NCBI GenBank assembly: GCA_050257395.1
Contig: JBLMWU010000214.1
Coordinates: 3,606 to 67,605 of the forward strand
DNA from: Gemmatimonadota bacterium
GTDB lineage: Bacteria > Actinomycetota > Actinomycetes > Streptosporangiales > Streptosporangiaceae
Direction of reading: 5' to 3'
Length of the DNA stretch: 64,000 nucleotides
Shown: positions 1 to 64,000 of the stretch, piece by piece
Layout of the letters: every line of letters begins with the position of its first letter
How positions within the stretch are numbered: position 1 is the first letter of the stretch
Translations under genes and position numbers: made by a program
Notes under the pieces: model-generated
What the model saw: the letters and a program-made list of their open reading frames with translations, nothing else
Database searches by the model: none
What the model was told of the DNA's origin: nothing

Positions 1-209
1 TACCGCGCCGCGGTGCGCGGGTTCTCGTCCACGTTCATCTTCACCAGCTCGACCCGGCCGGCGTACTCGGCCGCGATCGCGTCCAGCACCGGGCCCAGCT
101 GGCGGCAGGGCCCGCACCATTCGGCCCAGAACTCCACGATCACCGGGCCGGGCCGCTCCAGCACCCCGGCCTGGAAGGACTCGTCGGTCACGGTCCTGGC
201 TGTGCTCAT
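1..209 (-). CDS. trxA: Thioredoxin; 5' part of the gene, the remainder lies beyond the window start
   Basis: Reverse-strand translation from the ATG at 209 reads [64 protein letters not shown]. It carries the WCGPC active-site motif. Its ATG overlaps the upstream MerR stop (ATGA). Confidence 0.8.
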
Positions 210-649
210 GACGCTGCTCCTTGCTCCGTGATGCGGAAGATCGCGGGCCTGGCGGCCGTGGCAGCCTCACCCAGCTGCAGGGCGGCGCAGGCGTTGCTGT
301 CACCGTGCTCGCAGATCTGGACCAGCCTGCGCAGCCGGTCCTGCAGCCGGGCCAGCCCGGCGATCTGCTCGCCGATTGCGGCCAGCTTGGCTTCCGCGGC
401 CCGGACGATGTCACCGGCCGGGCCGCCCTCCGCGGCCCCGAGCAGGTCACGGATCTCGGCGACGGTGAACCCGAGCGACCGGGCCCGGCGGATGAACGCC
501 AGCCGCTGCGCGTCCCCGTCGGTGTACTCGCGGAACCCGGAGCCTGCGCGCTCGGGCAGCGGCAGCAGGCCCTGGCGCTGGTAGTACCGGACCGTCTCGA
601 CGCCGACGCCCTCCCCGGCGGCGAGCTTCCCGATCGTCAACCCTGCCAT
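206..649 (-). CDS. MerR-family transcriptional regulator, CueR-like (C-x7-C near the C-terminus)
   Basis: N-terminal [32 protein letters not shown] is typical of MerR. The C-terminal CEHGDSNAC has the C-x7-C spacing seen in metal-binding CueR-type regulators. I placed the start at the internal ATG (complement 647-649), which is preceded by the promoter palindrome. It is translationally coupled to trxA. Confidence 0.7.
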
Positions 650-666
650 GACCCGCAAGCTAGCAG

Positions 667-682
667 CCGTACCGCGGTACGG
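667..682. promoter_or_regulatory. Perfect 16-bp palindrome CCGTACCGCGGTACGG flanked by TTGACT and CTAGCT in a MerR-type 19-bp-spacer arrangement (read on the minus strand)
   Basis: Seen directly. Reverse strand reads TTGACTccgtaccgcggtacggctgCTAGCTtgcgggtcATG. The 19-bp spacing between -35 and -10 elements is the hallmark of MerR-controlled promoters. Confidence 0.5.
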
Positions 683-840
683 AGTCAAGTCCGGGCGCTG
701 GCCGGATGACCCGGCCCGCCGCCGCCGCAGGGGATGTCAGGTTGGCGCGGCCGCGGCGGCGGGCCGGCCGGGAGCCGTCCCGGTAGTGACAGCCCTCCCG
801 GCGCGGCGCTAACGTGTGGCCCCGGTGAACTCACCGGGGG

Positions 841-1305
841 GTGGGCATGGACCTCTTCGAGTGCGAGGCCACGTTCGAGGCTGACCCGGCCGCTGTCTGG
901 GCGGTATGGACCGATGTGGCCCGCTGGCCCGAGTGGGATGTCAGCAAGGAGGTCGCCCGGCTGGACGGGCCGTTCGCGCCTGGGGTCTCCGGCTGGGCCA
1001 AGCAGCGCGCCAATCTGGGCGGCTCGTTCACCATCACCCTGGTGGACCCGGGCCGGCGGTGGGTGAGCGAGTGCCCCCTGCCGTTAGGCAAGGTCGTCTT
1101 CGACCACCTGCTGGAGCCGCTCACCGGCGGGCGGGTCCGGGTCGTCAAGAAGGTCGGGGTGCACGGCGGCTTCGCGCCACTGCTGCGCCTGTTCGCGCCC
1201 AGAATGCGCAGCGACATCGCCGGGTCCCTGGCCGCCCTGGGCTGCCAGGCCGCTGGCCGGCCGCAGCCCGGCCAGCCGCCCGCGGGCTCACGCCGCCGCG
1301 CCTGA
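841..1305 (+). CDS. SRPBCC (START/Bet v1-like, polyketide cyclase/dehydrase-type) domain protein
   Basis: About 150 aa. AVWAVWTDVARWPEWD-type N-terminus is typical of the SRPBCC ligand-binding fold. It is divergent from the MerR gene. Confidence 0.55.
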   Translation: MGMDLFECEATFEADPAAVWAVWTDVARWPEWDVSKEVARLDGPFAPGVSGWAKQRANLGGSFTITLVDPGRRWVSECPLPLGKVVFDHLLEPLTGGRVRVVKKVGVHGGFAPLLRLFAPRMRSDIAGSLAALGCQAAGRPQPGQPPAGSRRRA

Positions 1306-1340
1306 CCGCGGGCGGGCCCCTGGCGCCGCCGCGCTCGCCG

Positions 1341-2519
1341 TCATGCTCGCCTGATCGCCGGCAGAGGTGCAGCCCCGAGCAGTCCCGGCAGGCGGCCCAC
1401 TGGGAAGCCGGGGCTGCGGTGGCCGTCCCGGCCGGTCATGGTGCGCGCCGCCACCAGCGCGTTGAGGACGCTCTCCTCCACGCACTGCACCACCGCCTCG
1501 TACAGGGCGTCCATCAGCCCCCACGGGACGAACTCCAGGCTCGGCAGCGGATCCGGCACCGCGCCGGCCGCGTCGATGGCGCTGTCCAGCGCCCCCGCGT
1601 TGCTGGCGGAGAACGCCAGGAACAGGTCACCGGAGAAGTGGCTGCCGGTGGTGCCGGTGCGGGCCAGGCCGAGCGGCACCCGGCGGGCCAGCGCCTTGCA
1701 CTGCCCCGGCAGCAGCGGCGCGTCCGTGGCGACGATGGTGATGCAGGACCCGGCCCCGGGCGGGGCGAGCCAGGCCGTGTCCTCCATCGGGTTGTCCGCG
1801 GCGAGCACCTCGCCCAGCCGCCGGCCCGCGATCACCAGCTCGCGGCGGCTGCCGAAGTTCGCCTGCATCAGCGTGCCCACCGTGTACGTCCGGCTGCCGA
1901 GCGGCACCAGCCGTGACGCAGTCCCCGTTCCCCCTTTGAATCCATAGCAGTTCATGCCGGTACCGCCGCCGACCGAGCCTTCGGCCAGCGGTCCGGTGCC
2001 GGCCCTGTCCAGGGCGGCCATGGCGGTCGCGGGGGTGACGTGCGGCCCGTTGATGTCGTTGAGGTAGCCGTCCCAGGTCTCCGCGACCACCGGCAGATGC
2101 CACCGGGCGGCGAGCCGGGGGTGCTGGCGGATCGACCACTCGATGATCCCGCGGTGCACCGGCCCCACCGCGTGGGTGTTGGTGAGGCCGACCGGCAGGG
2201 ACAGCGCGCCGGTCTCCTCCAGCCAGGCGGTGCCGGTCATCTCGCCGTTGCCGTTGAGCGAGTGCCAGCCGGCCGGGCAGGACCGGCCCACGCCGGCCCT
2301 GCCGAGCGGGAGCACCGCGGTCACCCCGGTCCGCACCGGGCCCCGGCCCGGCACCAGCGGCCCGTCCCCGGCGACGAGGGTGGCGTAGCCGACCTCCACC
2401 CCCGGCACGTCGGTGACCGCGTTCCACCGCCCCGGCTCGCCCTGGCAGGGGACGCCCAGGTCGCGGGCACGGGGCGGGGTGGCGGCGGGGGAACCCGCCG
2501 CCTCAGTGGGCTGACTCAT
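1341..2519 (-). CDS. DmpA/ArgJ-like L-aminopeptidase D-Ala-esterase/amidase (peptidase S58 family)
   Basis: 392 aa. RARDLGVPCQGEPGRWNAVTDVPGVEVG N-terminus and the GGTGMNCYGFKGGTGTASR segment (self-processing Ser/Thr nucleophile region) are characteristic of DmpA-family proteins. Confidence 0.75.
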   Translation of the reverse strand: MSQPTEAAGSPAATPPRARDLGVPCQGEPGRWNAVTDVPGVEVGYATLVAGDGPLVPGRGPVRTGVTAVLPLGRAGVGRSCPAGWHSLNGNGEMTGTAWLEETGALSLPVGLTNTHAVGPVHRGIIEWSIRQHPRLAARWHLPVVAETWDGYLNDINGPHVTPATAMAALDRAGTGPLAEGSVGGGTGMNCYGFKGGTGTASRLVPLGSRTYTVGTLMQANFGSRRELVIAGRRLGEVLAADNPMEDTAWLAPPGAGSCITIVATDAPLLPGQCKALARRVPLGLARTGTTGSHFSGDLFLAFSASNAGALDSAIDAAGAVPDPLPSLEFVPWGLMDALYEAVVQCVEESVLNALVAARTMTGRDGHRSPGFPVGRLPGLLGAAPLPAIRRA

Positions 2520-4023
2520 GGCTCCCCGGTGCGTCGATCTCCAGTATCGGACCCATCAGTATGCCGCCCGGCTCGGCTGTGGCTTGCTCGGCGGGCGCGT
2601 GCTCGTCATGCGGGGCCGCGGGCATGGTCCACCGGGTGCCGCGCTGGCGGTGCAGGTAGGCGTAGTAGTAGGCGTACCCGGCGGCGAGCGCGCCGGCCGC
2701 GATGATCACCTGCCACGGGTTGGCGAGCCACAGCTCGTAGGTGACGTAGCCGAGGGCCGCGATCACGGCCACCGGCGCCAGCGGCCACCAGGGCATCCGG
2801 TAGCGGGCGTGGGCGGTCGTCCCGTTGCGGCGGCCGGCGATGGCCGACAGCGCCACGATCAGGTAGAGCGCGACCAGGGTCGCGCCGGTGGCCGTGATCA
2901 GCGCGTTCAGCGGGACGAGCGCGCCCACCACCGCCGCGGCCGCGCCGACCAGCAGGGTCGCGGTGACCGGTGTCTGCAGCCTCGGGTGCACGTAGGCCAG
3001 GGCCCTGCTGACCGCGTCCGGGTAGGCCCGGTCCCGCGCCGACCCGAACACGGTGCGCCCGGCCTGCAGGGTGATGGCGACCACCGCGTTGATGATCGCC
3101 AGCGCGATGCCCAGGCTCACGATCGTGTTCACGGCCGTGCCCGCGCGGGCGGTCACGAAGTACTGCATGGGCGCGGGGCTGCCGATCAGCCTGGCCAGGT
3201 CAGGGGCGCCCAGGATGACCGCGGTGGTGGGGATCAGCTCCGCCGCGACGGTGATCGCCAGCGACCACATGATGGCGCGGGCGATGCCGCGGGAGGCGTT
3301 GCGGGTCTCCTCCGCGAAGTACACGGCGGCGCCGTAGCCGTTGTAGGCGAAGATCGCGGTGGCGGTCTGCGCGGCGACCAGCCCGAGGCCGGCCGAGACC
3401 AGGGTGCCGCTGCCGCCCACGGCCTGCGCGTGGAACAGGGTTGTCACCGGCCTGGACACGTGGAAGACGCCCAGCAGGGTGAGCACCACCAGGGCCGCCA
3501 TCTCCAGCACCAGGAACGTCCCGGTCACCCAGGCGTTGGTGCGGATGTTCGCCACGGCGAGGATGGCGCACACCGCGATCACCGCGACCCCGGCCCACTT
3601 GGAGTCGGCGCCGGAGACCGCGGCGGCCAGGTACTGGCCGGTGCCCAGGGCGATGACGGCGATGATCAGGACCAGGCTCAGCGCGTTCATCAGGAACAGC
3701 GCGAAGCCGGTGCTCTTGCCGAGAACCCGGGCGGCGAAGGAGTACTCGCCGCCGGCGATCGGGAACGCCGACGACAGCTCGGCGTAGCAGAAGGCCATGA
3801 AGATCCCGACCACCGCGGCCGCGGTGAAGGCCAGGAACGACGCTCCGCCGATGGCCGCCAGCACGGCCGGGATGATGATGAACACGCTGGAAGCGGGCGT
3901 CACCGATGACAGCGTGATGAGGACGTTGCCGCGCAGCGACAGCGAGCGGGACAGCTCCTGCGGGTACTGTTCGGCGGCCGGGCCGGCCGGGGCCGGCGCG
4001 GGCAGCGGGTGGTCAGCGCTCAT
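2503..4023 (-). CDS. APC-superfamily amino acid permease
   Basis: 506 aa, about 12 predicted hydrophobic helices. The GNVLITLSSVTPASSVF...AFCYAELSSAFPIAGGEYSFA signature matches amino acid/polyamine/organocation permeases. It overlaps the DmpA gene by 17 nt, so the two form an operon. Confidence 0.85.
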   Translation of the reverse strand: MSADHPLPAPAPAGPAAEQYPQELSRSLSLRGNVLITLSSVTPASSVFIIIPAVLAAIGGASFLAFTAAAVVGIFMAFCYAELSSAFPIAGGEYSFAARVLGKSTGFALFLMNALSLVLIIAVIALGTGQYLAAAVSGADSKWAGVAVIAVCAILAVANIRTNAWVTGTFLVLEMAALVVLTLLGVFHVSRPVTTLFHAQAVGGSGTLVSAGLGLVAAQTATAIFAYNGYGAAVYFAEETRNASRGIARAIMWSLAITVAAELIPTTAVILGAPDLARLIGSPAPMQYFVTARAGTAVNTIVSLGIALAIINAVVAITLQAGRTVFGSARDRAYPDAVSRALAYVHPRLQTPVTATLLVGAAAAVVGALVPLNALITATGATLVALYLIVALSAIAGRRNGTTAHARYRMPWWPLAPVAVIAALGYVTYELWLANPWQVIIAAGALAAGYAYYYAYLHRQRGTRWTMPAAPHDEHAPAEQATAEPGGILMGPILEIDAPGSHESAH

Positions 4024-4043
4024 GGCTTCCTCGTCCTGCCGAA

Positions 4044-4070
4044 GTTATTTGTCGATACATTCGACGAATA
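4044..4070. promoter_or_regulatory. Near-perfect inverted repeat TTATTTGTCGA-tacat-TCGACGAATAA in the TetR/permease divergent intergenic region (candidate TetR operator)
   Basis: Seen directly. 10/11 matching arms in an AT-rich patch between divergent genes. Confidence 0.45.
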
Positions 4071-4164
4071 ACGTCTCGCCTGTCAAGGGCGGCAGCGGTA
4101 CCTTTTTCCCGTCGGGCGCAGCGGATGGCGCTGCGCCCCGCCCCCGGCCCGGAGGTCCGTCCCC

Positions 4165-4779
4165 ATGCCCAGGCAGCGTGACCAGGCTGCTCGCCGCAAG
4201 CACCTGCTGGAAGCCGCCGTGCAGGTCATCAACGACCGCGGCCCGTCCCGGATGCAGATGAAGGACGTCGCGGACGTGGCCGGGATGGCGACCGGGTCGG
4301 TGTACTACTACTACGACAACATCGACGAGATCCTGCGGCACGTGCACGCCATGGCGTTCGACCGCTACTACACCGCCCGGGTGGAGGCGGTCGCCGGTCT
4401 CACCGATCCGCGCGACAAGATCCGCACCATGGTGGACATGGGCCTGCCCCGGCCCGAGGACCGGGCCCTGTCCCTGGCCCTCTACCAGGTCATGGTGGCC
4501 AAGGCCCGCGACCCCCAGCACGCCGAGATCATCACCGGCCTGTGCGGCGAGCAGCGGCGCCTCTACCAGGACCTGCTGGACGAGGGCACCGCGGCCGGCC
4601 ACTTCCGGCCCATCATCTCCACCAGGAGCATCGCGGAGAACCTGATCTCCCTGGAGGACGGCTACGGCCTGGGCCTCGCCACCGGCAACCACGACTATGA
4701 CTACAGCCAGGCGCGGCACCTGGTCCTGGAGGCCGCAGCGCAGTGGACGCGGTGCCCGGAACTGCTGGCTGAACGCTGA
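4165..4779 (+). CDS. TetR/AcrR-family transcriptional regulator
   Basis: N-terminal HTH RKHLLEAAVQVINDRGPSRMQMKDVADVAGMATGSVYYYY is a typical TetR_N domain. It is divergent from the permease-DmpA operon. Confidence 0.85.
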   Translation: MPRQRDQAARRKHLLEAAVQVINDRGPSRMQMKDVADVAGMATGSVYYYYDNIDEILRHVHAMAFDRYYTARVEAVAGLTDPRDKIRTMVDMGLPRPEDRALSLALYQVMVAKARDPQHAEIITGLCGEQRRLYQDLLDEGTAAGHFRPIISTRSIAENLISLEDGYGLGLATGNHDYDYSQARHLVLEAAAQWTRCPELLAER

Positions 4780-4831
4780 CCGGTAATCCGGGCGCAGGAC
4801 CTGTCCTTTAGGGCGGGGGCAGCCCCGACGG

Positions 4832-5283
4832 TCAGGCCGGATGCTGCTGCTGCTCGATGTACTGGCGGATGATGCTCAGCGGGGTACCGGTGCATGAGGC
4901 GGCGAAGTAGGACGTGGACCAGAAGTGCCCGTGCATGCTTGCGCGGTTCACCTGGCTGGTGAATTCAGTTCGCAGCTTGCGGGCCGACGCGCCCTTGAGG
5001 GAGTTCATCAGCGCGGACACGGCGAACTTCGGCGGGTACTCGGTCAGGCGCATGTGGGCTCCCCGTTGACCTCCTGCAGTTCCCGCGCCGGAGTCTGCGC
5101 AGGCCTTCCGCATCGCGGCCTCGCAGCAGGAAGCATGGCGTCATCAAGTACGCCGCGCCGGTATTTCGTCACGATGACCAAGTGAACATCCAAGGCAGGA
5201 AACACGTGTCTGCCATGCGTGCAGTAACCGCCGGATGTCGTAGGCCAATGACATGCTGGCTTGGTGCGGCAGGTGAGGTACAC
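4832..5283 (-). pseudogene. tnpA: IS200/IS605 TnpA (Y1 HUH transposase), disrupted by a frameshift
   Basis: The N-terminal motif VHLVIVTKYRRGVLDD is in one frame (ORF 5044..5283). The C-terminal part PPKFAVSALMNSLKGASARKL...HFWSTSYFAASCTGTPLSIIRQYIEQQ is in another (ORF 4832..5113). The HUH position reads AHMRL (H-M-R), suggesting degeneration. Confidence 0.55.
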
Positions 5284-6421
5284 CTACAGGCTCCGCGTGT
5301 CGGCCACCGCCGAACGCGCACTGCGTGCCGAGTGGGATAGGTGCCGGTGGGTGTGGAACCAGTGTGTTGCCGAGTCACGCCAGGCATGGAGGGAACAGCG
5401 CGCGTGCGGCCCGGCTGGCCTGGACAAGATGCTCACGGGCTGGCGCGCGGAGCACGGCTGGCTGCGCGAGGGGTCGTCTGTCGCGCAGAAGCAGGCGATC
5501 CGCGACTTCGGCAAGAGCCGGGCAAAGGCGCTCAAGGACCGCAAGAACAAGATCCCGGTACCCCAGCGCGCGGGTCTGCCGCAGTTCCGCAAGCGCGACC
5601 GGTCCGCGCCGACGATGAACTACACGAAGCAGGGGTTCTCGCTCCGCCACGGCCGCCTGATTGTCGCTGGCGGGATCTCGCTGCGCGTCGTCTGGTCCCG
5701 CGCGCTGCCGTCGGTGCCGAGTTCGGTTCGCGTCTGCCAGGACTCGCTAGGGCACTGGTATGCATCGTTCGTCGTCCAGGCCGGGCCCGAGCCCCTGCCG
5801 GAAACCGGCAAGGCGATCGGCATCGACTGGGGCGTGACGGACATCGCGATCACCACCAGCGGCGAGCACGACCTCCCGCACCCTGAGTTCGCGAAAAAGT
5901 CCGCCGCGAAGCTGGCGAAATACCAGCGTCAGATGGCCCGCCGCAAGCCGCACAAAGGCAAGCCCGCGTCGGCTGGATACAAGCGCGCCAGGCGTCAGGC
6001 TGCGAAGGTGCACGCCAAGGCCGCCGCCCAGCGGCAGGACACCTCTCGCAAGTGGGCGAAGAAGGTCGTCCGGGACTTCGATCAGGTCGCCGCCGAGGAC
6101 TTCCGCCCGAAGTTCCTGGCGAAGTCCGCGATGGCCCGCAAGGCAGCCGACGCGGCCATCGGGTCGGCCAAGTCAGGCCTGCTGGAGATGGCAGCCAAAC
6201 ACGGCCGGATCGTCCATCTCGTGCACCCAGCCCACACAACCACCGATTGCAGCGCCTGCGGCGCGAGAGCCAAGCAACGCCTGCCGCTGTCGCAGAGAAC
6301 ATACACATGCAGCTCATGCGGCACCGTCCTGCCCAGGGACAAGAACAGCGCCGCCGTGATGCTCACCAGGGCTGGTCTCACCCCTGCTGGTGCTGATCGG
6401 ATAAGACCCCATGCGGCGTAG
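5261..6421 (+). CDS. tnpB: TnpB (IS605 OrfB-family RNA-guided endonuclease), apparently intact
   Basis: 386 aa. RuvC-I IGIDWGV, RuvC-II VAAEDF, zinc finger CSACG...CSSCG and RuvC-III LPRDKNSAAVM are all present. Confidence 0.85.
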   Translation: MVRQVRYTYRLRVSATAERALRAEWDRCRWVWNQCVAESRQAWREQRACGPAGLDKMLTGWRAEHGWLREGSSVAQKQAIRDFGKSRAKALKDRKNKIPVPQRAGLPQFRKRDRSAPTMNYTKQGFSLRHGRLIVAGGISLRVVWSRALPSVPSSVRVCQDSLGHWYASFVVQAGPEPLPETGKAIGIDWGVTDIAITTSGEHDLPHPEFAKKSAAKLAKYQRQMARRKPHKGKPASAGYKRARRQAAKVHAKAAAQRQDTSRKWAKKVVRDFDQVAAEDFRPKFLAKSAMARKAADAAIGSAKSGLLEMAAKHGRIVHLVHPAHTTTDCSACGARAKQRLPLSQRTYTCSSCGTVLPRDKNSAAVMLTRAGLTPAGADRIRPHAA

Positions 6422-6490
6422 CCGCAAGGGGCGCCGTGAGCCAGAAATCCCCGTCATTCACCGCGGGGAGGACGTCAAAGCGAACCCGGT
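6290..6490 (+). ncRNA. Putative omega/right-end RNA region of the TnpB element (3' end of tnpB plus the right-end hairpin)
   Basis: Inference from established TnpB biology: omegaRNA derives from the 3' end of tnpB and the right end. A right-end hairpin is seen at about 6458-6479. No covariance model was run. Confidence 0.25.
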
Positions 6491-6526
6491 TACCACCGGC
6501 GCGGGCTGATCGGGCAGGCTGGGGGC

Positions 6527-7357
6527 ATGCCAGAGCCCCTGACCCTGATGGCCGTGCACGCGCACCCCGACGACGAATCCTCCAGCACCGGCGGGGTGCT
6601 GGCCACCTACGCCGCCCAGGGCATCCGCACCGTGGTCGTGACCTGCACCAACGGTGAGTTCGGGGACGCGCCGGGCGGCGTCAAGCCGGGCCAGGACGGC
6701 CACGAGGCCGAGGCGGTGGCGCAGCTGCGGCTGGCCGAGCTGCGCACCGCCACCGGCATCCTCGGCGTCACCGACGTGGAGGTGCTGGGATACCACGACT
6801 CCGGGATGCCCGACTGGGACTACAAGGACCGGCCCGAGGCGTTCTGCAACATCCCGATGACCGAGGTGACCGGCCGGATCAGCGCACTGATGGAGAAGTA
6901 CCGGCCGCAGGTCGTGGTCAGCTACGACACCAAGGGCCCATACCAGCACCCCGACCACGTGCGGGCAGGCGAGGCCGCCGCGATCGCGGCGGCCGATTCC
7001 GGCATCCCGGCCAAGTTCTACCTGACCGCCATGCGCGGCAGCGACTGGCAGAAGGTCTGGGAGGCGCTGCGGGAGCTCGGCGCGGACGTACCGGGCCCGC
7101 GGGACATCACGGACGAGATGCGCCAGCAGATGGCCGAGCTGGAGGCCCGGATCACCACCACCGTGGACATCCGGCCGGTGCTGGCCCGCAAGCGCGAGGC
7201 CCTGCTGGCGCATGCCAGCCAGATCGCCGAGTCCTGGTTCACCAAGATCCCGCCGGAGATCGCCGAGTCCGCGTTCGGCCGGGAGAGCTTCATCCGGGCC
7301 AGCGACAGCACCGGCGCCCCGGTGCCCGAGGATGACCTGTTCGCTGGCCTGCGCTGA
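6527..7357 (+). CDS. PIG-L/LmbE-family deacetylase (mycothiol S-conjugate amidase Mca / MshB-like)
   Basis: 276 aa. The AVHAHPDDESSSTGG zinc-binding motif and the HPDH motif are present. Size and motifs match Mca/MshB. Confidence 0.75.
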   Translation: MPEPLTLMAVHAHPDDESSSTGGVLATYAAQGIRTVVVTCTNGEFGDAPGGVKPGQDGHEAEAVAQLRLAELRTATGILGVTDVEVLGYHDSGMPDWDYKDRPEAFCNIPMTEVTGRISALMEKYRPQVVVSYDTKGPYQHPDHVRAGEAAAIAAADSGIPAKFYLTAMRGSDWQKVWEALRELGADVPGPRDITDEMRQQMAELEARITTTVDIRPVLARKREALLAHASQIAESWFTKIPPEIAESAFGRESFIRASDSTGAPVPEDDLFAGLR

Positions 7358-7378
7358 GCAGCGGCGCGGGCACAGCCC

Positions 7379-7651
7379 GTGGCGTGGCATGGTGGAGAGG
7401 TGAAGTTCTACGCCCTCGGCGGCGGGTTCGTGGGCTTGCTCGTCCATCTGTTCATCTGGCGGATGATCTGGCGGCTGGCCCTGACGCTGTGGCGCATCCC
7501 CACCTTCGGCCCGATCATAGTCGGCCTCATCGGGGTCAGCGTGGTCACGCTGCTGGTCCTGCGGGCCGCCGGGGCCGGGCCCTGGCGCAACCGGCGCCGC
7601 CGGGGCGGCCTGTTCCGCTACGGCAGCGGGAACGGCCCGCGCGACTGGTGA
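7379..7651 (+). CDS. Small hypothetical membrane protein
   Basis: 90 aa with two hydrophobic segments (FVGLLVHLFIW, IIVGLIGVSVVTLLVL). No recognisable motif. Confidence 0.3.
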   Translation: MAWHGGEVKFYALGGGFVGLLVHLFIWRMIWRLALTLWRIPTFGPIIVGLIGVSVVTLLVLRAAGAGPWRNRRRRGGLFRYGSGNGPRDW

Positions 7652-7663
7652 CCCGGGCGCCGG

Positions 7664-7957
7664 TCAGGCCCGCGGCCGCCGGCGGGGCGGCGCGGGCGGC
7701 ACCGGCTTGCCGGCCAGCGCGCGGTCCCGCGGGATGGTCACCAGCTCGCCGGAGGCGCGGCGGACGCTGAACGAACCCTCGTCAGCGGCCTCCAGCATCC
7801 CCAGCACGTCGGCGACCTCGTCGCCGCCGTCCCGGCCCGGGCGGCGCCAGCGGATCACCACCCGGCTGCCCACGTCCGCGGCGGTCAGCCGCACCTCCAT
7901 CCGGTACCGCAGCGCGCCCGGCCTGCCCGGCTGCGGAACCCGGGCGGAGTCGTTCAC
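7664..7957 (-). CDS. Hypothetical protein (likely start at the internal MEVRL)
   Basis: ORF with protein-like composition; no known motif. Confidence 0.35.
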   Translation of the reverse strand: MNDSARVPQPGRPGALRYRMEVRLTAADVGSRVVIRWRRPGRDGGDEVADVLGMLEAADEGSFSVRRASGELVTIPRDRALAGKPVPPAPPRRRPRA

Positions 7958-8159
7958 AGCTCACCATCCTCGCATGGCAGTCGGCGACTGTTTACACTAA
8001 CCTTGTAGTACAAATCTGCGCACACCTGGGCGTCCCATGCGGGATCTGCCCGACGGCTGGCATGCCTGAAGGCCCTTGACTTGAGCGGCCCACCGCGCAT
8101 TGACAGTCGCCCCGCTATTTATTACAAATAAAGTAGTGCAAATATGACGCAAGGAGGCC
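7958..8159 (+). promoter_or_regulatory. AT-rich promoter island: TTGACA-17bp-TACAAAT plus repeated GTAGT(A/G)CAAAT motifs upstream of the hemerythrin-like gene; strong RBS AAGGAGG
   Basis: Seen directly: ttgacagtcgccccgctatttatTACAAATaaagtagtgcaaatatgacgcAAGGAGGccgtgATG. A second copy ttgtagtacaaat lies about 110 bp upstream. Confidence 0.5.
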
Positions 8160-8690
8160 GTGATGACCGTGCTGAGCCAGGCACCCGGGCACGGGGAACC
8201 AGCCCGGCTGACCGGCCTGCCCGAAGGGCCACCGTGGACGCTTGCCGATGAGCACGTGCTCCTGCTGCGGCAGATCACCTCGCGGGCACGGGACGTGCTG
8301 GCCGCGGCCACGGACGGCCAGTGGCCAGCCGCCGAGCTGGCGTCGCTGGCCGGCTATGCCCGGGCGGAGCTGCTGCGGCAGGCCGCTGAGGAAGAGGCAC
8401 TGCTGTTCCCGGCCAGCCCGCCGCCCATCACCGCCCGGCTCGCCCGGGACCACGTACGGCTGCGGGCTGTCACTGATCTGCTGACCCGGGCGGCTGCCGG
8501 GGAGCAGAGCCTGTCCCCCGGCCAGCTCGCGGTGGCCACCAGGGATTTCGTGGACCAGCTCGAATATCACCTGAGTGCCGAGGAGAAGCTGCTCGCAGCG
8601 GGTCAGGCTCCGCGCAGCGTGCCAGCCATCGCCTCGCTCGCAGCCGGGCAGCTGGCCACGTCAGGACCATCGGCCCGTGCCGGAGCATGA
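8160..8690 (+). CDS. Hemerythrin-like (HHE cation-binding) domain protein
   Basis: Recurrent His/Glu spacing (DEHVLLLRQI, AELLRQAAEEEALLFP, ARDHVRLRAV, DQLEYHLSAEEKLL) is consistent with the hemerythrin HHE fold. Confidence 0.5.
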   Translation: MMTVLSQAPGHGEPARLTGLPEGPPWTLADEHVLLLRQITSRARDVLAAATDGQWPAAELASLAGYARAELLRQAAEEEALLFPASPPPITARLARDHVRLRAVTDLLTRAAAGEQSLSPGQLAVATRDFVDQLEYHLSAEEKLLAAGQAPRSVPAIASLAAGQLATSGPSARAGA

Positions 8691-8741
8691 GTTTCCGGGG
8701 CAGCCTGGCATCGTCAGTGGTGCGCAGCGGGAGGGGTAATC

Positions 8742-9278
8742 ATGGCACCGCACTGCGATTCGATGGACGGCCCGGTCGTCACAGCTGCCCGGCAAGCCCT
8801 GGAGCGCCAGGACGTCAGCATCGTGCTCCCGTTCGTCAGGAAGGACGGCGAGGAGGAGGTAACCCGCGCGTTCGAGGCCGCCGGGAAGGCCCGCCGGCAG
8901 GGGGCTGACGCCCGGGAAGTCGCTGACCTCTACTTCTTCGAGACCGTGGTCCGCGTCCACCGGGCCGGGGAGGGCGCGCCCTATACCGGGCTGAAACCAG
9001 CCGGGCTGGCAGAAGGGCCCGTCATCCCGGCTGCCGAGCTGGGCATCGAGAGCGGCAGCCCGGACCAGCTCAAGGACCTGCTCGCCCGGCATGTCCGGGA
9101 CGAGATTCAGCGCCGGTTCGATCACGTGATGGCGCTGAAACCCGCGGCGGGCCAGGACGTGGAGCACGCACGCGAGTACGTCGAAGCCATGCTCGGGCTG
9201 GAGGTCTGGGCCAGCAGCCTCTATCAGGCGGTCCTGGCGCCCGCGCATGCAGGCCACGGCGGGCACCAGCACAGCTGA
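8742..9278 (+). CDS. Conserved hypothetical protein (N-terminal MAPHCDSMDGPVV, C-terminal His-rich tail HAGHGGHQHS)
   Basis: 178-aa ORF with good protein composition. Possible metal-binding tail. Family not recognised. Confidence 0.5.
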   Translation: MAPHCDSMDGPVVTAARQALERQDVSIVLPFVRKDGEEEVTRAFEAAGKARRQGADAREVADLYFFETVVRVHRAGEGAPYTGLKPAGLAEGPVIPAAELGIESGSPDQLKDLLARHVRDEIQRRFDHVMALKPAAGQDVEHAREYVEAMLGLEVWASSLYQAVLAPAHAGHGGHQHS

Positions 9279-9324
9279 CTGCCCTTCCGCGCGTGGCTGG
9301 CGGCACGGCGCGGCGGCGGATTCC

Positions 9325-10137
9325 CTACGAGTCCCAGCGGCCGGCCAATTCGGCGGTGAGGGCGGGCCAGACCACCGGGTCGTGGCCTGGCACCAGCCGG
9401 TAGCCGCCGGCTGCGGCGAGCTGCTTGAGCTTGCGGATCTGCGCCACGCTCACCTCCGGCGGGGCATCGACCCGGCCGCCGACCGCCACCTCGCGCTCGA
9501 TGTTCTCGGTGAGGTCGGCGGCGTCGAAGGCGAACACGAAGCCGCCGCCGCCCACCGACTCGTCCAGCGACACCACGAAGCTCTGATGCCCGGGCGTGTG
9601 GCCGGCGGTGAGCACGGCGGTCACCCCTGGCGCGATCCCGGTGTCCCCGTCCGCGATGCGCCAGTCGATCCGGGGGTCGTCGAAGTCGACCCGGAAGATC
9701 CCGTCGCGCTCCGGCGCGGGCGGGGCGGACATGCCGAAGTCCAGCTCGGCCCGCTGGATGTGCACCGGCACCCGGCCGGCGAAATGCTTGAGCCCGCCCG
9801 CGTGGTCGTTGTGCAGGTGGCTGACGGCGACCGCGCGGACGTCCGCCAGCGCGATCCCGGCCTCTGCCAGCGCCTCCTCCAGCGGCTCCCCCGGGCCGGG
9901 CAGCACCGGCTGGATCAGCGGGTCGCCGTGGAAACGCGCCCGCAGCGCGGGGTCGCGGATGAGCGCGGTGTTGAACCCGGTGTCCAGCAGCACCCAGCCG
10001 CCGTCGCACTGCAGCAGCACCCCGGGCACCGGCTCGCGCAGCATCTCGGTGCCGGACGCGCCCTCTACCGACACGGACTTCGGGAGGTCCTCCCAGCCCA
10101 GCGTGAGCAGCACGATCCGGCGCACCCCGGTTCCCAT
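9325..10137 (-). CDS. MBL-fold metallo-hydrolase, AiiA-like N-acyl homoserine lactonase family
   Basis: The HLHNDHAGG motif (HxHxDH) plus downstream His/Asp residues (TAGHTPGH, VPGHD) are present. Confidence 0.8.
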   Translation of the reverse strand: MGTGVRRIVLLTLGWEDLPKSVSVEGASGTEMLREPVPGVLLQCDGGWVLLDTGFNTALIRDPALRARFHGDPLIQPVLPGPGEPLEEALAEAGIALADVRAVAVSHLHNDHAGGLKHFAGRVPVHIQRAELDFGMSAPPAPERDGIFRVDFDDPRIDWRIADGDTGIAPGVTAVLTAGHTPGHQSFVVSLDESVGGGGFVFAFDAADLTENIEREVAVGGRVDAPPEVSVAQIRKLKQLAAAGGYRLVPGHDPVVWPALTAELAGRWDS

Positions 10138-10255
10138 GACCCGCCTCCTTCGCGGCCGGCCGCCCCGCCCGGTGCGGGACGGCCGGCGCTGCGCTCCGGT
10201 CTCCAGCGGACCTTAGCGCCTGCCGGAGGGCGCGCAGGGGCTGCGGGAGCCCGGG

Positions 10256-11083
10256 TCAGTTGCTGCTGAGCCAGGTGACGCTGAACTTCCCCCCGCCGCT
10301 CAGGCCGGACACGCTGTCCTTGGCCTGGCCGCTGCTGTTGGTCATGACAATCTTCGTCGGGTGGTAGTGACCGATGTAGTTGCCGTCCACCTTCGCACTG
10401 GTGAAGTGCACCGTCCCGAAGTCGGCCAGCGGGAGCACGCCCAGGGTCGAGGACGGCGCCTCGGCGATCACCTCGGCGGAGGCGTTGCTCGCCCCGGTCA
10501 GGGTGGCCTGGATCGCGTGCCGCCAGCCGCGGGTGGTGTCCGCCAGCACCAGCGTGTAGTGACCGCTGCCGTGGTAGGCGACCGACGCGCTGAAGTGGTC
10601 ACCGGGGCGCACCTTGTTGCTGAAGTTCACCGGGTACGACGGGTACATCTCATACCAGGAGTAGTACTGGGCGCTGCCGCCGGAGCAGTCCACCTCGCTG
10701 CCGGTCTGCTCGACCGTGCTGCTGCCGTAGCCGTCCAGCCCCACCCAGAAACTGGAGTACTCGCTGCCGGTGCTGCCCGAGCACATGCCCTTCGGCTCCA
10801 CCCAGTTCGCCGACACCTTGGTGTAGTGACCCCCGGACGCGGCGTACCCGGACCAGTTGGTGGAACTGACGGCGTGCGCGAGCGGCGCGAAGCCGCTGCT
10901 GCCCGGCCTGATCAGGTGGGCGACCGGCCGGATCAGCCGCAGCAGCCCCGGTTGCCCGGAATGCCGCGCGCCGGGCGCGTGCGCCGCGGCGGGCACCGCG
11001 GCCGCACCCGCGGCGCCGGCGGTGGCGATTAAGCCGGTCAGCAGGCTCACACCAGCGAGGGATAGGCACCATCTGCGTAGCAT
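10256..11083 (-). CDS. Secreted peptidase G1 (eqolisin / 'peptidase A4') family glutamic peptidase, paralog 1
   Basis: Signal peptide MLRRWCLSLAGVSLLTGLIATAGAAGA. NWSGY...FWVGLDGY...VEQTG holds the catalytic Gln and AEVIAEAP the catalytic Glu, matching the scytalidoglutamic peptidase fold. RBS GAGGAG 4 nt before the ATG at 11083. Confidence 0.75.
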   Translation of the reverse strand: MLRRWCLSLAGVSLLTGLIATAGAAGAAAVPAAAHAPGARHSGQPGLLRLIRPVAHLIRPGSSGFAPLAHAVSSTNWSGYAASGGHYTKVSANWVEPKGMCSGSTGSEYSSFWVGLDGYGSSTVEQTGSEVDCSGGSAQYYSWYEMYPSYPVNFSNKVRPGDHFSASVAYHGSGHYTLVLADTTRGWRHAIQATLTGASNASAEVIAEAPSSTLGVLPLADFGTVHFTSAKVDGNYIGHYHPTKIVMTNSSGQAKDSVSGLSGGGKFSVTWLSSN

Positions 11084-11268
11084 GCGGCTCCTCATCGGGA
11101 CGTGCTGATGACGGGCGACGCCGGCGGCGCCTCCCCCTTGCGCCGGGTGATACCTGCCGTCGTGCTGCTGCGTTAGGTCATCGCGGCAGCACGATAGGTG
11201 ATGACGATTATCGGGCATAGCCGGGCAGAGCCGTGGCAGATCTGAAAAGCCCGTCCCGGCCCGGCTCG

Positions 11269-12105
11269 TCAGGTACTGCGCAGCCAGGTGGCGCTGAAGT
11301 TCTGGCCGCCGCTCAGGGCCGACACGGTGTCCTTGGCCCGCCCGGCGCTGTCCACCATGGTGATCTCCGCCGGGCTGGCGTTGCCGATGGGCGACCCGTT
11401 CACCGTGGCAGCGGAGAAGTTCACGGTGCCGAAGTCGGTCAGCGGCAGCACGCCCCCGGAGGAGGAGGGAGCTTCCGCGATCACCTCGGCCGAGGAGTTG
11501 GCGGCCCCGTGCAGGGTCGCGCTGACGATGTGGCTCCAGCCCTGGGTGGCGTCGGTCAGCGTCAGCGTGTAGCTGCCGCCGCCGTTGTAGGTGACCGAGC
11601 CGGTGAAGTGGTCTCCCGGCCGCACCGGGTTGCTGAAGTTCACCGGGTAGGCCGGGTACATCTCATACCAGGAGTAGTACTGGGCCCTGCCACCGGAGCA
11701 GTCCACCTCGCTGCCGCTCTGCTCGACCGTGCTGCTGCTGTAGCCGTCCAGGCCGACCCAGAAGCTCGAATACTGGCTGCCGCTGGAGCAGGTGCCGGTG
11801 GGTTCCACCCAGCTGGCTGAGACCTTGGTGAACGTGCCGCCGGACGCCGCGTACCCGGACCAGTTCGTTGACGTGGCGTTCGTCAGCGGCCGGGCCGCGG
11901 CCGGCCGGGCGGCGCCCGGGGCGGCCGGCCCCACCTGCACGCCGGGGCGTATCAGCCGGGCGGCGGGCCGGACGAGGCCGGCCGTCCCTGGCCTGGCCGG
12001 CCGGGGCGCCGCCGCCGCGGCCGTGGCACAGGCCAGCGAGCTCGCGAGCAGGACAGCGCCGGTCCCCAGCTGAACGCACCTTCTCCATAACATCCGGGCT
12101 CCCAT
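11269..12105 (-). CDS. Secreted peptidase G1 family glutamic peptidase, paralog 2
   Basis: Same motifs (NWSGYAASGG, FWVGLDGY, VEQSG, AEVIAEAPSS) and a signal peptide. Confidence 0.75.
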   Translation of the reverse strand: MGARMLWRRCVQLGTGAVLLASSLACATAAAAAPRPARPGTAGLVRPAARLIRPGVQVGPAAPGAARPAAARPLTNATSTNWSGYAASGGTFTKVSASWVEPTGTCSSGSQYSSFWVGLDGYSSSTVEQSGSEVDCSGGRAQYYSWYEMYPAYPVNFSNPVRPGDHFTGSVTYNGGGSYTLTLTDATQGWSHIVSATLHGAANSSAEVIAEAPSSSGGVLPLTDFGTVNFSAATVNGSPIGNASPAEITMVDSAGRAKDTVSALSGGQNFSATWLRST

Positions 12106-12269
12106 GAGGATGGTCGGGGCGGCGCGGCGCTGCCGCCGCTATGGCCGCCATAAGCGAAGGGTCATCGAGACCGTACGATACGTAATATTAATTGCTAAAC
12201 AATGAACTGGTAAAGCTCTGGTAGATCCCTTAGCTCGCGGCCGTCCCGGAGGGCACGGCAGGCGCCGGG

Positions 12270-13133
12270 TCAGCCGCTGCGCAGCCAGGTAGCGGTGAAA
12301 TTCCGTCCCCGGCGCAGCGGGGACACCTTGTCCTTGGCCTGCCCCGTCTCGTTCACCATGATGATCCGGACCGGGCTGAGCCTGCCGACAGCCGTGCCGT
12401 CCGCCCGCGCGCCGCTGAACCGGGCGGTCCCGAAGTCCGCCAGCGGCAGCACCCCGAGGCCCGACGACGGCGCCTCCGCGATCACCTCGGCCGAGGAGTC
12501 CGCCGCACCGGTCAGCAGCGCGCTGACCGTGCGCCGCCAGCCGCGGCTGATGTCCGCCAGGATCAGCGTGTAGCGGCCGCGGCCCCGGGCGGTGACCGAC
12601 GCGGCGAAGCGGTCACCGGGCCGCACCCGGTTGCGGAAGTAGACCGGGAACGCGGGATACATCTCGTACCAGGCCTCGTAGTGGGCCCTGGTGCCGATGC
12701 AGTCCACCTCGGTTCCGGTCTGCTCGACCGTGCTGCTGCTGTAGCCGTCCAGGCCCACCCAGAAGCTCGAGTACTGGTCGCCGCCGGTGCAGGTGCCATG
12801 CGGCTCCACCCACCTGGCCGACACCCTGGTGAATCTGCGGCCCGCCGCCGCGTAGCCGGACCAGTTGGCGGAGCCCACCACCCGGGGCCGCGGCGGGCCG
12901 GCCGCGGCCCGGCTGGCCGGGCGGCCGCCCGGCGCGCGCGGCCCCCCGGGCTGGATCCCACCCACCTGGCCGCGCGGGGCCGGGCCGGGCCGGCCGGGCG
13001 GGGCCCCGGCCCGCGCCGCGGCAGGCGCGGCGGCCGCCGCGGGCACCAGCACACCCGCGATGAAGCCGGCCCCGGCCACCGGCAGGCAGCAGCGCCGGAC
13101 AGTCATCAGGAACCCACGCTCCGTAATCTTCAT
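12270..13133 (-). CDS. Secreted peptidase G1 family glutamic peptidase, paralog 3 (start may be the internal MTVRR)
   Basis: Same motifs (NWSGYAAAGR, FWVGLDGY, VEQTG, AEVIAEAPSS) and a signal peptide. Confidence 0.7.
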   Translation of the reverse strand: MKITERGFLMTVRRCCLPVAGAGFIAGVLVPAAAAAPAAARAGAPPGRPGPAPRGQVGGIQPGGPRAPGGRPASRAAAGPPRPRVVGSANWSGYAAAGRRFTRVSARWVEPHGTCTGGDQYSSFWVGLDGYSSSTVEQTGTEVDCIGTRAHYEAWYEMYPAFPVYFRNRVRPGDRFAASVTARGRGRYTLILADISRGWRRTVSALLTGAADSSAEVIAEAPSSGLGVLPLADFGTARFSGARADGTAVGRLSPVRIIMVNETGQAKDKVSPLRRGRNFTATWLRSG

Positions 13134-13170
13134 AGGCGATCGTCTGCCTCCCGGTTGACGGGGCGGAGGG

Positions 13171-13724
13171 TCAGCCGCTGGTGGCTTCCGGCGCGGGGCG
13201 CATCCATCCGGTCTCGCCCGGCTGCCGGGCGCTGGTGCCCTGCCCGGGGACAGCGTCCAGCGCGGTGCCTGCCACGATGGTGTCCGAGATGCTGCGGAGC
13301 AGGGACCGGACGGTCGCCGACGCCGCCCGGTGCAGCACCATCCGGTCGATGCCCGACCCCACGGCGGCCAGCGGCGGCCGGTAAGCGCCGGTGAAGGTCA
13401 GCCGGGTGCGGCCGTCGTCAGCCGGGGTCAGCATCAGGTTCGCGTCCAGCACGGGGAAGAGCCTGCCCATGACCCCGGTGGCCTCCCACCGCAGCGGCAG
13501 GACCATCGAGTCCTCCCGCGGGATCGGGTCCAGCAGGCGCACCCGCACCAGCTTGGAAGCGCCGATCACGTCGCCGAAGGGCCCGACCCGCGCCAGGCCG
13601 ACGAGCCCGTCCGCGTACGCCTGGCCCGAGGCATCCCGCAGCCAGCCGCCGTGAGCGAGCGCCGCCAGACCCGCCCGGGCAGCCGGAAAGCTGACCCGGA
13701 GCATGGTGTCATGGCTCACGAACA
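13171..13724 (-). CDS. Hypothetical protein
   Basis: Protein-like ORF. The 5' extension in the ORF track overlaps the ABC gene, so I trimmed to MFVSHDTM. Confidence 0.4.
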
Positions 13725-13813
13725 TGCAGCCAGTCAGCCACCTGCAAGTCCCGCCCGCCAGGGGACCAAGGTCCCGTACCGGACGGCAATGGTCTCCTGC
13801 CTCCTGGCTGCTG

Positions 13814-16450
13814 TCAGCCGTACTTGCGGCCAGGGCCCTGCCGGTGCAGCCGCCACCAGGCCACGATCGCGAACGCCACGCCGAGCGCCAGCAGCGCACA
13901 CATGTCCAGGGCCCAGGCATGGAGCGTGTGGTTCCACAGCGGGTCGGTGGGGTTGCCGGGCGCCGGGGGCGTCAGCTTGTTCAGGGTCGACGTGGACGCG
14001 GTGGCGGCGAATCCCCATCGCGACGGCGACAGCCAGGACACCTGTTCCAGCCCGGCCTTGCCCGCGATGCTGAACACGCCGCCGGTGAGGATCACCTCCA
14101 CCACCACCAGCACCATCAGCAGCGGCATCGTCTTCTCGGACGTGTTGACCGAGGCGGAGATGACCAGCCCGAGCGCCATCGACACGACCGCCAGCAGGCC
14201 GATCGCCAGGATCAGCTCGACCAGCGGCAGCGCCTTGACCACCGACCCGCTGTGCGGCATCTTGCGGCCGATCAGCCCGATCAGCACCATCACCCCGGCC
14301 TGCAGCCCGCTGATGAACCCGAGCACCGCCAGCTTGGAACCGAGGTAGGCGGCGGGCGACAGCCCGGCTGCCCGCTCCCGGCTGTAGATGGAGCGCTCCT
14401 TGACCAGTTCCCGGACCGAGTTGAAGGCACCGGCGAAGCACGCGCTGATGATCAGGATGAGCAGCAGCGACGTGGCGGCGGGGTTGGTGCCGGTCACCGC
14501 GGCCGCCGCGTGCGCGGCCGCGCTCGGGGCGGCGGATGCGTGGGCGCCGTGCGTGGCGGCCGCGTGCGCGGCGTGCGTGGCGGTGGCGTGCGCCCCGTGG
14601 CTGGCGGCCGCGTGCGCCCCATGAGTCGCCTTGCCCCCGTGCGCCGGGCTGGGTCCGGGGGACGGGCCGTGCCGTGCGCCGGCTGGCACCGGCCCGGGTG
14701 CCAGCCCGTTCTTATCGGGCAGGACGAGGATCACCCCGCCGAGCACGACCGGCGCGCCGGCCAGCAGGCCGAGGAACACCCGGTCGGACGAGATCACCGC
14801 CAGGTACCGCCGGCACAAGGTGCTGAACTGGGAGAGCTTGTTCTTGGACGACGGCGGCGGGGGCGGCGTGCCCCGCTGCGCCTGGCCTGCCGCCCGGCCT
14901 TCCATGGCCGCCGCGACGTACTGGGTGTACCAGCGTGACTGCCGGTACTCCGCCTGCCAGTCCCGGCTGGGCTCGTTGTCGAAGGCCTGGAAGACCTCGG
15001 CCCAGCCCGGCTTGTTGAAGTGCTTGAGGCCCTCGCTGGGCGGGCCGAAGTAGGCGATCTTCCCGCCGGGCACCAGCACCAGCAGCCGGTCACAGATGTC
15101 GAGGTTGGCGACGCTGTGGGTGACCACGATGACGGTGCGCCCGTCGTGGGCCAGGCCCGCCATCATCTCCATGACCGACTTGTCCAGGCCGGGGTCCAGG
15201 CCGGAGGTCGGCTCGTCGAGGAACAGCAGCGACGGCTTGGTCATCAGCTCCAGTGCCACGTTGACCCGCTTCTGCTGGCCGCCGGACAGCCGGTCGGTGC
15301 GGGTCTCGGCGTGCGCCTTCAGCGAGAGCTCCTCCAGCACCTCGTCCACCCGGTGGTAGCGCTCGGCCTTGCTGGTGTCCTTGGGGAAGCGGAGCTCGGC
15401 GGCGTAGCGCAGGGCGCGGCGGGCGGTCAGCTGGGTGTGCAGGATGTTCTCCTGCGGCACCAGGCCGATCCGGTGCCGCAGCTCGGCGTAGTGGGTGTAC
15501 AGGTCGCGGTTGTCGTACAGGACCGACCCGTCGGTGGCCGGCCGCATCCCGGTCAGCGCGCCCAGCAGGGTGGACTTGCCCGCGCCGCTGGGGCCGATGA
15601 TGCCCAGCAGGCAGCGCTCGCCCAGCGGGAAGCTCACGTGGTCCAGCAGCACCTTGCCGCTGGGCAGCCGCACCGACAGGTCCCTGGCCGCCAGGGACAC
15701 GTCGCCGGTGTCGATGAACTCCTGCAGCTCCTGGCCGACCAGATGGAAGGTCGACGAGCCGACACCGACGATGTCGCCTTCGGACAGCGGCGCGGCGCTG
15801 ATGCGCTGGCCGTTGACGAACGTGCCGTTGTAGCTGTCCAGGTCGACGATCTGGTACATGCCGCCGAGGTTCCGCAGCTCCGCGTGGTGCCGCGAGACAC
15901 CGAGGTCGTTGACCACGATGTCGTTGTCCGGCGACCGGCCGATGCGCAGCACCTTGGCGGGCAGCGGGCGCACCACGCTGGGCTCACGCGGCGGCGCCAG
16001 CGACACCGAGGGCGGCCGGAGCGCACCGCCGGGCGGGGCGGCGGCGCCGTCCCCGCCCATCGGGCTCATGCCGCCGGCCGGGCTCACCGCGATCTGCGTC
16101 GGCGGCCGGGCCGGCTTCCCGGCCCCGGTGACAGTGCAGGTCAGCACCGGCCCGTCAGCCGGATGGCCCAGCCGGACCAGGCACTCCCCGCTGATCTCCA
16201 TGCGGTTCACCCGCTGGGTGCCGGCGTAGGTGCCGTTGGTGCTGCCATTGTCGGTAAGGACCCACCGGCCGTCTTCGAGCCGGAGGAAGGCGTGCTGCCA
16301 CGACACCCGGGTGTCGTCCAGCACGATGTCAGCGTCCGGATCGCGGCCGATCACGTACGAAGGGCCAGCGGCCAGGCTTCGGTCAGATCCCTGGGAACGG
16401 ACCACCAGCGGTGGTGCGGACCCCCCCGAAAGGGACTTCTCGGTCTCCAC
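13814..16450 (-). CDS. FHA-FHA-ABC transporter (two N-terminal forkhead-associated domains, ABC ATPase, C-terminal ABC-2 permease); Rv1747-like architecture
   Basis: FHA 1 is YVIGRDPDADIVLDDTRVSWQHAFL...NGSTNGTY. FHA 2 is LRIGRSPDNDIVVNDLGVSRHHAEL...SYNGTFVNG. Walker A GPSGAGKST and signature LSGGQQKR are present. Six C-terminal TM helices follow a His/Ala-repeat linker. Confidence 0.85.
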   Translation of the reverse strand: METEKSLSGGSAPPLVVRSQGSDRSLAAGPSYVIGRDPDADIVLDDTRVSWQHAFLRLEDGRWVLTDNGSTNGTYAGTQRVNRMEISGECLVRLGHPADGPVLTCTVTGAGKPARPPTQIAVSPAGGMSPMGGDGAAAPPGGALRPPSVSLAPPREPSVVRPLPAKVLRIGRSPDNDIVVNDLGVSRHHAELRNLGGMYQIVDLDSYNGTFVNGQRISAAPLSEGDIVGVGSSTFHLVGQELQEFIDTGDVSLAARDLSVRLPSGKVLLDHVSFPLGERCLLGIIGPSGAGKSTLLGALTGMRPATDGSVLYDNRDLYTHYAELRHRIGLVPQENILHTQLTARRALRYAAELRFPKDTSKAERYHRVDEVLEELSLKAHAETRTDRLSGGQQKRVNVALELMTKPSLLFLDEPTSGLDPGLDKSVMEMMAGLAHDGRTVIVVTHSVANLDICDRLLVLVPGGKIAYFGPPSEGLKHFNKPGWAEVFQAFDNEPSRDWQAEYRQSRWYTQYVAAAMEGRAAGQAQRGTPPPPPSSKNKLSQFSTLCRRYLAVISSDRVFLGLLAGAPVVLGGVILVLPDKNGLAPGPVPAGARHGPSPGPSPAHGGKATHGAHAAASHGAHATATHAAHAAATHGAHASAAPSAAAHAAAAVTGTNPAATSLLLILIISACFAGAFNSVRELVKERSIYSRERAAGLSPAAYLGSKLAVLGFISGLQAGVMVLIGLIGRKMPHSGSVVKALPLVELILAIGLLAVVSMALGLVISASVNTSEKTMPLLMVLVVVEVILTGGVFSIAGKAGLEQVSWLSPSRWGFAATASTSTLNKLTPPAPGNPTDPLWNHTLHAWALDMCALLALGVAFAIVAWWRLHRQGPGRKYG

Positions 16451-16723
16451 GCGCCAACTGTAGAGGGATTCAAGTCAAAGTAAAATGGATTGGGCCGCAT
16501 CAGCCCGCCGCTGTCCAGCGGTGTCTCCGCCCCGGCCGGCAGCGCGGCCGGAAATCCGCCCCCGCCGCGCCTGGCAGCAGGCCTGCCTCGCCCCCATACT
16601 GGTATGGTCCCGGGCAATCCGGCTCGCTCACGGCGCGCTGCCCGGACCCCGCTGCGCCTCTTGTGCCGGCCCGGGTCACGGCAGCGCTGGCGCCGGGGAA
16701 GGGGCTGAGCACGGGGAGGCGCA

Positions 16724-19462
16724 GTGGGTGACGAGAGTCCCACGTCGGCAGCAGGCTTCGGCAAGGGGTCACGCGTCGCCGGCTACCGCATCGAGGAGGA
16801 GCTCGGCCACGGCGGCATGGCCGTCGTCTACCTCGCCCACGACGCCCGGCTGGACCGGCGGGTCGCGCTCAAGGTCCTGGCCCCCGACCTGGCCCAGGAC
16901 CAGGCGTTCCGGCAGCGCTTCATCCGGGAGTCACGGGCCGCGGCCGCCGTGGACCATCCGCACATCATCCCGATCTTCGAGGCCGGCGAGGCGAACGGGG
17001 TCCTGTTCATCGCGATGCGCCTGGTCCGGGGCGGCGACGTGCAGACGCTCATCGACCGCCACGGCGGCCTGCCCGCCGCGCGGGTCTGCCAGCTCGTGGC
17101 CCAGGTGTCGTCGGCCCTGGACGCCGCGCACGCCCACGGCCTGGTGCACCGGGACGTCAAGCCCGCCAACATGCTGCTGGACTCGGCCGCCGGCGGCGAC
17201 GAGCCCGACCACGTCTACCTGTCCGACTTCGGGCTGAGCAAGCGCGCGCTCAGCAGCACCGAGCTGACCTCGGCGGGCCAGTTCCTGGGCACCCTGAACT
17301 ATGTCGCGCCCGAGCAGATCGAGGGCCGCCCGGTCGACGGGCGCACCGACCTGTATGCGCTGGGCTGCTCCGTGTACTCCATGCTCTGCGGCGCGCCGCC
17401 GTTCAAGCAGGACGACTCGATGGCGATCATGTGGGCGCAGCTCTCGACGGCGCCGCCGCCGCTCACCCCCCGCCGGCCGGATCTGCCGGTGGCGGTGGAC
17501 ACCGTGATGGCCAAGGCGCTGGCCAAGGCGCCGGCAGACCGCTACCAGACGTGCCGGGAGTTCGCCAGCGCCCTGCGGCGGGCCTGTGGCCTCGGCCCGG
17601 CCGAGGCCGCCCGGCAGCCGAAGGCCCCGGAAGTCCGCGCCCCTACCCAGGCCGTCCGGCCCGCTGACCTGGCGGCGGCTGCTTCCGCCGGCCCGGGAGC
17701 CGCCCCGGCGCCCGCTGCCGGCCCCGCCGCCGCAGCTCCCGCCGCCGCGGCCCCCGCCGCCGGCCGGCCAGCCGCCGCGGGCCAGCCCGCCACCGGCCCG
17801 ATGGCCGCCTCGGGCCAGCCCGCCGCCGGTGCGGCTCCCGCCGCCGCCGGCCTGCGCCCGGCCGGCCAGGCGGCGCCGGATTCCGGCGGTCAGCCCGTGA
17901 CCAACCCGGTGCCGGTCACGGGTTCCCGGGGAGCCCCCGCCAGCGCATCCGCCGCCAAGGCGGCCACCGCCCAGCCGGGCAACGCCCAGCCGGGCGCCGC
18001 CGCCCCGGCAGCGAGCGGGCCGGCCCCCACCGCCGCGGCCCCCGCGCTGCCCGGCGGCCCGTCACCCGCCCTGTCCGGGGCGCCGACGTCGCCGTCACGC
18101 CCGCTGCCGCCGCCGGCGGACGCGGGGGCGCTGGCCGCGGCGGCGGCCCCAGCCACCCAGTACGTGCGGGCCTCGTCCGCGGGCCCGGTGCTGGACCGGC
18201 CGCGCGGCCCCGGCGGGACCGTGCTGGAGGGCTACACCCGGGGCGGCGGCCCGCCCCGTTCCCGCCGCCGCTCGCGGGCGCTCCTGCTGGTGGCCGGCAT
18301 CGTGGTGGTGGCGGGCCTGGGCGGCGGCTACTTCCTGCTGCACGGCTCCGGCAAGGGCGGCCCCAAGCAGCACCACGCCGCCGCGCGGGTGCTCGCCGCC
18401 CCGGGCTGCACCACCCAGGTGGCCAAGGCGGCACCGGTCGCGCACACCCCGAGCCAGCTGGTCAGCATCGGCGGCCGGCCCTTCGACGTGGCGACCGCGC
18501 CGGGTGGTTTCGCGTTCGTGTCCATCGGCAGCGGCGTCATGGTGATGCGGACCACCGCCACGCCACCGGCCATCCTGTGGACCAGCCAGCTCACCCACGC
18601 CCAGGGCGAGGCGCTGACGCCCGACCGGCAGTACCTGGTGGTGGCGGACGGCAGCGGGATCGACGTGTTCCGGGTGCCGGACCTGGAACAGGGCCCGGCC
18701 ACCCCGGTCGGCTCGCTGGCCAGCCCCGGGGACAAGCACGCGGTCGAGGTGGCGCTCACCCCGGACGGCCGGTACGCGTTCGTCACGTTCCAGAACACCG
18801 GCCACGTCGGCGTGTTCAACCTCCGGCAGGCACTCAGCTCCGGCTTCGGGCCCGCCGCCCTGGTCGGCACCATCGCGGTGGGCGCCCAGCCGATCGGCGT
18901 CACCACCTCCCCGGACGGCCGGTACGCCTACGTGACCAGCCGGGTGCCCGGGGCCCCGGCCAGCGCCAACGGCGGCGTGGTGAACGTGATCGACGTCGGC
19001 AAGGCCGTGCACCACCCGGCGTCCTCGGTGGTCAAAACGGTGGCGGCAGGCTGCCAGCCGGCCCGGGTCATCGCGTCGCCGGACGGCCAGCACCTATGGG
19101 TGAGCGCGGTCGGCTCGAACTCGCTGCTGGCCTACTCCGCGCCCAAGCTGATCAGCGACCCCCGGCACGCGCTGCTGGCCACGGTGGCGGTGGGGTCCCA
19201 GCCGCTCGGGCTGGCCTTCGTGAACCACGGCGCCCGCATCGTGGTGGCGGACTCCAACCGCGACCAGCCGGCCGGCGGCGCCTCGAACCTGGCCGTGGTG
19301 GACGCCGCCAAGGTGCTGGCCGGCCGGCCCGGCCTGATCGGCTACCTGCCGGCCGGGACGACCCCGCGGCAGTTCTCGCTGGCGCCGAACGGCCGCCGGC
19401 TGCTGGTCACAAACACGGATTCCGGGCAACTCCAGGTAATCAACGTCACTCATCTACCCTGA
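16724..19462 (+). CDS. Hanks-type Ser/Thr protein kinase with Ala/Pro-rich linker, one TM helix and extracellular YVTN-type beta-propeller
   Basis: GTG start. Kinase motifs GHGGMAVVY, ALK, HRDVKPANML, DFGLSK and YVAPEQ are present. TM helix ALLLVAGIVVVAGLGGGYFLL. The C-terminal repeats TSPDGRYAYVT / ASPDGQHLWVS / LAPNGRRLLVT are typical of 7-bladed propellers. Confidence 0.85.
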   Translation: MGDESPTSAAGFGKGSRVAGYRIEEELGHGGMAVVYLAHDARLDRRVALKVLAPDLAQDQAFRQRFIRESRAAAAVDHPHIIPIFEAGEANGVLFIAMRLVRGGDVQTLIDRHGGLPAARVCQLVAQVSSALDAAHAHGLVHRDVKPANMLLDSAAGGDEPDHVYLSDFGLSKRALSSTELTSAGQFLGTLNYVAPEQIEGRPVDGRTDLYALGCSVYSMLCGAPPFKQDDSMAIMWAQLSTAPPPLTPRRPDLPVAVDTVMAKALAKAPADRYQTCREFASALRRACGLGPAEAARQPKAPEVRAPTQAVRPADLAAAASAGPGAAPAPAAGPAAAAPAAAAPAAGRPAAAGQPATGPMAASGQPAAGAAPAAAGLRPAGQAAPDSGGQPVTNPVPVTGSRGAPASASAAKAATAQPGNAQPGAAAPAASGPAPTAAAPALPGGPSPALSGAPTSPSRPLPPPADAGALAAAAAPATQYVRASSAGPVLDRPRGPGGTVLEGYTRGGGPPRSRRRSRALLLVAGIVVVAGLGGGYFLLHGSGKGGPKQHHAAARVLAAPGCTTQVAKAAPVAHTPSQLVSIGGRPFDVATAPGGFAFVSIGSGVMVMRTTATPPAILWTSQLTHAQGEALTPDRQYLVVADGSGIDVFRVPDLEQGPATPVGSLASPGDKHAVEVALTPDGRYAFVTFQNTGHVGVFNLRQALSSGFGPAALVGTIAVGAQPIGVTTSPDGRYAYVTSRVPGAPASANGGVVNVIDVGKAVHHPASSVVKTVAAGCQPARVIASPDGQHLWVSAVGSNSLLAYSAPKLISDPRHALLATVAVGSQPLGLAFVNHGARIVVADSNRDQPAGGASNLAVVDAAKVLAGRPGLIGYLPAGTTPRQFSLAPNGRRLLVTNTDSGQLQVINVTHLP

Positions 19463-19555
19463 GCGTGTCCCAGGCCGAGCACGAGGAGTCCCTTTGCTCT
19501 CAGCGATGATCACGCAGGCGCCGCGCGCCGGGACCCGCATGCAGGCGGCAGTGCG

Positions 19556-20293
19556 GTGAGCGGCGACCGGACGCGCCCGATGCCGGCGCCGGGCCAGTAC
19601 CCGGTGTATCAGCCGGCCGCGGTGAGACGGCGCAGCCGCTGGCCCTTCGTCGTCCTCGGCGTCGTCGTGCTGCTGCTCCTGCTGCTGGTCGGGGCGGACC
19701 GGGCGGCGGCCGCGTACGCGGGCAGCCAGGCCGCCCAGCAGATGAAGACGCAGGGGTTCCCGGGGAACCCGGACGTGACGATGGAGGGTTTCCCGTTCCT
19801 CACCCAGGTGGCGGCCCGGAACCTGCAGGACGTGCACGTCACCGCGAACAACGTGCAGGAGGGGCCGGTCAGCCTGAGCCTGAGCGGCGATGCGTACGGG
19901 GTGCGGCTCAATCCCGGCTACCAGAGCGGCACGATCACCCGGGTCAGGGGCACCGTCCTGATCGGCTTCGGCAGCGTGGCCGGCATCGCGCGCAACGCGG
20001 GCGCGTCGGGCGTGACGGCGTCGGCCGACGGCCCGAACCGGATCAAGTTCAAGGTGGACATGGCGGTCTTCAGCACCACCGTGATCGCGTCGGTCACCAA
20101 GACCGGCCCGAGCACCGTCCAGTTCCACGTCATCTCGGCGGGCGGGCTGCCCGCGTCGCTGCTGGGCTCGTTCGGCAACATGACCTTCACCATCCCGAAG
20201 CTGCCCTACGGCCTGACGGTGCAGAGCCTGAGCGTCACCAGCCAGGGCATCGTCGGCCACCTGACCGCCCGCAACATCCCGTTCAGCCAGTAA
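19556..20293 (+). CDS. DUF2993 (LmeA-like) membrane-anchored protein
   Basis: N-terminal TM FVVLGVVVLLLLLLVG followed by a VTMEGFPFLTQVAARNLQDVHVTA-type segment characteristic of DUF2993/LmeA. Confidence 0.6.
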   Translation: MSGDRTRPMPAPGQYPVYQPAAVRRRSRWPFVVLGVVVLLLLLLVGADRAAAAYAGSQAAQQMKTQGFPGNPDVTMEGFPFLTQVAARNLQDVHVTANNVQEGPVSLSLSGDAYGVRLNPGYQSGTITRVRGTVLIGFGSVAGIARNAGASGVTASADGPNRIKFKVDMAVFSTTVIASVTKTGPSTVQFHVISAGGLPASLLGSFGNMTFTIPKLPYGLTVQSLSVTSQGIVGHLTARNIPFSQ

Positions 20294-20318
20294 CAGCGGC
20301 CAGCGAGGTGACCCCCGG

Positions 20319-21458
20319 GTGAGCCTGCAGGCCCCGCTGTGGCGGGCGATCGCGGTGTTCCGGTTCGCCTCGCTGGCCTATGCGGCGGTGCTGCTGGCCG
20401 GGAGCCGGGCGGATTACACGCATCCGGCCTGGGCGTGGGGCGTGCTGGCGGGGATGGCCGGCTGGACGGTGCTCACCACCGTCGCCTACGCCCGGCCCGC
20501 CCGGCGCGGCCGCCTGCTGCTGGCCGCGGACCTGGCGGTGACCGCGGCGGCGCTGCTGTCCACCGCGGCGCTGCAGGACCCGCGCAGCATCTCGGCGGGG
20601 GTCATGCCGGTGACCGCCACCTGGATGGCGGGACCGGTGCTGGCCTGGGCGGTCGCCTGGGGCATGGGGCCGGGCGCGGCGGCCGCGATCGTCCTGGCCG
20701 GCTGCGACCTGGCGCTGCGCCACCGGCTGCTGACCGGCCCGCTGTGGAACCGGGCCGTGAACGGATCGGTCCTGCTGCTGCTGGCCGGGGTGGTGGTGGG
20801 CTACATGTCGGCGCTGGCCGGCCGGGCCGAGCGGGCGCTGCAGCGGGCGACCGAGATTGAGGCCGCCAGCCGGGAACGCGAGCGGCTGGCCCGCGGCATC
20901 CACGACTCGGTGCTGCAGGTGCTGGCGCTGGTGCAGCGCCGCGGCGCCGAGGTCGGCGGGGAGGCGGCCGAGATCGGCCGCCTGGCCGGGGAGCAGGAGG
21001 CGGCGCTGCGGGCGCTGATCGCCGGGGAGGACGGCCCGCTGCCCCCGGCCGGCGAGCAGGACCTGCGGGCCCTGCTGTCCCAGCAGGCCACCGCCGACGT
21101 GTCGGTGGTGACCCCCGCGGAGCCGGTGCTGCTCACCGACGCCGCGGCCCGGGAGACGGCGGCCGCCGTGCGGGCGGCCCTGGACAACGTCCGCCGGCAC
21201 GCCGGCCAGGCGGCCCGCGCCTGGGTGCTCGTGGACGACGAGGGCGCCGAGGTGAGCGTGACCATCCGGGACAACGGCCAGGGCATGCCACCGGGCCGGC
21301 TCGCCGAGGCGGCGGCCGAGGGCAGGCTCGGCGTCAGCCAGTCGATCTGCGGCCGGCTGCGCGACCTCGGCGGGTCGGCCGACATCCACTCCGGTCCCGG
21401 CGAAGGCACCGAGGTCCGCCTGCGAGTCCCCCGCGACCGTTCTAGGCTGCCCGCATGA
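20319..21458 (+). CDS. Sensor histidine kinase (HisKA_3 type, membrane-embedded sensor)
   Basis: Four to five TM helices with no large extracytoplasmic loop. H-box ERERLARGIHDSVLQ. ATPase region with DNGQGMPPGR. Confidence 0.8.
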   Translation: MSLQAPLWRAIAVFRFASLAYAAVLLAGSRADYTHPAWAWGVLAGMAGWTVLTTVAYARPARRGRLLLAADLAVTAAALLSTAALQDPRSISAGVMPVTATWMAGPVLAWAVAWGMGPGAAAAIVLAGCDLALRHRLLTGPLWNRAVNGSVLLLLAGVVVGYMSALAGRAERALQRATEIEAASRERERLARGIHDSVLQVLALVQRRGAEVGGEAAEIGRLAGEQEAALRALIAGEDGPLPPAGEQDLRALLSQQATADVSVVTPAEPVLLTDAAARETAAAVRAALDNVRRHAGQAARAWVLVDDEGAEVSVTIRDNGQGMPPGRLAEAAAEGRLGVSQSICGRLRDLGGSADIHSGPGEGTEVRLRVPRDRSRLPA

Positions 21459-22162
21459 CAGGCCGGCCGAGCGAAACGGGCGCGGAGCGCCCAGGCGAGG
21501 GCCAGAAAACAAGAGTGATGGTGGTGGACGACCATCCGATGTGGCGCGACGCCGTGGCCCGCGACCTGTCCGAGGCGGGGTTCGAGGTGGCGGCTGCGGT
21601 GGGTGACGGCGCCCAGGCGCTGCGGGTGGCCGGCGCGGCCCGGCCGGACGTGGTGGTGCTCGACCTCCAGCTGCCGGACATGTCCGGGGTGGAGGTGACC
21701 CGCGGCCTGCTCGCCGCCCGGCCGGCCCCCCGGGTGCTGATCCTGTCGGCCAGCGCGGAGCACCCGGACGTGCTCGCCGCGGTCAAGGCGGGCGCGTCCG
21801 GTTACCTGATCAAGTCCGCGAGCCGCCCGGAGTTCCTGGCGGCCGTGCAGCGGACGGCCGGCGGGGATGCGGTCTTCTCCCCCGGCCTGGCCGGGCTGGT
21901 GCTCGGCGAGTTCCGGCGGCTCGCCAGCACGGCGGCGCCGGACACGCCCCGGCTGACCGACCGGGAAGCCGAGATCCTGCGCATGGTCGGGACCGGGCTG
22001 TCCTACAAGCAGATCGCCGAGCGGCTGGTGCTCTCCCACCGCACCGTGCAGAACCACGTCCAGAACACGCTGAGCAAGCTGCACCTGCACAACCGGGTGG
22101 AACTGGTCCGCTACGCGATCGAGCACGGGCTTGATGCCGGGCCCGGCGGGGGCGTGCCCTGA
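21455..22162 (+). CDS. NarL/LuxR-family response regulator
   Basis: Receiver domain VMVVDDHPMWRD...DLQLPDMSG. LuxR HTH LTDREAEILRMVGTGLSYKQIAERLVLSHRTVQNHV. ATGA overlap with the kinase stop. Confidence 0.85.
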   Translation: MTGRPSETGAERPGEGQKTRVMVVDDHPMWRDAVARDLSEAGFEVAAAVGDGAQALRVAGAARPDVVVLDLQLPDMSGVEVTRGLLAARPAPRVLILSASAEHPDVLAAVKAGASGYLIKSASRPEFLAAVQRTAGGDAVFSPGLAGLVLGEFRRLASTAAPDTPRLTDREAEILRMVGTGLSYKQIAERLVLSHRTVQNHVQNTLSKLHLHNRVELVRYAIEHGLDAGPGGGVP

Positions 22163-22227
22163 TGCGTCACGAGGGGGGAGATGACGCTGCCGCCCCGCCG
22201 GGCCCGGCTGCCCGGTGACCGCGCCGG

Positions 22228-22935
22228 TCAGGCGCGGGACAGCAGCGGCAGCACGCGGCGCTGGAACGTGGTGTTGATCACCAGCGCGGAGGCGCCGTAG
22301 AACGCCAGCGCGGCGCTGAGGATCAGGAAGTAGCCGCCGATGTTGCCGATGACCGCCGGGCCGCCCACGTTCGGGACCGCTGCCAGCCCGAACCCGGGAA
22401 CCAGCGCGAGCAGGATGGCGACGAACTCCAGGTTGACCGGCAGCGCCGCGACCGCCAGCACCAGCGAGATGTAGGCGAAGCAGAACAGCTCGATGCCGAG
22501 CAGCAGCTTGGTGCTGGCGACGGCCGGGAACAGCCCGCTGGCCTGGAACAGGTACCAGGTGGCGATCAGGGTGTTGTTCGCGCCGTAAGCGCAGAACGCG
22601 GTGCCCGCGAACGTGTTGCCCTTGCGCAGCGCCACCAGGCCGCCGATGAACTGGGCGATCCCGGCGAACACCAGCACCGGGGCCAGCGCCGCCAGCACGC
22701 CGGTCTGCAGCGGGATGAACCCGGCCAGCGGGATGGCGATCAGCAGGGTGCCGACCGCGAAGCCGAACAGGCTGAACCCGCCCGGCTCGCCCACCGACGC
22801 CTCTGACCGCTCCTGGAGCTCAAAGACCTGGTCCGCGGGCATTCCGCTGACCACCGGTCCCGCCTTGGTCCACCGTTCCAGCGGCCGCGAGCGGCCGTCG
22901 GCGGGGCGGGGATTGACCTGCGGCTGAGTGCTCAT
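22228..22935 (-). CDS. GPR1/FUN34/YaaH (SatP-type) acetate/succinate transporter
   Basis: Six TM segments; FAGTAFCAYGANNTLIATWYL is a family hallmark. The start is set at the ATG with RBS AAAGGAG (complement 22933-22935). Confidence 0.7.
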   Translation of the reverse strand: MSTQPQVNPRPADGRSRPLERWTKAGPVVSGMPADQVFELQERSEASVGEPGGFSLFGFAVGTLLIAIPLAGFIPLQTGVLAALAPVLVFAGIAQFIGGLVALRKGNTFAGTAFCAYGANNTLIATWYLFQASGLFPAVASTKLLLGIELFCFAYISLVLAVAALPVNLEFVAILLALVPGFGLAAVPNVGGPAVIGNIGGYFLILSAALAFYGASALVINTTFQRRVLPLLSRA

Positions 22936-23220
22936 TCTTCGCTCCTTTCCGATGGCGAACGAGCTGGCGCGGCGCCGCCCTGTCACCGCACCCGCTGCTG
23001 GCCCCGGAACCAGAAAACTATCGCGCCACGATATTTCTGCCCTGTACCGGGAATGGCGCGGCCCAAACACCCGCAGGTCAGCCCCGTCCATGGGCCGCCC
23101 GGCCGGGCGGGCCGCCCGCCCCGGCTGCCGCGGGGGCCATGTTTGGGCCCGCTTTCGCGGGTAGGTCGGATCACGATGTATCCGCGGCCGGGGCACCGAC
23201 CCAGCTCAGGAGGTGGATGG

Positions 23221-26200
23221 ATGGCCACGGCAGCACTCCGGGCACAGCGACCCGGCCGGCCCGCGAACCGCGGGCGGCTCGCCAGGGACCTGACGGCGGC
23301 GGTGGACGGCGAGGTCAGGTTCGACCCCGGCGCCCAGGCGCTGTACGCCAACGACGCCTCCATCTACCGGCAGCTGCCGGTCGGGGTGGTCATCCCCCGG
23401 CACGCCGATGACGTGGTGTCGGCCCTGGCGGTGTGCCGCGAGCACGACGTCCCGGTGCTCGCCCGCGGCTGCGGCACCGGGCTGGCCGGCCAGAGCGTGA
23501 ACCAGGCGGTCGTCTTCGACTTCTCCAAGTACCTGAACCAGATCACCAGCCTGGACCCGGCCGGGCGGACCGCCCGCGTCCAGCCGGGGGTGATCTGCGA
23601 CGACCTGCGCGGCGCGGCCGCGGAGCACGGGCTGACCTTCCCGGTGGACCCGGCCACCCACGACCGCTGCACCCTCGGCGGGATGATCGGCAACAACTCC
23701 TGCGGCACCCACTCGGTCATGGGCGGCAAGACCGTGGACAACGTGCTGGAGCTGGACGTGGTCACCTACGACGGGGTCCGGATGACCGTCGGCCCCACCA
23801 GCGACGCCGAGTTCGCCCGGATCGTCAGCGCCGGCGGCCGCCGCGCGGAGATCTACCGCGAGCTGCGCGACCTCGCCGCGCGGTACGAGCCGCTGATCCG
23901 GCAGCGCTACCCGGAGATCCCGCGCCGGGTGTCCGGGTACAACCTTCCCGACCTGCTGCCGGGCAAGGACTTCAACCTGGCCCGGGCGCTGGTGGGCAGC
24001 GAGTCCACCTGCGTGCTGGTGCTGGCGGCGAAGGTCCGGCTGCTGCCCGACCCGCCGCACCACGCGCTGCTGGTGATCGGGTATCCCGACGCGGCAGCCG
24101 CCGCCGATCACGTACCCGGCCTGCTGCGCACCGAGGGCCTCATCGGCCTGGAGTGCTTCGACGCCGGGGTGCTCGGCAACCTGGCCAAGCACGGCGAGCA
24201 CATCCCGGGCATGGACGAGCTGCCCGACGGCGGTGCCTGGCTGCTCGCCGAGTACGGCGCCCAGACCCAGGACCACGCCAACGACCTGGTGGAAGCGGCC
24301 CGGGACGGGGTGGGCGAGGGCAGCCCGCGGGTGTTCGAGGACGCCCGCGGCCAGGCGGAGGTCTGGGAGGTGCGCCGGAGCACCATCGAATACACCCGGA
24401 TCCCCGGCGAGCACGCCGGGCTGGCCGGCTGGGAGGACGCCGCGGTGGCGCCCGAGCGGCTCGGCGATTACATCCGCGACTACTGCGCGCTGGTCGCCCG
24501 GCACGGCTACCACACAGTGCTGTTCGGCCACTTCGGCCAGGGCTGCATGCACAACCGGCTCGACCCCGACCTGGAGACCGCGGCCGGCATCGAGGACTTC
24601 GGCCGCTTCCTGGACGAGGCCGGCGATCTGGTGGTCCGGTACGGCGGGTCGCTGTCCGGGGAGCACGGCGACGGGCAGCTGCGGGCCAATCAGCTCACCA
24701 AGATGTACGGCACGGACCTGGTCCGCGGCTTCGCCGAGTTCAAGCGGATCTTCGACCCGGCCGGCCGGATGAACCCCGGCAAGATCGTCGCGCCGTACCA
24801 CCCCACCCAGAACCTGCAGTGGGGCGCCGACTACCGGCCCCGGCAGGTGGAGACCTTCTTCGCCTACCCCGATGACGAGCACGGGTTCGCGGATGCGGCG
24901 AACCGCTGCTTCGGCATCGGCAAGTGCCGGCACACCAGCGGCGGCACCATGTGCCCGAGCTTCATGGTGACCCGCGAGGAGAAACACTCCACCCGGGGCC
25001 GGGCCCGGCTGCTGTTCGAGATGATGAGCGGCAGCCTGCGCGAGGGCGGCTGGCGGGACCCGCACGTCAAGGACGCCCTCGACCTGTGCCTGTCCTGCAA
25101 GGGCTGCAAGGGCGACTGCCCGGTGTCGGTGGACATGGCCACCTACAAGGCGGAGTTCCTCGCGCACTACTACCAGGGCAGGCTCCGGCCCCGGCAGGCG
25201 TACGCGCTCGGGCTGATCCCGGTGTGGTCACGGCTCGCCAGCCACGCCCCCGGCCTGGCGAACGCAGCCCTGGCGGCCCCGGTCACCGGGCGGCTCGCGA
25301 AGCTCGCCGCGGGCATCGAGCCGGTCCGGGAAGCGCCCGCGTTCGCCGCGCAGACGTTCCGCTCGTGGTTCGCCCGGCATGAGGGCCCGGCCGGCGGGCC
25401 GCCGGTGCTGCTGTGGCCGGACACGTTCACCAACTACTTCACCCCGGAGACCGGAATCGCAGCCGTGCGGGTCCTGGAGGACGCAGGCTATTCGGTCCGG
25501 ATCCCGGAGCAGCCGCTGTGCTGTGGCCGGCCCCTGTACGACTACGGGATGCTGCCGACGGCCCGCCGCTGGCTGCGGCGGACCGTGGCCGGCCTGCGCG
25601 AGCCGGTGGCGGCCGGGCTGCCGGTGATCGGCCTGGAGCCCAGCTGCCTGGCGGTCTTCCGGGACGAGCTGCCGAACATGCTGCCCGGGGACGCGGACGC
25701 CCGGCGGCTGGCCGGGCAGAGCGTCACCCTCGGCGAGTTCCTCAGCCGCGAAGGCTACGAGCCGCCGCGGCTGGAGCGCCGCGCGCTCGTGCAGGTCCAC
25801 TGCCACCAGGGCGCCGTGCTGACGCACGACTCCGAGCAGGCACTGCTGGAGCGGATGGGGCTGGAGGTCACCGTCCCGGACAGCGGCTGCTGCGGGATGG
25901 CCGGCAGCTTCGGCTACGAGCAGGGCCAGCGGTACGAGGTGTCCCGGGCCTGCGGCGAGCGGGCGATCCTGCCAGCGGTCCGCCAGGCCGCCGGCGACAC
26001 ACTGATCATCGCCGACGGGTTCAGCTGCCGGGAGCAGATAGCCCAGGCCACCAGCCGCCGCCCGGTCCATCTCGCGCAGGTGCTCCAGCTGGCCCGCGAC
26101 ACCGGCCCGGCACCGCCCGTTCCCTATCCCGAAAACCTCGCCTGGCACCCACGGCCCCGTTCCTACGGCCAGCTCGCGGCGCTGACCCTGGCAGCCGCCG

Positions 26201-26253
26201 GCGGGGCGGCAGCGCTGGCACTACGCCGATTCTCAGGAGGTTCCCATGGCTGA
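23221..26253 (+). CDS. YdiJ-like FAD-linked oxidase fused to a Fe-S (CCG) oxidoreductase domain (D-2-hydroxyacid / glycolate-oxidase type)
   Basis: About 1010 aa. N-terminal FAD-binding PCMH domain (LARGCGTGLAGQSV). 4Fe-4S Cys clusters (CLSCKGCKGDCPV). C-terminal CCG domain (EPSCLAV...DSGCCGMAGSFG). Start chosen at the ATG with RBS AGGAGG. Confidence 0.75.
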   Translation: MATAALRAQRPGRPANRGRLARDLTAAVDGEVRFDPGAQALYANDASIYRQLPVGVVIPRHADDVVSALAVCREHDVPVLARGCGTGLAGQSVNQAVVFDFSKYLNQITSLDPAGRTARVQPGVICDDLRGAAAEHGLTFPVDPATHDRCTLGGMIGNNSCGTHSVMGGKTVDNVLELDVVTYDGVRMTVGPTSDAEFARIVSAGGRRAEIYRELRDLAARYEPLIRQRYPEIPRRVSGYNLPDLLPGKDFNLARALVGSESTCVLVLAAKVRLLPDPPHHALLVIGYPDAAAAADHVPGLLRTEGLIGLECFDAGVLGNLAKHGEHIPGMDELPDGGAWLLAEYGAQTQDHANDLVEAARDGVGEGSPRVFEDARGQAEVWEVRRSTIEYTRIPGEHAGLAGWEDAAVAPERLGDYIRDYCALVARHGYHTVLFGHFGQGCMHNRLDPDLETAAGIEDFGRFLDEAGDLVVRYGGSLSGEHGDGQLRANQLTKMYGTDLVRGFAEFKRIFDPAGRMNPGKIVAPYHPTQNLQWGADYRPRQVETFFAYPDDEHGFADAANRCFGIGKCRHTSGGTMCPSFMVTREEKHSTRGRARLLFEMMSGSLREGGWRDPHVKDALDLCLSCKGCKGDCPVSVDMATYKAEFLAHYYQGRLRPRQAYALGLIPVWSRLASHAPGLANAALAAPVTGRLAKLAAGIEPVREAPAFAAQTFRSWFARHEGPAGGPPVLLWPDTFTNYFTPETGIAAVRVLEDAGYSVRIPEQPLCCGRPLYDYGMLPTARRWLRRTVAGLREPVAAGLPVIGLEPSCLAVFRDELPNMLPGDADARRLAGQSVTLGEFLSREGYEPPRLERRALVQVHCHQGAVLTHDSEQALLERMGLEVTVPDSGCCGMAGSFGYEQGQRYEVSRACGERAILPAVRQAAGDTLIIADGFSCREQIAQATSRRPVHLAQVLQLARDTGPAPPVPYPENLAWHPRPRSYGQLAALTLAAAGGAAALALRRFSGGSHG

Positions 26254-28087
26254 CCAGACCGCCTCGGACGTGCTCGTCGACCGGCTCATCGAGTGGGGCG
26301 TGGACACGATCTTCGGGCTGCCCGGCGACGGCATCAACGGCTTCATGGACGCCCTGCGCACCCGGCAGGACCGGATCCGCTACATCCACGTGCGGCACGA
26401 GGAGGTCGCCGCCATGGCGGCCGTCGGCTACGCCAAGTTCACCGGCAAGCTCGGCGTGTGCTTCGCCACCTCCGGGCCCGGCGCGGTGCACCTGATGAAC
26501 GGGCTGCTGGACGCCCGGGTGGAGCAGGCGCCGCTGCTGGCCATCACCGGCATGACCTACCACGACCTGGCAGGCACGTCCTACCTGCAGGACATCAACA
26601 CCGACTACCTGATGAACGACGTCGCCCTCTACAACCAGCGGATCATGGGCCCGCAGCACGTCGTCAACGTGACCGACTACGCCTGCCGGACCGCGCTGGC
26701 CCAGCGGGGCCCCGCGCACCTGGCCTTCCCCATCGACTACCAGGCCGCGCCCGCGGACAGCGGCACCCGGTACATGCGCAACGTGCCAGGCCACACCTCC
26801 ACCGCGTTCCAGAACCCGGTGCGGGTGCCGGAGCGGGCCCTGCTCGAGCAGGCCGCGCAGCTGCTGTCCGGCAAGGCGAAGGTCGCCATCCTGGCCGGCG
26901 CCGGGGCCCGCGGGGCAGGCGCCGAACTGGAGGAGGTCGCGGACAAGCTCGGCGCGCCGATCATCAAAGCCCAGCTCGGCAAGGACTGCGTGCCGGATGA
27001 CAGCCCGTTCACGACCGGGCCGATCGGCCTGGTCGGCAGCAGGCCGTCGGAGGAGGCGCTGGCCGGCTGCGAGGCGCTGCTGATCGCCGGCTCGACCATG
27101 CCCTACATCGAGTACTACCCCGAGCCCGGCCAGGCGGTCTGCGTGCAGATCGACGACAAGCCCGAGCGGATCGGGCTGCGCTACCCGGCCGACATCGGGC
27201 TGTGCGGCGACGCCCGGGCCACCCTGCGGGAGCTGCTGCCGCTGCTGGCCCGCAACGACGACCGGGCCTTCCTGGAGCAGGCGCAGGCCGGCATGCGGGC
27301 CTGGTGGGAGCTGATGGAAGAGCGGGGCACCAGCACCGACGTGCCGATGCACCCGCAGGTGCCGGCCTGGGCGCTGAACGCCGCGCTGGCCGGTGACGCG
27401 GTCGTGTGCGGCGACTCCGGCACGGTCACCACCTGGGCGGCCCGGCAGATCAGGACCCGGCGCGGGCAGCTGTTCTCCTTCAGCGGCACGAACTGCTCGA
27501 TGGCCGCCGGGCTGCCGTACGCCATCGGCGCGCAGGCCGCCTATCCCGGCCGCCAGGTGGTGGTGTTCACCGGCGACGGCTCGCTGACCATGCAGCTCGG
27601 GGACTTCCTCACCTGCGTGCAGCACGGGCTGCCGGTCAAGGTGGTGGTGATCAGCAACAACACGCTCGGGCTGATCAAGTGGGAGCAGATGGTGTTCCTC
27701 GGCAACCCGGAGTACGGGGTCAACATGGCACCGTTCGACTTCGTCAAGTTCGCCGAGGCCTGCGGCGCCCGCGGCATCCGGATCGAGGACCCGCGGCGGT
27801 GTGGCGAGCAGCTCGCCGAGGCGCTGGCCTGGGACGGCCCGGCCATCATCGAGTGCGTCACCGACGAGCACGAGCCGCCCTACCCGGCCAAGATCAAGAA
27901 GGACCAGGTGCAGAAGCTGGCGTCGGCACTGCGGGAGGGCACCCCGAACCGGCGGCGCATCGCCCTGCAGATGGTCAGGGACATGCTGGACGAGTCCTCG
28001 TTCGAGGCCAGCCCTGCGCACCCGGTGCCCGGGAAGCTCGGGGCGGCCGGCGCGCGGCTGGCGGGCAGGCTGCGGGGCCGTCAGTAG
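26246..28087 (+). CDS. Thiamine-pyrophosphate enzyme, pyruvate oxidase / pyruvate:quinone oxidoreductase (PoxB-like)
   Basis: N-terminal TPP_N domain (GVDTIFGLPGDGINGFMDAL), the TPP-binding GDGS motif (FTGDGSLTMQLGDFLT) and a length of 613 aa. Confidence 0.75.
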   Translation: MADQTASDVLVDRLIEWGVDTIFGLPGDGINGFMDALRTRQDRIRYIHVRHEEVAAMAAVGYAKFTGKLGVCFATSGPGAVHLMNGLLDARVEQAPLLAITGMTYHDLAGTSYLQDINTDYLMNDVALYNQRIMGPQHVVNVTDYACRTALAQRGPAHLAFPIDYQAAPADSGTRYMRNVPGHTSTAFQNPVRVPERALLEQAAQLLSGKAKVAILAGAGARGAGAELEEVADKLGAPIIKAQLGKDCVPDDSPFTTGPIGLVGSRPSEEALAGCEALLIAGSTMPYIEYYPEPGQAVCVQIDDKPERIGLRYPADIGLCGDARATLRELLPLLARNDDRAFLEQAQAGMRAWWELMEERGTSTDVPMHPQVPAWALNAALAGDAVVCGDSGTVTTWAARQIRTRRGQLFSFSGTNCSMAAGLPYAIGAQAAYPGRQVVVFTGDGSLTMQLGDFLTCVQHGLPVKVVVISNNTLGLIKWEQMVFLGNPEYGVNMAPFDFVKFAEACGARGIRIEDPRRCGEQLAEALAWDGPAIIECVTDEHEPPYPAKIKKDQVQKLASALREGTPNRRRIALQMVRDMLDESSFEASPAHPVPGKLGAAGARLAGRLRGRQ

Positions 28088-28205
28088 CCGTCAGGGCACA
28101 TAGTAATCAGATTGGTGTCATTCAGCTACACTGAGTAGTCAACGGCGGGAGCGGCGAGACTGGTGTGGCTGCAGAGAGTCAAGAGACTGTGTACTCTCCG
28201 TCATT

Positions 28206-29189
28206 ATGTGGAAGCAGAGCGTTAACTCTGTGCTGCGCCGGAGCATCGGTTACCAGCTCACCCGCCCGCCGGGGCACCCGGCCTGGCGGTTACCGCCGCC
28301 CCGGGGCGAGCGGCTGCTGACCGCTCCCGTGTTCATCTTCTCGGCGGCCCGCTCCGGGTCGACGCTGCTGCGGTCGGTCCTGGGCGCCCATTCCCAGCTG
28401 TATGCCCCGCCTGAGCTGCCCCTCGGCCACCTGGAGGTGCGGGCCGAGAGCCGGTGGATCCAGACCTCGATGAAGGCGCTGCGGCTCACCGACCAGGGCC
28501 TCCAGTTCCTGCTGTGGGACCGGGTGCTGGCCGATCTGCTGGCGCGCAGCGGCAAGCCCACCGTGGTGGTCAAGACCCCGAGCAACGTCCTGATCTGGGA
28601 ACGCATCTCCGCCTGCTGGCCGGACGCCCGGTTCATCTTCCTGCTGCGCCACCCGGCGGCGGCCGTCCGCTCGCTGCACGCGGCGTGGAACCCCGAATGG
28701 CACCCGGGCGAGGAGGGCAGCCTCGCCGAGGCCGCCGCCAAGGGCCTGCACTACATGACCCGCGTGCAGGAGGCGCGCACGGCACTGCCGGGTTTCACGG
28801 TGCGCTACGAGGAGCTGACGGCCGCGCCTGCCGGGACAGCCAAGCGGCTGTGCGAGTTCCTGGGCGTGACGTTCGAGCCCGGCATGCTCAGCTACGGCCG
28901 CTTCGCTGACCACCATTACGCGCCCGGCCTGGGCGATGCCTCCCGCAACATCCGCTCCGGCCAGATCCAGGCACCGGTCCCGCCGCCCCGTCAGTCGGAC
29001 ATCCCGGCGGAGCTGGCCGGCATCTGCGCGGCCTGGGGCTACCTGGACGAGGGCCGCCTGGGCGAGGCCGAGGCCCCGCAGCCAGCACCCGGGCCGGCCC
29101 GCGAGCAGCTGCCCGTCCCGCAGCAGCCACCCCGCCCGGGCCGCGAGCGGCAGCGCGGATCCGCCCCCGGGCAGCAGGCGCGGCACTGA
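28206..29189 (+). CDS. Sulfotransferase-family protein
   Basis: 5'-PSB-like motif FIFSAARSGSTLLRSVL and a 3'-PB-like region FLLRHPAAAVRS are present. Confidence 0.55.
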   Translation: MWKQSVNSVLRRSIGYQLTRPPGHPAWRLPPPRGERLLTAPVFIFSAARSGSTLLRSVLGAHSQLYAPPELPLGHLEVRAESRWIQTSMKALRLTDQGLQFLLWDRVLADLLARSGKPTVVVKTPSNVLIWERISACWPDARFIFLLRHPAAAVRSLHAAWNPEWHPGEEGSLAEAAAKGLHYMTRVQEARTALPGFTVRYEELTAAPAGTAKRLCEFLGVTFEPGMLSYGRFADHHYAPGLGDASRNIRSGQIQAPVPPPRQSDIPAELAGICAAWGYLDEGRLGEAEAPQPAPGPAREQLPVPQQPPRPGRERQRGSAPGQQARH

Positions 29190-29239
29190 CGTCCGGGCCC
29201 CGGATAACCGGATGAGGGGGCCGCGGCCGCTGCTCTAAG

Positions 29240-30235
29240 GTGGCGGCTGTGCCCCCCGAGCGAATCCTGGTGACCGGCAGCGCCGGGCACCTCGGCGAGG
29301 CGCTGGCCCGGGTGCTGCGCGAGCAGGGCCGCGACGTGGTGGGGCTGGACGTGCTCGCCTCGCCGTACACCACGGTCACCGGCTCGGTCGCGGACCGCCG
29401 GACGGTCCGCGCCGCCCTCGCGGGCGTCACCGGCGTGATCCACACCGCGACGCTGCACAAGCCGCACGTGGGGTCGCACCCCCGGCAGGCGTTCGTGGAC
29501 ACCAACATCACCGGCACGCTGGTGCTGCTGGAGGAAGCCGTCCGGGCGGGCGTCAGCAGCTTCGTCTTCACCAGCACCACGAGCACGTTCGGGCGGGCCC
29601 TCACCCCGGGCCCGGGTGCCCCGGCGGCGTGGATCACCGAGGACGTCACGCCGGTGCCCAGGAACATCTACGGCGTGACCAAGACCGCCGCCGAGGATCT
29701 GTGCCAGCTCACCAGCGCGGACCAGGGACTGCCGGTGGTGGTGCTGCGGGTGGCCAGGTTCTTTCCCGAGGGCGACGACCGCGACGACGTCCGGGCCGCC
29801 TACCCGGACGCCAACGTCAAGGCCAACGAGTTCCTCTACCGGCGGGTCGACCTGGCGGACGCGGCGGACGCGCACCTGCTGGCGCTGGCGCGGGCGCCGG
29901 GACTCGGCTTCGCCAGGTTCATCATCAGCGCGGCCACCCCCTTCACCCGCGCCGACCTGGCCGGGCTGGGCTCCGGCGCCCCGGCCGTGGTCTGGCGGCT
30001 CTTCCCCGACGCCGAGGCCGAGTACGCCCGGCGGGGCTGGGCGATGTTCCCCCGCATCGACCGGGTCTACGTCAGCGAACGGGCCCGCGCCGCGCTCGGC
30101 TGGCAGCCGCGCTACGGCTTCCGCCAGGTGCTCGACGACCTGATCGCCGGCCGGGACCCGCGCAGCCCGCTGGCGCGGGCCGTCGGCGCCAAGGGCTACC
30201 ACGCCGTGCCCACCGGCCCCTACACGGTGCGCTGA
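29240..30235 (+). CDS. NAD-dependent epimerase/dehydratase (extended SDR)
   Basis: The ILVTGSAGHLG Rossmann motif and a YxxxK-type region are present. Confidence 0.75.
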   Translation: MAAVPPERILVTGSAGHLGEALARVLREQGRDVVGLDVLASPYTTVTGSVADRRTVRAALAGVTGVIHTATLHKPHVGSHPRQAFVDTNITGTLVLLEEAVRAGVSSFVFTSTTSTFGRALTPGPGAPAAWITEDVTPVPRNIYGVTKTAAEDLCQLTSADQGLPVVVLRVARFFPEGDDRDDVRAAYPDANVKANEFLYRRVDLADAADAHLLALARAPGLGFARFIISAATPFTRADLAGLGSGAPAVVWRLFPDAEAEYARRGWAMFPRIDRVYVSERARAALGWQPRYGFRQVLDDLIAGRDPRSPLARAVGAKGYHAVPTGPYTVR

Positions 30236-30241
30236 CCGCGG

Positions 30242-30877
30242 TCACGTCCCCGCGCTGGCCGGCCGGGGCGGCAGCGGCGGCATCGCGGCGTGGTCCGTGG
30301 AGGCCATCAGCTTGCGCGTGTCGAGCTTGGTGCCGACCATCTGCTTGAGCATGAAGTCGTGGTTGAGGTCGAGGACCGCCCGGGTCTCGGCCGCGATCAC
30401 GGCGTTGCGGCTCACGGTCAGCTCGTTGTCCTGCTGCTGCTCGCCCGACAGCGACCAGTTGGTGGAGCCCTTCACCGTGTACACGCCGTCCACGATGACG
30501 ATCTTGAGATGCGAGATGGCGTTGTGCACCGAACTCGTGCCGATGGCGATGCTGTTGCCGAAGGCGTCGTTGTTCCACTTGGCCAGAATCTGCTTCTCGT
30601 GCACGCCGGACGCCTGGCTGCGGTCCAGGCTCATCTGGACGAATATCTTCGCGTCCGCGAGCTTGTCCTGGATGATCTTGTTCAGCTCGTCGTCGTCGTA
30701 ACCGAACATGTTGACCACGATCGAGTGCTGGGCGCTGTCCAGCAGCGCCACCAGCACCCCGTGCACGTTGTCGCGCGGGGAGAAGAAGGTCCGCTCATCG
30801 GGCGGGTACCCGTCCAGGAACCGGCCTTCCGCCTTGTATTGGCCGAGATCATCCCAGTTGAACGAACTGCCCGCCAT
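30242..30877 (-). CDS. Phospholipase D-like single-HKD protein (Nuc-like endonuclease family)
   Basis: HKD motif HLKIVIVDGVYTVKGSTNWSLSG. Length 211 aa fits the Nuc-type single-HKD architecture. GC content is noticeably lower than its neighbours. Confidence 0.65.
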   Translation of the reverse strand: MAGSSFNWDDLGQYKAEGRFLDGYPPDERTFFSPRDNVHGVLVALLDSAQHSIVVNMFGYDDDELNKIIQDKLADAKIFVQMSLDRSQASGVHEKQILAKWNNDAFGNSIAIGTSSVHNAISHLKIVIVDGVYTVKGSTNWSLSGEQQQDNELTVSRNAVIAAETRAVLDLNHDFMLKQMVGTKLDTRKLMASTDHAAMPPLPPRPASAGT

Positions 30878-31064
30878 GATGCCCCCTCAGTTCGGCCACG
30901 CCCCTGATGCCGGTTCTATGGTGGCCGCCCGTGCCCGGCCCGTCCAGCCCGCAACGCCGCCCGGCGGGCGGCCCGGGAGCCTGCCGGGGCGGCCCGCGGC
31001 CGGCCCGGCGCAGGTCTATGCTGACGGCGGAGCACCGCAGAGCATCCGGAAAGCCGCGTGAGAA

Positions 31065-31277
31065 GTGCCCGGTGGTAAAGAGGAAAGCCTCCTCGGGAAG
31101 ATAGGCCGGGTCACAGTCTCCATTCCCCCGGACGGCCCCGGTGAAGTGCTGCTCCCGGTCCGCGGCGGCAGTGAGGCGTTCGCTGCCTGGTCGGATGAGC
31201 CCGTGCCCCGGCACAGCCGGGTTGTCGTGGTCGAGACCATGTCAGCCCGGTCGGTGTTCGTCGCCCCCTTTTCGTAG
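31065..31277 (+). CDS. Short NfeD-like (OB-fold, YuaF-type) protein
   Basis: GTG start immediately after an in-frame stop. GKIGRVTVSIPPDGPGEVLLPVRGGSEAFAAWSDEPVPRHSRVVVVE resembles the NfeD C-terminal beta-barrel. It sits upstream of the flotillin gene, as in the yuaF-floT pair. Confidence 0.45.
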   Translation: MPGGKEESLLGKIGRVTVSIPPDGPGEVLLPVRGGSEAFAAWSDEPVPRHSRVVVVETMSARSVFVAPFS

Positions 31278-31322
31278 GCCGCACCTCCCGCGGCCACGGC
31301 CCTTCTCCCCCAGGAGCCCGTC

Positions 31323-32678
31323 ATGTTTTTCTGGCATGTCCCCGCGCCCAATGAGGCACTGCTCATCTCCGGGTCGAAACGGCGGCGGGAAGACACCCAG
31401 TTCCGCATCGTCACCGGCCACGGCTCCTTCGTGCTGCCCATCAAGCAGAAGGCCCGCATCCTCTCACTCGCCCTGCAGGAAGCGGAGATCGTCGAGGACT
31501 GCATCACCAACCAGGGCATCCGGCTGAACGTCCGGGCCGTGGCGGCGTTCAAGGTCGGGGACGACGCGGTGTCCATCGCCAACGCCGCCCGCCGGTTCCT
31601 GTCCGAGCAGGACCGGATGGAGGTGCTGGTGGGACGGGTGTTCGCCGGCCATCTCCGGTCGATCATCGGCGGCCTCACGGTGGAGCAGATCATCCGGGAA
31701 CGGGACCGGGTGGCGCAGGAGGTCAAGGACGGCAGCCACGCTGAGATGGAGAAGCTCGGGATCGTGGTGGACGCGCTGGAGATCCAGGAGATCGAGGACT
31801 CGAGCGGGTACATCAACAACCTCGCCGCCCCGCACGCGGCCGCAGTCGCCAGCCAGGCCCGCATCGCCCAGGCGCACGCGGACCAGGAGGCCACCGCCCG
31901 CGAGCTGGAGGTGGCGGCGATGAAGGCGCAGTACGAGCGCGACACCGAGATCAAGCGGGCGGGCTTCCTGGCCGAGACGGAGGAGGCCAAGGCGAAGGCC
32001 GCGCAGGCCGGGCCGCTGGCGGAGGCACAAGCGTCCCAGCAGGTCATCGAGCAGCAGACGGCACTGGCGGAGCGGCAGGCGGGCCTGGCCGCCCAGCGGC
32101 TGGAAGCCGAGGTGCGCAGGCCCGCGGACGCTGAGGCCTACCGGCAGCGCACGCTGGCCGAGGCCGAGCGGGACAAGACCCGGTTCGAGACCGAGGCGGA
32201 GGCCTTCCGCAAGCGCTCACTCGCGGAGGCCGACCGCGACCAGGCCAAGCTCGCCGCCGAGGCCGAGGCCTTCCGCAACACCACGCTGGCGGAGGCGGAG
32301 GCCAAGGCGGTCACCGTGCGGGCCGAGGCGGCGGCGCAGGCCCAGCGGGCCACCGCGGAAGGCGACGCGGATGCGAACCGGGCCCGGGCCGCATCCCTGC
32401 GGGAGGGCAACCAGGAGCTGATCGCCGCGAGCCGGCTCATCGAGCAGCTGCCCGCGCTGGCCGAGGCGGCCGCGCGCAGCATCGCCGGGTCCAACCTGAC
32501 CATCCTGAACGGGACTCAGGGCGTCAACGAGATGCTCGCCGGGCTGGTCGGGCAGGGCATGGCCATCCTGGAGGTGCTCCGCAAGTCAACGGCCATGCCC
32601 ACCGGCGGCACGTCCGCCGCAGTCGCCGCGGACGGGAACCCCGCCCTCCCCAGAAGCCCGCGCCGTCACCCGGACTGA
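31323..32678 (+). CDS. Flotillin-like SPFH/Band-7 domain protein (FloT-like)
   Basis: N-terminal SPFH domain followed by long Ala/Glu-rich coiled-coil repeats (AEAEAFRKRSLAEA etc.), typical of bacterial flotillins. Confidence 0.8.
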   Translation: MFFWHVPAPNEALLISGSKRRREDTQFRIVTGHGSFVLPIKQKARILSLALQEAEIVEDCITNQGIRLNVRAVAAFKVGDDAVSIANAARRFLSEQDRMEVLVGRVFAGHLRSIIGGLTVEQIIRERDRVAQEVKDGSHAEMEKLGIVVDALEIQEIEDSSGYINNLAAPHAAAVASQARIAQAHADQEATARELEVAAMKAQYERDTEIKRAGFLAETEEAKAKAAQAGPLAEAQASQQVIEQQTALAERQAGLAAQRLEAEVRRPADAEAYRQRTLAEAERDKTRFETEAEAFRKRSLAEADRDQAKLAAEAEAFRNTTLAEAEAKAVTVRAEAAAQAQRATAEGDADANRARAASLREGNQELIAASRLIEQLPALAEAAARSIAGSNLTILNGTQGVNEMLAGLVGQGMAILEVLRKSTAMPTGGTSAAVAADGNPALPRSPRRHPD

Positions 32679-32704
32679 CGGGCGGCCCGGCGGCGAGCCG
32701 TGGG

Positions 32705-33526
32705 CTAGAAAGATAACCGCGCCCGCGGCTCGGCGCCGTCGCCGCGGCCGGCCGGGGCCGGCCGGGTGAGGCAGAGCCGCAGGGCCGCCCTGGCCAGCGC
32801 GGTTCCCGCGGGGCCGGGCGCGGCGGCCGGGCCGGAGTCGCGCGGCAGCCGCACCGCGCCCAGCCGCAGCAGGCACTCCCAGGTGCTGCGGCCCGCCTCG
32901 AAGGCCTGCCACTCGTCCAGCGGCAGCCCGCTGCGCGCATCGTGCCAGCCGAGCGCCGCCATCCCCCGGCGCAGCAGGTCACCGGCGGTGGCGGTGTCCT
33001 GCGGGGTCTTGCTGGCCACCCCGAGCAGCAGCACCAGGCCCGCGTCGCGCTCGGCGTCGTTGCGGCCGTCCGGGAGGCGGCTGGCCAGATGCCACCACAG
33101 CTGCACCGGGTCCCGGGCCAGCCGTTCCCCGGCGGTGGTGCGCAGCAGGACGCCCCGGTGGGTGCGCACCAGTGCCATCCGCCGGGCGGACTGCCGGAGT
33201 TCCAGCACCGGGAGGGTGAGGTGCTCCCGGTTGTGCGCGCCAGCCCACTCTCCCGCCCAGCCGAGTGACGTCACCGCTTCGGTCACCACCTGCGGCGGCA
33301 GGTAGCCCGCCTCGGTCAGCGCGATGCCTTCCGCGCCGATCCGGCCCAGCAGCCAGCTGTAGGGGCGGACCGCGTCGACGACCGGCCCAGTCTCGACGAG
33401 CACCGGGCGGTGCAAAGCGGCGGCGGCGACCAGGCTCGCCATGTACCCGGCGTCGGGCCCGCGCAGCCGTTCGAGGAGGCCCTCGACTTGGTCAGAAGGA
33501 TCAGCCAGCATACGAACAGTGTCCAC
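32705..33526 (-). CDS. Hypothetical protein
   Basis: 273-aa ORF, protein-like, family not recognised. Confidence 0.35.
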   Translation of the reverse strand: MDTVRMLADPSDQVEGLLERLRGPDAGYMASLVAAAALHRPVLVETGPVVDAVRPYSWLLGRIGAEGIALTEAGYLPPQVVTEAVTSLGWAGEWAGAHNREHLTLPVLELRQSARRMALVRTHRGVLLRTTAGERLARDPVQLWWHLASRLPDGRNDAERDAGLVLLLGVASKTPQDTATAGDLLRRGMAALGWHDARSGLPLDEWQAFEAGRSTWECLLRLGAVRLPRDSGPAAAPGPAGTALARAALRLCLTRPAPAGRGDGAEPRARLSF

Positions 33527-33693
33527 GGCGCGGCGCTGCGCGTAACCCTTTTCGTGCGATACGCTGCGTTAGCCTCGCTTGCACTAAGTGACCGAACATC
33601 GGCGGCGGCCCGTTCGGGCCCAATGGCCCTGCCGGTGCGCGCGCACCGATGGTGCCCTGGTGATGGGCTGCGGGACGGCGAACGGGGTGGGCT

Positions 33694-34896
33694 GTGACTC
33701 AGGAGCACCCGGCGGCGGCCGGGCCGAACCGGTGGCTCATCCTGGCCGGGTACGCGCTGCTGACCGCCTGCACGCAGCTGCTGTGGCTGTCCTACGCCCC
33801 GGTCACCACCGAGACCCACCGGGTCATGGCGGTCTCCGAAGGCGCCGTCGGCGATCTCGCCGTCGTCTTCCCCCTGGTGTACGTGGTGCTGGCGCTGCCC
33901 GCGGGGCGGTGGCTGGATGCCCGGTTCGGCCGGGCGCTGTCCGCGGGGGCGGTGCTGACCGGCGCTGGCGCCCTGCTGCGGCTGGCAGCGCCGGACTCGT
34001 TCGGCTGGGCCCTGGCCGGCCAGGTGGTGATCGCCGCTGGCCAGCCGCTGGTGCTGAACGCCATCACCAAGATCGCCGCCCGGCATTTCCCGGCGCGCGA
34101 GCGCACGGTGGCGGTCTCGGTGGGCAGCGCGGCCCTGTTCGCCGGGATCCTGGCGGCGGTGCTGGCGGGCAAGCCGCTGTTCGGCGCCGGGGGCCTGCGG
34201 CTGCTGCTGCTGATCGAGGCCATCCCGGCGGTGGTGGCAGCGGCCTGGGTGCTGGTGACCGCCCGCGCGCCCGCCGCCTATCCGGGCGACCCGTCGGTCG
34301 CCGTGAGCCTGGGCTGGCTGCGTCGCGACCGGTTCGTGTGGCTGCTGGGCGGGCTGCTGTTCGCTGGCATCGGCGTGTTCAACGCGGTGGCGACCTGGCT
34401 GGAGTCGATCCTGCAGCACTTCAGGCTGGGCAGCGCGAGCGGGTACCTGATCGCGCTCATGACGGTGGCCGGGATCCTCGGCGCCGCGGTGCTGCCGGAG
34501 GCCGCCGCCGCCCGGGACCGGCGGCGGGCCCTGCTGATCACCGCGGTGCTGGTCACCGCCGGGGCGTTCGCCCTCATCGCGGCCTGGCCCCGGCTCGCGG
34601 TCGTGGCCGTGGCGCTGTTCGCGGCCGGTTTCTTCCTGCTCGCGGGCCTGCCGGTAGTGCTGGACTGGTCGGAGCTGCACACCGGGCCCGAACGGTCCGG
34701 GGCCGCCGCGGGTTTCCTGCTGCTGGCCGGGAACCTCGGCGGGGTCATCCTGGTGCTGATCGTGCAGGCCCTGATCGGCAGCCCGTACCTGTCGCTGGCC
34801 GCCCTCGCCGTCGCCGCACTCGCGGGCGCGCTGCTGGCCGTCCGGCTGCCCGCGCGGGCCGCACCCGGCCAGGTCAGGCCTGAACGGTCACCTTGA
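33694..34896 (+). CDS. MFS transporter
   Basis: 400 aa, 12 predicted TM helices; the LPAGRWLDARFGR loop 2-3 motif is present. Confidence 0.8.
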   Translation: MTQEHPAAAGPNRWLILAGYALLTACTQLLWLSYAPVTTETHRVMAVSEGAVGDLAVVFPLVYVVLALPAGRWLDARFGRALSAGAVLTGAGALLRLAAPDSFGWALAGQVVIAAGQPLVLNAITKIAARHFPARERTVAVSVGSAALFAGILAAVLAGKPLFGAGGLRLLLLIEAIPAVVAAAWVLVTARAPAAYPGDPSVAVSLGWLRRDRFVWLLGGLLFAGIGVFNAVATWLESILQHFRLGSASGYLIALMTVAGILGAAVLPEAAAARDRRRALLITAVLVTAGAFALIAAWPRLAVVAVALFAAGFFLLAGLPVVLDWSELHTGPERSGAAAGFLLLAGNLGGVILVLIVQALIGSPYLSLAALAVAALAGALLAVRLPARAAPGQVRPERSP

Positions 34897-36349
34897 CGTC
34901 GTGCACGCTGGCCTGGAAGGTGCCCGCGTCATCGGGCAGCCGGGTGAACCAGATGAGCAGGTAGCGGCCGTGCACCGGGCTGCGGAGCCGCAGGTTCACC
35001 AGGCCGGACACCCCGTCCGCGCGGGCGACCGTCCGCAGTGTGCCCGGTGCGGAGCCGGCCTTCAGCTCAAAGGTGGCGCCGGGCGCACTGCCCAGGGTGA
35101 CCCGCGCGCCGGTGATGGTTGCCGCGCGCCCCAGGTCGACCAGCAGGCCGGTGCCGGAGTAGAGGTTGCCGAAGCTCGCGGAGGTGTACCAGTCCGTGTG
35201 CCACGCGCTGCCCGGGCTGTGGTCCACCGCCAGGTGCGCGAGGTCGGTGTTGTCGCCCTGGCCCGCGCCCCCGCTGCCGAAGGCCACCGCGCTGGCGGGG
35301 CTCAGCGGCTTGCTGACCACATTGGGCGGCGTGGTCACCACGGGCGGGGTCGGGGTGGGCGACGCGGCAGGCGTGAGCCGGGTGCGCTGCGGCACGGGTG
35401 TCCCGCTGCCGTGCTCGGCGGGATGCTGGGTGCCGGCCCGGCCGCTGGCCGCGGGCGCCGCCGCGGGCGACGGCTGGCCGCCGGAGCCCGACATCAGCTG
35501 GTAGCCAATCAAACCGAACGCCAGCACCACGGCCACCGCGAGGACAGCCGTCCAGTTCAGCCGCTGACGCAGCGGTGCGCTCCCGGCTGCGCGGCGCCCC
35601 GCCGCCGGGGTACGCCAGATTGTCGGGCTCGACGTCCCCCAGGGTGCGGGGCCCTGCTCATCCCGCTGCACTCCATCCGGCATGCCACCCGGCCAGGGGG
35701 CTGGCTGCGGCACGGGCCCGGCGCCCGGCTCCGGCTCACGCCAGCTGCCCGGCTCCGGCACAGGCCCGGCACCCGGCTCCGGCTCACGCCAGCTGCCCGG
35801 CTCCGGCACAGGCCCGCTGCCCGGCTCACGCCAGCTGCCCGGCTCACCCGGATGGCTGGTGCCGGGCCCGCCCACCGGCCCGGCGCCCGGAATGCCGAGC
35901 GGCCCGGTGTCGGCCTCATCCGGTGACCTGGCGCCCGGCCTGCCCGGCTGCCCCGGTCCCGGCGCATCCCCTGGCCAGGTGCCGGGTTCCCGCACCGGCC
36001 CGGTGCCGGGGCCGTCCGGCGGCCCCGGGGGCGGCGGCGTGCCCGCGTCCCCGGGCGGCGCGACCCGGCTATCGGTGATCAGGTCCATCACGTGCCGCAC
36101 GTCCGTGCTGCCGCCCTGCTCACGCCAGACCCGGTCGTACTCGGTGACGAGCGGCACCGGGTCGGTGCCGATGACCTTGGCGATGCTGCGGATGTGACCG
36201 CGGGCGTAGAAGTCGCCGCCGCACACGGAGAAGTCGTCGGCTTCGATGCCGCGGATGATGCCTTCCCGGATCCGGGTCCGCTGACTGACGTCCGCCACCG
36301 TGAGTCCAGCCTGCTGGCGCGCTTCCGCAAGGGACCGGCCGATGCTCAC
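34874..36349 (-). CDS. RodZ-like protein: XRE-type HTH, Pro-rich repeat linker, one TM helix and a C-terminal DUF4115-like domain
   Basis: N-terminal HTH MSIGRSLAEARQQAGLTVADVSQRTRIREGIIRGIE. TM helix VLAVAVVLAFGLIGYQLM. The C-terminal GRYLLIWFTRL region resembles the RodZ periplasmic domain. Confidence 0.6.
   Translation of the reverse strand: MSIGRSLAEARQQAGLTVADVSQRTRIREGIIRGIEADDFSVCGGDFYARGHIRSIAKVIGTDPVPLVTEYDRVWREQGGSTDVRHVMDLITDSRVAPPGDAGTPPPPGPPDGPGTGPVREPGTWPGDAPGPGQPGRPGARSPDEADTGPLGIPGAGPVGGPGTSHPGEPGSWREPGSGPVPEPGSWREPEPGAGPVPEPGSWREPEPGAGPVPQPAPWPGGMPDGVQRDEQGPAPWGTSSPTIWRTPAAGRRAAGSAPLRQRLNWTAVLAVAVVLAFGLIGYQLMSGSGGQPSPAAAPAASGRAGTQHPAEHGSGTPVPQRTRLTPAASPTPTPPVVTTPPNVVSKPLSPASAVAFGSGGAGQGDNTDLAHLAVDHSPGSAWHTDWYTSASFGNLYSGTGLLVDLGRAATITGARVTLGSAPGATFELKAGSAPGTLRTVARADGVSGLVNLRLRSPVHGRYLLIWFTRLPDDAGTFQASVHDVKVTVQA
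35640..35880. repeat. Intragenic tandem DNA repeat (about 48-bp period) encoding PEPGSWREPEPGAGPV repeats within the RodZ-like gene
   Basis: Seen directly: ggctccggctcacgccagctgcccggctccggcacaggcccg... repeated about three times. Confidence 0.7.
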
Positions 36350-36490
36350 GCTGTGCCTCCGCTGCCGTAGTGCACTGGGCGCCGCCAGTGCCGCGCGCTG
36401 ACTACGGTCATGCCCCCGTGTACCACCGATATGCGCGCCGCGGAAGCCCTGGCCGCATATCAGGTGGTCAGCACCACGGCCGGAGTTGCC

Positions 36491-37257
36491 TCAGCGGACG
36501 GACCGCTCCGGCCGGTGGCCGGTGAACAGGTGCCGCGGCCCGTGACCGCCGCCCGCGGCGTCCCCGCCGATGCGCGCCCCGGGCTCAAATCCCGCCTCGG
36601 CCAGCAGCCGGAGCCAGGTGCGGCGGCGGAACGCCCCGAGCCGGTGCGTCTCCTTCACGACCTCGGTGGCACCTGCCGCGTCCCGCAGCGTGAACTCGTA
36701 GTCCACCTGCACCCATTCGTCGGACGGATCCGGGTCCCAGGCCCATTCCCGGAAACTGCCCTGGCGCCCAGACGCGTCGCTGCCGCCGCCACCGCCGCTG
36801 CCCGCCCGGAAGGTCTCGGCCAGATGGTCCGGGACGAACACCGCGATGCCGCCCGGGCGGCAGTGGGCGAATGCCGTGGCGATCACCTGGCGCAGTTCCC
36901 CGCGGGTGGTGACGTAGTCGATCGCGTCGTGCACCAGGACGGCGTCGAACAGCCGCCCCAGCCGCAGTGTCCGCATGTCCCCGGGCAGGTGGGCGCACTC
37001 GGGGTTGAGCTGGCGCGAGACCGCGAGCATGTCCTCCGACAGGTCCACCAGGGTCAGCCAGAACCGGTCCTTGAGATGCACCGCCACGTGCCCGCCGCCA
37101 CTGCCCAGGTCGAGCACCTCGCGTACGTCTATCGCCGCCTCGCCGAAGACCGAGGCCAGGTAGCCGGCTTCGGCCACGTACTCCCCCGGCGGGGAGATCA
37201 GCGGCCACCATTCCGCCAGCTCCCGGTACAGGCGGTATCCGTCCGGTGGGCTCGTCA
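36491..37257 (-). CDS. Class I SAM-dependent methyltransferase
   Basis: Motif I VLDLGSGGGHVAV and motif post-I/II are present. GTG start chosen to avoid overlap with the upstream gene. Confidence 0.55.
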
Positions 37258-37368
37258 CCCCACCATCTTCGCCCCGGGCAGGCGGTGCTCCCGGCAGGCC
37301 GGCCCCGGCAGGCTGGCCACGGCAGGCCGGTCGCCCGGCAGGCACCAGCCCGGCGGCGTCGGTCCCGG

Positions 37369-38199
37369 TTACCCGGGTGAGCCGCCGGAGACCTGCTCGG
37401 CCAGCAGCTGCTGCAGCCACTCCTCGCTCGCACCGGCCACCCGCGGCGGGATGCCCAGCTCCCGCAGGAGCTCACCGGCGGCTGCCATCTCGTCGGCGCG
37501 CCGCCGGGCGTGCCGGATGCTGCCCTGCTCCAGCCGGTCGAGCGTGCCCGCGGAGGCGCTGGCCAGCTCACGGCGGATGTTGTCCCGGATCCAGTCCCCA
37601 CAGCCGGCCGCCTCGGCGGCACGCAGCGACTCGATGACCGCGGCGGCCAGCCCCTTGTAGAAGACGCTGCGCACCAGCTTGCGGGCGGCGGCGGTGCCGG
37701 GCGGGCCGGGCAGCACCTCCACGCTCGCGCCGAGCCGGCGGAAGGCGTCCGCGAACGGCCCGGCGGCCGGGCCGGACGCGAGCATCGGCGTGTGCAGCCC
37801 ATTGCCCGGCACCGGCGACATGAGCGCGATGTCCGCGAAGCTCACGCCGGCGCCGGCGGCGAGCTCCCCGAGGCTGGCCTTCAGCCCGGCGGACGCGGTG
37901 TTCATCTCGGCGTACAGGGCGCCCGGGCGGATGCCGGGCAGCGCGAGCCGCAGGGTCTCCTCAGCGTCGTGCGCGCTGGTCAGCGCGAGCACGATGTCCG
38001 CGCCCCGGCTGGCGCCGGCGTCATCGGCGCAGGCGACGACGCCGGGGCCGGCCGCCACCCGCGGGTCGAACCCGCGCACCACCGCACCGGCCGCGCACAG
38101 CCCGGCGGCGATCTCAGAGCCGGCTTCGCCCAGCCCGAGCACGGCCACGACCGGCCGGGCCTGGCCGGCCGGGGCATCGGCGCTTCCTGATCCGGCCAT
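37369..38199 (-). CDS. NAD(P)-binding oxidoreductase (6PGDH-like N-terminal Rossmann domain plus DUF1932-like C-terminus)
   Basis: VVAVLGLGEAGSEIAAGL Rossmann motif. Start chosen at the internal Met before the Rossmann fold. Confidence 0.5.
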   Translation of the reverse strand: MAGSGSADAPAGQARPVVAVLGLGEAGSEIAAGLCAAGAVVRGFDPRVAAGPGVVACADDAGASRGADIVLALTSAHDAEETLRLALPGIRPGALYAEMNTASAGLKASLGELAAGAGVSFADIALMSPVPGNGLHTPMLASGPAAGPFADAFRRLGASVEVLPGPPGTAAARKLVRSVFYKGLAAAVIESLRAAEAAGCGDWIRDNIRRELASASAGTLDRLEQGSIRHARRRADEMAAAGELLRELGIPPRVAGASEEWLQQLLAEQVSGGSPG

Positions 38200-38510
38200 C
38201 GCGTCACGCACCTCGCACACCTCGCTGATCCCGCGGTCGCCCCCAGCGTAGGCAGGCCGGCGGCTGGCGCAGAGCCGGGGCGGCCGCTGGCGCCGGGCCG
38301 GGGCGGCCGCCGACCCGCCTCCGGGCCGCGCGGGGATCTGGTCGAACATGTCTGCGACTGTCACCTGCAGGATGCGACACGCATCGAACATACGTTTGAC
38401 AGCCAGCGGTGCATGCGGAAAGGTGGTTGTCGCGTTCGGATGCGCGGCAGCACCGGCCATTCCCGGCCGCTGCCGGGCGCCTATTTCACTGTGACGAGGA
38501 GGGCGGTCCT

Positions 38511-39062
38511 GTGGGCCAGAAAACTGTCCGGTTCAGCGACCTGAGCGGCCAGCTGATCATGGACGACGACATGCCAGCGCGCATCGTGGTCCAGGAGCAT
38601 CCCGAGCTTGCCGACGGCCCGGTCGAGATCGAAGCCCTCACCGAGGAGGCCCGGGCCATCGAGAAGGGGGCCATGCGGGTGGCCGTGGTGGACCTGTACT
38701 TCGCGGGCGGGGAGACCCGCCGGGTGGCCATGCCGGCCGAGGCGTTCGACAAGCTCGCCAAAGACAAGCCGATGAGCGAGCTCCTCATCGCCGCCCGGCC
38801 CGCCAAGCGCGCGCCGCGGGCGGCGGCGCCCGCAACGCGCGGTGACCGGCTCAACTACGCGACCCTCGAGCACGCGGGCAAGCCGCACCGCGGCAAGGTC
38901 ACCGACGAGGAGAAGCAGCTGGTCCGGGACCATCTCGACGAGATCAACAAGCGGCTCGCCGCGGAGGGATCGCGCACCATCAGCCTCACCGACCCCGACC
39001 ACGTGGAGCGGTACGGCCTCGAAGACCTCAGCGGCGAGGGGGCCGCGGCGGCCGCAGCCTGA
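38511..39062 (+). CDS. Hypothetical protein, tentatively Lsr2-like nucleoid-associated protein
   Basis: GTG start with RBS GAGGAGG. N-terminal KTVRFSDLSGQ resembles the Lsr2 KVTVTLVDDFDG dimerisation motif. C-terminal HRGKVT resembles the Lsr2 RGRIP AT-hook region. This is a weak, unverified resemblance. Confidence 0.3.
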   Translation: MGQKTVRFSDLSGQLIMDDDMPARIVVQEHPELADGPVEIEALTEEARAIEKGAMRVAVVDLYFAGGETRRVAMPAEAFDKLAKDKPMSELLIAARPAKRAPRAAAPATRGDRLNYATLEHAGKPHRGKVTDEEKQLVRDHLDEINKRLAAEGSRTISLTDPDHVERYGLEDLSGEGAAAAAA

Positions 39063-39379
39063 GCGGCAGGCCAGCGGGCGGCTGGGCGCCCGCGGTGCGA
39101 CGGCGGTGAGAAACCGGTGCGGTTTCTCACCGCCGTCGGCTGCCCGGCCATGGTTCCGCCGGCGCAGAGTTGCGATCTTCCCGGCCGGGGCGCCGGGCAT
39201 CCCGGACGCGTCCGCCCCATGACCAGGCACATGACACGCCGGAGCGCCTCCGGCACCTCATTCCGGGGTCCTGCCTTCACACCGAGTTACCGTGGGACTT
39301 GTGCTGACATACGCTGTTCCGCGCCAGCCGCCGGGCTCGGCCTGGCCGGCGGCTGCCACCTCTCCCCCGCGGAGGCCGC

Positions 39380-39646
39380 ATGAAGGCCCGGGCTGACACC
39401 CGCCGCTCCAAGCGGGCCCGCGCGGCGCCGGCCGATCACGCCGGCAGCGTGCTGTGCCGGCTGCTGATGGACCATCCGGACGTCGCCGGCATCGAGCTCC
39501 TCGGCCAGGCCGAGATCATCGAAGGGACCATCTGCTACTCGCTCGGCGTGTTCCTGCCGGACGGCCGGGAACTCTACATCGACGTCGAAGACGCGCCTGC
39601 ACCCCAGCGCCAGGCAGGCCGGCAACCGCGGGCAGCGGCCCGCTGA
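39380..39646 (+). CDS. Small hypothetical protein
   Basis: ORF only; weak. Confidence 0.2.
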   Translation: MKARADTRRSKRARAAPADHAGSVLCRLLMDHPDVAGIELLGQAEIIEGTICYSLGVFLPDGRELYIDVEDAPAPQRQAGRQPRAAAR

Positions 39647-39695
39647 CCCGCCGGGCGGGCAGCGGGCCGGCGGCGGTCAGCGGGCCGGCGGCGGC

Positions 39696-41216
39696 TCAGC
39701 CATGGGTCACCCAGGGCATCGGCAGCTTCGCCCACCAGGTCACGAGGCTGTTGCCGCTGTTGCCCGAGGTGTCCATCAGCAGCAGGTCCTTGGTGTCGGT
39801 GAAGGTGATGTCGGGCGAGCCCTGGTACATGTACTCGACCATCCGGCCGGCCGTCGTGCTGCCGGGGCCGTACGGCGTCTCGCAGGGCGTGAACGACGTG
39901 AACGAGTGGCAGCTGCCGGAGTCGCGGGTCGTCTTCGCGTACTTTCTCAGGAACGTGTCGTACGTGGCGTTCAGGTCACTGGTGTTGCTGAACAGGTAGT
40001 AGTCCACGAAGCCGGCCGGGATGTTGGGCACGTTGTGGCACCAGATCTCGGCGGTCTCACCGGCCGCCTGCGGCGTCTTGGTCATGCAGTTGCCCTTGGC
40101 CAGGAACGCCGCCGGGATCAGGGTCCGCAGGTGCGCGAGTGCCGCCGAGTTCGACGCCGGGCTGGAGCCCGTTGACGCGGCCGGGCTGGATGCCGCGGGC
40201 GTCGACGGCGCCGGCGCGGGCTTGTGGCTGAACGGCGGCAGCGACGCCGCCCCCGCGATGCCCAGGTAGAGCACGATCACCACGAGCACGCTGATGCCCG
40301 TGATCAGCGGGCCGCGGGACTTGCGGGCCCGCGGCGCCGGCCCCCAGGGTGCGGGGGCCTGCGGGAAGCCCGTGTTGCCCTGGCCGCCCCAGCCCGCCGG
40401 GCCCGCGCCGGGGGCTGGCGGCTGGTTGAAGCCGGCCCCGGCAGGCGGGTTGCTGAACCGGTACCCGCCAGCGGCTGGCTGCTGGAAGGCCCCCGGGGGC
40501 TGGTTCATCGGCCCGGTCGCGGGCGCCTGGCCGGCCGGCGGCGGGCTGAACCCGCCGGGCTGCGGCGGCTGGTTGAACCCGCCGGGCGCGGGCGGCGGGG
40601 GGAACGCGCCGCCCGGCGGCTGGTTGAAGCCGGCCGGCTGCCCCGGCGCGGGGGTGGGGGCCGGGCCGGCCGCGGCGGCGGCCGCCGGCATCATGGTCGG
40701 CGCGTCCATGGGCGCGGGGGCGGGCATGGGCGCGGGAGCCGCCATCGGCTCGGGGGCCGGCATCGGCGGGGGCGGCGCCCCGCCGGCGCCCGCAGCGGCC
40801 GCGGGCATCGTGGGGGTCGGCGGTGCGGCCGCGGCCGGCCGCTGGCCTGCCGCGCCACCGCCAGCGTCAGCGGAGACCGGGTAGCCCAGCGCGCGGGCGA
40901 ACTCACGCACCACCCAGGTGCACGCGGCCGGGTCCAGTGACCGGCTGTCCGCGAGCGCCCCCGCGGTCAGCCGCACGGCCGCGTCCGGGCCGACGCCGCT
41001 GGCCTGCTGCTGCAGCATGCCCACCACGTCGGCGCGGGCCGCGCTGGCGATGAGGCTCGCCTCCCGCGGCAGCTCCGGCAGCCGGTCCTCGCAGATGCCC
41101 TCCAGGATGGTGGCATTCGAGAGAACCTTGATCCCGAAATCCGTGACGGCGGATTGCAGGACGGCCCGGGCTTCTCCCTGCGGGTCAAATGAGCGCGACA
41201 GACCATCACTCACAAT
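39696..41216 (-). CDS. Membrane protein: cytoplasmic N-terminal domain, Pro/Gly-rich GFNQPP repeat linker, one TM helix, Cys-containing extracytoplasmic C-terminal domain
   Basis: GTG start with RBS GGGAGG. TM helix LITGISVLVVIVLYLGIAGAA. The low-complexity repeat region spans about 40300-40700. Confidence 0.55.
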   Translation of the reverse strand: MVSDGLSRSFDPQGEARAVLQSAVTDFGIKVLSNATILEGICEDRLPELPREASLIASAARADVVGMLQQQASGVGPDAAVRLTAGALADSRSLDPAACTWVVREFARALGYPVSADAGGGAAGQRPAAAAPPTPTMPAAAAGAGGAPPPPMPAPEPMAAPAPMPAPAPMDAPTMMPAAAAAAGPAPTPAPGQPAGFNQPPGGAFPPPPAPGGFNQPPQPGGFSPPPAGQAPATGPMNQPPGAFQQPAAGGYRFSNPPAGAGFNQPPAPGAGPAGWGGQGNTGFPQAPAPWGPAPRARKSRGPLITGISVLVVIVLYLGIAGAASLPPFSHKPAPAPSTPAASSPAASTGSSPASNSAALAHLRTLIPAAFLAKGNCMTKTPQAAGETAEIWCHNVPNIPAGFVDYYLFSNTSDLNATYDTFLRKYAKTTRDSGSCHSFTSFTPCETPYGPGSTTAGRMVEYMYQGSPDITFTDTKDLLLMDTSGNSGNSLVTWWAKLPMPWVTHG

Positions 41217-41478
41217 GGACCTCCCCAATGGCGCTGACCGGCCTGCCGCCGATCCTGTTCCCCCCGGCCCCCTAGCGCCGAGAGTCGGATTGTAGCGGGT
41301 GCCGGTTATCGCCGGGTAGGCGCGCGAGCGCCAGATGGCTATGCTGTGTCCGCTGGTGACGGCGCGTTCGCCAGCGGGAGTCAGGAACGGCGGGGAGGGG
41401 GCTGCCGATGTCCGCGGAGTGTCGCCCCTCGGTGACTCGCCGTAACAGCGTGGGTGGCCGGCAGACAGGAACGGCGCA

Positions 41479-42201
41479 ATGACTGCGAGTGTGACCGTCA
41501 TGCCCGGCGGCGGAATTTCCCAGCGGCCGCTGCATTTCTTCATCCTCGCCGACTGCTCGGGGTCGATGAAAGCAAATGGGAAGATGCAGGCCCTGAACTT
41601 CGCCATTGCCAGCATGCTCCCCCACCTGGCCGCCTGGGAAAAAGATCAGGAGCAGGCGCAGGTGCTGCTGCGCGCCATCGCCTTCGCCGACCGGGCGGAA
41701 TGGCACATCGCCGATCCGGTGCCGGTCGCCGCGGCCCGCTGGACGGCGCTGCAGCCGGTGGACAAGGGACTCACCTACATGGGCAGCGCGTTCCGCCTCG
41801 CCGCCGAGGCGCTGGCGCCCGGGCGGCTGGAGACCCGCGCGCTGCGCCCGGTGATCCTGCTGATCACCGACGGCAAGCCGACCGATCCTGACGAGTTCGA
41901 GTCAGGGCTGCGGGCGCTGTTCGCCTGCCGGGCCGGCAAGGCCGCGATCCGGGTGGCGGTGGCCATCGGCCGCGGCGCCAACTCCGAGTACCTGGCCCGG
42001 TTCATCAACGACCCGGCGGTGCCGGTGCTGGTGGCGGACAGCGTGGAGCAGATCACCGAGCAGCTGATGACCGCCTCGCTGGCCGTGTCCCGGCTGTCAG
42101 AGGTCGGCGCGGACCGCGGCGCGGTCCTCAGCCGGCTGATGCCGCCGCTGCCAGCGGCGGCGGCCACGCCGGAAACTGTTGACGGGGACACGATTGTCTG
42201 A
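41479..42201 (+). CDS. von Willebrand factor A domain protein (TerY-like)
   Basis: MIDAS motif DCSGSM (DxSxS) followed by ITDGKPTD. Confidence 0.8.
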   Translation: MTASVTVMPGGGISQRPLHFFILADCSGSMKANGKMQALNFAIASMLPHLAAWEKDQEQAQVLLRAIAFADRAEWHIADPVPVAAARWTALQPVDKGLTYMGSAFRLAAEALAPGRLETRALRPVILLITDGKPTDPDEFESGLRALFACRAGKAAIRVAVAIGRGANSEYLARFINDPAVPVLVADSVEQITEQLMTASLAVSRLSEVGADRGAVLSRLMPPLPAAAATPETVDGDTIV

Positions 42202-42223
42202 GGTAGGGCCGCCGGCCGGCGGC

Positions 42224-43099
42224 ATGACCCCGCGCTGGCGGGTGCTGCTCGCCACCGCCCTGGGCGCGGCACACGAAGCGGCAGGGCGCCCGCTGCAGGA
42301 CGCCATCGCCCGGGCGGGTGACCCGGCCGGCGGCCCGCTGGCGGTCGCCGTGGCCGACGGCCACGGGCACCCGCGGCACGCCCGCAGCGCCCGCGGCGCG
42401 GCGCTCGCGGTCTCGGTGGCCACCACCGCCGCGGTGGAGCACGGCAGCCAGCTCGCTGCCGCCCCGACCGCCGCGGCGGCCTGCGAGATCGCACAGGCCA
42501 GCGTGGTTCCCGCGCTGATCGGCCGGTGGCGCGACGCGGTGGACGGGGACCTGGCGGACCATCCGGTGGAGGCCGCCGAGACGGCCCGGCTGCAGCCCGG
42601 TGACGAGCACGTGGTGCTGTACGGGACCACCCTGCTGCTGGCGGTCGCCGCCTATCCCTGGCTGGTGCTGTGCCAGATCGGCGACGGCGACATCGTGGTG
42701 GTGGACCGCGCCGGGCAGGCCGGCCTGCCCGTGCCGGGCGACAGCCGGCTGGACGGCTGGCGGACGACCAGCCTGTGCGAGGCCGATGCCCGGGACTCCT
42801 TCCGGTGCGGCACGGTGGACCTCGGCCGGCAGCAGGTGGCCGCGATCCTGCTGGCCACCGACGGCTACGGCAACGCCCAGGCGGCGGACCCGTGGCAGCA
42901 GCCGGTAGGCGCCGACCTGGTCGCCTTCGCCAGGGAGCGCGGCATCGCCTGGATGCGCGAGCAGCTGCCGCTGTGGGTGAGCATGTGCGCCTCGGCTGAG
43001 GGCAGCGGCGACGACACCGCCGTCGCGCTGCTGCTGGCCGAGGACATCCTGAAAGTGCCGACCGTGCCAATGGAGGATCCGGGGCTGAGCCGGCTATGA
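42224..43099 (+). CDS. PP2C-family Ser/Thr phosphatase
   Basis: VADGHGH, QIGDGD and LATDGYG metal-binding motifs are present. The stop overlaps the kinase start (ATGA). Confidence 0.8.
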   Translation: MTPRWRVLLATALGAAHEAAGRPLQDAIARAGDPAGGPLAVAVADGHGHPRHARSARGAALAVSVATTAAVEHGSQLAAAPTAAAACEIAQASVVPALIGRWRDAVDGDLADHPVEAAETARLQPGDEHVVLYGTTLLLAVAAYPWLVLCQIGDGDIVVVDRAGQAGLPVPGDSRLDGWRTTSLCEADARDSFRCGTVDLGRQQVAAILLATDGYGNAQAADPWQQPVGADLVAFARERGIAWMREQLPLWVSMCASAEGSGDDTAVALLLAEDILKVPTVPMEDPGLSRL

Positions 43100-44436
43100 C
43101 CACTGTCCAGGGGCTGTTCCCGGCCGTCGGGGACGTCGTGCGGATGGCGCGGGCCGGCAACCCGATCCGGCTCGAGGCGCGGGTGGCCGAGGGCGGCCAG
43201 GGCGTGGTCTACCGGGGGACGTCGGAGGGCAACACCCGGGTGGCCGTCAAGTGGTACCGGCCGGGCCCGCTCACCGACCGCCAGCAGGCGGCCATCGAGC
43301 AGCTCACCCTGCACCGCCGCCCGCACGACGCGTTCGCCTGGCCGATCGACATGGTGACCTGCGAGCGCGCCCGCGGCTTCGGCTACGTGATGCCCTGGGT
43401 GCCGGAGCGGTTCGGCTCCCTGGTGGAGCTGCTCCGGGCTCCCGAGCAGCCGCCGTTCCGGGTGATCGTGTCGATCGCCCGCCAGCTCGTGGACGCGTTC
43501 GCCGCCCTGCACGCGAGCGGGCTGTGCTACCGGGACATCAACTTCGGGAACCTGCTCGTCGACCCCGAGCGGCCCGAGGTGATCATCGTCGACAACGACA
43601 ACGTCGGCACCGAGGGCGGCGACGTCTTCGTCCGCGGCACGCTGCGGTTCATGGCGCCGGAGATCATCACCGGGCAGGCCGACCCCTCGACCGTCAGCGA
43701 CCTGCACTCGCTGGCCGTGTTCCTGTTCTTCCTGCTGGTGCACGGCCACCCGCTGGAAGGGCGCCGGGTGCGCGTCTCCTACACCTGGCAGGATGACGGC
43801 CACGTGTCCGAGACCACGCTGGCCATGCAGCATTTCGGGCTGAACCCGTGCTTCGTGTTCGACCCCGGCGACAATTCGAACCTGCCCGAGCCGGGCGACC
43901 CGATGCTGATCTGGTGGCCGATCTACCCCACCTTCATCCAGGCCCTGTTCACCCGGGCGTTCACCACCGGGCTCAAGGACGCCTCCCTCAGCGGGCGGAT
44001 CACCGAGGGGGAATGGCGGCGCGCCCTGGCCCGCCTGCACGACTGCGTGTCGGTGTGCCCGTGCACCGCCGCGGTGTTCTGGGACCCGGCGAACCCGCGC
44101 ATCAGGTGCTGGAACTGCGGGGCGACGGTGGCGGCGCCGCCGGTGCTGGAGATCGCGGGCCACTCGCTGGCCCTGTCCGAAGGTGCCGTCCTCACCCGCA
44201 ACCACCTCTCCCGCGGCAGCGACTACCTGACCCCGATCGGGCTGGTGGAGCGGCATCCGCGGCAGCCGGAGCAGGTGGTCCTGCGCAACGTCAGCGACGC
44301 GCCCTGGACCGTTGAACCGGACGGCGAGGGAGTCAAGAGCGTGGCGCCCGGCCAGCGGCTGGGGGTGCGGCCGATGACCATCCGGTTCGGGACTGTCCGC
44401 GGGGCGATCAGGGTTCCCGGCGCTGACCATCAGTGA
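43096..44436 (+). CDS. Ser/Thr protein kinase-like protein (TerY-P triad kinase) with C-terminal extension
   Basis: GQGVVYRG, VAVKW, catalytic loop YRDINFGNLLV, DFG-equivalent and GTLRFMAPE are present. A C-terminal Cys cluster (CVSVCPC...CWNCG) may bind zinc. Confidence 0.75.
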   Translation: MTTVQGLFPAVGDVVRMARAGNPIRLEARVAEGGQGVVYRGTSEGNTRVAVKWYRPGPLTDRQQAAIEQLTLHRRPHDAFAWPIDMVTCERARGFGYVMPWVPERFGSLVELLRAPEQPPFRVIVSIARQLVDAFAALHASGLCYRDINFGNLLVDPERPEVIIVDNDNVGTEGGDVFVRGTLRFMAPEIITGQADPSTVSDLHSLAVFLFFLLVHGHPLEGRRVRVSYTWQDDGHVSETTLAMQHFGLNPCFVFDPGDNSNLPEPGDPMLIWWPIYPTFIQALFTRAFTTGLKDASLSGRITEGEWRRALARLHDCVSVCPCTAAVFWDPANPRIRCWNCGATVAAPPVLEIAGHSLALSEGAVLTRNHLSRGSDYLTPIGLVERHPRQPEQVVLRNVSDAPWTVEPDGEGVKSVAPGQRLGVRPMTIRFGTVRGAIRVPGADHQ

Positions 44437-44555
44437 CCGGGTGAACTGTTCCGTTTGCCGGTATTCCGCTGCCATAATGCGGCTACCGCCGCGCCGGGGC
44501 GGCCGCTATCCGGGCCGCCCGCCGGCCGGCTCGCGGGGGGAAGGCGGGAAAGCCC

Positions 44556-46073
44556 GTGAACGAGCTTGTCGTCCGGCACGGCGGCCAGCAGGTGGGCCTG
44601 GTGCCTGGTCAGGCGGCCATCATCGGCCGGGGTGCCGGCAGCATCCTGCGGGTCGATGACCCCCGGGTCTCCCGCGAGCACATCCGGCTGAGCTACGGCC
44701 CGCAGGGCTGGCTGCTGGAGAGCGTGGGCCGCAGCGGCACCTACCTCGCTGGCCAGCCGGTCACCCGGCTGGCGCTCAGCCAGCCGGTGGAGGTCACCCT
44801 GGCGCAGGCGGACGGCCCGCTGCTGCGCTTCGAGCCGGCCGGCGTCCCGGTGGCGGCCCCCGCCCCGCCGGCCCCCGGGGCCCAGCTGCCGCAGCCCGCG
44901 GCCGCCCAGGCGGCACCTGCTCCCCCGCCAGCCCCGGCGGCGCCGGTCCCGCAGGCAGCCCCGCCCGGCTATGGGGCGCCCGCGGGCCAGGTTCCCTACG
45001 GGATGGTGCCGGGCCAGCCCGGCCAGCCCGGCTACCCCGGCCAGCCGCCGCCCGGGGCCGGCTTCGGCGCGCCGCTCACGCCCGGCGGCATGCCCGGCCC
45101 CCGGCCGGCCGACCTGGCGGGCGGCAACATCTTCACCGCGCTGCGGATGCTGGTCCCCATCGCGTCCTGGGTCCGGGACCCGGCGTTCCGCCAGTGGTAC
45201 CGGCTGCTGGTGGCGGTGTACGCGCTGGCGCCGGTGGTCATGCTGGTCGAGCTGCAGCACACCACCAGCCTGACCACGCTCGGCTGGGTGTACTGCCTGT
45301 ACGTGGCGCCGCTGTGGGCCCTGGTCTTCTGGTTCCTCATCCGGCCCGGGCCGCTGGGCCGCCGGGAGATCGTGCTCACCGCGATCTTCGTGGTCGCCGA
45401 GGTGATCCTCATCCCGGTGCTGACCCTGCCCTGGGAGAACGCCCTCGCCCCGGCCAACAGCAGCCACAACCCGTTCTCCTGGACCTACGGGGTCGGCCTG
45501 GCCGAGGAGTTCACCAAGGCGCTGCCGGTGCTGGTGGCCGCGATCGTGCTGGTGGCCCGCAAGACCAAACTCGACGTGCGGATGTGGATGTTCCTCGCGT
45601 GCCTGTCCGGGCTGATGTTCGGGGTGTACGAGGCTTCGGTGGTGTATGTCCCGCTGGACGTGCAGACGGTCGCGCACGGCTTCGCGTTCGGCATCCCGGA
45701 ATTCGTCGAACGGGTCTTCCTCGACGGGCTGCAGCACGCGCTGTGGGCCGGCATCGCCGGGTTCTTCATCGGCCTGGGCGCGAACTACCACCGCCAGCGC
45801 ATCCCGCTGTGGATCTTCGGCCTGGCGCTGCCCTCGGTGCTGCACGGCCTTAACGACTGGGCCACCACCGGGGTGTTCGGGCACAACCTGTGGCCGTGGA
45901 TCGCCATCCAGGCGTTCTCGGTGTTCCTCTTCCTCGGCTACACCGCCTCCGCGGCGTCGATCGAGCGGGAGGTGCGGCACACCCCGATGTTCCGCGGCGA
46001 CTCCATGATCTTCGACGCGTCCCGGCTGCTCCCGCCGCCGGGCGGTCCTCAGGTCCCGCGCGGGCAGGGGTAG
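44556..46073 (+). CDS. FHA domain fused to a PrsW/CAAX-type intramembrane protease domain
   Basis: N-terminal FHA (AAIIGRGAGSILRVDDPRVSREHIRL...SGTYLAG), then a Pro/Ala-rich linker, then about 8 TM helices. Motifs EEFTK (EExxK), FLDGLQH and HGLND (HxxxD/N) match PrsW/Rce1-type proteases. Confidence 0.7.
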   Translation: MNELVVRHGGQQVGLVPGQAAIIGRGAGSILRVDDPRVSREHIRLSYGPQGWLLESVGRSGTYLAGQPVTRLALSQPVEVTLAQADGPLLRFEPAGVPVAAPAPPAPGAQLPQPAAAQAAPAPPPAPAAPVPQAAPPGYGAPAGQVPYGMVPGQPGQPGYPGQPPPGAGFGAPLTPGGMPGPRPADLAGGNIFTALRMLVPIASWVRDPAFRQWYRLLVAVYALAPVVMLVELQHTTSLTTLGWVYCLYVAPLWALVFWFLIRPGPLGRREIVLTAIFVVAEVILIPVLTLPWENALAPANSSHNPFSWTYGVGLAEEFTKALPVLVAAIVLVARKTKLDVRMWMFLACLSGLMFGVYEASVVYVPLDVQTVAHGFAFGIPEFVERVFLDGLQHALWAGIAGFFIGLGANYHRQRIPLWIFGLALPSVLHGLNDWATTGVFGHNLWPWIAIQAFSVFLFLGYTASAASIEREVRHTPMFRGDSMIFDASRLLPPPGGPQVPRGQG

Positions 46074-47822
46074 AACGCCGAGCCGTCCAGGTTGACGTTC
46101 AGCTTGAGCGCGGCGAAGCCGTCCGCCGGGGCATAGACGGCATGGCAGAACGAACTGAACCGGTGCTGGCCCCGGCAGCGCTGGCCGGGGTCGCACACGT
46201 AGCGGTCGGCCCCGTACTCGGCCTCGCCGGCCCACTTGCCGGTGGGCTGACGGCGGGTCACGTCGGCGGTGAAGGCGTCCCAGCCGCACGGGGTGCGGCC
46301 GCGCAGGCCGGTGCAGGTGATCCCGTACTGGCGGCTGCCGCGGAACTGCGCGGCGAAGCAGGCGTGATTGAGGTAGCACTCCTCGACCACGGCGCCGTCC
46401 GTGTAGCGGCGTCCCCACCAGGACAGGTAGGGCGAGTTCTTCCACAGGGCGGTCATCCCGTAGCGGTGCACCTCGTTGAAGGCGTAGGCGAGGAAGTTCT
46501 GCGCGTCACCGGGGGTCAGCATGAACCCGGTGGTGGACGGCGGGTCGAAGCTGTCGATGTCGTCCAGCTCGACCGCGTCGAAGCCCTTGCGCGCGCACAT
46601 CGCGATGCGCTCGCGCAGCATCGGCGCCAGCGCGCCCAGCTGCCGGAAGTCGACCCAGCGCTCCTCCGGGTAGCCGTAGTAGACCTTGCCGAGCGCGGCG
46701 GCCGGGAACCAGCGGCCCCGCGGTGACGGGCTCGCGTCGGGCCGGTAGTCCTCCCAGGCCAGGTCCAGGTAGCAGACCGCCCGCGGGTGCGCGATGGTGC
46801 TGGCCTGCCAGCTGGTGCGGATCGCGCGGACCTGCGCCGCGGTGGTCAGGAAGCCGTCCACGTCGTACATGTCCACCGCGCGCCTGCCGGTCCGCTGCAG
46901 CGGGGTGACCCGGCCGATCTGCCAGTCCCACCGCATCGGGCGGCGGCCCGCGGCCCCGCGGGAGGCGGCCAGGTGCGGCGGGTACCAGCACGGGTGCTGG
47001 CGCGCGGCCAGGCAGGCCACCGGCGCGGGCAGCGGCACCACGTCCCAGCCGAACCGGATCACGCTGGCGCCCGCGTGGTCGGCGGTGAGCACCGCGACCT
47101 GGTGCCGGCCGGGCCGCAGCGGGCCGGTGTAGAAGGTGCGCGCGGCAGGCAGCGCGTGCCACGGCCCGCCGTCGATCCGGAACCGCTGCCGCGGCTGCCC
47201 GTCCGCGGCGTTGTAGTGCGGGGCGGTGACCTGGAAGTATTCCTCCGCCGACGCGGTGCGCCGCTCGGGGGTGCCGTTGATGAACGCCGCGGCGGGCCGC
47301 TGGTGCGCCGGGTACGCCAGCACCCGCACCGCGCCGAGGCGGCTGACCGAGCGGCGGACGACCCGGAACGTGAACGTGGCCGGCCGGGTCTCGACCACCT
47401 CGGCGGCGGTCTCGGTGAGCCGCAGCCGCCGGCCGGTGTCGCTGTGCGCCACCCGGTGGCGGGCGGCGGCGAAGGGGGTGACGGGCGAGTCCGCCGCGGT
47501 CACGCAGTGCGTGCCGTCAGCCCGGCAGCTCTGCCACGCGTAGCCGACCTCGAAGGTGAGCAGCCGCATCCCATGCGGCAGCCGCGGCACCCGCCAGGCC
47601 AGCCCGGTCGCGGCCACCATCGCGCCGTCGCGCGGGCGGCCGTTGATCCGCAGGCTGCCCCGCGGCGCCGGCGGCGGGACCGGCTGGCCGGCCGTGGCGG
47701 CGGGTGCCGCCCGCGGCGGGTCAGCCGCGGCGCCGGCGGCCGGCGGGGCCAGCCCCAGCAGCGCCGCGGCCGCGGTGAGGCCGGCCAGCCGGCCGGCCCA
47801 GGCGGGCAGGGCTGCGGGCATG
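46049..47822 (-). CDS. Secreted GH114-like (endo-alpha-1,4-polygalactosaminidase-type TIM barrel) protein with Cys-rich C-terminal domain
   Basis: Signal peptide MPAALPAWAGRLAGLTAAAALLGLAPPAAGAAA. The VDMYDVDGF...CYLDLAWEDY...KGFDAVELDDIDSF block resembles GH114/GHL catalytic regions. Start at the ATG with RBS GGAGGTGG. Confidence 0.6.
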
Positions 47823-47844
47823 GCCGTCCACCTCCGCGGCAGGG

Positions 47845-49140
47845 TCAGCGGCGGAAGGCCGCGGGCAGCAGGTCCGCGTGCGCGGCGAACAGCTCGTCGC
47901 ACATCGCGATGGTCTCCGCCGTGGTCAGGGTGGCCGAGGTGTTCGGGTCGAGCAGCGCGGCCTGGTAGACGTGCTCGCGGGACTCCGCCAGCGCAGCCTT
48001 CACGGTCAGCTCGGCCACGTTGAGGAAGGTCCGGTTGAGCGCGGCGAGCTGCGGCGGCAGCGCGCCGATCGCCACCGGCTTGGCGCCGCCCGCGCCGACG
48101 GTGCAGGGCACCTCGACGCAGCACTCATCGGGCAGGCTGGAGATCAGGCCGCCGTTGCGGATGTTCACGTGCAGCTCGCGTTCCCGGCCGGTCTCCAGCG
48201 AGTGGATGAACAGCGACGCCAGCTCGTGCGTGGGCGCCAGGTCGAGCGGCTCATCCGACTCCAGCGCGCGCTCCAGCGATGCGAGCTCGCGCAGGTTCTC
48301 CTCGGACCGGGCCAGGTAGTCGCCCACGAAGATGCGGAACTGCCCGATCTGCGAGTCGTGGCGCATGAACCACGGCACGTACTCGGCGGAATGCTCGCTG
48401 GACTCGGTCGGGAAGTAGCCGAACCGGCGGAAGATCTCCACCCGCACCCGGCGCTGCAGCTCCGGGGAGCCGTCGATGACCTCGGCCAGCCGCGGGTACA
48501 GGGACTCGCCGTCCTGCTCGAAACGCAGCACGAACGCCTGGTGGTTGAAGCCCGCCGTGACGAAGCGGACGCGGTCCGGGTCCGCGCCGACCAGCCCGGT
48601 GAGGAACGCCTGGGTGTCGCGCACCGAGTGGCACAGCCCGAACACCCGGCCAAAGGGCGTCCCCTCGTACACGGCCCAGGGCAGCATGGCCATCGGGTTG
48701 CTGTAGCTGAGCAGGTACGCGTCCGGGCACACCGCCAGCATGTCGGTGGCGAGCGCGGTCACCACCGGGATGGTCCGCAGGCCGCGGAAGATCCCGCCGA
48801 TGCCGATCGTGTCCCCGATGGTCTGCCGCACGCCGTACCGGGCCGGGATGCCGAAGTCGGCGCGGGTCGCGTCGTAGCCGCCGACCTGCACCTCGTTGAT
48901 CACGTAGCGGGCGCCCGCCAGCGCCTCCCGCCGGTCCATGCTGGCGGACACGGCCGCGCCGCTGCCGGTCTGCGCCACGATCCTGCTGGCCAGCCGCTCG
49001 GCGTGGGCCAGCCGGGCGGCGCTGATGTCGTACAGCGCGAGTTCCAGGCCGTCCCACAGCTCCGGGTAGCTGCACAGGTCGGTGACCACGTTGCGGGTGA
49101 ACTCGATGCTGCCTGCGCCGATGAACGTCACCTTGAGCAC
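47845..49140 (-). CDS. Glycoside hydrolase family 4 (NAD+/Mn2+-dependent alpha-glycosidase)
   Basis: N-terminal KVTFIGAGS Rossmann motif and the SNPM / CHS catalytic motifs are present. Confidence 0.8.
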   Translation of the reverse strand: MLKVTFIGAGSIEFTRNVVTDLCSYPELWDGLELALYDISAARLAHAERLASRIVAQTGSGAAVSASMDRREALAGARYVINEVQVGGYDATRADFGIPARYGVRQTIGDTIGIGGIFRGLRTIPVVTALATDMLAVCPDAYLLSYSNPMAMLPWAVYEGTPFGRVFGLCHSVRDTQAFLTGLVGADPDRVRFVTAGFNHQAFVLRFEQDGESLYPRLAEVIDGSPELQRRVRVEIFRRFGYFPTESSEHSAEYVPWFMRHDSQIGQFRIFVGDYLARSEENLRELASLERALESDEPLDLAPTHELASLFIHSLETGRERELHVNIRNGGLISSLPDECCVEVPCTVGAGGAKPVAIGALPPQLAALNRTFLNVAELTVKAALAESREHVYQAALLDPNTSATLTTAETIAMCDELFAAHADLLPAAFRR

Positions 49141-49315
49141 GGTTCGTTAGTGTTCCATCCGGCCTGTTTTCGCGCAAGACTGCGCATCTAGTGCGCTTCC
49201 GGGGCTTGACACTCGGGTCGCCGATGCACAAACTTGTCGGCAATTCACAGGATCTGCGCAACTTGAATCGTGAGCAGGCTTGGCTCGCACCAGGTCCCGG
49301 CCGGAGAAGGAGAGC

Positions 49316-50602
49316 ATGATGCCCAAGCGCCGGCTGCGCGTCACCCTGGCAGGCTCACTCGCTGCGCTCGCCGTCGTCCTGGCCGCGTGCGGCACCGACA
49401 GCACCGGCGGTGGCGGCGGCAGCATCCAGCTCTGGGAGGGCTACACCGGCCCCGACGCCAAGCCGTTCGCGCACCTGGTGAGCGAGTACAACGCCACCCA
49501 TCCGGGCCAGCACGTGGCCACCCTGTTCGTCAACAACGACAACACGCTGCAGAAGGTGCTGACCGCGGTGCGCGGCGGCAGCCCGCCCGACATCGCCTAC
49601 CTCTACGGCTCGTGGGCGCCGAACGTCGCGCAGATCCCGCAGGTGGTCAACCTGACCGGCGTGGTCCGCCGCCCGGGCGTCAACTGGAACGACTTCTGGG
49701 TCGGCGAGCGGGCCGTGGCCACCGTCAACGGCAAAGTGATCGGCATCCCGGCGCTGGTGGACAACCTGGCCGTGGTCTACAACAAGACGCTGTTCGCCCG
49801 GGCCGGCCTGCAGCCGCCAAGCGCCAGCTGGACCTGGCAGCAGTTCCAGGCCGACGCGCAGAAGCTGACCGACCCGGCGCGCAAGCAGTACGGGACGGCG
49901 TACGTCACCCCGGGCACCGAGGACACGGTCTGGCATTGGGAAGCCCTGCTATGGGAGGCCGGCGGCCAGCTGCTGACCGCTGACGGCAAGAAGGCCGCGT
50001 TCAACTCCCCCGCGGGGCTGGCGTCGCTGAACACCCTGCGCACGATGGCCGTGTCCGACCATTCGATGTACCTGGACCCGACCGACTCGGCCTACGCCAA
50101 CCTGTTCAACTCCGGCCGGATCGGGATGCTGGTCACCGGCCCGTGGGACCTGGGGAACTTCCCGAACGTGCACTACGGCGTGCAGGTCATGCCGTCCTAC
50201 CCGGGCACCAGCGGCGGCCACCAGACGATCTCCGGCCCGGACAACTGGGTGGTGTTCAACAACGGCGCCAGCCGGGTGGCCGCGGCGGAGAAGTTCCTGC
50301 TCTGGCTCACCGCGCCCGCTCAGGTCCGGTACTTCTCGCTGCACAGCGGCGAGCTGCCGACCCGCCAGTCGGTGGGCAACGCCGCGTTCAGCCAGCAGAT
50401 GGACGCCGCGCTGCCCGGGGTCGGCGCCTTCATCGGCAACCTGGCCAACGTCCGGCAGGCCCGCCCGCAGATCCCGCAGTACCCGAAGATCTCCCAGGTG
50501 CTGGGCACCATGGTGGTGTCGGTGCTGCTGGGCAAGAGCCAGCCGCAGGCGGCCCTGAGCTCGGCGGCCCAGCAGGTCAACCAGATCCTGGCCACCGGCT
50601 GA
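49316..50602 (+). CDS. Sugar ABC transporter substrate-binding lipoprotein
   Basis: RBS AAGGAGAG then ATG. Lipobox LAACGTDS. About 430 aa, family-1 SBP. Confidence 0.8.
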   Translation: MMPKRRLRVTLAGSLAALAVVLAACGTDSTGGGGGSIQLWEGYTGPDAKPFAHLVSEYNATHPGQHVATLFVNNDNTLQKVLTAVRGGSPPDIAYLYGSWAPNVAQIPQVVNLTGVVRRPGVNWNDFWVGERAVATVNGKVIGIPALVDNLAVVYNKTLFARAGLQPPSASWTWQQFQADAQKLTDPARKQYGTAYVTPGTEDTVWHWEALLWEAGGQLLTADGKKAAFNSPAGLASLNTLRTMAVSDHSMYLDPTDSAYANLFNSGRIGMLVTGPWDLGNFPNVHYGVQVMPSYPGTSGGHQTISGPDNWVVFNNGASRVAAAEKFLLWLTAPAQVRYFSLHSGELPTRQSVGNAAFSQQMDAALPGVGAFIGNLANVRQARPQIPQYPKISQVLGTMVVSVLLGKSQPQAALSSAAQQVNQILATG

Positions 50603-50603
50603 C

Positions 50604-51572
50604 GTGACCCGCACGGACACGCTGCTGCGCCGGGACCGCGCCGGCCGGGACCGCTCCCGGCGGGCGCGGCCCGGGCCGGGGCGCCAGCGGCGCACCAGGG
50701 TGCTGAGCTCGGAGCAGTTCGCCGGCTGGTCGTTCGTGACCCCGGGGGCCGCCGTCATCCTGCTGTTCGGCGCGGCGCCGATCGTGTGGTCGATGGTGAT
50801 GTCCTTCCAGCACTCCACGCTGTCGCCGGGCACCCCGTTCGTGGGCCTGCGCAACTACCGGCAGCTCGTCCACGACCCGGTGGTGGTGCAGGCGATCGGC
50901 CACACGCTGGTGTACACCGCGCTGTTCGTGCCCGGCACGATGATCGCCGGGCTGTTCCTCGCGGTGGCGATGAACCGGAAGATCCGGTTCCTCTGGCTCT
51001 ACCGGACCGCCGCCTACGCCACCATGGCGATCTCCACGATCAGCGAGGCGATCGTCTTCATCTGGCTGTTCGACCCGTCTTACGGGATCGTCAACTACCT
51101 GCTCGGGCTGTTCGGGGTGCCGCCGCAGCAGTTCCTCAACTCCCCCTCGCAGGCGCTGTACGTGATCGTGGTGATGACGGTCTGGGGCTGGACCGGCTTC
51201 GCGGTCGTCATCTACCTGGCCGCGCTGCAGGGGATTCCGCAGGTCCTCACCGAGGCGGCGGCCATCGACGGGGCCGGCCCCTGGCGGACGTTCCGCCGGA
51301 TCACCCTGCCGCTGCTGAGCCCGGCGTCGCTGTTCCTGGCGGTGTGGCTGACCATCAACGCGCTGCAGCTGTTCGACGAGGTGTACCTGAGCACCCAGGG
51401 CGGGCCGCTGAACGCCACCACCGTGCTCGTCTACTACCTCTACGTGCAGGCGTTCCAGAACTTCGACTTCGGTTACGCCTCCGCGATCGCCTACTTCCTG
51501 TTCCTCATCATCATCGTGGTCACCGCCATCCAGTTCCGGGTCGGCAGGCGGCTGACCTACTACCGGTCATGA
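50604..51572 (+). CDS. Sugar ABC transporter permease (MalF-like)
   Basis: Six TM helices; EAA-like loop AAAIDGAGPWRTFRRITLPLL. Confidence 0.8.
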   Translation: MTRTDTLLRRDRAGRDRSRRARPGPGRQRRTRVLSSEQFAGWSFVTPGAAVILLFGAAPIVWSMVMSFQHSTLSPGTPFVGLRNYRQLVHDPVVVQAIGHTLVYTALFVPGTMIAGLFLAVAMNRKIRFLWLYRTAAYATMAISTISEAIVFIWLFDPSYGIVNYLLGLFGVPPQQFLNSPSQALYVIVVMTVWGWTGFAVVIYLAALQGIPQVLTEAAAIDGAGPWRTFRRITLPLLSPASLFLAVWLTINALQLFDEVYLSTQGGPLNATTVLVYYLYVQAFQNFDFGYASAIAYFLFLIIIVVTAIQFRVGRRLTYYRS

Positions 51573-52441
51573 CGGCGGCCCCGGTCCCGGCCGCCCGCCG
51601 GCGGCGGCTGCCGTTCAGCCCCTGGCACCTGGTGCTGGTCCCGGCGACAGTGGTGCTGATCTTCCCATTCGCGTGGCTGGTCATCACCTCGCTGGAGACC
51701 CCGGCCGAGGCGCTGCACTTCCCGCCGGTGCTGCTCCCCCACCGGCTGCAGGCCGGCAACTACCCGGCGGCGCTGGCGAGCGCGCCGTTCACCCGGTTCT
51801 TCGTCAACAGCGCCCTCGTCGCGGTCGTCACCGTGCTGTCGAACCTGGTGCTGTGCTCGCTGGCCGGGTACGCGTTCGCCCGGTTCCGCTTCCTGGGCCG
51901 CGGCGCCCTGTTCGCCGTGATCATGGCGACGCTGATGGTGCCGTTCCAGGTCACGATGATCCCGCAGTTCATCATCACCAAGTGGCTCGGCGTGCACGTG
52001 CTGGCCGCGGTCGGCATCAACCATCTCGGCGCGCTCATCCTGCCGAACGCGGCGACCGCCTTCGGGATCTTCTTCCTGCGCCAGTTCTTCCGCACGCTGC
52101 CGCTGGAGTACGAGGAGTCGGCGCGGGTGGACGGGGCCAGCCGGCTCACCGTGCTGTGGCGGATCGTGCTGCCGCTCGCCACCCCGGCGCTGGCCACCCT
52201 GGCCGCGCTCACCTTCCTCGACTCGTGGAACAACTTCCTGTGGCCGCTGATCGCCATCACGTCCACGGACAAGATGACGCTCCCGCTCGGCCTGGCGACC
52301 TTCCAGGGCGCGCACTCGACCGAATGGCCGCTGCTGATGGCCGGCAACGTCATGAGCCTCGCGCCGATGATGGTGATCTTCTTCGTGGCCCAGCGCTACT
52401 TCGTGCGGTCCATCGCCGCCACCGGCCTCGCCGGGACCTGA
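51569..52441 (+). CDS. Sugar ABC transporter permease (MalG-like)
   Basis: ATGA overlap with the upstream permease; EAA loop ESARVDGASRLTVLWRIVLPL. Confidence 0.8.
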   Translation: MTAAPVPAARRRRLPFSPWHLVLVPATVVLIFPFAWLVITSLETPAEALHFPPVLLPHRLQAGNYPAALASAPFTRFFVNSALVAVVTVLSNLVLCSLAGYAFARFRFLGRGALFAVIMATLMVPFQVTMIPQFIITKWLGVHVLAAVGINHLGALILPNAATAFGIFFLRQFFRTLPLEYEESARVDGASRLTVLWRIVLPLATPALATLAALTFLDSWNNFLWPLIAITSTDKMTLPLGLATFQGAHSTEWPLLMAGNVMSLAPMMVIFFVAQRYFVRSIAATGLAGT

Positions 52442-52483
52442 GCACACCAGCCCCGGCAGCAGTGAGAGGAAAGGAAACATCGC

Positions 52484-53389
52484 ATGGGCAACGAGGCCAC
52501 CGCAGGCGCCGGCACCGAACGGGAGGTGGCGTCGCAGCCAGCCTGCTGGCGGCGGGCCGCTGACCTGGCCGCCAGCGCCGCCGGGGTGCTGCCGGCCAGC
52601 GGCGAGCGGGTCGCGGTCGCCGGCTGCGGCACGTCCTGGTTCATGGCCCAGTCCTACGCGGCCGCCCGGGAGGCGGCCGGGCACGGGGAGACCGACGCGT
52701 TCGCCGCCTCCGAGATGCCGCCCGGCCGCCGCTACGACCGGGTCCTGGTGCTGTCGCGCTCCGGCACGACCACCGAGATCGTCGACCTGCTGACCCGGCT
52801 GCGCGGCCGGGTGCCCACGGTCGCGATCACCGCTGTCACGGGCACGCCGGTGGCCGAGGCCGCGGACGCGGTGGTGGACCTCGGCTTCGCGGACGAGGAA
52901 TCCGTGGTGCAGACCCGGTTCGCCACCACCGAGCTGGCGCTGCTTCGCATCCACCTGGGTCACGACATCGGGCCGGTGGCGGACGCGGCCGAGCGGGTGC
53001 TGGCCGAGCCGCTGCCCGCGGACCTGACCGGCGCCCGCCAGTTCACCTTCCTCGGCACCGGCTGGACCTACGGGCTCGCCAACGAGGCGGCGCTCAAGCT
53101 CCGGGAGTCGGCCGGGCTGTGGACCGAGGCGTACCCGGCCATGGAGTACCGGCACGGGCCGGCCGCCGTCACCGCGGCGGGCAGCGTGGTCTGGGTGTTC
53201 GGCGCCCCGCCCGACGGGCTGGCGGCAGAGGTCGCGGCCGCGGGCGGCGTGGCCTGGCACACCGGCGAGGACCCGCTGGCCGAGCTGGTCCGGGTGCACG
53301 TGCTCGCCGTGGCCGTGGCCCGCGCCCGCGGGCTGGACCCGGACCGGCCGCGCAACCTCGCCCGGTCCGTCATCCTCACCCCGCGCTGA
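52484..53389 (+). CDS. SIS-domain sugar-phosphate isomerase/deaminase (AgaS/GlmS-C-like)
   Basis: VAGCGTSWFMAQS and VLVLSRSGTTTE SIS motifs are present. Confidence 0.7.
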   Translation: MGNEATAGAGTEREVASQPACWRRAADLAASAAGVLPASGERVAVAGCGTSWFMAQSYAAAREAAGHGETDAFAASEMPPGRRYDRVLVLSRSGTTTEIVDLLTRLRGRVPTVAITAVTGTPVAEAADAVVDLGFADEESVVQTRFATTELALLRIHLGHDIGPVADAAERVLAEPLPADLTGARQFTFLGTGWTYGLANEAALKLRESAGLWTEAYPAMEYRHGPAAVTAAGSVVWVFGAPPDGLAAEVAAAGGVAWHTGEDPLAELVRVHVLAVAVARARGLDPDRPRNLARSVILTPR

Positions 53390-53403
53390 CCGGGCGGCCC
53401 GCC

Positions 53404-54357
53404 GTGATCCTCGTCGTCTGCCTCAACCCGGCGCTGGACATCACCCACCAGGTGATGGCGGTGGACTGGGCCGGGGTGAACCGGCCCGGCGCGGTGCACA
53501 CGAGGCCCGGCGGCAAAGGCCTGAACGTCGCCCGCACGCTGCACGCGGTCGGTGCCGGGGTGCTGGTCATGGGGCTGGCCGGCGGCACCACCGGGGCAGC
53601 GGTGACCGGTGCCCTGGCCGGTCTCGGGGTGCCCGCCGCGTTCACCCCGGCCGCCGGGGAGACCCGGCGGACGTTCACCGTCGTGGACGGCCGGGCCGGC
53701 ACGACCGCGCTGTTCAGCGAGCCCGGCCCGGAGATCAGTGCCGCGGAGTACACGCTGTTCACCGGCGCGTACGCGGCCGCCCTGCCGGGTGCCGCCGCGG
53801 TGGTGCTGTCCGGCAGCCTGCCGCCGGGCGTCCCGGCGGACGCCTACGCCGTGCTCGGCGCGATGGCCGCGGCGGCCGGGGTGCCGGTGCTGCTGGACGC
53901 GCACGGGGAGCCGCTGCGGCTGGGTGCCGCGGCCGGGCCCGCGATCGTCAAGCCCAACCTCGCCGAGCTGGAGGCCCTGGCCGGCCGCAGCCTGTCCACC
54001 GCCCGCGGCGCCGACCGGCGGGCCGTGGCATCCGCCGCCCGGGAGCTGCGGGCCGCGGGCGCGCAGGCGGTGGTCGTCACGCTCGGGCCGGACGGGCTGC
54101 ACGCCGTGACCGGCGACGGCAGCTGGGACGCGGCGCCCCCGGCCGTCGCCGCGGGCAACCCCACCGGCGCGGGCGACGCCGTCGCGGCGGGCCTGGCACA
54201 CGGCCTGATCCTGGGCCGCCCCTGGGACGAGCGGCTGCGGCACGCGGTCGCCCTCGGCACCGCGTCAGCCGCCGCGCCGGTCGCCGGCGAGTTCAGCCAC
54301 TCCCACTACTCCGACCTGCTGGCGCAGGTCAGGGTCGGCCGCAGCGAGATGCACTGA
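53404..54357 (+). CDS. PfkB-family hexose-phosphate kinase (tagatose-6-phosphate / 1-phosphofructokinase type)
   Basis: GTG start. VCLNPALD and GGKGLNVARTL N-terminal motifs and the C-terminal NPTGAGDA are present. Confidence 0.7.
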   Translation: MILVVCLNPALDITHQVMAVDWAGVNRPGAVHTRPGGKGLNVARTLHAVGAGVLVMGLAGGTTGAAVTGALAGLGVPAAFTPAAGETRRTFTVVDGRAGTTALFSEPGPEISAAEYTLFTGAYAAALPGAAAVVLSGSLPPGVPADAYAVLGAMAAAAGVPVLLDAHGEPLRLGAAAGPAIVKPNLAELEALAGRSLSTARGADRRAVASAARELRAAGAQAVVVTLGPDGLHAVTGDGSWDAAPPAVAAGNPTGAGDAVAAGLAHGLILGRPWDERLRHAVALGTASAAAPVAGEFSHSHYSDLLAQVRVGRSEMH

Positions 54358-55220
54358 TGATGCAGCCCGGGACCGCGGCCGGCATCGTCGGCCCCGCCTA
54401 CGCCGCGGGCCGGGGCGCCGGCGCGTTCAATGTGATCGGCATCGAGCACGCGGAGGCGATCGCCGCGGGGGCCGAGACCGCGGCAGCGCCCGTTCTGCTG
54501 CAGATCAGTGAGAACTGTGTCCGCTACCACGGCGCCCTGGAGCCGCTGGGCCGGGCCTGCGTGGCGATAGCCCGGTCGGCCGCGGTGCCGGTGGGCGTGC
54601 ACCTGGATCACGCGACCAGCCCGGACCTGGTCCGCGCCGCCGCCGGCCTGGGCTTCGGGTCGGTCATGTTCGACGCGTCCCGGCTGCCCTACGCGCAGAA
54701 TGTCCAGCAGACCGCCGAGATCGCCCGCTGGTGCCACGAGCGCGGCCTGTGGGTGGAAGCGGAACTCGGTGAGATCGGCGGGAAGGACGGCGTGCACTCG
54801 GCCACGGCCCGGACCCGCCCGGACGAGGCGGCCGGCTACGTGGCCGCCACCGGTGTGGACGCGCTCGCGGTGGCGGTCGGCAGCTCGCACGCCATGCTGA
54901 CCCGCACCGCCGTGCTGGACCTGGGCCTGATCACCCGCATCCGCGCCGCGCTCGGCGTGCCGCTGGTGCTGCACGGCTCCTCGGGGGTGCCCGACGGCGA
55001 GCTCGCCGCCGCGATCCGGGCGGGCATGACGAAGATCAACGTGGCGACCCAGCTGAACAAGGTCTACACCGCCGCGATCCGCGCATATCTGGCCGCCAAT
55101 ACGACAATGGTGGATCCCAGGAAGTACGGTGCGGCAGGGCGCGACGCGGTGGCCGCGGAGGTTGCCCGCCTGCTGACAGTGATCGGAGGCGCCGGTGAGC
55201 CGGTACCGGCGGTGGAATGA
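54357..55220 (+). CDS. Class II fructose/tagatose-bisphosphate aldolase (GatY/KbaY-like)
   Basis: GAFNVIGIEHAEAI, VGVHLDHA and LHGSSGVPD zinc/catalytic motifs are present. Confidence 0.85.
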   Translation: MMQPGTAAGIVGPAYAAGRGAGAFNVIGIEHAEAIAAGAETAAAPVLLQISENCVRYHGALEPLGRACVAIARSAAVPVGVHLDHATSPDLVRAAAGLGFGSVMFDASRLPYAQNVQQTAEIARWCHERGLWVEAELGEIGGKDGVHSATARTRPDEAAGYVAATGVDALAVAVGSSHAMLTRTAVLDLGLITRIRAALGVPLVLHGSSGVPDGELAAAIRAGMTKINVATQLNKVYTAAIRAYLAANTTMVDPRKYGAAGRDAVAAEVARLLTVIGGAGEPVPAVE

Positions 55221-55980
55221 GCTGCTGGAACTGCTGGCCGCGGCCGGGCAGCTCCAGGTCGAGGAGGCCGCGAAGGAACTGGGGGTGTCCGCCGCCACCG
55301 TCCGCCGCGACTTCGACGAACTCGCCCGGCAGCAGATGCTCACCCGGATCCGCGGCGGCGCCGTCGCCCAGGGCGTCACCTACGACCTGCCGCTGCGGTA
55401 CAAGAGCGAGCGGCACCCGTCGGAGAAGCAGCGCATCGCGGCGGTGGCCGCCGCGCTGGTGCGGCCCGGCCAGGTGATCGGGCTGAACGGCGGCACCACC
55501 ACCACCGAGGTGGCCCGCGCGCTGGCCACCCGTTCCGACCTGAGCACGGGGACCACCGGGCCCGCGCTCACCATCGTCACCAACGCCCTCAACATCGCGA
55601 CCGAGCTGGCGGTCCGCCAGCACATCAAGATCGTCACCACCGGCGGGGTGGCCCGCCCGCAGTCCTACGAGCTGGTCGGGCCGCTGGCCACCGGCGTGCT
55701 GGAGCAGGTCACCCTGGACGTGGCGTTCGTGGGCGTGGACGGGATCGACGCGGCGGCGGGCGCGACCGCGCACCACGAGGGCGAGGCGAGCATCAACCGG
55801 CTGATGGCGCAGCAGGCGGACCGGGTCGTCGTCCCGGCGGACAGCTCCAAGGTGGGCCGGCGCGCGTTCGCCCGGATCTGCACGGCCGCGGAGATCGACG
55901 TCCTCGTCACCGACACCGGGATCGCGGCGGCGGACGCCGCCCGGCTGGAGGAGGCCGGGGTGCAGGTTGTCACCGCCTGA
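55195..55980 (+). CDS. DeoR-family transcriptional regulator
   Basis: HTH VEEAAKELGVSAATVRRDFDELA and a C-terminal sugar-phosphate sensor domain. Confidence 0.8.
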   Translation: MSRYRRWNELLELLAAAGQLQVEEAAKELGVSAATVRRDFDELARQQMLTRIRGGAVAQGVTYDLPLRYKSERHPSEKQRIAAVAAALVRPGQVIGLNGGTTTTEVARALATRSDLSTGTTGPALTIVTNALNIATELAVRQHIKIVTTGGVARPQSYELVGPLATGVLEQVTLDVAFVGVDGIDAAAGATAHHEGEASINRLMAQQADRVVVPADSSKVGRRAFARICTAAEIDVLVTDTGIAAADAARLEEAGVQVVTA

Positions 55981-56977
55981 CCCGGCAGCGCCTGACCCGG
56001 CAGCGGCCGTGCGGCCCGATCTGGTGGTGATCGGCGACTGCAACCCGGACGTGCTCGTGCTGGGCGAGGACGTGACGCCCGCGTTCGGGCAGCAGGAAAA
56101 GCTGGTCGAGAGCATGTCGCTGGTGGTCGGCGGCTCCGCGTCGATCACCGCGGTCGCAGCGGCGCGGCTCGGCCTCAGGGTCACCCTGGTGGCGGCGGTC
56201 GGCGCGGACCCCGCGGGCCAGTTCATGCTGGACCAGCTGGCCAGCGAAGGCGTTGGCACCGGCGCGGTGGCTGTCCGCAGCGACCTGCCGACCGGCATGA
56301 CGGTGGCGCTGTCGCGGGGCGGTGACCGGGCGATCCTGACCGCCACCGGCGCGGTCGCCTCGCTCACCGCGCGGGACGTCCCGGCGCCGCTGCTGGCCGT
56401 GGCCCGCCACGTGCACATCAGCTCCTACTTCCTGCTGGCGGACTCACTCGGGCCCGGCCTGGCCGGGCTGATGGCGTCGGCGCGGGCGGCCGGGGCGGCC
56501 GTCTCGCTGGACACCAACTGGGACCCGGCCGGCCGCTGGGCCGCGGACGGCCGGCTGGCCGGCGTGCTCGCCCAGGCCGGCCTGCTGCTGCCCAACGAGG
56601 CGGAGGCGCTGCGGCTGAGCGGGGAGCCGGACCTGGCCGCGGCGGCCCGGGCACTCACCGCGGGCGGGGCGAGGCTGGTGGTGAAGCTCGGGGCCAGGGG
56701 CGCGCTGTGCGCGGACGGGCGCGAGCGCTACCGGGTCAGCCTGCCGCCGGTGACGCCGGTCGATGCCACCGGGGCGGGTGACTGCTTCAACGCGGGCCTG
56801 ATCGCCGGGCTGCTCAGCGGCCTGCCGCTGCCCCGGGCGGCCGCACTCGGCTGCGCGGCCGGGGCGCTGTCCACCCGGGCCCCCGGCGGCACCGGGAGCT
56901 GTCCCAACCTGGCCGCGGCGACGGCCCTGGCGGGGCAGGCGGTCATCCGGGACGCAGCGGAAGCGCCGCTGCCGTAG
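55967..56977 (+). CDS. PfkB/ribokinase-family sugar kinase
   Basis: The DATGAGDCFNAG anion-hole motif is present. Confidence 0.8.
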   Translation: MSPPDPAAPDPAAAVRPDLVVIGDCNPDVLVLGEDVTPAFGQQEKLVESMSLVVGGSASITAVAAARLGLRVTLVAAVGADPAGQFMLDQLASEGVGTGAVAVRSDLPTGMTVALSRGGDRAILTATGAVASLTARDVPAPLLAVARHVHISSYFLLADSLGPGLAGLMASARAAGAAVSLDTNWDPAGRWAADGRLAGVLAQAGLLLPNEAEALRLSGEPDLAAAARALTAGGARLVVKLGARGALCADGRERYRVSLPPVTPVDATGAGDCFNAGLIAGLLSGLPLPRAAALGCAAGALSTRAPGGTGSCPNLAAATALAGQAVIRDAAEAPLP

Positions 56978-57109
56978 CCCGGGCCGCTGATGGCGGACGT
57001 CCCTGCCTGCTCTGGACTTCCGGCACTTGCCGGCGCCAGATAGAGAGAAGTCAGCTTCCATCAGGAACCTGCAGTCTGCGCGGCGACGATCATGTGAGAC
57101 GGGGGCCCG

Positions 57110-59026
57110 GTGAGCGAAGACACGGTTTCCGCACCCGGTCACGGGGCATCGCAGCACCAGCCGCCGGAGCATCCGGCGACCGAGGTCCGGCGCGGCTCCA
57201 GCGGGGCGGGCGCGCTCCCGGCCGCGATCGGACCGGGCAGCGAGATCGCCGGCTACCGCGTCGAGGAGCAGATCGGCCAGGGCGGCATGGCCGCGGTGTA
57301 CCGCGCCCACGACGAGCGCCTGAACCGCCCGGTGGCGCTCAAGCTGCTCGCACCGGCGCTGGCCACCGACACCGCGTTCCGGCAGCGGTTCATCCGGGAG
57401 TCCCGGGCCGCGTCCGCCGTGGACCATCCCAACATCATCCCGGTCTACGACGCCGGCGAGACCGACGGCATCCTGTACATCGCCATGCGGTACGTGCACG
57501 GCGGCGACGTCGGGTCGCTGGTCCGGCGGGACGGCCCGCTTGCCCCCGCCCGGGCCTGGGCCATCATCAGCCAGGTCGCCTCCGCGCTCGACGCCGCCCA
57601 TGAGCACGGCCTGATCCACCGCGACGTCAAGCCGGCGAACATGCTGCTCGACGCCGGCACGGCCACCGGCTGGCTCGGCCCGGGTGCCGCCGCAGGCCGG
57701 GCCGAGCACGTGTACCTGTCCGACTTCGGGATCAGCAAGCAGTCGGTAGCCACCGCGGGCACCCTCACCAAGACGGGCCAGTTCGTCGGAACCCTCGACT
57801 ACATCGCGCCCGAGCAGCTGCAGGGCGGCACCGTGGACGGCCGCACCGACCTGTACTCCCTGGGCTGCGCCGCGTTCGAGCTGCTCAGCGGCGTGCCGCC
57901 GTTCCACCAGGACCGGGAGTTCGCGCTGATCCGGGCGCACCTCGCCGACCCGCCGCCGCTGCTGACCGCGCACCGCGCCGGGATCCCCCCGGACGCCGAC
58001 CGGGTGCTGGCCCGGGCGATGGCCAAGTCGCCCGCTGAGCGCCACGCCACCTGCGCCGAGTTCGCCAGGGACCTGGGCCGGGCGCTGGGGCTGGTGGCCG
58101 CCGGGCCCTCGCCGCCGCCGCTGGCCCCGGTGCCGCCGCAGGCGCTGCAGCCGACAGCGCCCGCAGCAGCCGGCCTGCCGGTCCCGCCCGCGGGGCCGGT
58201 GACTCCCGCCGGCCCGGTTCCCCCCACCTCCGCGGATCAGATCCCCACCGCGCTCACCCCGGGCCCGGTGACCGGCGGGACGCCCCCGGGCGGCACCGGC
58301 TGGCCGCAGCAGCCGCCCCAGCGCACGGCCTACGGGCAGTCCTGGCCGCCCGGGCCGGGCTGGCAGGAGCCGCCGCCCCGGCGCCGCTCCCGCAGCATGA
58401 TCATCGCGGTGATCACCGCCGTGGTGGTCCTGCTGGCGGCGGGCGCCGCGGCCGCCGTCTACTTCTACAGCCACCGGCAGCCGGGCACCCCGGCGCCAAC
58501 CGCCGCGCCCAGCGTGCCGGCATCGTCCGGGCAGCCTCCGGTGACGTCGGCGCCGCCGTCGGAGCCGGTGACGTCACCGCAGCCGAACCCGGCCGCGCGC
58601 GCCCAGGCGACCGACATCAGCAACCTGCTGCAGACCGGCCACGGCAGCAGCACGCAGCTGTCGGACGCCGCCGCGAACATCCGGACCTGCACCAATGTCC
58701 CGCAGAACGTGCAGGTGATCCAGCAGGTCCGCGACCAGCGCCAGGCCGAGCTCAGCCAGGCCCAGACGCTGTCCGTGAACGCCCTGAGCAACGGCGCCCA
58801 GCTGAAGACGAGCCTGGTGCAGGCGCTGCAGGATTCGCTGACCGCGGACGACGCCTATCTGACGTGGGCTCAGCAGCAGGAGGCGAGCTGCACGCCCGGC
58901 AGCCAGTCCAGCGACGCGGCCGCCGCCGACGCGCAGGCCGTGAGCAGCAAGCAGGCGTTCATCGGGCGGTGGAACCCGGTCGCCGCCCAGTACGGCCTGC
59001 CCCGGGAAACAGTGGCGTCCATCTAG
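57110..59026 (+). CDS. Hanks-type Ser/Thr protein kinase with one TM helix and extracellular domain; paralog of the 16724 kinase
   Basis: Its kinase domain is nearly co-linear with the 16724 kinase (GYRVEEQIGQGGMAAVYRAHD...HRDVKPANML...DFGISK...YIAPEQ). TM helix MIIAVITAVVVLLAAGAAAAVYF. Confidence 0.85.
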   Translation: MSEDTVSAPGHGASQHQPPEHPATEVRRGSSGAGALPAAIGPGSEIAGYRVEEQIGQGGMAAVYRAHDERLNRPVALKLLAPALATDTAFRQRFIRESRAASAVDHPNIIPVYDAGETDGILYIAMRYVHGGDVGSLVRRDGPLAPARAWAIISQVASALDAAHEHGLIHRDVKPANMLLDAGTATGWLGPGAAAGRAEHVYLSDFGISKQSVATAGTLTKTGQFVGTLDYIAPEQLQGGTVDGRTDLYSLGCAAFELLSGVPPFHQDREFALIRAHLADPPPLLTAHRAGIPPDADRVLARAMAKSPAERHATCAEFARDLGRALGLVAAGPSPPPLAPVPPQALQPTAPAAAGLPVPPAGPVTPAGPVPPTSADQIPTALTPGPVTGGTPPGGTGWPQQPPQRTAYGQSWPPGPGWQEPPPRRRSRSMIIAVITAVVVLLAAGAAAAVYFYSHRQPGTPAPTAAPSVPASSGQPPVTSAPPSEPVTSPQPNPAARAQATDISNLLQTGHGSSTQLSDAAANIRTCTNVPQNVQVIQQVRDQRQAELSQAQTLSVNALSNGAQLKTSLVQALQDSLTADDAYLTWAQQQEASCTPGSQSSDAAAADAQAVSSKQAFIGRWNPVAAQYGLPRETVASI

Positions 59027-59080
59027 GCTTCCGTCCTGCACCCAGGAGATCAGGTAAAGCCGGGAAGAGGACTGGCTGGC

Positions 59081-59494
59081 CTACTGGTCCTCTGTGCCGT
59101 CGTTCCAGACGTTGAGCCACAGGTCACCGGGCAGAGCCAGCAGGCGCTGCATGATTGTGCGGTCGAGCTCGGCGGCGCGTTCGGTGGGGTGTGAGGCGAC
59201 GAGGCAGAACCAGTTCGCTTCGTAGCCCTCGCGCACCAGCTCCCACAACCGCGCCGCCACCGGTTCGAGGATCGCCAGCAGCCGGCGCAGATGCTCGCTG
59301 AGCTCGGTCCCGGACTCGATGCTCGAGCTGGAGCTCAGCAGCCACGCCGAGGAGCCGCGGGTGAGCGATGACCGGCTGCTCACCCGGTCGGCTGCCTCCG
59401 CGGTCCAGGTCGGCTCCACCCCGAGCCGGAGGGTCACCGCCGCAGCCGTCAGCTCAGCGCCTCCGAACAGGCGGAATGTGGCTTTCGTCTCCAC
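59081..59494 (-). CDS. Hypothetical protein, DUF4279-like
   Basis: The FRLFGGAELTAAAVTLRLGVEPT N-terminus resembles DUF4279 proteins; a weak call. Confidence 0.4.
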   Translation of the reverse strand: METKATFRLFGGAELTAAAVTLRLGVEPTWTAEAADRVSSRSSLTRGSSAWLLSSSSSIESGTELSEHLRRLLAILEPVAARLWELVREGYEANWFCLVASHPTERAAELDRTIMQRLLALPGDLWLNVWNDGTEDQ

Positions 59495-59531
59495 ATCCGC
59501 CAGTCTCAGTGACGCAGCCGGTCAGCGCCTC

Positions 59532-59780
59532 TCATTTATGTGCGGCGGCCGCGGCGCCGGGGTCTTCCGGCATGTACTCGACCGTGATCCCGGCGTTCGG
59601 CTTCACACCGGCCAGGGCCGGCAGCACGTGATTGAGGACCTGCTCGGCGGTGGCCTTGTGCCGGTTGCCCGCGGCGGTGATCTGATACCAGCCACCCTTG
59701 TCCCTGGCGAAGTAGTAGTAGAAGCGGCCCGTCTTCTTCGAGCTGAACGAGATGCGGTACTCCGTGTTGCGCAGCGTCAT
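59532..59780 (-). CDS. Small hypothetical protein
   Basis: ORF starting MTLRNTEYRISF; no motif recognised. Confidence 0.35.
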   Translation of the reverse strand: MTLRNTEYRISFSSKKTGRFYYYFARDKGGWYQITAAGNRHKATAEQVLNHVLPALAGVKPNAGITVEYMPEDPGAAAAAHK

Positions 59781-59856
59781 CGCCCTCTCCCCCGCGGCCG
59801 GCCCGGCCCGCGCCGGGATCAGCGGCACCCTTCACGCCTGATTATGGCGCGGCCGG

Positions 59857-60786
59857 TCATGCCGTCCCGTTGCGGAAGTAGTGGCCCTTTTCGAGGTCGT
59901 CGATGAGCCCCGGCTGGACCGGCTGCCACCCCGTCAGCTCGCGGGTCAGCAGGCTCGACGCCGGGCCGTCGGCGCCGATAAAGGCGGCCAGCCAGCTGAA
60001 ATGGCCGGCTGCGTGCTCTGGGGCGATGGCGGCCACGGGGACGCCGAGCTGCCGGCCGATCACGCCGGCGACGGCCCGGATGGGCACGCCCTCGTCGGCG
60101 ACCGCGTGCAGAGTCGTTCCCGCCGGGACGTTCTCCAGCGCCAGCCGGAACAGGTGCGCGGCATCCAACCGATGTGCCGCTGGCCAGCGGTTGGCCCCGT
60201 CGCCGAGGTAGCCGGAGACGCCCTTGTCGCGGGCGATGCCGACCAGGGTCGCCATGAATCCGTGGTCCCCTTCGCCGTGCACCGTCGGCGGGAGCCGCAG
60301 CACGGACGAGCGGACGCCGCGGGACGCGAGCGAGAGCGTCAGCTCCGCCGTGTCCTGCCGGGTCCGCGGACCGGCTGGCAACCCGGCCGGGGCCGGGCCG
60401 TGCCCGTCCCGTTCGGTCGCCAGCTGCCCGGGCGCGACCATGAGCGTCCCGGAGGCGATGACGAGCGGCCGGTCAGATCCGGCGAGTGCCTCGCCGATCG
60501 TCTCGACCGCACGGCGGTCCGCATCGGCGGCGCCCTGAAAGCCCCCTGAGAACGCGGCGTCGTGCTTGAACGCCAGGTGGATCACGCCGTCGGACGCGGC
60601 CGCCGCGCTGTGCAGGGTGTCGAGGTCATCAAGCGTGCCGCGCTGGACCGCTGCCCCGGCCGCGGTGAGGGCGGCGGCCGAGGCGTCCGACCTGGCGAGC
60701 CCGGTGACCTGGTGACCTGCCTCGATGAGCTCAGGAACGAGGGCGGAGCCGATCCAGCCGGATGCGCCGGTGACGAAAACGCGCAT
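59857..60786 (-). CDS. NAD(P)-dependent oxidoreductase (NmrA-like / atypical SDR)
   Basis: VFVTGASGWIGSALV Rossmann motif. It is divergent from a TetR gene. Confidence 0.8.
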   Translation of the reverse strand: MRVFVTGASGWIGSALVPELIEAGHQVTGLARSDASAAALTAAGAAVQRGTLDDLDTLHSAAAASDGVIHLAFKHDAAFSGGFQGAADADRRAVETIGEALAGSDRPLVIASGTLMVAPGQLATERDGHGPAPAGLPAGPRTRQDTAELTLSLASRGVRSSVLRLPPTVHGEGDHGFMATLVGIARDKGVSGYLGDGANRWPAAHRLDAAHLFRLALENVPAGTTLHAVADEGVPIRAVAGVIGRQLGVPVAAIAPEHAAGHFSWLAAFIGADGPASSLLTRELTGWQPVQPGLIDDLEKGHYFRNGTA

Positions 60787-60797
60787 GAGAACATCCT

Positions 60798-60858
60798 CCA
60801 CTGTGATGTCAGTCGCTGTCATCACAGCCTAACACCCGATGTCAGCCGCTGTCATCAC
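60798..60858. promoter_or_regulatory. Two tandem copies of the inverted repeat GATGTCAG(T/C)CGCTGTCATC in the SDR/TetR divergent intergenic region (candidate TetR operators)
   Basis: Seen directly: ctgTGATGTCAGtcgCTGTCATCAcag ... cgATGTCAGccgCTGTCATCAca. Confidence 0.55.
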
Positions 60859-60860
60859 AT

Positions 60861-61439
60861 ATGATTCCGGGCATGGGTCGATGGGAGCCGAACGCGCGCG
60901 GCCGGCTGGAGCAGGCGGCGCTGGAGCTCTTCACCGAGCGCGGCTTCGAGCAGGCCACGGTGACGGAGATCGCCAGGCGGGCCGGGCTGACGCAGCGGAC
61001 CTTCTTCCGGCACTTCGCCGACAAGCGCGAGGTGCTGTTCTGGGGCCAGGGGACGCTGCAGGAACTCCTCGTGAGCACCATCGCCAGCGCACCGGAATCC
61101 GCGGCCCCGATCGACGCGGTCGCGGCGGCCCTGGCGGCCGCCGGCGCCATGCTGCAGCAGCGCCGCGAGCTCGCCCGGCAGCGCCAGGCCATCATCAACG
61201 CCAACCCTGAGCTGCGGGAACGCGAGCTGATCAAGCTCGCGGCGCTCGGCTCGGCGATCGCGGGCGCGCTGCGCCAGCGCGGCGTCGCCGGCCCGGCCGC
61301 GAGCCTGACCGCCGAGGCTGGCATCGCCGTCTTCAAGATCGCGTTCGAGCGCTGGGTCAGCGAGCCCGGCCAGCCGGACCTGCCGCAGCTCATCCGGGAT
61401 TCGCTCGGTGAGCTGAAAGCCGTCACCGCGGGCGGCTGA
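60861..61439 (+). CDS. TetR-family transcriptional regulator
   Basis: HTH RLEQAALELFTERGFEQATVTEIARRAGLTQRTFFRHF. Confidence 0.85.
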   Translation: MIPGMGRWEPNARGRLEQAALELFTERGFEQATVTEIARRAGLTQRTFFRHFADKREVLFWGQGTLQELLVSTIASAPESAAPIDAVAAALAAAGAMLQQRRELARQRQAIINANPELRERELIKLAALGSAIAGALRQRGVAGPAASLTAEAGIAVFKIAFERWVSEPGQPDLPQLIRDSLGELKAVTAGG

Positions 61440-61528
61440 TCACCCGCGGCTGGCCAGCCACGCCGGCCATCGCCTTCCCCACCCCTGACCGCTGGCGAAT
61501 GTGCCCCCTGGGCGGGGACCCCAGGGCA

Positions 61529-62992
61529 CTATGGTGCGGGCGGGAATGCCGGGTAATGGTGGCCCAGGGTGCGGGTGCAGGCCGCCCAGGCGGCCCGGCC
61601 GGGGGGCTTGCCTGCCAGGATGAACGCGGTGGACTGGGCTGCGATGCAGCCGGTGGCGGTCACCTGGTGCGACCCGCCGGGGACGGTGACCAGCAGCGCG
61701 TTGGGCATGGTCCGCGGCGCGGACGCGACGTTGGCCGGCGGGTCCGCCGGGTCGGCGGTGCCGTTGACGAACACGGCCGGGACATTGCTGTGCACCACTC
61801 CCGACACTCCCGCGTCGTGCGGCCAGACCGCGCATAGTTGCCGCTGCCAGGCCGCCGTGGCGGCCAGCGCCGGGGTGAACAGGGACACCCGGGCCTGCTG
61901 GGCGATCGCGGCGGGGTTCATCGCGGCCCAGGCGTCGCCGCAGCGGATGGTGATCATCTGCAGCTGACTTGTATCGGCCGCGGATGAGGCCGCGGACGCC
62001 AGGCCGCGCTCGCTGATGACCCTGGCCCACTGGCCTTGGGCGAAGGCGTGCAGGTCCCCGGGCAGCAGGACCGCCGTGTCCGGCGAGGAGAGGTAGTCGT
62101 CGATGACGGCGTTGAGGAAGGCGGGCAGGGTGATGGTGAGCGCCTGCTTCTTGCCGCTGGGGCCGGTGATGGTGACCCGGGCGGGGTGGGCGCGCAGGCG
62201 GCTGGCCACCGTGGCCAGGTCGGCGGCCGGATGGTAGGACCGGGCGCAGGCCGGGGCGGCCGCGCAGCGGCGGGCCAGCTGGCTGAAGGCCTGCTGGGCG
62301 TGCAGGGGAGTCAGCTGCCAGAGCGGGACGTTGAGCAGCGAGCCGCTGTAGAACACCGCCGTGCGCACGTGCGCGCCGTAGCGCTGCAGGTAGGCCAGGC
62401 CCATGGACACGCCATAGGAGCCGCCGTAGATGTTGATCTTGCTGTAGCCCAGGGCCTTCCTGACCTGATCCAGGTCCCGGGCGGCGGAGGTGGTGGTGTC
62501 GTGGCGCGGGCTGCGGCTGACCAGCGCCAGGCACCTGCGGACGGCCGTGCGCAGCCCCGGCCCGGTGGCCGTCAGCCCCGGGCAGGTCTGCGGCCAGGAC
62601 AAGGCGGTGCCGCGCTGGGCGGCGAACACCAGGTCCATGCGCTGGTTCAGCTGCCCGAAAGCCTGCACCGCCCAGTCAGCGTCACCGATGGCGGAACCGC
62701 CCCAGCCGGCCAGGTAGAACAGCGGTGCCGCGCGATGGGTGGCGTCCGTGGCGGGCAAGACCGCGACCGTCAGCGGTATCTGCCGGCCGTGCGGATGTGC
62801 CCAGTCCTGGGGCACCCACACCGTGCGGCACCTCCCCAGATGCCCGGAGGGCGCGCAGCTCGTCCAGCTGGTCGGGAATGAGGCCCCGGGCGCAGGCGGC
62901 CGGCGCGGAACTGATCCGCTCCCGCAGCCAGCGGCCAGCGCCACAGCTGCCGCCAGCACCGCCCACCGGGGCCAGCGCCGCGGATTCTGCAT
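61529..62992 (-). CDS. Secreted alpha/beta-hydrolase lipoprotein (S33, tripeptidyl-aminopeptidase-like)
   Basis: Lipoprotein signal AVLAAAVALAAGCGS and nucleophile elbow GGSYG are present. Length about 490 aa. Confidence 0.7.
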   Translation of the reverse strand: MQNPRRWPRWAVLAAAVALAAGCGSGSVPRRPPAPGASFPTSWTSCAPSGHLGRCRTVWVPQDWAHPHGRQIPLTVAVLPATDATHRAAPLFYLAGWGGSAIGDADWAVQAFGQLNQRMDLVFAAQRGTALSWPQTCPGLTATGPGLRTAVRRCLALVSRSPRHDTTTSAARDLDQVRKALGYSKINIYGGSYGVSMGLAYLQRYGAHVRTAVFYSGSLLNVPLWQLTPLHAQQAFSQLARRCAAAPACARSYHPAADLATVASRLRAHPARVTITGPSGKKQALTITLPAFLNAVIDDYLSSPDTAVLLPGDLHAFAQGQWARVISERGLASAASSAADTSQLQMITIRCGDAWAAMNPAAIAQQARVSLFTPALAATAAWQRQLCAVWPHDAGVSGVVHSNVPAVFVNGTADPADPPANVASAPRTMPNALLVTVPGGSHQVTATGCIAAQSTAFILAGKPPGRAAWAACTRTLGHHYPAFPPAP

Positions 62993-63256
62993 CCCGGATG
63001 CTGGCCGGGCAGCACGCGTGCCCGCCATGATGACCACCTTCTGCCGCACGCCCGTGCCGGGGCTGACGGGCGCAGCCACATCCCGGCCGGCTCACGGACT
63101 CGCCTGGCAGCCACTGTTCCGCGGCCAGGCAGCGGACACGAGGGCCGAACGTCCGCTTGCTGGTCCCGCGGCCGCCAGCCGCGCCCTCGCCGTGGTTGGC
63201 GTCCCGTTCCACGCTGGCCCGGTGAACGACCTGATGTATTACCGGCAGCCCATGCC

Positions 63257-63658
63257 TCAGCCCAGGAACGAGGTGATCGCGGCGGTGAAGAAGGCCGGAT
63301 CGTCGAGCCACGGGAAGTGCGCGGCGCCAGGCTGGACGGTCACCGTGGCATTCGGGAACAGCCGCACGGCTGCTGCCGCGGTATCGGGCGCCGGGCTGAG
63401 GTCGAGCTCGCCCGCATAGATCAGCACCGGGGCGGCCAGCCGGCCGGCCGCCTCGCGGGTGGCGGCCGGGTCGAACGCACCCGGGGCACCGAAGCCGTCC
63501 CGCACCGGGCGGGAGCGCTCGCTGACCCCGGCATCGACGTGAGCACGGGCCGCGTCGTCCCAGCGGCCGTCGTCCCAGCGGCCGTAGAAGAACGGCATGT
63601 AGGCGCGCCGGTTCTCCATCGTGTCGTCCCCGGCCTCCGCCTTCTGGAGCGCGGCCAC
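63257..63658 (-). pseudogene. C-terminal fragment of an alpha/beta hydrolase (N-terminal part missing)
   Basis: Only about 130 aa are encoded, ending LIYAGELDLS...PGAAHFPWLDDP (catalytic His region). No room for an N-terminal domain before the HAD gene stop at 63779. Contains an in-frame 15-bp tandem duplication (GRWDD-GRWDD). Confidence 0.35.
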
Positions 63659-63778
63659 CGCGTCCGGGTACCACGGCTCACCCGACCTGCGCCCCAGTGC
63701 CGCCTGCCATTGCTCGTCAGTCTCCTCGCCCGCAAGGCAGTTGCCGCTGGCGCGCCGGATGATGCCCCGGTGGCGGGC

Positions 63779-64000
63779 TAGAAAGCGGCTGTCCCGGCGA
63801 CGAAGTCCTCGATCCGGCTGACCGTGCTGGCGGTGCTGGTGTGAGCGTGGCCGGTCATGCCGAGCGACCGGGCAGCGGCGACATTGGCGGGCATGTCATC
63901 GACGAACAGGGCATCGCCCGGGCTGGCCGCGAGCTGCCGCAGCGCGGCCTGATAGATGCGCGGGTCGGGCTTGGCGTACCCGACCTCGCAGGACAGGACG
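63779..64000 (-). CDS. HAD-superfamily hydrolase, C-terminal part (gene continues beyond the window end)
   Basis: Reverse translation reads ...VLSCEVGYAKPDPRIYQAALRQLAASPGDALFVDDMPANVAAARSLGMTGHAHT...GTAAF*, carrying HAD motifs III (K) and IV (FVDD). Confidence 0.6.

Follow-up and report, generated by a model that had tools for sequence, protein, structure and literature searches.

A tandem array of three predicted secreted G1 glutamic peptidases with diverged charge in a probable acid-soil actinomycete

The G1 peptidase locus and its relatives

The window, by which we mean the whole stretch of 64,000 nucleotides that was analysed, contains three neighbouring genes, g1, g2 and g3, which were the only G1-like sequences found in it by tblastn. 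Their longest open reading frames lie on the minus strand and span 10256-11218, 11269-12105 and 12270-13133, respectively. The likeliest starts were placed at 11083, 12093 and 13106 because of the position of the Shine-Dalgarno sequence and the N-terminus MLRRWC that is found throughout the family. For g1 (10256..11083, minus strand), the ATG at 11083 is preceded by GAGGAG and opens the family-like sequence MLRRWCLSL of a protein of 275 residues. The genes g2 (11269..12093, minus strand) and g3 (12270..13106, minus strand) then encode 274 and 278 residues. The initial annotation had described three co-oriented tandem genes, and all three frames were indeed found to belong to the Pfam family PF01828; its lengths of 276-287 residues were slightly off. 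The 278-residue product of g3 is identical to the NCBI protein MGE5134834.1. The NCBI call for g2 (P0008) is truncated to 179 residues, and an exact look-up of P0008 returned no record. Both g3 and g2 already carry the correct public name 'G1 family glutamic endopeptidase'.

The array is flanked by two conserved neighbours. Downstream, the gene at 9325..10137 (minus strand) encodes a metallo-beta-lactamase-fold (MBL) hydrolase (PF00753, E 7e-18), which is named 'N-acyl homoserine lactonase family protein' at NCBI. Upstream lies orf13171 (13171..13725, minus strand) with about 184 residues and no confident Pfam family, its best match being a weak one to SRPBCC/Polyketide_cyc2 (E 0.08). In about 22 GTDB loci a single G1 gene is directly followed by the same MBL gene (77-84% identical to that of the window, tblastn), which marks the syntenic locus. 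An orf13171 homologue was observed directly upstream in 3 of these loci; in most of the remainder it lay some 5 kb further up.

Relatives of the three proteins are numerous. Each paralogue matched more than 5,500-6,400 clusters at 90% identity, of which the named ones are from actinomycete metagenome-assembled genomes (MAGs), and a profile search returned 6,840 clusters at 50% identity with E<=1e-10. Relatives are encoded in 487 stretches of GTDB species genomes. Their sources are MAGs of palsa, bog, SPRUCE peat and soil, and also acidophilic Streptacidiphilus and Kitasatospora. Actinobacterial homologues had already been listed for Catenulispora acidiphila, Amycolatopsis and, with two copies, Renibacterium (PMC3009609). 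The G1 family is common in acid-soil actinomycetes, and the earlier statement that it is mainly fungal and patchy in bacteria is outdated. The contig label 'Gemmatimonadota' is probably a binning error, and the host is likely to be an acid-soil actinomycete of the Streptosporangiales kind.

Family membership, fold and predicted export

The search with PF01828 (Peptidase_A4) gave E-values of 5e-32 for g1, 4e-33 for g2 and 1e-29 for g3, with scores of 104-115 bits at a cut-off of 22.3 bits, and covered the profile from positions 1-2 through 191-195 of 206. None of the three proteins was matched by a model of NCBIfam. The Gln motif reads VEQTG in g1 and g3 and VEQSG in g2, and the Glu motif AEVIAEAP is common to all of them. 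HMMER alignments to 1s2b_A and 1y43_B placed the Gln of VEQ[ST]G on Gln53 of scytalidopepsin B (SGP) and on Gln24 of the heavy chain of aspergillopepsin II (AGP), and the second Glu of AEVIAEAP on Glu136 and Glu110, respectively. This dyad is invariant in 75/75 homologues and in all paralogue groups, and Asp43, Trp67, Glu69 and Tyr71 (SGP numbering) are also kept in g1, g2 and g3. Both the eqolisin-type membership and the retained Gln/Glu dyad of the initial annotation were confirmed in this way. The structure was modelled with AF2 for g2 alone, with g1 and g3 sharing 64-72% identity with g2 or with one another. The g2 model is all-beta with a pLDDT above 90 in the catalytic domain, and its best Foldseek matches in the PDB were SGP (2ifw_A, E 2e-13, TM 0.84) and AGP (1y43_B, TM 0.85). 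By their sequence, g1-g3 are MEROPS G1 (eqolisin-type) glutamic peptidases, and the model predicts this fold for g2. The array is an ordinary member of a known and annotated enzyme family, and the known mechanism of the family is left unchanged.

Besides the beta-sandwich and the active site residues, SGP (MEROPS G1; PDB 1S2B, 2IFW) shares a pre-pro organisation, in which about 55 residues precede a mature N-terminus that lies shortly before NW(S/G)G, as described in a study on fungal eqolisins (PMC6154417). The identity to SGP is, however, only about 24%. The actinobacterial proteins are without the disulphide Cys47-Cys127, have two other invariant cysteines and a C-loop that is one residue shorter, and carry Glu and not Leu at position 52 beside the catalytic Gln. 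SGP has a pI of about 4 with 3 Lys+Arg, whereas g1 is near-neutral and g3 is basic. AGP (PDB 1Y43, 3TRS) was the best PDB sequence match of the family profile (E 2e-16) at about 25% identity. In AGP an intervening peptide is excised to give two mature chains; no sign of such a maturation was seen in g1-g3.

The predicted layout of the proteins is an N-terminal export signal, a pro-segment of about 45-50 residues and, as the catalytic domain, a beta-sandwich of some 200 residues. Inspection of the sequences showed a positive n-region of the MLRRWC type, a hydrophobic core of about 18-20 residues and an Ala-rich c-region, which agrees with the secretion signals that had been annotated. In g1-g3, a basic stretch of about 45-50 residues lies between the signal region and NWSGY. 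The pre-pro architecture is conserved across the family, with RR within the first 25 residues in 159/177 proteins. The pro-regions contain 4-8 Lys/Arg and zero Asp/Glu, and in the g2 model the pro-segment, which may dock as an inhibitor, is disordered (pLDDT <50). As had been noted before, the divergence is concentrated in this part of the proteins: the paralogues are 37-52% identical before the catalytic domain and 64-72% inside it. Still, a motif is conserved there, namely two LIRPG-like copies that g1 and g2 share with the majority of the family; the pro-region of g3 has no clear LIRPG motifs. From these features, g1-g3 are likely to be secreted as zymogens, by either the Sec or the Tat route. 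We also considered g2 as a lipoprotein, since SSLA-C22 fits a loose PROSITE-type lipobox. This was rejected because the cysteine is not conserved: the g2-type orthologues P0002, P0003, P0006 and P0007 have Ser in its place, and neither g1 nor g3 has it.

By analogy with SGP, AGP and pepG1 of Alicyclobacillus, the pro-segment would be cut off autocatalytically at low pH after export. The Glu would act as a general base on water, and the Gln amide would polarise the scissile carbonyl and stabilise the oxyanion. The expected outcome is a pepstatin-insensitive endoproteolysis at about pH 2-5, and the peptides set free could supply the organism with nitrogen and carbon in acid soil. PepG1 of Alicyclobacillus sp. 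DSM 15716, which was called the first bacterial G1 peptidase to be characterised, has a pH optimum of about 3 and is pepstatin-insensitive (PMC3009609). This bacterial G1 enzyme is secreted, consists of a single domain and has both a signal peptide and a pro-region, and it gives the functional expectation for g1-g3. It is, however, a single gene in a different phylum, and no tandem set with partitioned charge has been described there. The bacterial G1 orthologues are 25-35% identical to each other (PMC3009609). As acid proteases that resist pepstatin, G1 peptidases are both in use and under study, and their biochemistry in the literature that we searched is almost all fungal plus this one bacterial enzyme; for actinobacterial G1 peptidases the search returned no enzymology, secretion or expression data and no arrays.

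Age and conservation of the three copies

The initial annotation had proposed a recent duplication, probably for dosage or substrate diversification. In the case of dosage, the three genes would be young and redundant copies that raise the output of secreted protease; their tandem, co-oriented arrangement is in line with this, and so is the homology of the sequences upstream of g1 and of g2. The paralogues have, however, just 70-74% nucleotide identity and 64-72% amino acid identity in the catalytic domain, with a dN of 0.20-0.28. Conserved substitutions and charge are specific to each lineage, and g1 and g3 group with their positional orthologues on the related metagenome contig L083 before they group with each other, g1 also with a copy on L082 (bootstrap 93% for g1 and 80% for g3). 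A recent amplification is largely refuted by these data and is very improbable.

The number of copies was determined in the relatives. A single G1 gene was found in 77/80 loci. L083 carries three copies that are arranged as in the window, and the two-gene contigs L081 and L082 have the g1 and g2 types and are without a g3-type copy. The orthologues of g1 were P0099 (98%), P0129-P0132 and L082b/L083c, and in the neighbour-joining tree the core clade of g1 had a bootstrap of 93%. The orthologues of g3 were L083a/P0168, P0154 and P0169, with 80% for the clade, and the grouping of g1 with g3 had 93%. g2 is the copy that is closest to the single-copy syntenic orthologues. As the monophyly of the g2 type (33%) and of all three types together (41%) is poorly supported, the number and the order of the duplications are not firm. 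In the scenario that we propose, a single ancestral G1 gene between orf13171 and the MBL gene would have duplicated twice, with a first split of the g2 type from the g1/g3 ancestor and a second split of g1 from g3. Both duplications would predate the divergence of the window organism from the L083 organism. The positional orthology of g1 and g3 is observed, and the array most probably consists of old, separately conserved copies and not of a recent dosage amplification.

The pairwise comparison that had been suggested at the outset was carried out and gave the domain identities and dN values cited above; the dN/dS ratios between positional orthologues (NG86) were 0.18-0.38 and are rough because dS is compressed by the GC3 of 93%. 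It is likely that g1, g2 and g3 are all maintained by purifying selection.

Gene conversion between the window paralogues was considered for the core of g1 and g2, which is 93-95% identical in nucleotides. This was rejected, since paralogue pairs from different genomes were equally similar there (0.89-0.91) and the codon identity at identical residues was about 0.8-0.9 in every comparison. No window-specific conversion tract was found between g1, g2 and g3, and the high identity of the core is explained by strong conservation and codon bias. Outside the window, the pair L081a/L081b looks converted, with identical codons at 37/37 positions.

Upstream regions, charge and possible roles

The spacer between g3 and g2 (12094..12269, minus strand, 176 nt) contains a conserved, ancestral promoter-like block of TACCAGAGCTTTACC, 18 nt and TAATAT, and also a CGTACGGTCTCG box. 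The g2 leader is about 90 nt long and has a GGGAG ribosome-binding site. The block was seen by comparative alignment only, in which the g2-type block is kept upstream of single-copy orthologues in many genomes. In the alignments, the 185-nt spacer between g2 and g1 (11084..11268, minus strand) matched the ancestral G1 upstream region as a homologue in degenerate form, and it is kept among g1-type orthologues. In the 64-nt gap between orf13171 and g3 (13107..13170, minus strand) no homologue of the block was found, and therefore g3 may be co-transcribed with orf13171. The annotated promoter region for each gene is thus supported for g2 and partly for g1, but not for g3. Judged from these upstream sequences, only g2 retains the ancestral promoter-like region, the region of g1 is remodelled and g3 is probably read through from the upstream gene. 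A scan of 9200-14000 for consensus promoters and terminators showed no sigma-70-like site or terminator above the thresholds. A structured regulatory RNA in the leaders was rejected: Rfam gave zero matches at E<=1 in 9000-14500, the folding of the window leaders was unremarkable against shuffles (z-scores -0.8 and +0.15), and covariation in the leaders of the relatives was limited to one hairpin of 5 bp.

The clearest difference between the copies is their charge. The predicted pI of the mature domain is 6.0 for g1, which is His-rich, 4.5 for g2 and 10.0 for g3 with 25 Lys+Arg. The same partition was observed within the lineages, with a pI of 5.8-8.8 for the His-rich g1 type (n=10), 4.4-4.8 for the g2 type (n=8) and 8.7-10.1 for the g3 type (n=4). 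Since 16% of the sampled family members have a pI >8, basic G1 domains also occur outside the array. Of the three copies, g3 alone deviates at the cleft positions 65 and 77, and these vary within the four g3-type sequences, which could reflect a relaxed constraint instead of a new specificity.

Of the three lineages, that of g3 has diverged most and is the rarest, and we asked how far g3, and possibly g1, might be drifting to loss of function, which would leave g2 as the one working enzyme beside decaying copies. The dN/dS of g3 exceeds that of the other copies (0.38 in the domain and 0.61 in the pro-region), and g3 has the fewest orthologues, a degenerate pro-motif, the variable cleft residues and no promoter block of its own; a copy of its type is missing in L081 and L082. 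Its frame, however, is intact with a GC3 of 94-95%, the dyad and every invariant family residue are retained and dN/dS is <1. In addition, the basic charge is found in 4/4 g3-type sequences with conserved Arg replacements, which looks directional and not random. We regard such a decay as unlikely.

The consistent partition of charge fits a long-standing specialisation of the three lineages, and the functional diversification proposed earlier is backed as the likely meaning. We regard it as probable, for the explanation as a whole, that the array encodes three secreted G1 zymogens of an acid-soil actinomycete, which are old, under purifying selection and diverged in surface charge, pro-segment sequence and regulation; from this divergence we infer a specialisation for substrate or niche. 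An expansion of G1 paralogues in organisms of low pH is also known from fungal eqolisins, with up to nine paralogues per genome in acid-secreting fungi, and their diversification was attributed to the substrate-binding positions 47/50/52/95/127 and 65/77/78/103 of SGP (available part of Stocchi et al. 2018, PMC6154417). In that part, the fungal paralogues are treated as phylogenetic clades and no tandem arrays are reported, whereas the window has a compact, ordered triple array whose copies differ most clearly in global charge.

The strong and conserved partition of charge might also point to roles beyond bulk nutrition. The basic g3 could bind to the negative cell envelope or to humic or clay surfaces, or one copy could act in the processing of other secreted proteins or against competitors, for example fungi. 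The link of g3 to a different upstream gene and the conserved MLRRWC N-terminus with its twin arginine would be compatible with this. However, the genes around the array include no evident inhibitor, immunity or target gene, and most relatives have a single gene of the same family. Such roles appear doubtful. Somewhat less remote, but still tentative, is an extension of the specialisation reading, in which a conserved set of acid proteases with partitioned charge, own pro-segments and own transcriptional wiring would serve differently charged soil matrices (humic acids, clays and cell walls) or a wider pH range, and a nutrient-responsive activator would act on the ancestral promoter, in which TTACC motifs recur with a phase of about 11 nt.

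The locus draws attention to a large branch of the G1 family in actinobacteria that is uncharacterised and comprises thousands of sequence clusters, many of them from MAGs of peat and acid soil. This branch may have a share in the turnover of protein and the mineralisation of nitrogen at low pH. With isoforms of predicted pI of about 4.5, 6 and 10 in one genome, the array offers a natural comparison of how charge affects activity, stability and sorption.

Three tandem G1 peptidase genes

Within 10256-13133, three minus-strand open reading frames of 320, 278 and 287 codons were found, namely g1 (10256-11218), g2 (11269-12105) and g3 (12270-13133), in a locus with a GC content of ~0.71-0.74. Their codon-position GC was like that of real genes (GC3 0.90-0.95), and tblastn returned g1, g2 and g3 as the only G1-like copies in the whole window. 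PF01828 (Peptidase_A4) was matched over essentially the whole profile by g1 (E 5e-32), g2 (4e-33) and g3 (1e-29); the NCBIfam models gave no match for g1, g2 or g3. AEVIAEAP was present in all three proteins, together with VEQTG in g1 and g3 and VEQSG in g2. The reading frames, the PF01828 matches and the motifs confirm the tandem of three co-oriented G1 genes proposed in the initial annotation.

The catalytic residues were located by HMMER alignment to aspergilloglutamic peptidase (AGP, 1Y43_B) and scytalidoglutamic peptidase (SGP, 1S2B_A). The Gln of VEQ[ST]G aligned to Gln24 of the AGP heavy chain and Gln53 of SGP, and the second Glu of AEVIAEAP to AGP Glu110 and SGP Glu136. This dyad, whose retention had been claimed, did not vary across 75 aligned homologues; Asp43, Trp67, Glu69 and Tyr71 (SGP numbering) were retained as well. 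An AlphaFold2 model of g2, built from the same alignment, was all-beta with a pLDDT >90 in the catalytic domain, and its top PDB matches were SGP (2ifw_A, E 2e-13, TM 0.84) and AGP (1y43_B, TM 0.85). The fungal enzymes have a Cys47-Cys127 disulphide (positions as in PMC6154417), whereas the array proteins are without it. Their loop preceding the catalytic Gln is shorter by one residue, the fungal Leu52 is replaced by an invariant Glu, and two other Cys are invariant. Of the features of MEROPS G1 and PF01828, the profile match and the dyad were found in g1-g3 and the fold in the g2 model, and two of the three genes already carry a G1-family name at NCBI. We read the array as G1 family with products that are secreted, as predicted from their export signals; in these two respects the earlier reading is supported.

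The starts were placed by the family N-terminus and the position of the ribosome-binding site in relatives, where AGGAGG lies at a good distance before the ATG of MLRRW. On the minus strand they fall at 11083 for g1 (275 aa, GAGGAG 4 nt upstream), 12093 for g2 (274 aa, GGGAG upstream) and 13106 for g3 (278 aa, identical to NCBI MGE5134834.1), so that the lengths of 276-287 aa first given were near but inexact. The NCBI product for g2 (P0008, 179 aa) starts at VEPTG. Because this product lacks signal peptide, pro-region and first beta-strand, its start call is almost certainly wrong; the full 274-aa frame (11269-12093) agrees with the family N-terminus.

The N-terminus was highly uniform, with RR in the first 25 residues of 159 of the 177 full-length homologues and RRWCIP in 100 of them. 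Such conservation of MLRRWCIP, an RR pair with a Cys, is unusual for a signal peptide. In the g1-g3 branch it may reflect a Tat signal or another constraint, and with the twin arginine export may be by Sec or by Tat. By inspection, g1-g3 have a predicted short positive n-region, a hydrophobic core of ~18-20 residues and an Ala-rich stretch. The predicted pro-region is ~45-50 residues long and contains 4-8 Lys/Arg but neither Asp nor Glu, and the mature N-terminus is predicted near S-T-N-W-S-G-Y in all three. A hydrophobic-(L/I/V)-R-P-(G/A) motif, e.g. LLRLIRPVAHLIRPG, occurs twice in the pro-region of g1, g2 and most family members; in g3-type proteins it is degenerate (GIQPGGP). As had been noted, divergence is concentrated before the domain, with 37-52% identity there versus 64-72% in the catalytic domain. 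Cys22 of g2 fits a loose lipobox, but a lipoprotein is unlikely because this residue is not conserved among g2 orthologues.

An expected course can be drawn from what PMC3009609 and PMC6154417 cite on the structures and mutagenesis of SGP and AGP, and from the biochemistry of pepG1 of Alicyclobacillus sp. DSM 15716 (PMC3009609). The g1-g3 products would be exported and would lose the basic pro-segment autocatalytically at low pH. The Glu would then activate water, and the Gln amide would assist the carbonyl and oxyanion during hydrolysis. The activity would be expected to be pepstatin-insensitive with an optimum near pH 3.

Charge and age of the copies

The clearest systematic difference between the copies is the predicted charge of the mature domain. 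When the window genes were taken together with others of their type, the predicted pI was 4.4-4.8 for the g2-type (n=8; window g2 4.5), 5.8-8.8 for the g1-type with 5-9 His (n=10; window g1 6.0) and 8.7-10.1 for the g3-type (n=4; window g3 10.0). A basic domain is not unique to g3, since 16% of the sampled family members have a pI >8. Relative to the main family, the g1-type carries Thr103->Lys, Gly217->Leu and Asn242->His (g2 positions), and conserved replacements in the g3-type include several Ser/His to Arg. SGP Asp65 and Asp77 are tied to substrate binding by Stocchi et al. (PMC6154417). Here window g3 has Glu/Tyr versus Tyr/Asn in g1 and g2; because these positions vary within the g3-type, they are weak evidence for a change in specificity.

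A neighbour-joining tree with 500 bootstrap replicates grouped the array copies by position. Window g1 formed a core clade with the last genes of the two-gene locus L082 and the three-copy metagenome contig L083 (bootstrap 93%), and the second gene of another two-gene locus, L081, joined only the broader g1-type clade (29%). g3 grouped with the first gene of L083 (80%), and g1-type and g3-type together formed a clade (93%). g2 was placed with middle or first genes and nearest to the single-copy orthologues; support was only 33% for g2-type monophyly and only 41% for the clade of all three types. The window paralogues showed a dN of 0.20-0.28 and a nucleotide identity of 70-74%. Between positional orthologues, the catalytic-domain dN/dS was 0.18-0.38 (NG86) and highest for g3, the ratios being rough because GC3 is ~93%. 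These distances, from the pairwise comparison proposed in the initial annotation, and the grouping by position do not support the recent duplication suggested there. As judged from the sequences, the array goes back to old duplications, has a conserved gene order (g3-g2-g1) and has retained each of its three copies; the suggested dosage effect is likewise unsupported.

Recent gene conversion between g1 and g2 in the window was rejected because their similar core is equally similar across genomes; the comparison points to constraint and codon bias. In L081, the tandem G1 genes at 3870-4697 and 4958-5779 have 37/37 identical codons in the catalytic core (96.7% nucleotide identity) and a codon identity of 0.79 elsewhere. 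This core is probably a gene-conversion tract, of which the window has no equivalent.

Upstream regions

The region upstream of single-copy orthologues was conserved in the comparative alignment across genomes whose proteins share only ~60-65% identity. It consists of a block, TACCAGAGCTTTACC, ~18 nt, TA(C/A)nnT, with a CGTAC..TC.CG box, a ~100-nt leader and a strong ribosome-binding site. The block was located in the window at 12094-12269 and 11084-11268 and also upstream of the G1 genes in the related loci L002-L012, L020, L025, L027 and L064. It is near-intact before g2 (TTTACC-18-TAATAT) and altered but recognisable before g1, where it is conserved among g1-type orthologues. g3 is separated by 64 nt from the upstream neighbour orf13171 and has no homologous block, so that the two may be co-transcribed. 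The proposal of an own promoter region for each gene therefore holds for g2, in part for g1 and not for g3.

A generic consensus scan of 9200-14000 gave no promoter or terminator at the thresholds used, an Rfam search of 9000-14500 gave no match, and the window leaders folded no better than shuffled sequence. In the leaders of relatives, the sole covarying element was a 5-bp hairpin with compensatory changes (CAGCA...TGCTG / CGGCA...TGCCG). Since the folding is ordinary, Rfam gave no match and covariation is confined to 5 bp, the block is probably a promoter or operator region and not an RNA element. An activator may bind here, as suggested by TTACC motifs that recur in phase every ~11 nt. By eye, a possible SD-occluding stem (CCTGCG...CGCAGG / CCTGCC...GGCAGG) was seen in relatives.

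Distribution, source and neighbourhood

Each paralogue had >5,500 90%-identity clusters at E<=1e-5 among 8,000 candidates scored. When 1.84 billion representatives at 50% identity were searched with a profile, 10,540 proteins were found at E<=1e-3, 6,840 at 1e-10 and 1,856 at 1e-30; in GTDB species genomes, relatives are encoded by 487 stretches. With relatives this abundant, the description as patchy in bacteria is outdated for this clade; homologues in Catenulispora acidiphila, Amycolatopsis and Renibacterium were already listed by Jensen et al. 2010 (PMC3009609). The best 80 of the 487 stretches were mostly soil and peat MAGs (palsa, bog, SPRUCE, Microflora Danica, SMAG) and included the cultured acidophilic genera Streptacidiphilus, Kitasatospora and Trebonia, a habitat compatible with an acid-active enzyme. 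For fungi, PMC6154417 already describes expanded sets of G1 paralogues that have diversified at low pH. Modestly new here are the compact array, whose gene order is conserved in an actinomycete lineage of acid soil, the predicted partition into acidic, neutral and basic copies, and the differing upstream regions.

When 80 related loci were compared, with 8 kb of flank per side where the contig allowed, one G1 gene was found in 77, two in 2 and three in 1 (L033). The paralogue number in relatives, raised in the initial annotation, is thus mostly one, and multi-copy arrays also occur (L033, L081-L083). About 22 single-copy loci are syntenic with the window. They have the same metallo-beta-lactamase-fold gene (MBL gene; window 9325-10137, minus strand) directly downstream and an orf13171 homologue, an FHA-ABC transporter and a Ser/Thr kinase upstream. 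Among metagenome contigs closer to the window, L081 and L082 each have two G1 genes behind the FHA-ABC transporter and the orf13171 homologue. In L083, three G1 genes are followed by PIG-L, TetR, amino-acid permease and S58 peptidase genes as in window 1341-7357. Arrays of 2-3 G1 genes from other family branches were seen in the acid-soil actinomycete MAG loci L033 (6039-8795), L050 and L061; these are independent, and tandem duplication of the G1 gene is, by this comparison, recurrent.

g3 and the lactamase-fold gene are exact matches to NCBI proteins of the 'Gemmatimonadota bacterium' MAG. The close relatives of the G1 genes and their neighbours all lie in Actinomycetes or Streptosporangiaceae MAGs (lactamase-fold protein 77-84% identity, kinase ~64-71%), and the window holds the actinobacterial hallmark genes LmeA (19556-20293), a Rv0428c-type SH3 domain (7664-7957) and a DUF5931 histidine kinase (20319-21458). 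Because of these relatives and their synteny, the hallmark genes and the GC content of ~73%, the label probably results from mis-binning and the window is probably actinobacterial (Actinomycetota).

Across the ~22 related genomes, the MBL gene, named 'N-acyl homoserine lactonase family protein' at NCBI, is much better conserved (77-84%) than the peptidase (~60-65%). Together with hemerythrin-domain and DUF6448 genes (8160-10137), it separates the array from the PIG-L region, a block missing in L083. orf13171 (13171-13725, minus strand; ~184 aa) has no confident family, with a weak SRPBCC/Polyketide_cyc2 match (E 0.08). Its homologues lie near G1 genes in relatives, directly upstream in L025, L027, L064 and L081-L083, and its longest reading frame would run into the end of the gene for the FHA-ABC transporter. 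An IS605-family OrfB/TnpB-like gene (5261-6421; OrfB_IS605 and Cas12f1-like TNB domain) lies between the TetR and PIG-L genes and is absent from the syntenic stretch of L083. The amino-acid permease gene (2503-4023) overlaps the Peptidase_S58/DmpA-like aminopeptidase gene (1341-2519). This pair is also found near the G1 array in L083 and may provide a downstream link to peptide or amino-acid utilisation.

Follow-up and report, generated by a model that had tools for sequence, protein, structure and literature searches.

A divergent FHA-ABC exporter and LmeA-like gene pair in Streptosporangiales, a possible kinase-regulated route for envelope lipid export

What brings a transporter gene resembling mycobacterial Rv1747, a receptor kinase gene and a gene for an LmeA-like protein together at one locus, and do their products act in a common pathway? 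The question arises in a window of 64,000 nt (the whole stretch of DNA analysed here; coordinates are positions within it, position 1 being its first letter). The initial annotation had listed five genes in this part of the window, and their content and coordinates are exactly those that we find:

13814-16450, minus strand: predicted FHA-FHA-ABC half transporter, 878 aa (Pfam FHA twice, E 1.7e-39; ABC_tran; ABC2_membrane)
16451-16723: divergent intergenic region of 273 bp between the ABC and kinase genes, read directly
16724-19462, plus strand: receptor Ser/Thr kinase, 912 aa (Pfam Pkinase, 2.4e-46; Lactonase-type propeller match at aa 672-847; NCBIfam)
19556-20293, plus strand: LmeA-like (DUF2993) protein, 245 aa (PF11209 LmeA, 73.5 bits)
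20319-21458, plus strand: MacS-family histidine kinase (DUF5931 and HATPase_c; NF047322 MacS)
21455-22162, plus strand: NarL-type response regulator (Response_reg and GerE), overlapping the histidine kinase gene by 4 bp

All five reading frames have a GC3 of 0.93-0.98. The GTG start of the receptor kinase gene is preceded, 4 nt upstream, by GGGAGG. The promoter scan found no sigma-70-like hexamers, which is no surprise in an actinobacterium of 73% GC; terminator-like sites were uninformative, and the palindromes of the intergenic regions were all short and GC-rich.

Domains of the three envelope proteins

The ABC protein is composed of the following parts:

16130-16420, minus strand: FHA-1, about aa 11-107
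aa 108-158, minus strand: inter-FHA linker, predicted to be disordered (pLDDT below 50 in the AF2 model)
15731-15976, minus strand: FHA-2, about aa 159-240
15011-15691, minus strand: nucleotide-binding domain (NBD), about aa 254-480
13841-14848, minus strand: ABC-2 type transmembrane domain (TMD), about aa 535-870
14486-14719, minus strand: TM1-TM2 loop (aa 578-655), rich in His and Ala and predicted to be external

The best PDB matches of the FHA domains are 6CCD (Rv1747 FHA-1) and 6CAH (Rv1747 FHA-2). Together with the Pfam calls, they confirm the Rv1747 architecture (two FHA domains, NBD, ABC-2 permease) that the initial annotation had proposed. The phosphothreonine-binding residues, whose conservation had been raised there as a question, are invariant in 38 homologs as GR, SxxH and NG (G35, R36, S50, H53, N72 and G73 in FHA-1; G171, R172, S186, H189, N208 and G209 in FHA-2). 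Identity to the Rv1747-like protein of M. simulans, whose gene contains a run of unknown bases (X) and was called as two pieces of 159 and 719 aa, amounts to only 41% in FHA-1, 49% in FHA-2, 52% in the NBD and 35% in the TMD, which counts against the reading proposed below; the protein is a relative of Rv1747 and at most a putative ortholog. Walker A, signature, Walker B and H-loop are all found in the NBD. The AF2 model gives ABCG25, ABCG2, ABCG1 and ABCG5-G8 as best Foldseek matches, and, among solved structures, both NBD and fold come closest to lipid/sterol transporters of the ABCA and ABCG types. Judged from sequence and model, the protein is an ABCG-like half transporter. Its TM1-TM2 loop holds 11 His in 78 aa, has a pLDDT below 50, includes in its coding DNA a 24-bp tandem repeat (3.6 copies, 14531-14617), and is hypervariable across homologs, ranging from 12 to 149 aa with up to 17 His.

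The kinase, encoded on the plus strand, is laid out as follows:

aa 21-285, plus strand: kinase domain
aa 286-516, plus strand: Ala/Pro-rich juxtamembrane region
about aa 517-540, plus strand: TM helix
18461-19459, plus strand: seven-repeat YVTN/lactonase-type propeller, about aa 580-912

The catalytic motifs VALK, HRD, DFG and APE are all present, and the kinase domain scores 225 bits against 7NAA, the structure of PknF (PMC8339232), ahead of PknE (217) and PknB (192). The propeller repeats lie at aa 593, 633, 680, 730, 786, 834 and 889. The closest solved structure is 1L0Q, a YVTN propeller (9e-14), the TIGR02276 YVTN score is 28.5 bits (cut-off 27.85), and Pfam adds a match to the seven-bladed Lactonase family; the propeller is known here from these sequence repeats rather than from a 3D model. 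They agree with the divergent kinase with an extracellular seven-bladed YVTN-type propeller initially described. The initial annotation went on to call a second kinase (57110-59026) nearly identical. The identity is 56% over 335 aa of the kinase domain, below the 63-91% seen among orthologous kinases at related loci, and the suggestion that paralogous kinases compete for the same FHA acceptor loses its support because it was built on this wrong estimate.

The LmeA-like protein begins with a 29-aa cytoplasmic tail; after it come a cluster of Arg residues and the N-terminal TM anchor, and the part outside the membrane is a beta-rich domain of predicted TULIP-like fold, in agreement with published work on the family (PMC6791001, PMC7643837). 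The initial call of a DUF2993/LmeA-like protein holds at the level of PF11209 but does not extend to LmeA itself: the NCBIfam LmeA model NF038021 gives 31.3 bits (cut-off 325) in a match covering aa 34-105 alone. On these scores it is a PF11209 family member and not an LmeA equivalog, so that control of mannan chain length is not transferable to it. Rv1748, considered as a DUF2993 protein, was ruled out, the M. tuberculosis members being Rv0817c, Rv0479c and Rv3243c (PMC6791001).

Conservation of the exporter/LmeA-like gene pair

Seven ABC homologs with identities of 56-85% were sampled, and every one has a kinase and an LmeA-like gene adjoining, with unrelated flanks. On a broader scale, the divergent FHA-ABC/LmeA-like pair was found at 56 of 58 informative genome loci, these being anchored on the LmeA-like subfamily; the scan samples one subfamily, since its patterns were derived from trio loci. 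The pair is kept over NBD identities of 57% to 95% while the flanks change, and the gap between the two genes goes down to 91-99 bp (Actinomadura nitritigenes). The kinase gene lies between them at about 25 loci and is missing from about 30, that is from around half, and is thus dispensable; at one locus (L016) only its first ~50 codons remain as a remnant and the pair is retained. In Trebonia, two tandem LmeA-like genes occupy the corresponding position. The LmeA-like proteins of Streptomyces (27-32% identical) have an ABC neighbor at none of 18 loci, and their cytoplasmic tail is almost missing. Streptosporangiales-type genomes account for every linked locus, and part of the linkage may therefore be synteny inherited within this one order. 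The conserved unit is the divergent FHA-ABC/LmeA-like pair, not the five-gene island: within that order, the association of exporter and LmeA-like protein noted in the initial annotation is stronger than its author could know, whereas the island as a whole is not conserved.

This back-to-back pairing in more than 50 Streptosporangiales genomes suggests that the two proteins belong to one envelope-lipid export pathway. We put at about 0.55 the probability that exporter, PknF-like kinase and LmeA-like protein form a three-gene envelope module for lipid export and transfer. An unlikely alternative is that the kinase regulates export of a non-lipid compound (a drug, a peptide or a polysaccharide precursor) and that the LmeA-like gene is nearby through a shared envelope theme or promoter region. 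Such a view could invoke the label "ABC-type multidrug transport system" given to homologs by their sources, the partial NCBIfam matches to DrrA and pigment-permease subfamilies, all far under cut-offs, and the fact that the substrate of Rv1747 is itself unproven (PMC8339232). It does not sit well, however, with the persistence of the pair across so wide a range of NBD identity despite changing flanks, with the lipid-binding fold of the LmeA-like partner, or with the lipid and sterol transporters that are the nearest solved relatives of the exporter.

Threonine motifs and a proposed mechanism

Similar Thr motifs recur in the ABC linker, in the juxtamembrane region of the kinase and in the LmeA-like cytoplasmic tail:

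16097-16099, minus strand: codon for the inter-FHA linker residue T118 (ARPPT118QIAV), a candidate phospho-acceptor
17645-17647, plus strand: codon of T308 in the kinase juxtamembrane region (APTQAV)
within aa 286-516 of the kinase, plus strand: T478, likewise juxtamembrane (PATQYV)
19571-19573, plus strand: codon of T6 in the LmeA-like tail (MSGDRT6RPMP)

Across 121 sequences (the window and 120 homologs, aligned over their N-termini only), the linker motif, R-P-[AP]-T-[VQA]-[ILV]-A, keeps its Thr in 83. A TQ or TP site in the linker, the sort of acceptor that the initial annotation had in mind, is thus present as T118-Q, and its phosphorylation may be proposed by analogy with T150 and T208 of Rv1747 (PMC3138270). 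In the nearest relative on a long contig (P0002) an Ala stands in place of T118, and the +3 residue of T118 is Ala, a weak FHA ligand. The strict linker motif is limited to kinase-linked ABC proteins of one subclade and kinase-less clades carry other Thr motifs, which makes it unusable as evidence of co-evolution. A nearly universal residue, S/T158 (R-x-P-[ST]-V-[IV]-R), was considered as phospho-acceptor and rejected; its conservation is probably structural, since the first strand of FHA-2 begins there in the AF2 model.

In the kinase, the juxtamembrane motif P[PA]T[QE][IVLA][AV] occurs in 14 of 28 sequences against 0.1 expected from shuffles, the APTQAV of the window kinase being a variant left out of this count, and a motif of the ABC linker kind (RPxT[QE]-hydrophobic-A) lies about 15-20 aa past the kinase domain. 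The LmeA-like tail carries T-x-x-[LMF]-P in an otherwise variable stretch where T6, P10, M1 and P20 are among the few invariant positions; this motif fits the preference of mycobacterial FHA domains and of the Rv1747 sites for a hydrophobic +3 residue (PMC3138270). The strict kinase and tail motifs are found in about half of the orthologs only, and their counts are inflated by shared descent.

The analysis shows how the domains are arranged, which binding residues are conserved, what folds they belong to, how the genes are linked and where the motifs lie; from this we infer all the phosphorylation events, a contact between the ABC and LmeA-like proteins and the substrate. One can envision an ABCG-like homodimer of the half transporter, carrying the two FHA domains and the disordered linker at the N-terminus of each subunit. 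The outside propeller of the kinase presumably senses an envelope or environmental ligand. The kinase would phosphorylate itself at T179/T182 of the activation loop and at T308 (TQAV) in the juxtamembrane region, and would then phosphorylate T118 of the ABC linker (TQIA) and possibly T6 of the LmeA-like tail (TRPM). As with Rv1747, the exporter would be activated once its FHA domains bind these phosphothreonines, and this binding may also keep the LmeA-like protein attached to the exporter. A lipid or glycolipid of the membrane would be carried outward by the exporter and passed to the LmeA-like domain; the obvious candidates are PI-anchored mannosides (PIM). In favor of a lipid role, an Rv1747 mutant makes less PIM (PMC5549992); against the proposal, PIM levels in M. 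smegmatis do not change when LmeA is lost (PMC7643837). The comparison of loci shows that the sensing kinase is optional and that its sensor domain can be exchanged.

It is tempting to go one step further and propose that exporter and LmeA-like protein make up a dedicated machine for lipid export and transfer, assembled under phosphothreonine control: the receptor kinase would phosphorylate the ABC linker as well as T6, whereupon the FHA domains would clamp the LmeA-like lipid acceptor to the exporter; this remains tentative, with the odds against it. If true, it would place Rv1747 and LmeA/Rv0479c/Rv3243c in one mycobacterial PIM/lipoglycan trafficking pathway encoded by unlinked genes. The mycobacterial PIM/lipoglycan translocase is still to be found (PMC5549992). 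The present findings bear on what the virulence-linked exporter Rv1747 transports and on the molecular role of LmeA/DUF2993 proteins; the pairing in non-pathogenic actinomycetes provides independent comparative evidence of joint action, in tractable hosts such as Actinomadura. Concrete residues for mutation are T118, S50 and S186 of the ABC protein, T308 of the kinase and T6 of the LmeA-like protein.

It appears quite improbable that the linkage is devoid of function, a relic of synteny inherited within one order, and that the Thr motifs arose by chance in Pro/Ala/Thr-rich low-complexity segments. The restriction to Streptosporangiales-type genomes, the sampling of one subfamily with patterns taken from trio loci, the weak correlation between LmeA-like and NBD identities across loci (Spearman 0.22, p 0.10) and the many orthologs from which the motifs are missing would fit this explanation. 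Yet the flanks differ from locus to locus while pair or trio stays, the pair outlives the kinase where only a remnant of the latter is left, T6 and P10 are invariant in a variable tail, and the kinase motif far exceeds its expectation from shuffles.

The MacRS neighbors and known systems

The initial annotation had included a HisKA_3 kinase and a NarL regulator in the island. The pair is there, as a MacS-family kinase (447 bits against NF047322, cut-off 300) and a GerE regulator, but HisKA_3 stays below its cut-off (19.7 against 24 bits). Like Streptomyces MacRS (SCO2121/SCO2120), it passes NF047322 and has an overlapping NarL-type regulator; its place beside the exporter module, in contrast, is lineage-specific. 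MacRS adjoins the module in three lineages only (the window, L003/L004 and L008). Of the 54 genome loci with enough downstream DNA, 53 are without it and one has it, and it is not beside the trio in L001, L002, L005, L007, L090 and L091. In L001, an 85%-identical relative, MacRS is missing from between the same flanking genes, and the yaaH-family gene among them directly follows the LmeA-like gene. The two-component system is a neighbor and not a component of the module, and its inclusion in a conserved island is not supported. With the sequence that we take to be the MacR-box consensus, no similar site was found in the intergenic regions; the sole match, with three mismatches, lies within the ABC reading frame and is equaled in 36 of 100 shuffles, which is chance level. 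Although 25 bp separate the LmeA-like stop from the MacS start, both on the plus strand, so that read-through transcription is possible, and the targets of MacR in Streptomyces are genes for membrane proteins and lipoproteins (PMC9739842), a five-gene island in which MacRS His-Asp signaling and kinase/FHA phosphothreonine signaling meet at the exporter and its LmeA-like partner is very unlikely.

To return to the three-gene module, the locus shares with Rv1747 the FHA-FHA-NBD-ABC2 order, a linker predicted to be disordered, with a candidate Thr site, and an adjoining kinase gene, the catalytic domain of which is closest to PknF. PknF, however, is encoded in the operon of its transporter, whereas the window kinase gene is divergent, and PknF is devoid of the 225-aa Ala/Pro linker and the seven-repeat propeller (~330 aa). 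The inter-FHA linker has about 50 aa and one Thr here, against about 100 aa and two mapped sites in Rv1747 (PMC3138270, PMC8339232). The LmeA-like gene is linked to the exporter gene here, and the mycobacterial locus L088 has no DUF2993 neighbor (see PMC6791001). A literature search on this clade together with Rv1747 returned nothing relevant. LmeA (MSMEG_5785/Rv0817c) is a phospholipid-binding DUF2993 protein required for mannan elongation (PMC6791001, PMC7643837) and resembles the window protein in its PF11209 domain, N-terminal anchor, outside domain and TULIP-like fold; the latter adds the cytoplasmic tail with its conserved Thr motif and the link to an ABC exporter, and fails NF038021.

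The proposed division of labor between an ATP-driven extractor and an anchored lipid-binding acceptor would be analogous to that of LptB2FG-LptC/A and LolCDE-LolA. There is no homology to these systems, however, an outer membrane is not expected in these monoderm actinomycetes, and the hand-over is a proposal. Receptor Ser/Thr kinases with propeller sensors include PknD (NHL propeller) and AfsK (PQQ repeats), which share with the window kinase a cytoplasmic Hanks kinase, a single TM helix and an outside propeller; that of the window is of the YVTN/lactonase type. A related kinase at locus L090 has no propeller.

Conservation of the exporter and its neighbours

The window has a GC content of about 73%, and the nearest relatives of its proteins come from metagenome genomes labelled "Streptosporangiaceae bacterium". 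The coordinates of the five reading frames named in the initial annotation were exact, each being the high-GC3 frame at its position.

Features of the window and of the mycobacterial comparison locus
13814-16450 (-): ABC gene (878 aa); Pfam FHA, FHA, ABC_tran, ABC2_membrane
14486-14719 (-): outside loop between TM1 and TM2 of the ABC protein (aa 578-655); His/Ala-rich, low complexity
16724-19462 (+): receptor Ser/Thr kinase gene (912 aa); Pfam Pkinase and Lactonase-type propeller
19556-20293 (+): LmeA-like gene (245 aa); Pfam LmeA (PF11209)
20319-21458 (+): histidine kinase gene (MacS); Pfam DUF5931 and HATPase_c, HisKA_3 sub-threshold
21455-22162 (+): response regulator gene (MacR); Pfam Response_reg and GerE
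57110-59026 (+): second receptor kinase, in the same subfamily as the first; TM helix at about aa 436-458
L088 (Mycobacterium simulans), 8609-11709 (+): Rv1747-like FHA-ABC gene, called in two pieces, with an internal run of unknown bases (X)

Seven ABC homologs on long contigs, 56-85% identical to the window protein, served as an ABC-anchored sample. At all seven loci the kinase and the LmeA-like gene lie across the divergent gap from the ABC gene, and the other flanks are unrelated. A broader scan searched one genome per species with an alignment of LmeA-like proteins and mapped the window proteins onto the resulting 80 loci; because its patterns came from loci carrying all three genes, it samples one LmeA-like subfamily, a bias from which the ABC-anchored sample is free. 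Close LmeA-like relatives (33-55% identical) were found at 61 of the 80 loci, 58 of them with enough upstream DNA, and a divergent FHA-ABC gene is present at 56 of these 58. Carriers include Actinomadura nitritigenes, A. oligospora, A. montaniterrae, Spirillospora, Nocardiopsis and Trebonia. The other 19 loci, Streptomyces in all but two, encode LmeA-like proteins only 27-32% identical; an FHA-ABC neighbour was found at none of the 18 informative ones.

The kinase is a less constant partner. It is present at about 25 of the 58 informative loci, within a gap of 2.6-3.6 kb, and absent from about 30, where the gap measures 0.09-1.8 kb. At L016, the interval between the ABC and LmeA-like genes holds a 63-codon kinase remnant (9460-9651, +), which encodes the N-terminal ~50 residues, glycine loop included, before a stop. 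This is direct evidence that the lineage lost the kinase by deletion and kept the pair; a weaker remnant occurs at L013. At L090 the trio is complete with a kinase of 497 aa (5348-6841, -) in which no propeller was matched, so the sensor domain can be exchanged. In Trebonia sp. (L057), two tandem LmeA-like genes (8521-9720 and 9800-10645, +) are divergent from the FHA-ABC gene, the extra copy occupying the gap.

The proposal of a five-gene island is not supported: synteny holds for the ABC/LmeA-like pair and does not extend to the two-component system. The histidine kinase exceeds the cut-off of the MacS equivalog model (447 bits versus 300), and MacRS of Streptomyces controls morphogenetic genes for membrane proteins and lipoproteins (PMC9739842). 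Among the loci compared, only the window, L003/L004 and L008 have MacS/MacR close to the module. L001 has an 85%-identical ABC protein; there, a GPR1/FUN34/YaaH-family gene (5760-6479) directly follows the LmeA-like gene, whereas its window counterpart (22228-23196, -) lies just past macR; the MacS/MacR pair is the sole insertion/deletion difference at this junction. Scanning with TGAGTACnnGTACTCA, which we take to be the MacR box, gave one 3-mismatch match, within the ABC frame and at chance level.

Architecture of the exporter, the kinases and the LmeA-like protein

The likeness to Rv1747 claimed for the ABC protein was borne out by its FHA domains, whose top PDB matches are Rv1747 FHA-1 for residues 11-107 (6CCD, 2.5e-18) and FHA-2 for residues 159-233 (6CAH, 3.8e-15). 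Both domains have the canonical phosphothreonine-site residues (GR, SRxH, SxNG; PMC8339232), and the ligand residues, whose conservation had been in question, are invariant across 38 aligned homologs (G35, R36, S50, H53, N72 and G73 in FHA-1; G171, R172, S186, H189, N208 and G209 in FHA-2). The NBD has intact Walker A, signature, Walker B and H-loop motifs and is nearest to ABCA and ABCG lipid transporters. The AF2 model (mean pLDDT 66; disordered in the linker and in one loop) best matches ABCG25, ABCG2, ABCG1 and ABCG5/G8. The protein is thus an ABCG-like NBD-TMD half transporter bearing a Rv1747-type regulatory head. Pairwise identity to the M. simulans gene, our mycobacterial comparator (its FHA-1 is 83% identical to that of Rv1747), is highest in the NBD (52%), followed by FHA-2 (49%), FHA-1 (41%) and the TMD (35%). 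The TM1-TM2 loop consists of THGAHAAA-like units with 11 His in 78 aa, partly encoded by a 24-bp tandem repeat; in homologs the loop is 12-149 aa long and contains as many as 17 His, and it may serve in metal binding or pH sensing.

The catalytic domain of the divergent kinase has a complete set of Hanks motifs. Its resemblance to PknF was upheld, the best solved match being the PknF catalytic domain (7NAA, 225 bits; PMC8339232), followed by PknE (217) and PknB (192). There follow a 225-aa Ala/Pro-rich stretch, an Arg cluster, one TM helix and seven xPxGvxxxPDGxxxyV-type repeats (aa 593-889), a region best matched by the YVTN propeller 1L0Q and marginally over the cut-off of the YVTN repeat model. 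The second kinase, described as nearly identical, is 56% identical in its kinase domain, which leaves the idea of competing paralogues unsupported; the ~180-aa outside region after its TM helix gave no family match.

The LmeA-like protein passes the Pfam PF11209 cut-off but, at 31 bits, falls far below the 325 bits required by the NCBIfam LmeA model; it is a family member and not LmeA itself.

Threonine motifs shared by the three proteins

Similar threonine motifs recur in all three proteins. The single internal Thr of the inter-FHA linker, T118, lies within ARPPTQIAV and supplies the TQ sequence sought there as a candidate acceptor. In the linker motif, R-P-[AP]-T-[VQA]-[ILV]-A, the Thr is kept in 83 of 121 sequences and replaced by Ala in 14, including the closest long-contig relative. 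Kinase orthologs carry a like motif ~15-20 residues past the kinase domain: VRAPT308QAVRPADLAAA in the window, SRPPTEAVRPADLAAA in L001, and RPATQIAAP or RPPTEIAMPV in others. Of 28 kinases, 14 carry the strict juxtamembrane pattern (0.1 expected in shuffled sequences), a count inflated by shared descent.

The LmeA-like tail begins MSGDRT6RPMP, and in a six-sequence alignment M1, T6, P10 and P20 are the sole invariant positions ahead of the Arg cluster. Thr occurs within the first 12 residues of 90 of 101 database homologs with an N-terminal tail; of these 90, 53 have L, M or F at +3 and 49 have Pro at +4. Mycobacterial FHA domains and Rv1747 sites favour a hydrophobic +3 (PMC3138270). Of 66 loci, 27 have the tail motif at a start codon, with or without an adjacent kinase, and Streptomyces-type proteins have almost no tail. 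Of the tandem Trebonia proteins, the first carries a cytoplasmic tail that is long and Pro/Gln-rich, and the second has Asp for the conserved Thr. The motifs are sequence observations; their role, presumably in phosphothreonine signalling, is a suggestion.

A candidate lipid exporter and its proposed acceptor

The preferred reading is a Rv1747/PknF-like, phosphothreonine-gated exporter of ABCG type, which would be functionally coupled to the LmeA-like protein as a membrane-anchored, TULIP-type lipid acceptor, with the receptor kinase as an optional part of variable sensor domain. That the substrate might be a lipid is suggested by the fold classes, by the effect of mutating Rv1747 on phosphatidylinositol mannosides (PIMs; PMC5549992) and by LmeA's reported lipid binding (PMC7643837). 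Some findings caution against over-reading this link: PIMs are unaltered upon loss of LmeA in M. smegmatis (PMC7643837), the FHA-ABC and DUF2993 families are unlinked in mycobacteria (PMC6791001), and every linked genome falls within one order. At the M. simulans locus, the FHA-ABC gene is instead flanked by folD, YcaO/TfuA and a small FHA-only gene, with neither pknF nor a DUF2993 gene beside it.

Among the papers searched, none ties Rv1747-type exporters to DUF2993 proteins. The parts are of known kinds; what is new is that the ABC/LmeA-like pairing is conserved, that the kinase is optional and that the proteins share Thr motifs, points that bear in testable ways on an unsolved problem of the mycobacterial envelope.

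On the 3' side of the ABC gene, and overlapping its end, lies an ORF without family match (13171-13920, -); L001 has a 201-aa gene with no Pfam match at the equivalent position, and more distant loci have none there. Farther downstream are three tandem Peptidase_A4 (eqolisin-type) paralogues (10256-13133, -), and a Peptidase_A4 triplet likewise lies 3' of the ABC gene in L001.

Follow-up and report, generated by a model that had tools for sequence, protein, structure and literature searches.

The Aga pathway of E. coli and Shewanella, which comprises AgaS, a tagatose-6-P kinase, KbaY/AgaY, and the repressor AgaR, converts galactosamine-6-P (GalN-6-P) to tagatose-6-P, then to tagatose-1,6-bisphosphate, and finally to trioses. 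The archaeal chitin pathway relies on an exo-glucosaminidase, a sugar kinase, and the SIS deaminase GlmD. In that archaeal route, the intracellular free amino sugar is phosphorylated by a member of the ribokinase superfamily and then deaminated by the GlmD-type SIS enzyme. The closest known enzymes to the hydrolase considered below are Ega3 of Aspergillus fumigatus (CAZy family GH114, PDB 6OJ1/6OJB) and the endo-alpha-1,4-polygalactosaminidase of Pseudomonas sp. 881, both of which have PF03537 in common with it.

The locus described here lies in a 64,000-nucleotide stretch of DNA (the window). It is predicted to form a self-contained unit for the use of an alpha-linked polymer rich in galactosamine, a reading that we consider probable, if well short of certain. 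It could act on alpha-1,4-polygalactosamine, on the deacetylated parts of fungal galactosaminogalactan (GAG), or on the Pel-type bacterial matrix. We infer the substrate and every pathway step from family membership and gene context. An initial annotation had also read the region as a galactosamine-polymer locus. The GH114 enzyme, the gene set, and the conserved block of that reading hold up, while the AgaS identity and a C-terminal module do not. No paper on such a locus was found in the literature.

The genes predict the same logic as the Aga pathway, including a DeoR-family repressor. However, an ABC oligosaccharide importer and a cytoplasmic kinase stand in place of the PTS, the deaminase is GlmD-like rather than of the AgaS family, KbaZ/AgaZ and a GalNAc-6-P deacetylase are missing, and two glycoside hydrolases are integrated.

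Organisation and conservation of the locus

Coding frames were chosen by GC3 frame analysis, and families were assigned by Pfam and NCBIfam. All ten genes of the initial annotation were found where it had placed them, forming two divergent operons. On the minus strand, the GH4 gene precedes the GH114 gene by 23 bp. The start codon of the latter, an ATG preceded by GGAGG, lies at 47821, where the initial annotation had given 47822. The plus-strand operon runs from a lipoprotein SBP gene to a PfkB kinase gene, and its genes mostly overlap or are separated by gaps of 1–42 bp.

Across 81 related loci, GH4 adjoins GH114 in 74, and the core of GH4, ABC importer, SIS protein, kinase, aldolase, and DeoR regulator is present in 45. 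These full loci belong to species-level Streptosporangiaceae or Trebonia-like soil MAGs. The second PfkB gene is found in 37 of them; the other eight end before its position or have no qualifying match. Since the block recurs while the flanking genes differ, the gene grouping is not due to chance, and the ten-gene locus is real. All relatives are actinomycete MAGs, although the NCBI label of this contig is Gemmatimonadota.

A second, likewise conserved operon type (variant B, 11 loci) comprises GH114, a different GH4, an ABC importer, a dehydrogenase, an SMP-30 lactonase, and an IclR regulator. Because a dehydrogenase and a lactonase are present there instead, the downstream chemistry is not fixed.

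More distant GH114s (48–52% identity) stand alone in non-catabolic contexts. Such solitary relatives, without catabolic genes, would suit a role in matrix remodelling or dispersal, in which GH114 trims a Pel-like exopolysaccharide made by the cell itself, in the way that Ega3 and PelA act in biosynthesis, and the neighbouring genes recycle the fragments. Indeed, characterised GH114, GH135, and GH166 enzymes serve polymer biosynthesis or maturation (PMC12054363). For the present locus this is nevertheless very unlikely. Synthase, deacetylase, and export genes were not found within the window, and the conserved combination of an importer, a cytoplasmic glycosidase, a complete route to triose phosphates, and a repressor is a catabolic signature.

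The GH114 protein

The protein encoded at 46049..47821 on the minus strand (590 aa) matches PF03537 (E = 2e-32) across aa 297–490. It consists of a signal peptide (aa 1–~33; MPAALPAWAGRLAGLTAAAALLGLAPPAAGAAA, read from the sequence), a beta-sandwich region (~45–270), and a catalytic domain (~290–590). The protein is a candidate GH114 endo-alpha-galactosaminidase and is probably secreted.

In a profile alignment, D420, E480, and Y384 occupy the positions of Asp189, Glu247, and Trp154 of Ega3 (6oj1). Among 60 diverse GH114s, D420 is kept in 59 and E480 in all 60. Fourteen family-wide conserved acidic positions are present, the acidic residues of the active site are all kept, and C482/C488 align with the Cys pair of Ega3. 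An AlphaFold (AF2) model of aa 285–590 (pLDDT 92.1) forms a (beta/alpha)8 barrel, the fold of Ega3, which is the top Foldseek match (E = 3.7e-16, TMt 0.84). The next-closest folds are FsGH114, GH191, and PelA, and all four act on GalN/GalNAc polymers. The domain match, the conserved D420 and E480, and the proximity of the model to Ega3 thus bear out the GH114-like assignment first made. In the proposed mechanism, the probably secreted enzyme, with two N-terminal Ig/FnIII-like domains, would cut the polymer endolytically, D420 and E480 taking the positions of the Ega3 nucleophile and acid/base. Recombinant production of bacterial GH114s has proved refractory, and Pel was not cleaved by one fungal GH114 tested (PMC12054363).

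Sequence identity to Ega3 is only ~18%, and there are several differences. The protein adds an N-terminal region of ~230 aa and two small Cys-pair insertions in the barrel (aa ~491–512 and ~539–552), and it has Tyr in place of Trp154 at the Ega3 loop tip. Its gene sits in a catabolic operon, whereas that of Ega3 belongs to a biosynthetic cluster. Its overall charge is basic: the pI of the catalytic domain is 8.6, against a median of 4.7 for typical, acidic GH114 domains. The clade carries lineage-specific barrel insertions and a non-acidic overall charge, although charge is not uniform within it.

The Cys-rich C-terminal 150 aa had been taken for a separate module, possibly carbohydrate-binding. 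Such a module is rejected, as conservation and the AF2/Foldseek comparison place this region in the GH114 barrel together with the two Cys-pair insertions. The part that matches no Pfam family lies instead at aa ~45–270, which the initial annotation overlooked. This region is confidently modelled as a tandem Ig/FnIII-like beta-sandwich with a pI of 11.2, and its structural matches are only generic Ig/FnIII domains.

Proposed uptake and intracellular cleavage

The lipoprotein SBP of a CUT1-type sugar ABC importer is encoded at 49280..50602 on the plus strand (SBP_bac_1, E = 1.6e-36). Its translation contains a LAAC lipobox, and orthologues that are 68–81% identical occupy the same position in related loci. 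Two BPD_transp_1 permeases follow. The first is UgpA/MalF-like (50604..51572, plus strand) and scores 153 bits on NCBIfam UgpA, under its cut-off. The second is UgpE/MalG-like (51569..52441, plus strand), and its start overlaps the stop of the first (ATGA). The proposed three-component importer therefore stands as to the SBP and two permeases, but no ABC ATPase gene is present at the locus. The importer would bring in oligosaccharides, powered by an ATPase from elsewhere, of the MsiK type.

The GH4 family is NAD+- and Mn2+-dependent. The GH4 glycosidase encoded here (47845..49140, minus strand, 431 aa; PF02056 and PF11975) would act in the cytoplasm to remove terminal alpha-GalN and/or alpha-Gal. 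No signal peptide was found in its translation, in agreement with the intracellular alpha-glycosidase originally proposed. Together with the GH114 signal peptide and the SBP lipobox, this topology fits the model. The enzyme is MelA-like, being 40% identical to E. coli MelA over its full length and retaining FIGAGS and GLCHS, with the GAGS NAD-binding and CHS metal motifs. With 534.8 bits against a cut-off of 486, it qualifies for NCBIfam PRK15076 'alpha-galactosidase', and for that reason it may be a plain alpha-galactosidase. Where MelA has a melibiose permease as its partner, this enzyme is always paired with a GH114 and an oligosaccharide importer. In nature it probably acts on alpha-1,4-linked oligosaccharides that end in GalN or Gal, although we know of no GH4 enzyme that acts on GalN glycosides.

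The subfamily score and the identity to MelA would also suit a locus for the use of alpha-galactosides or galactose. An ordinary MelA-type GH4 would then act behind a GH114 that merely opens a Gal-containing heteropolymer such as GAG, in which alpha-1,4-galactose is present (PMC12054363). PfkB would phosphorylate Gal, and the SIS protein would convert Gal-6-P to Tag-6-P without deamination, feeding the tagatose-6-P pathway. The dehydrogenase and SMP-30 lactonase of variant B, under IclR, likewise resemble an oxidative galactose route. Galactose use is nonetheless unlikely. The GH114s that have been characterised attack GalN stretches specifically, and the nearest characterised relatives of the SIS protein are all amino-sugar enzymes (GlmS isomerase domain, GlmD, and NagB-II). 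Furthermore, to our knowledge, the known Gal-6-P isomerases are of the LacAB/RpiB type and none is an SIS protein.

A proposed route from galactosamine to triose phosphates

Under the galactosamine reading, we infer a coherent route from GalN to tagatose. It would begin with the extra PfkB kinase of the initial annotation, which is indeed encoded at 55967..56977 on the plus strand (PfkB, E = 2e-54). This ribokinase-like sugar kinase, which would convert GalN to GalN-6-P, misses the equivalogs for ribokinase (125 bits), IolC (123), and tagatose kinase (99).

The double-SIS protein (52484..53389, plus strand; PF01380) would then deaminate and isomerise GalN-6-P to tagatose-6-P and NH3. In NCBIfam it scores best on the GlmS isomerase domain (88.7 bits), followed by GlmD (79.3 bits). 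It had been called AgaS-like, but membership of the AgaS family is rejected, with 31.9 bits on TIGR02815 (cut-off 529) and a BLAST match to E. coli AgaS of only 57 aa. The protein is predicted to be a GlmS/GlmD-type amino-sugar-phosphate deaminase/isomerase. It has a GlmS-like EAYPAMEYRHGP motif with the catalytic Glu and an SRSGTT phosphate loop. A point against the proposed step is the C-terminal motif, NLARSV, whose Arg is aligned to a Lys of Pyrococcus GlmD (2cb0), the best solved relative; in E. coli GlmS this residue is Lys603. The kinase and GlmD-type SIS logic is thus shared with the archaeal chitin pathway, while the sugar predicted here is GalN in alpha linkage, not beta-GlcN, and its product passes to a kinase and an aldolase of its own.

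PfkB, double-SIS, and ABC importer genes also recall the frl genes of B. subtilis and E. coli, and FrlD shares 30% identity with the second PfkB. Fructosamine (Amadori) breakdown, with a PfkB kinase and an SIS deglycase acting on ABC-imported glycated amines, is however barely credible here. The SIS protein gave no BLAST match to FrlB, and the Frl pathway has no place for the two glycoside hydrolases, the hexose-phosphate kinase, or the aldolase.

In the galactosamine route, the hexose-phosphate kinase (53404..54357, plus strand) would convert tagatose-6-P to tagatose-1,6-bisphosphate. Its placement in the FruK/LacC/PfkB subfamily is upheld by TIGR03168 (273.4 bits, cut-off 216.4). It misses the equivalog cut-offs of both FruK (252.7 against 292) and LacC (166.7 against 409), and is nearer FruK. 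A class II ketose-bisphosphate aldolase of the short GatY/KbaY/Bacillus-FBA type (54357..55220, plus strand; PF01116, E = 1.6e-81) would then yield DHAP and glyceraldehyde-3-P. It is 37% identical to E. coli KbaY. The earlier GatY/KbaY-type label is not specifically borne out, as the protein is equidistant from FBA (220.7 bits) and GatY/KbaY (208.7 and 170), all under equivalog cut-offs.

These scores leave room for a substrate built on a different amino sugar, such as a polymer of glucosamine, or for some other cationic polymer, to which the GH114-fold enzyme of this clade would have drifted. The SIS protein would serve as a GlcN-6-P deaminase yielding Fru-6-P, the kinase as a phosphofructokinase, and the aldolase as an FBP aldolase. 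The SIS protein does match GlcN-6-P enzymes best (GlmD 79, GlmS 89 bits), FruK/PfkB is the closest group to the kinase, the best score of the aldolase is on an FBA model, and the GH114 clade has its own barrel insertions and non-acidic overall charge. Even so, such a substrate is distinctly improbable. A dedicated kinase and aldolase would be superfluous for Fru-6-P; the pairing of this kinase with an aldolase that is not a housekeeping one indicates a ketose phosphate outside glycolysis. GH4 is alpha-galacto-type, and the GH114 active-site acidic residues are all kept. In one related locus, moreover, a LacD-type class I aldolase stands in for the class II enzyme, and its sole NCBIfam matches are tagatose-1,6-diphosphate aldolase models. 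The tagatose branch is therefore favoured.

Proposed regulation

The DeoR-family repressor gene (55195..55980, plus strand) was confirmed by matches to HTH_DeoR and DeoRC. Its AgaR/GlpR-like product is 33% identical to E. coli AgaR and scores 198.9 bits on the AgaR equivalog, under the cut-off of 260. It would hold both divergent operons off until a pathway intermediate is present. A candidate DeoR operator, CGCAAGACTGCGCAT, lies at 49173-49187, in the promoter region that the divergent GH4 and SBP operons share (49141..49279). The window contains a single match to the motif, as many as chance predicts, and its support therefore comes only from conservation across genomes: G[CA]GCAAGA recurs in 43 of the 55 orthologous intergenic regions compared.

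Gene content and organisation of the locus

Because the window has a G+C content of about 73%, most of its long open reading frames are spurious. Genes were therefore called by combining GC3 frame analysis, an ORF listing, and Pfam and NCBIfam scans, which together gave ten genes in two divergent operons and bore out the gene inventory of the initial annotation. The minus strand carries a GH114-domain gene (46049-47821; PF03537), with GGAGG upstream of its ATG, and a GH4 gene (47845-49140; PF02056 and PF11975), separated from each other by a 23-bp gap. The plus strand encodes an SBP (49280-50602), ABC permease 1 (50604-51572), ABC permease 2 (51569-52441), a SIS protein (52484-53389; PF01380), a FruK/LacC/PfkB-type kinase (53404-54357; TIGR03168), a class II aldolase (54357-55220; PF01116), a DeoR regulator (55195-55980), and a second, ribokinase-like PfkB kinase (55967-56977). 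Many of these adjacent genes overlap or almost abut, so a single plus-strand transcript fits the arrangement. A scan of the locus for promoters and terminators with consensus models was uninformative.

Pfam identifies an SBP and two permeases, the components of a putative CUT1-type sugar importer. No ABC ATPase gene is encoded in the locus. In actinomycetes, the ATPase is usually shared between importers and encoded elsewhere in the genome.

The GH114-domain protein

Residues 297-490 of the predicted protein match PF03537 (Glyco_hydro_114) with 112.7 bits, against a gathering score of 27 (E = 2e-32). Members of GH191, a recently defined family, also match PF03537 (PMC12054363), and the domain match alone is therefore not decisive for GH114, which led to further checks of membership. 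Sequence and profile searches of the PDB returned GH114 structures only, namely Ega3 (6OJ1/6OJB; E = 7e-11 in the profile search) and a Fusarium GH114 (9EP6). When aligned using published Ega3 residue numbers (PMC12054363), the nucleophile Asp189 corresponds to D420, the acid/base Glu247 to E480, and the loop-tip Trp154 to Y384. Across a diverse alignment of 60 GH114 sequences, which takes in members of only 30-45% identity, D420 is conserved in 59 and E480 in all 60, and the window protein has 14 of the 14 acidic positions that are conserved family-wide.

An earlier AF2 run on the full-length protein with 33 close orthologues modelled the N-terminal domains well and the catalytic part poorly, a fault cured by rerunning residues 285-590 with the diverse 60-sequence alignment (pLDDT 92.1, pTM 0.91). 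The modelled catalytic domain is a modified (beta/alpha)8 barrel that is nearer to GH114 than to GH191, GH166 or GH135. Its best Foldseek match is Ega3 (E = 3.7e-16, TMt 0.84), followed by FsGH114, Env-GH191, and three PelA structures, and all six of these best matches are enzymes of GalN/GalNAc polymers. The protein is a candidate endo-alpha-1,4-galactosaminidase that would act on deacetylated GalN stretches. Bacterial GH114 enzymes have not yet been characterised recombinantly and have resisted recombinant production, as described in the 2025 GH114/GH191 structural paper (PMC12054363).

The Cys-rich last 150 residues had been read as a separate, possibly carbohydrate-binding module. They instead belong to the catalytic barrel, since they include the catalytic Glu, the alignment reveals the canonical GH114 C-terminal motifs (GK.V..EY, FC, and LDG....PC), and the entire Cys-rich region folds into the barrel in the AlphaFold model. 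K529, E535, Y536, C559, and C586 are each kept in 51 or more of the 60 aligned sequences. What is specific to the clade is a pair of insertions, at residues ~491-512 and ~539-552, with one Cys pair in each. The protein has 10 Cys. When the last 108 residues alone were searched by sequence against the PDB, nothing meaningful was found; it took the multiple alignment and the model to reveal their homology to the GH114 C-terminus.

Behind the signal peptide, residues ~45-270 (46969-47700) form two beta-sandwich domains that are modelled with high confidence. They match no Pfam family, and their structural matches are limited to generic Ig/FnIII/PKD-like folds. This tandem Ig/FnIII-like region is strongly basic (pI 11.2), an unexpected charge in an enzyme whose predicted ligand is a polycationic polymer; one possible role is to anchor the enzyme to an anionic surface. 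The protein is also basic overall, unlike most GH114 domains (median pI 4.7), and charge varies within its own clade. Homologues of the N-terminal region occur in some GH114 proteins of only 48-54% identity (P0136, P0138, and P0139, three of the more distant relatives).

The GH4 enzyme

Both GH4 Pfam domains are matched (PF02056, 1e-51; PF11975, 3.2e-51), and the protein, which has no signal peptide, scores 534.8 bits on the alpha-galactosidase subfamily model PRK15076 in NCBIfam (cut-off 486). Aligned along its full length, it shares 40% identity with E. coli MelA. Its FIGAGS and GLCHS motifs align with the same motifs of MelA, and we take them to be the NAD-binding motif (G-x-G-S) and the Cys-His metal site, respectively. 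Given this subfamily placement, the enzyme may simply be an alpha-galactosidase that acts on the galactose of galactosaminogalactan (GAG). We know of no GH4 galactosaminidase. GH109 nevertheless sets a precedent for NAD+-dependent elimination with a 2-amino sugar as substrate, which makes a GH4 galactosaminidase plausible.

The predicted lower pathway and its regulator

The SIS protein matches PF01380 in two stretches, as expected of a double SIS protein, and is closest to the GlmS isomerase domain and to archaeal GlmD (PDB 2CB0). Its SRSGTT phosphate loop and its AMEYRHGP segment, which contains the E-x-x-H-G catalytic motif, align with those of GlmD in 2cb0. It scores below the equivalog cut-offs for both GlmD (79 vs 580) and NagB-II (48 vs 430). 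The initial annotation had called this protein AgaS-like, a label contradicted by its score on TIGR02815 (31.9 bits vs 529.2) and by a BLASTP match to E. coli AgaS that spans only 57 residues, at 35% identity. A fructosamine (Frl) reading was likewise rejected, as the protein has no BLASTP match to E. coli FrlB at E <= 1e-3.

The first kinase exceeds the cut-off of TIGR03168, the 1-PFK subfamily that takes in FruK, LacC, and PfkB (273.4 vs 216.4 bits). Within that subfamily it stays below the LacC cut-offs (TIGR01231/NF010033; 166.7 vs 409.6 and 161 vs 469) and is nearer to the FruK model (252.7 vs a cut-off of 292) than to LacC. The second PfkB protein reached no specific family in the NCBIfam scan. 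The aldolase is of the short class II type, and the only class assignment it attains is PF01116. Its scores lie below the cut-offs for GatY (208.7 vs 383), KbaY (170.1 vs 542; 37% identity), tag_bisphos_ald (199.9 vs 443.6), and the FBA model (220.7 vs 343). Pfam places the regulator in the DeoR family; its best match is AgaR, yet it scores below the NF040755 cut-off (198.9 vs 260) and is 33% identical to E. coli AgaR.

Conservation and variant loci

The exact GH114 protein is NCBI MGE5134860.1, automatically annotated as ‘endo alpha-1,4 polygalactosaminidase’, from a contig of 71.7 kb in a MAG that carries the label Gemmatimonadota. All of the full-length relatives found (61-83% identity) come from metagenome contigs or from MAGs labelled Streptosporangiaceae, Trebonia, Actinomycetes or Actinomycetota, and the permeases are up to 90% identical to relatives from Streptosporangiaceae, Trebonia, and Actinomycetes MAGs. 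As the labelled relatives are all actinomycetes, the earlier attribution to a soil actinomycete is probably right and the Gemmatimonadota bin label is doubtful. The contig encoding MGE5134860.1-MGE5134865.1 has probably been mis-binned or mislabelled.

A scan of species-representative genomes confirmed 225 matching stretches. When the window proteins were compared by tblastn with 81 related GH114 loci, GH4 was found to adjoin GH114 in 74 of them. The full core (GH4, SBP, two permeases, SIS, kinase, aldolase, and DeoR) is present in 45 of the 81, and the second PfkB gene was also seen in 37 of these 45. Incomplete loci mostly reflect contig ends. In the other genomes, tblastn of the 81 loci never placed the window's flanking genes next to the block. 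Since the core recurs with differing flanks, the ten genes act as a single conserved unit. More distant GH114 proteins, of only 48-52% identity, stand alone in unrelated neighbourhoods; linkage of GH114 to catabolic genes is thus a trait of the clade to which the window protein belongs.

A second operon type, variant B, occurs in 11 loci and comprises IclR, an SMP-30 lactonase, a Zn-dehydrogenase, an SBP, two permeases, an ATPase, GH4, and GH114. It is exemplified by 982-11617 of locus L048, with further examples in L037, L049, L059, L063, L069, L073, L074, L077, and L078, and it ends in an orthologous GH114 gene. The GH4 protein of this variant is distinct (485 residues, 38% identity). Unlike the window locus, the variant B loci encode an ATPase, as do two further related loci, L041 and L075. 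The two operon types thus share a core of depolymerisation, import, and cleavage and differ in the module that handles the monosaccharide. Variant B suggests an oxidative (aldonate) fate for the freed sugar in these genomes, and its existence shows that the later chemistry can differ between loci. In L048, a CE4 deacetylase adjoins GH114; it was considered as support for a GalNAc polymer and dropped, as the other variant B loci do not conserve it.

Locus L075, from the complete-chromosome MAG OY969804.1, has a DeoC/LacD-family aldolase (9066-9962) between GH4 and GH114, in the place of the window's class II aldolase. All four of its NCBIfam matches are tagatose-1,6-diphosphate aldolase models, the best scoring 173 bits against a cut-off of 184. 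No FruK/LacC-type kinase was seen in the retrieved flank of this locus.

A proposed route for polygalactosamine use

The most economical interpretation is a refined form of the initial annotation's polygalactosamine catabolic route, in which all substrates are ones that we infer. Extracellular GH114 would produce GalN-rich oligosaccharides, which would be imported and then cut in the cytoplasm by GH4. The freed GalN would be phosphorylated, then deaminated and isomerised to tagatose-6-P, which would be phosphorylated again to give a product split by the aldolase. The whole pathway would be under the control of the DeoR repressor.

Three lines of evidence argue for this GalN/tagatose reading: the strict linkage of GH114, GH4, and importer; a SIS enzyme of the amino-sugar type; and a dedicated kinase and aldolase, neither of which Fru-6-P would need, together with the independent LacD-type replacement. 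Of the earlier proposal, the GH114, GH4, and importer genes, an amino-sugar SIS enzyme, and the kinase/aldolase pair stand, while the AgaS family assignment and the C-terminal module fall away. We predict that the locus serves the use of an amino-sugar polymer, by a lower pathway that resembles the Aga/tagatose one and is assembled from non-orthologous parts. The fullest version, a complete route from a polygalactosamine-type polymer with GH4 as an NAD+-dependent exo-alpha-galactosaminidase, PfkB as a GalN 6-kinase, and a GlmD-like, non-AgaS GalN-6-P deaminase, is put forward tentatively, as a possibility that we would not bet on at even odds. Three steps of that route would rely on enzymes for which, to our knowledge, no such role has been described.

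The matrices that give fungi and bacteria adhesion and protection contain galactosaminogalactan and Pel as major polymers, and most of the known enzymes that cleave these two are encoded in the biosynthetic clusters of the producing organisms. Literature searches found no paper on a GH114 and GH4 catabolic locus, none on a bacterial pathway that consumes polygalactosamine or GAG, and none on which soil organisms use such cationic polymers or how. The individual genes are already auto-annotated in GenBank. If the full route is true, the exo-alpha-galactosaminidase would be a new GH4 activity and a mechanistic parallel of the GH109 alpha-N-acetylgalactosaminidases. A large uncultured clade of acid-soil Streptosporangiales would then be consumers of fungal galactosaminogalactan or Pel matrix, with a second, oxidative pathway variant (IclR, dehydrogenase, and lactonase) in other clade members. 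The locus offers ten concrete genes with each step testable, including a bacterial GH114 with new appended domains, a candidate for the first alpha-galactosaminidase in GH4, and non-orthologous enzymes that would stand in for the usual ones of the GalN/tagatose pathway. These proteins would also be of interest as biofilm-degrading tools.

Candidate operator and neighbouring genes

The 139-bp divergent region between GH4 and the SBP (49141-49279) contains CGCAAGACTGCGCAT at 49173-49187, a candidate DeoR operator. Of 55 orthologous intergenic regions, 43 share a G[CA]GCAAGA core. The window shows no enrichment of this pattern, and CGCAAGACTGCGCAT therefore stays a candidate operator only. On the SBP side of the region, a TTGACA box is followed by GCA-rich repeats.

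Signalling genes surround the locus. Those upstream (41479-46073) encode a VWA protein, a PP2C phosphatase, a Ser/Thr kinase, and a fusion of FHA with a PrsW intramembrane protease, and a further Ser/Thr kinase gene follows downstream (57110-59026). In other genomes, not one of them is conserved at this position. The adjacent 39062-41479 stretch, of about 2.4 kb, reaches 80% G+C (40000-40999) and has no ORF that passes the GC3 coding filter. Further away, an 878-residue protein in which two FHA domains are fused to an ABC ATPase and an ABC-2 membrane domain (13814-16450, minus strand) adjoins a 912-residue Ser/Thr kinase with a beta-propeller-like C-terminus (16724-19462). A gene run at 23053-30235 encodes a 1066-residue FAD-oxidase/4Fe-4S/CCG fusion, a TPP-dependent enzyme, a sulfotransferase, and an NAD-dependent epimerase/dehydratase.
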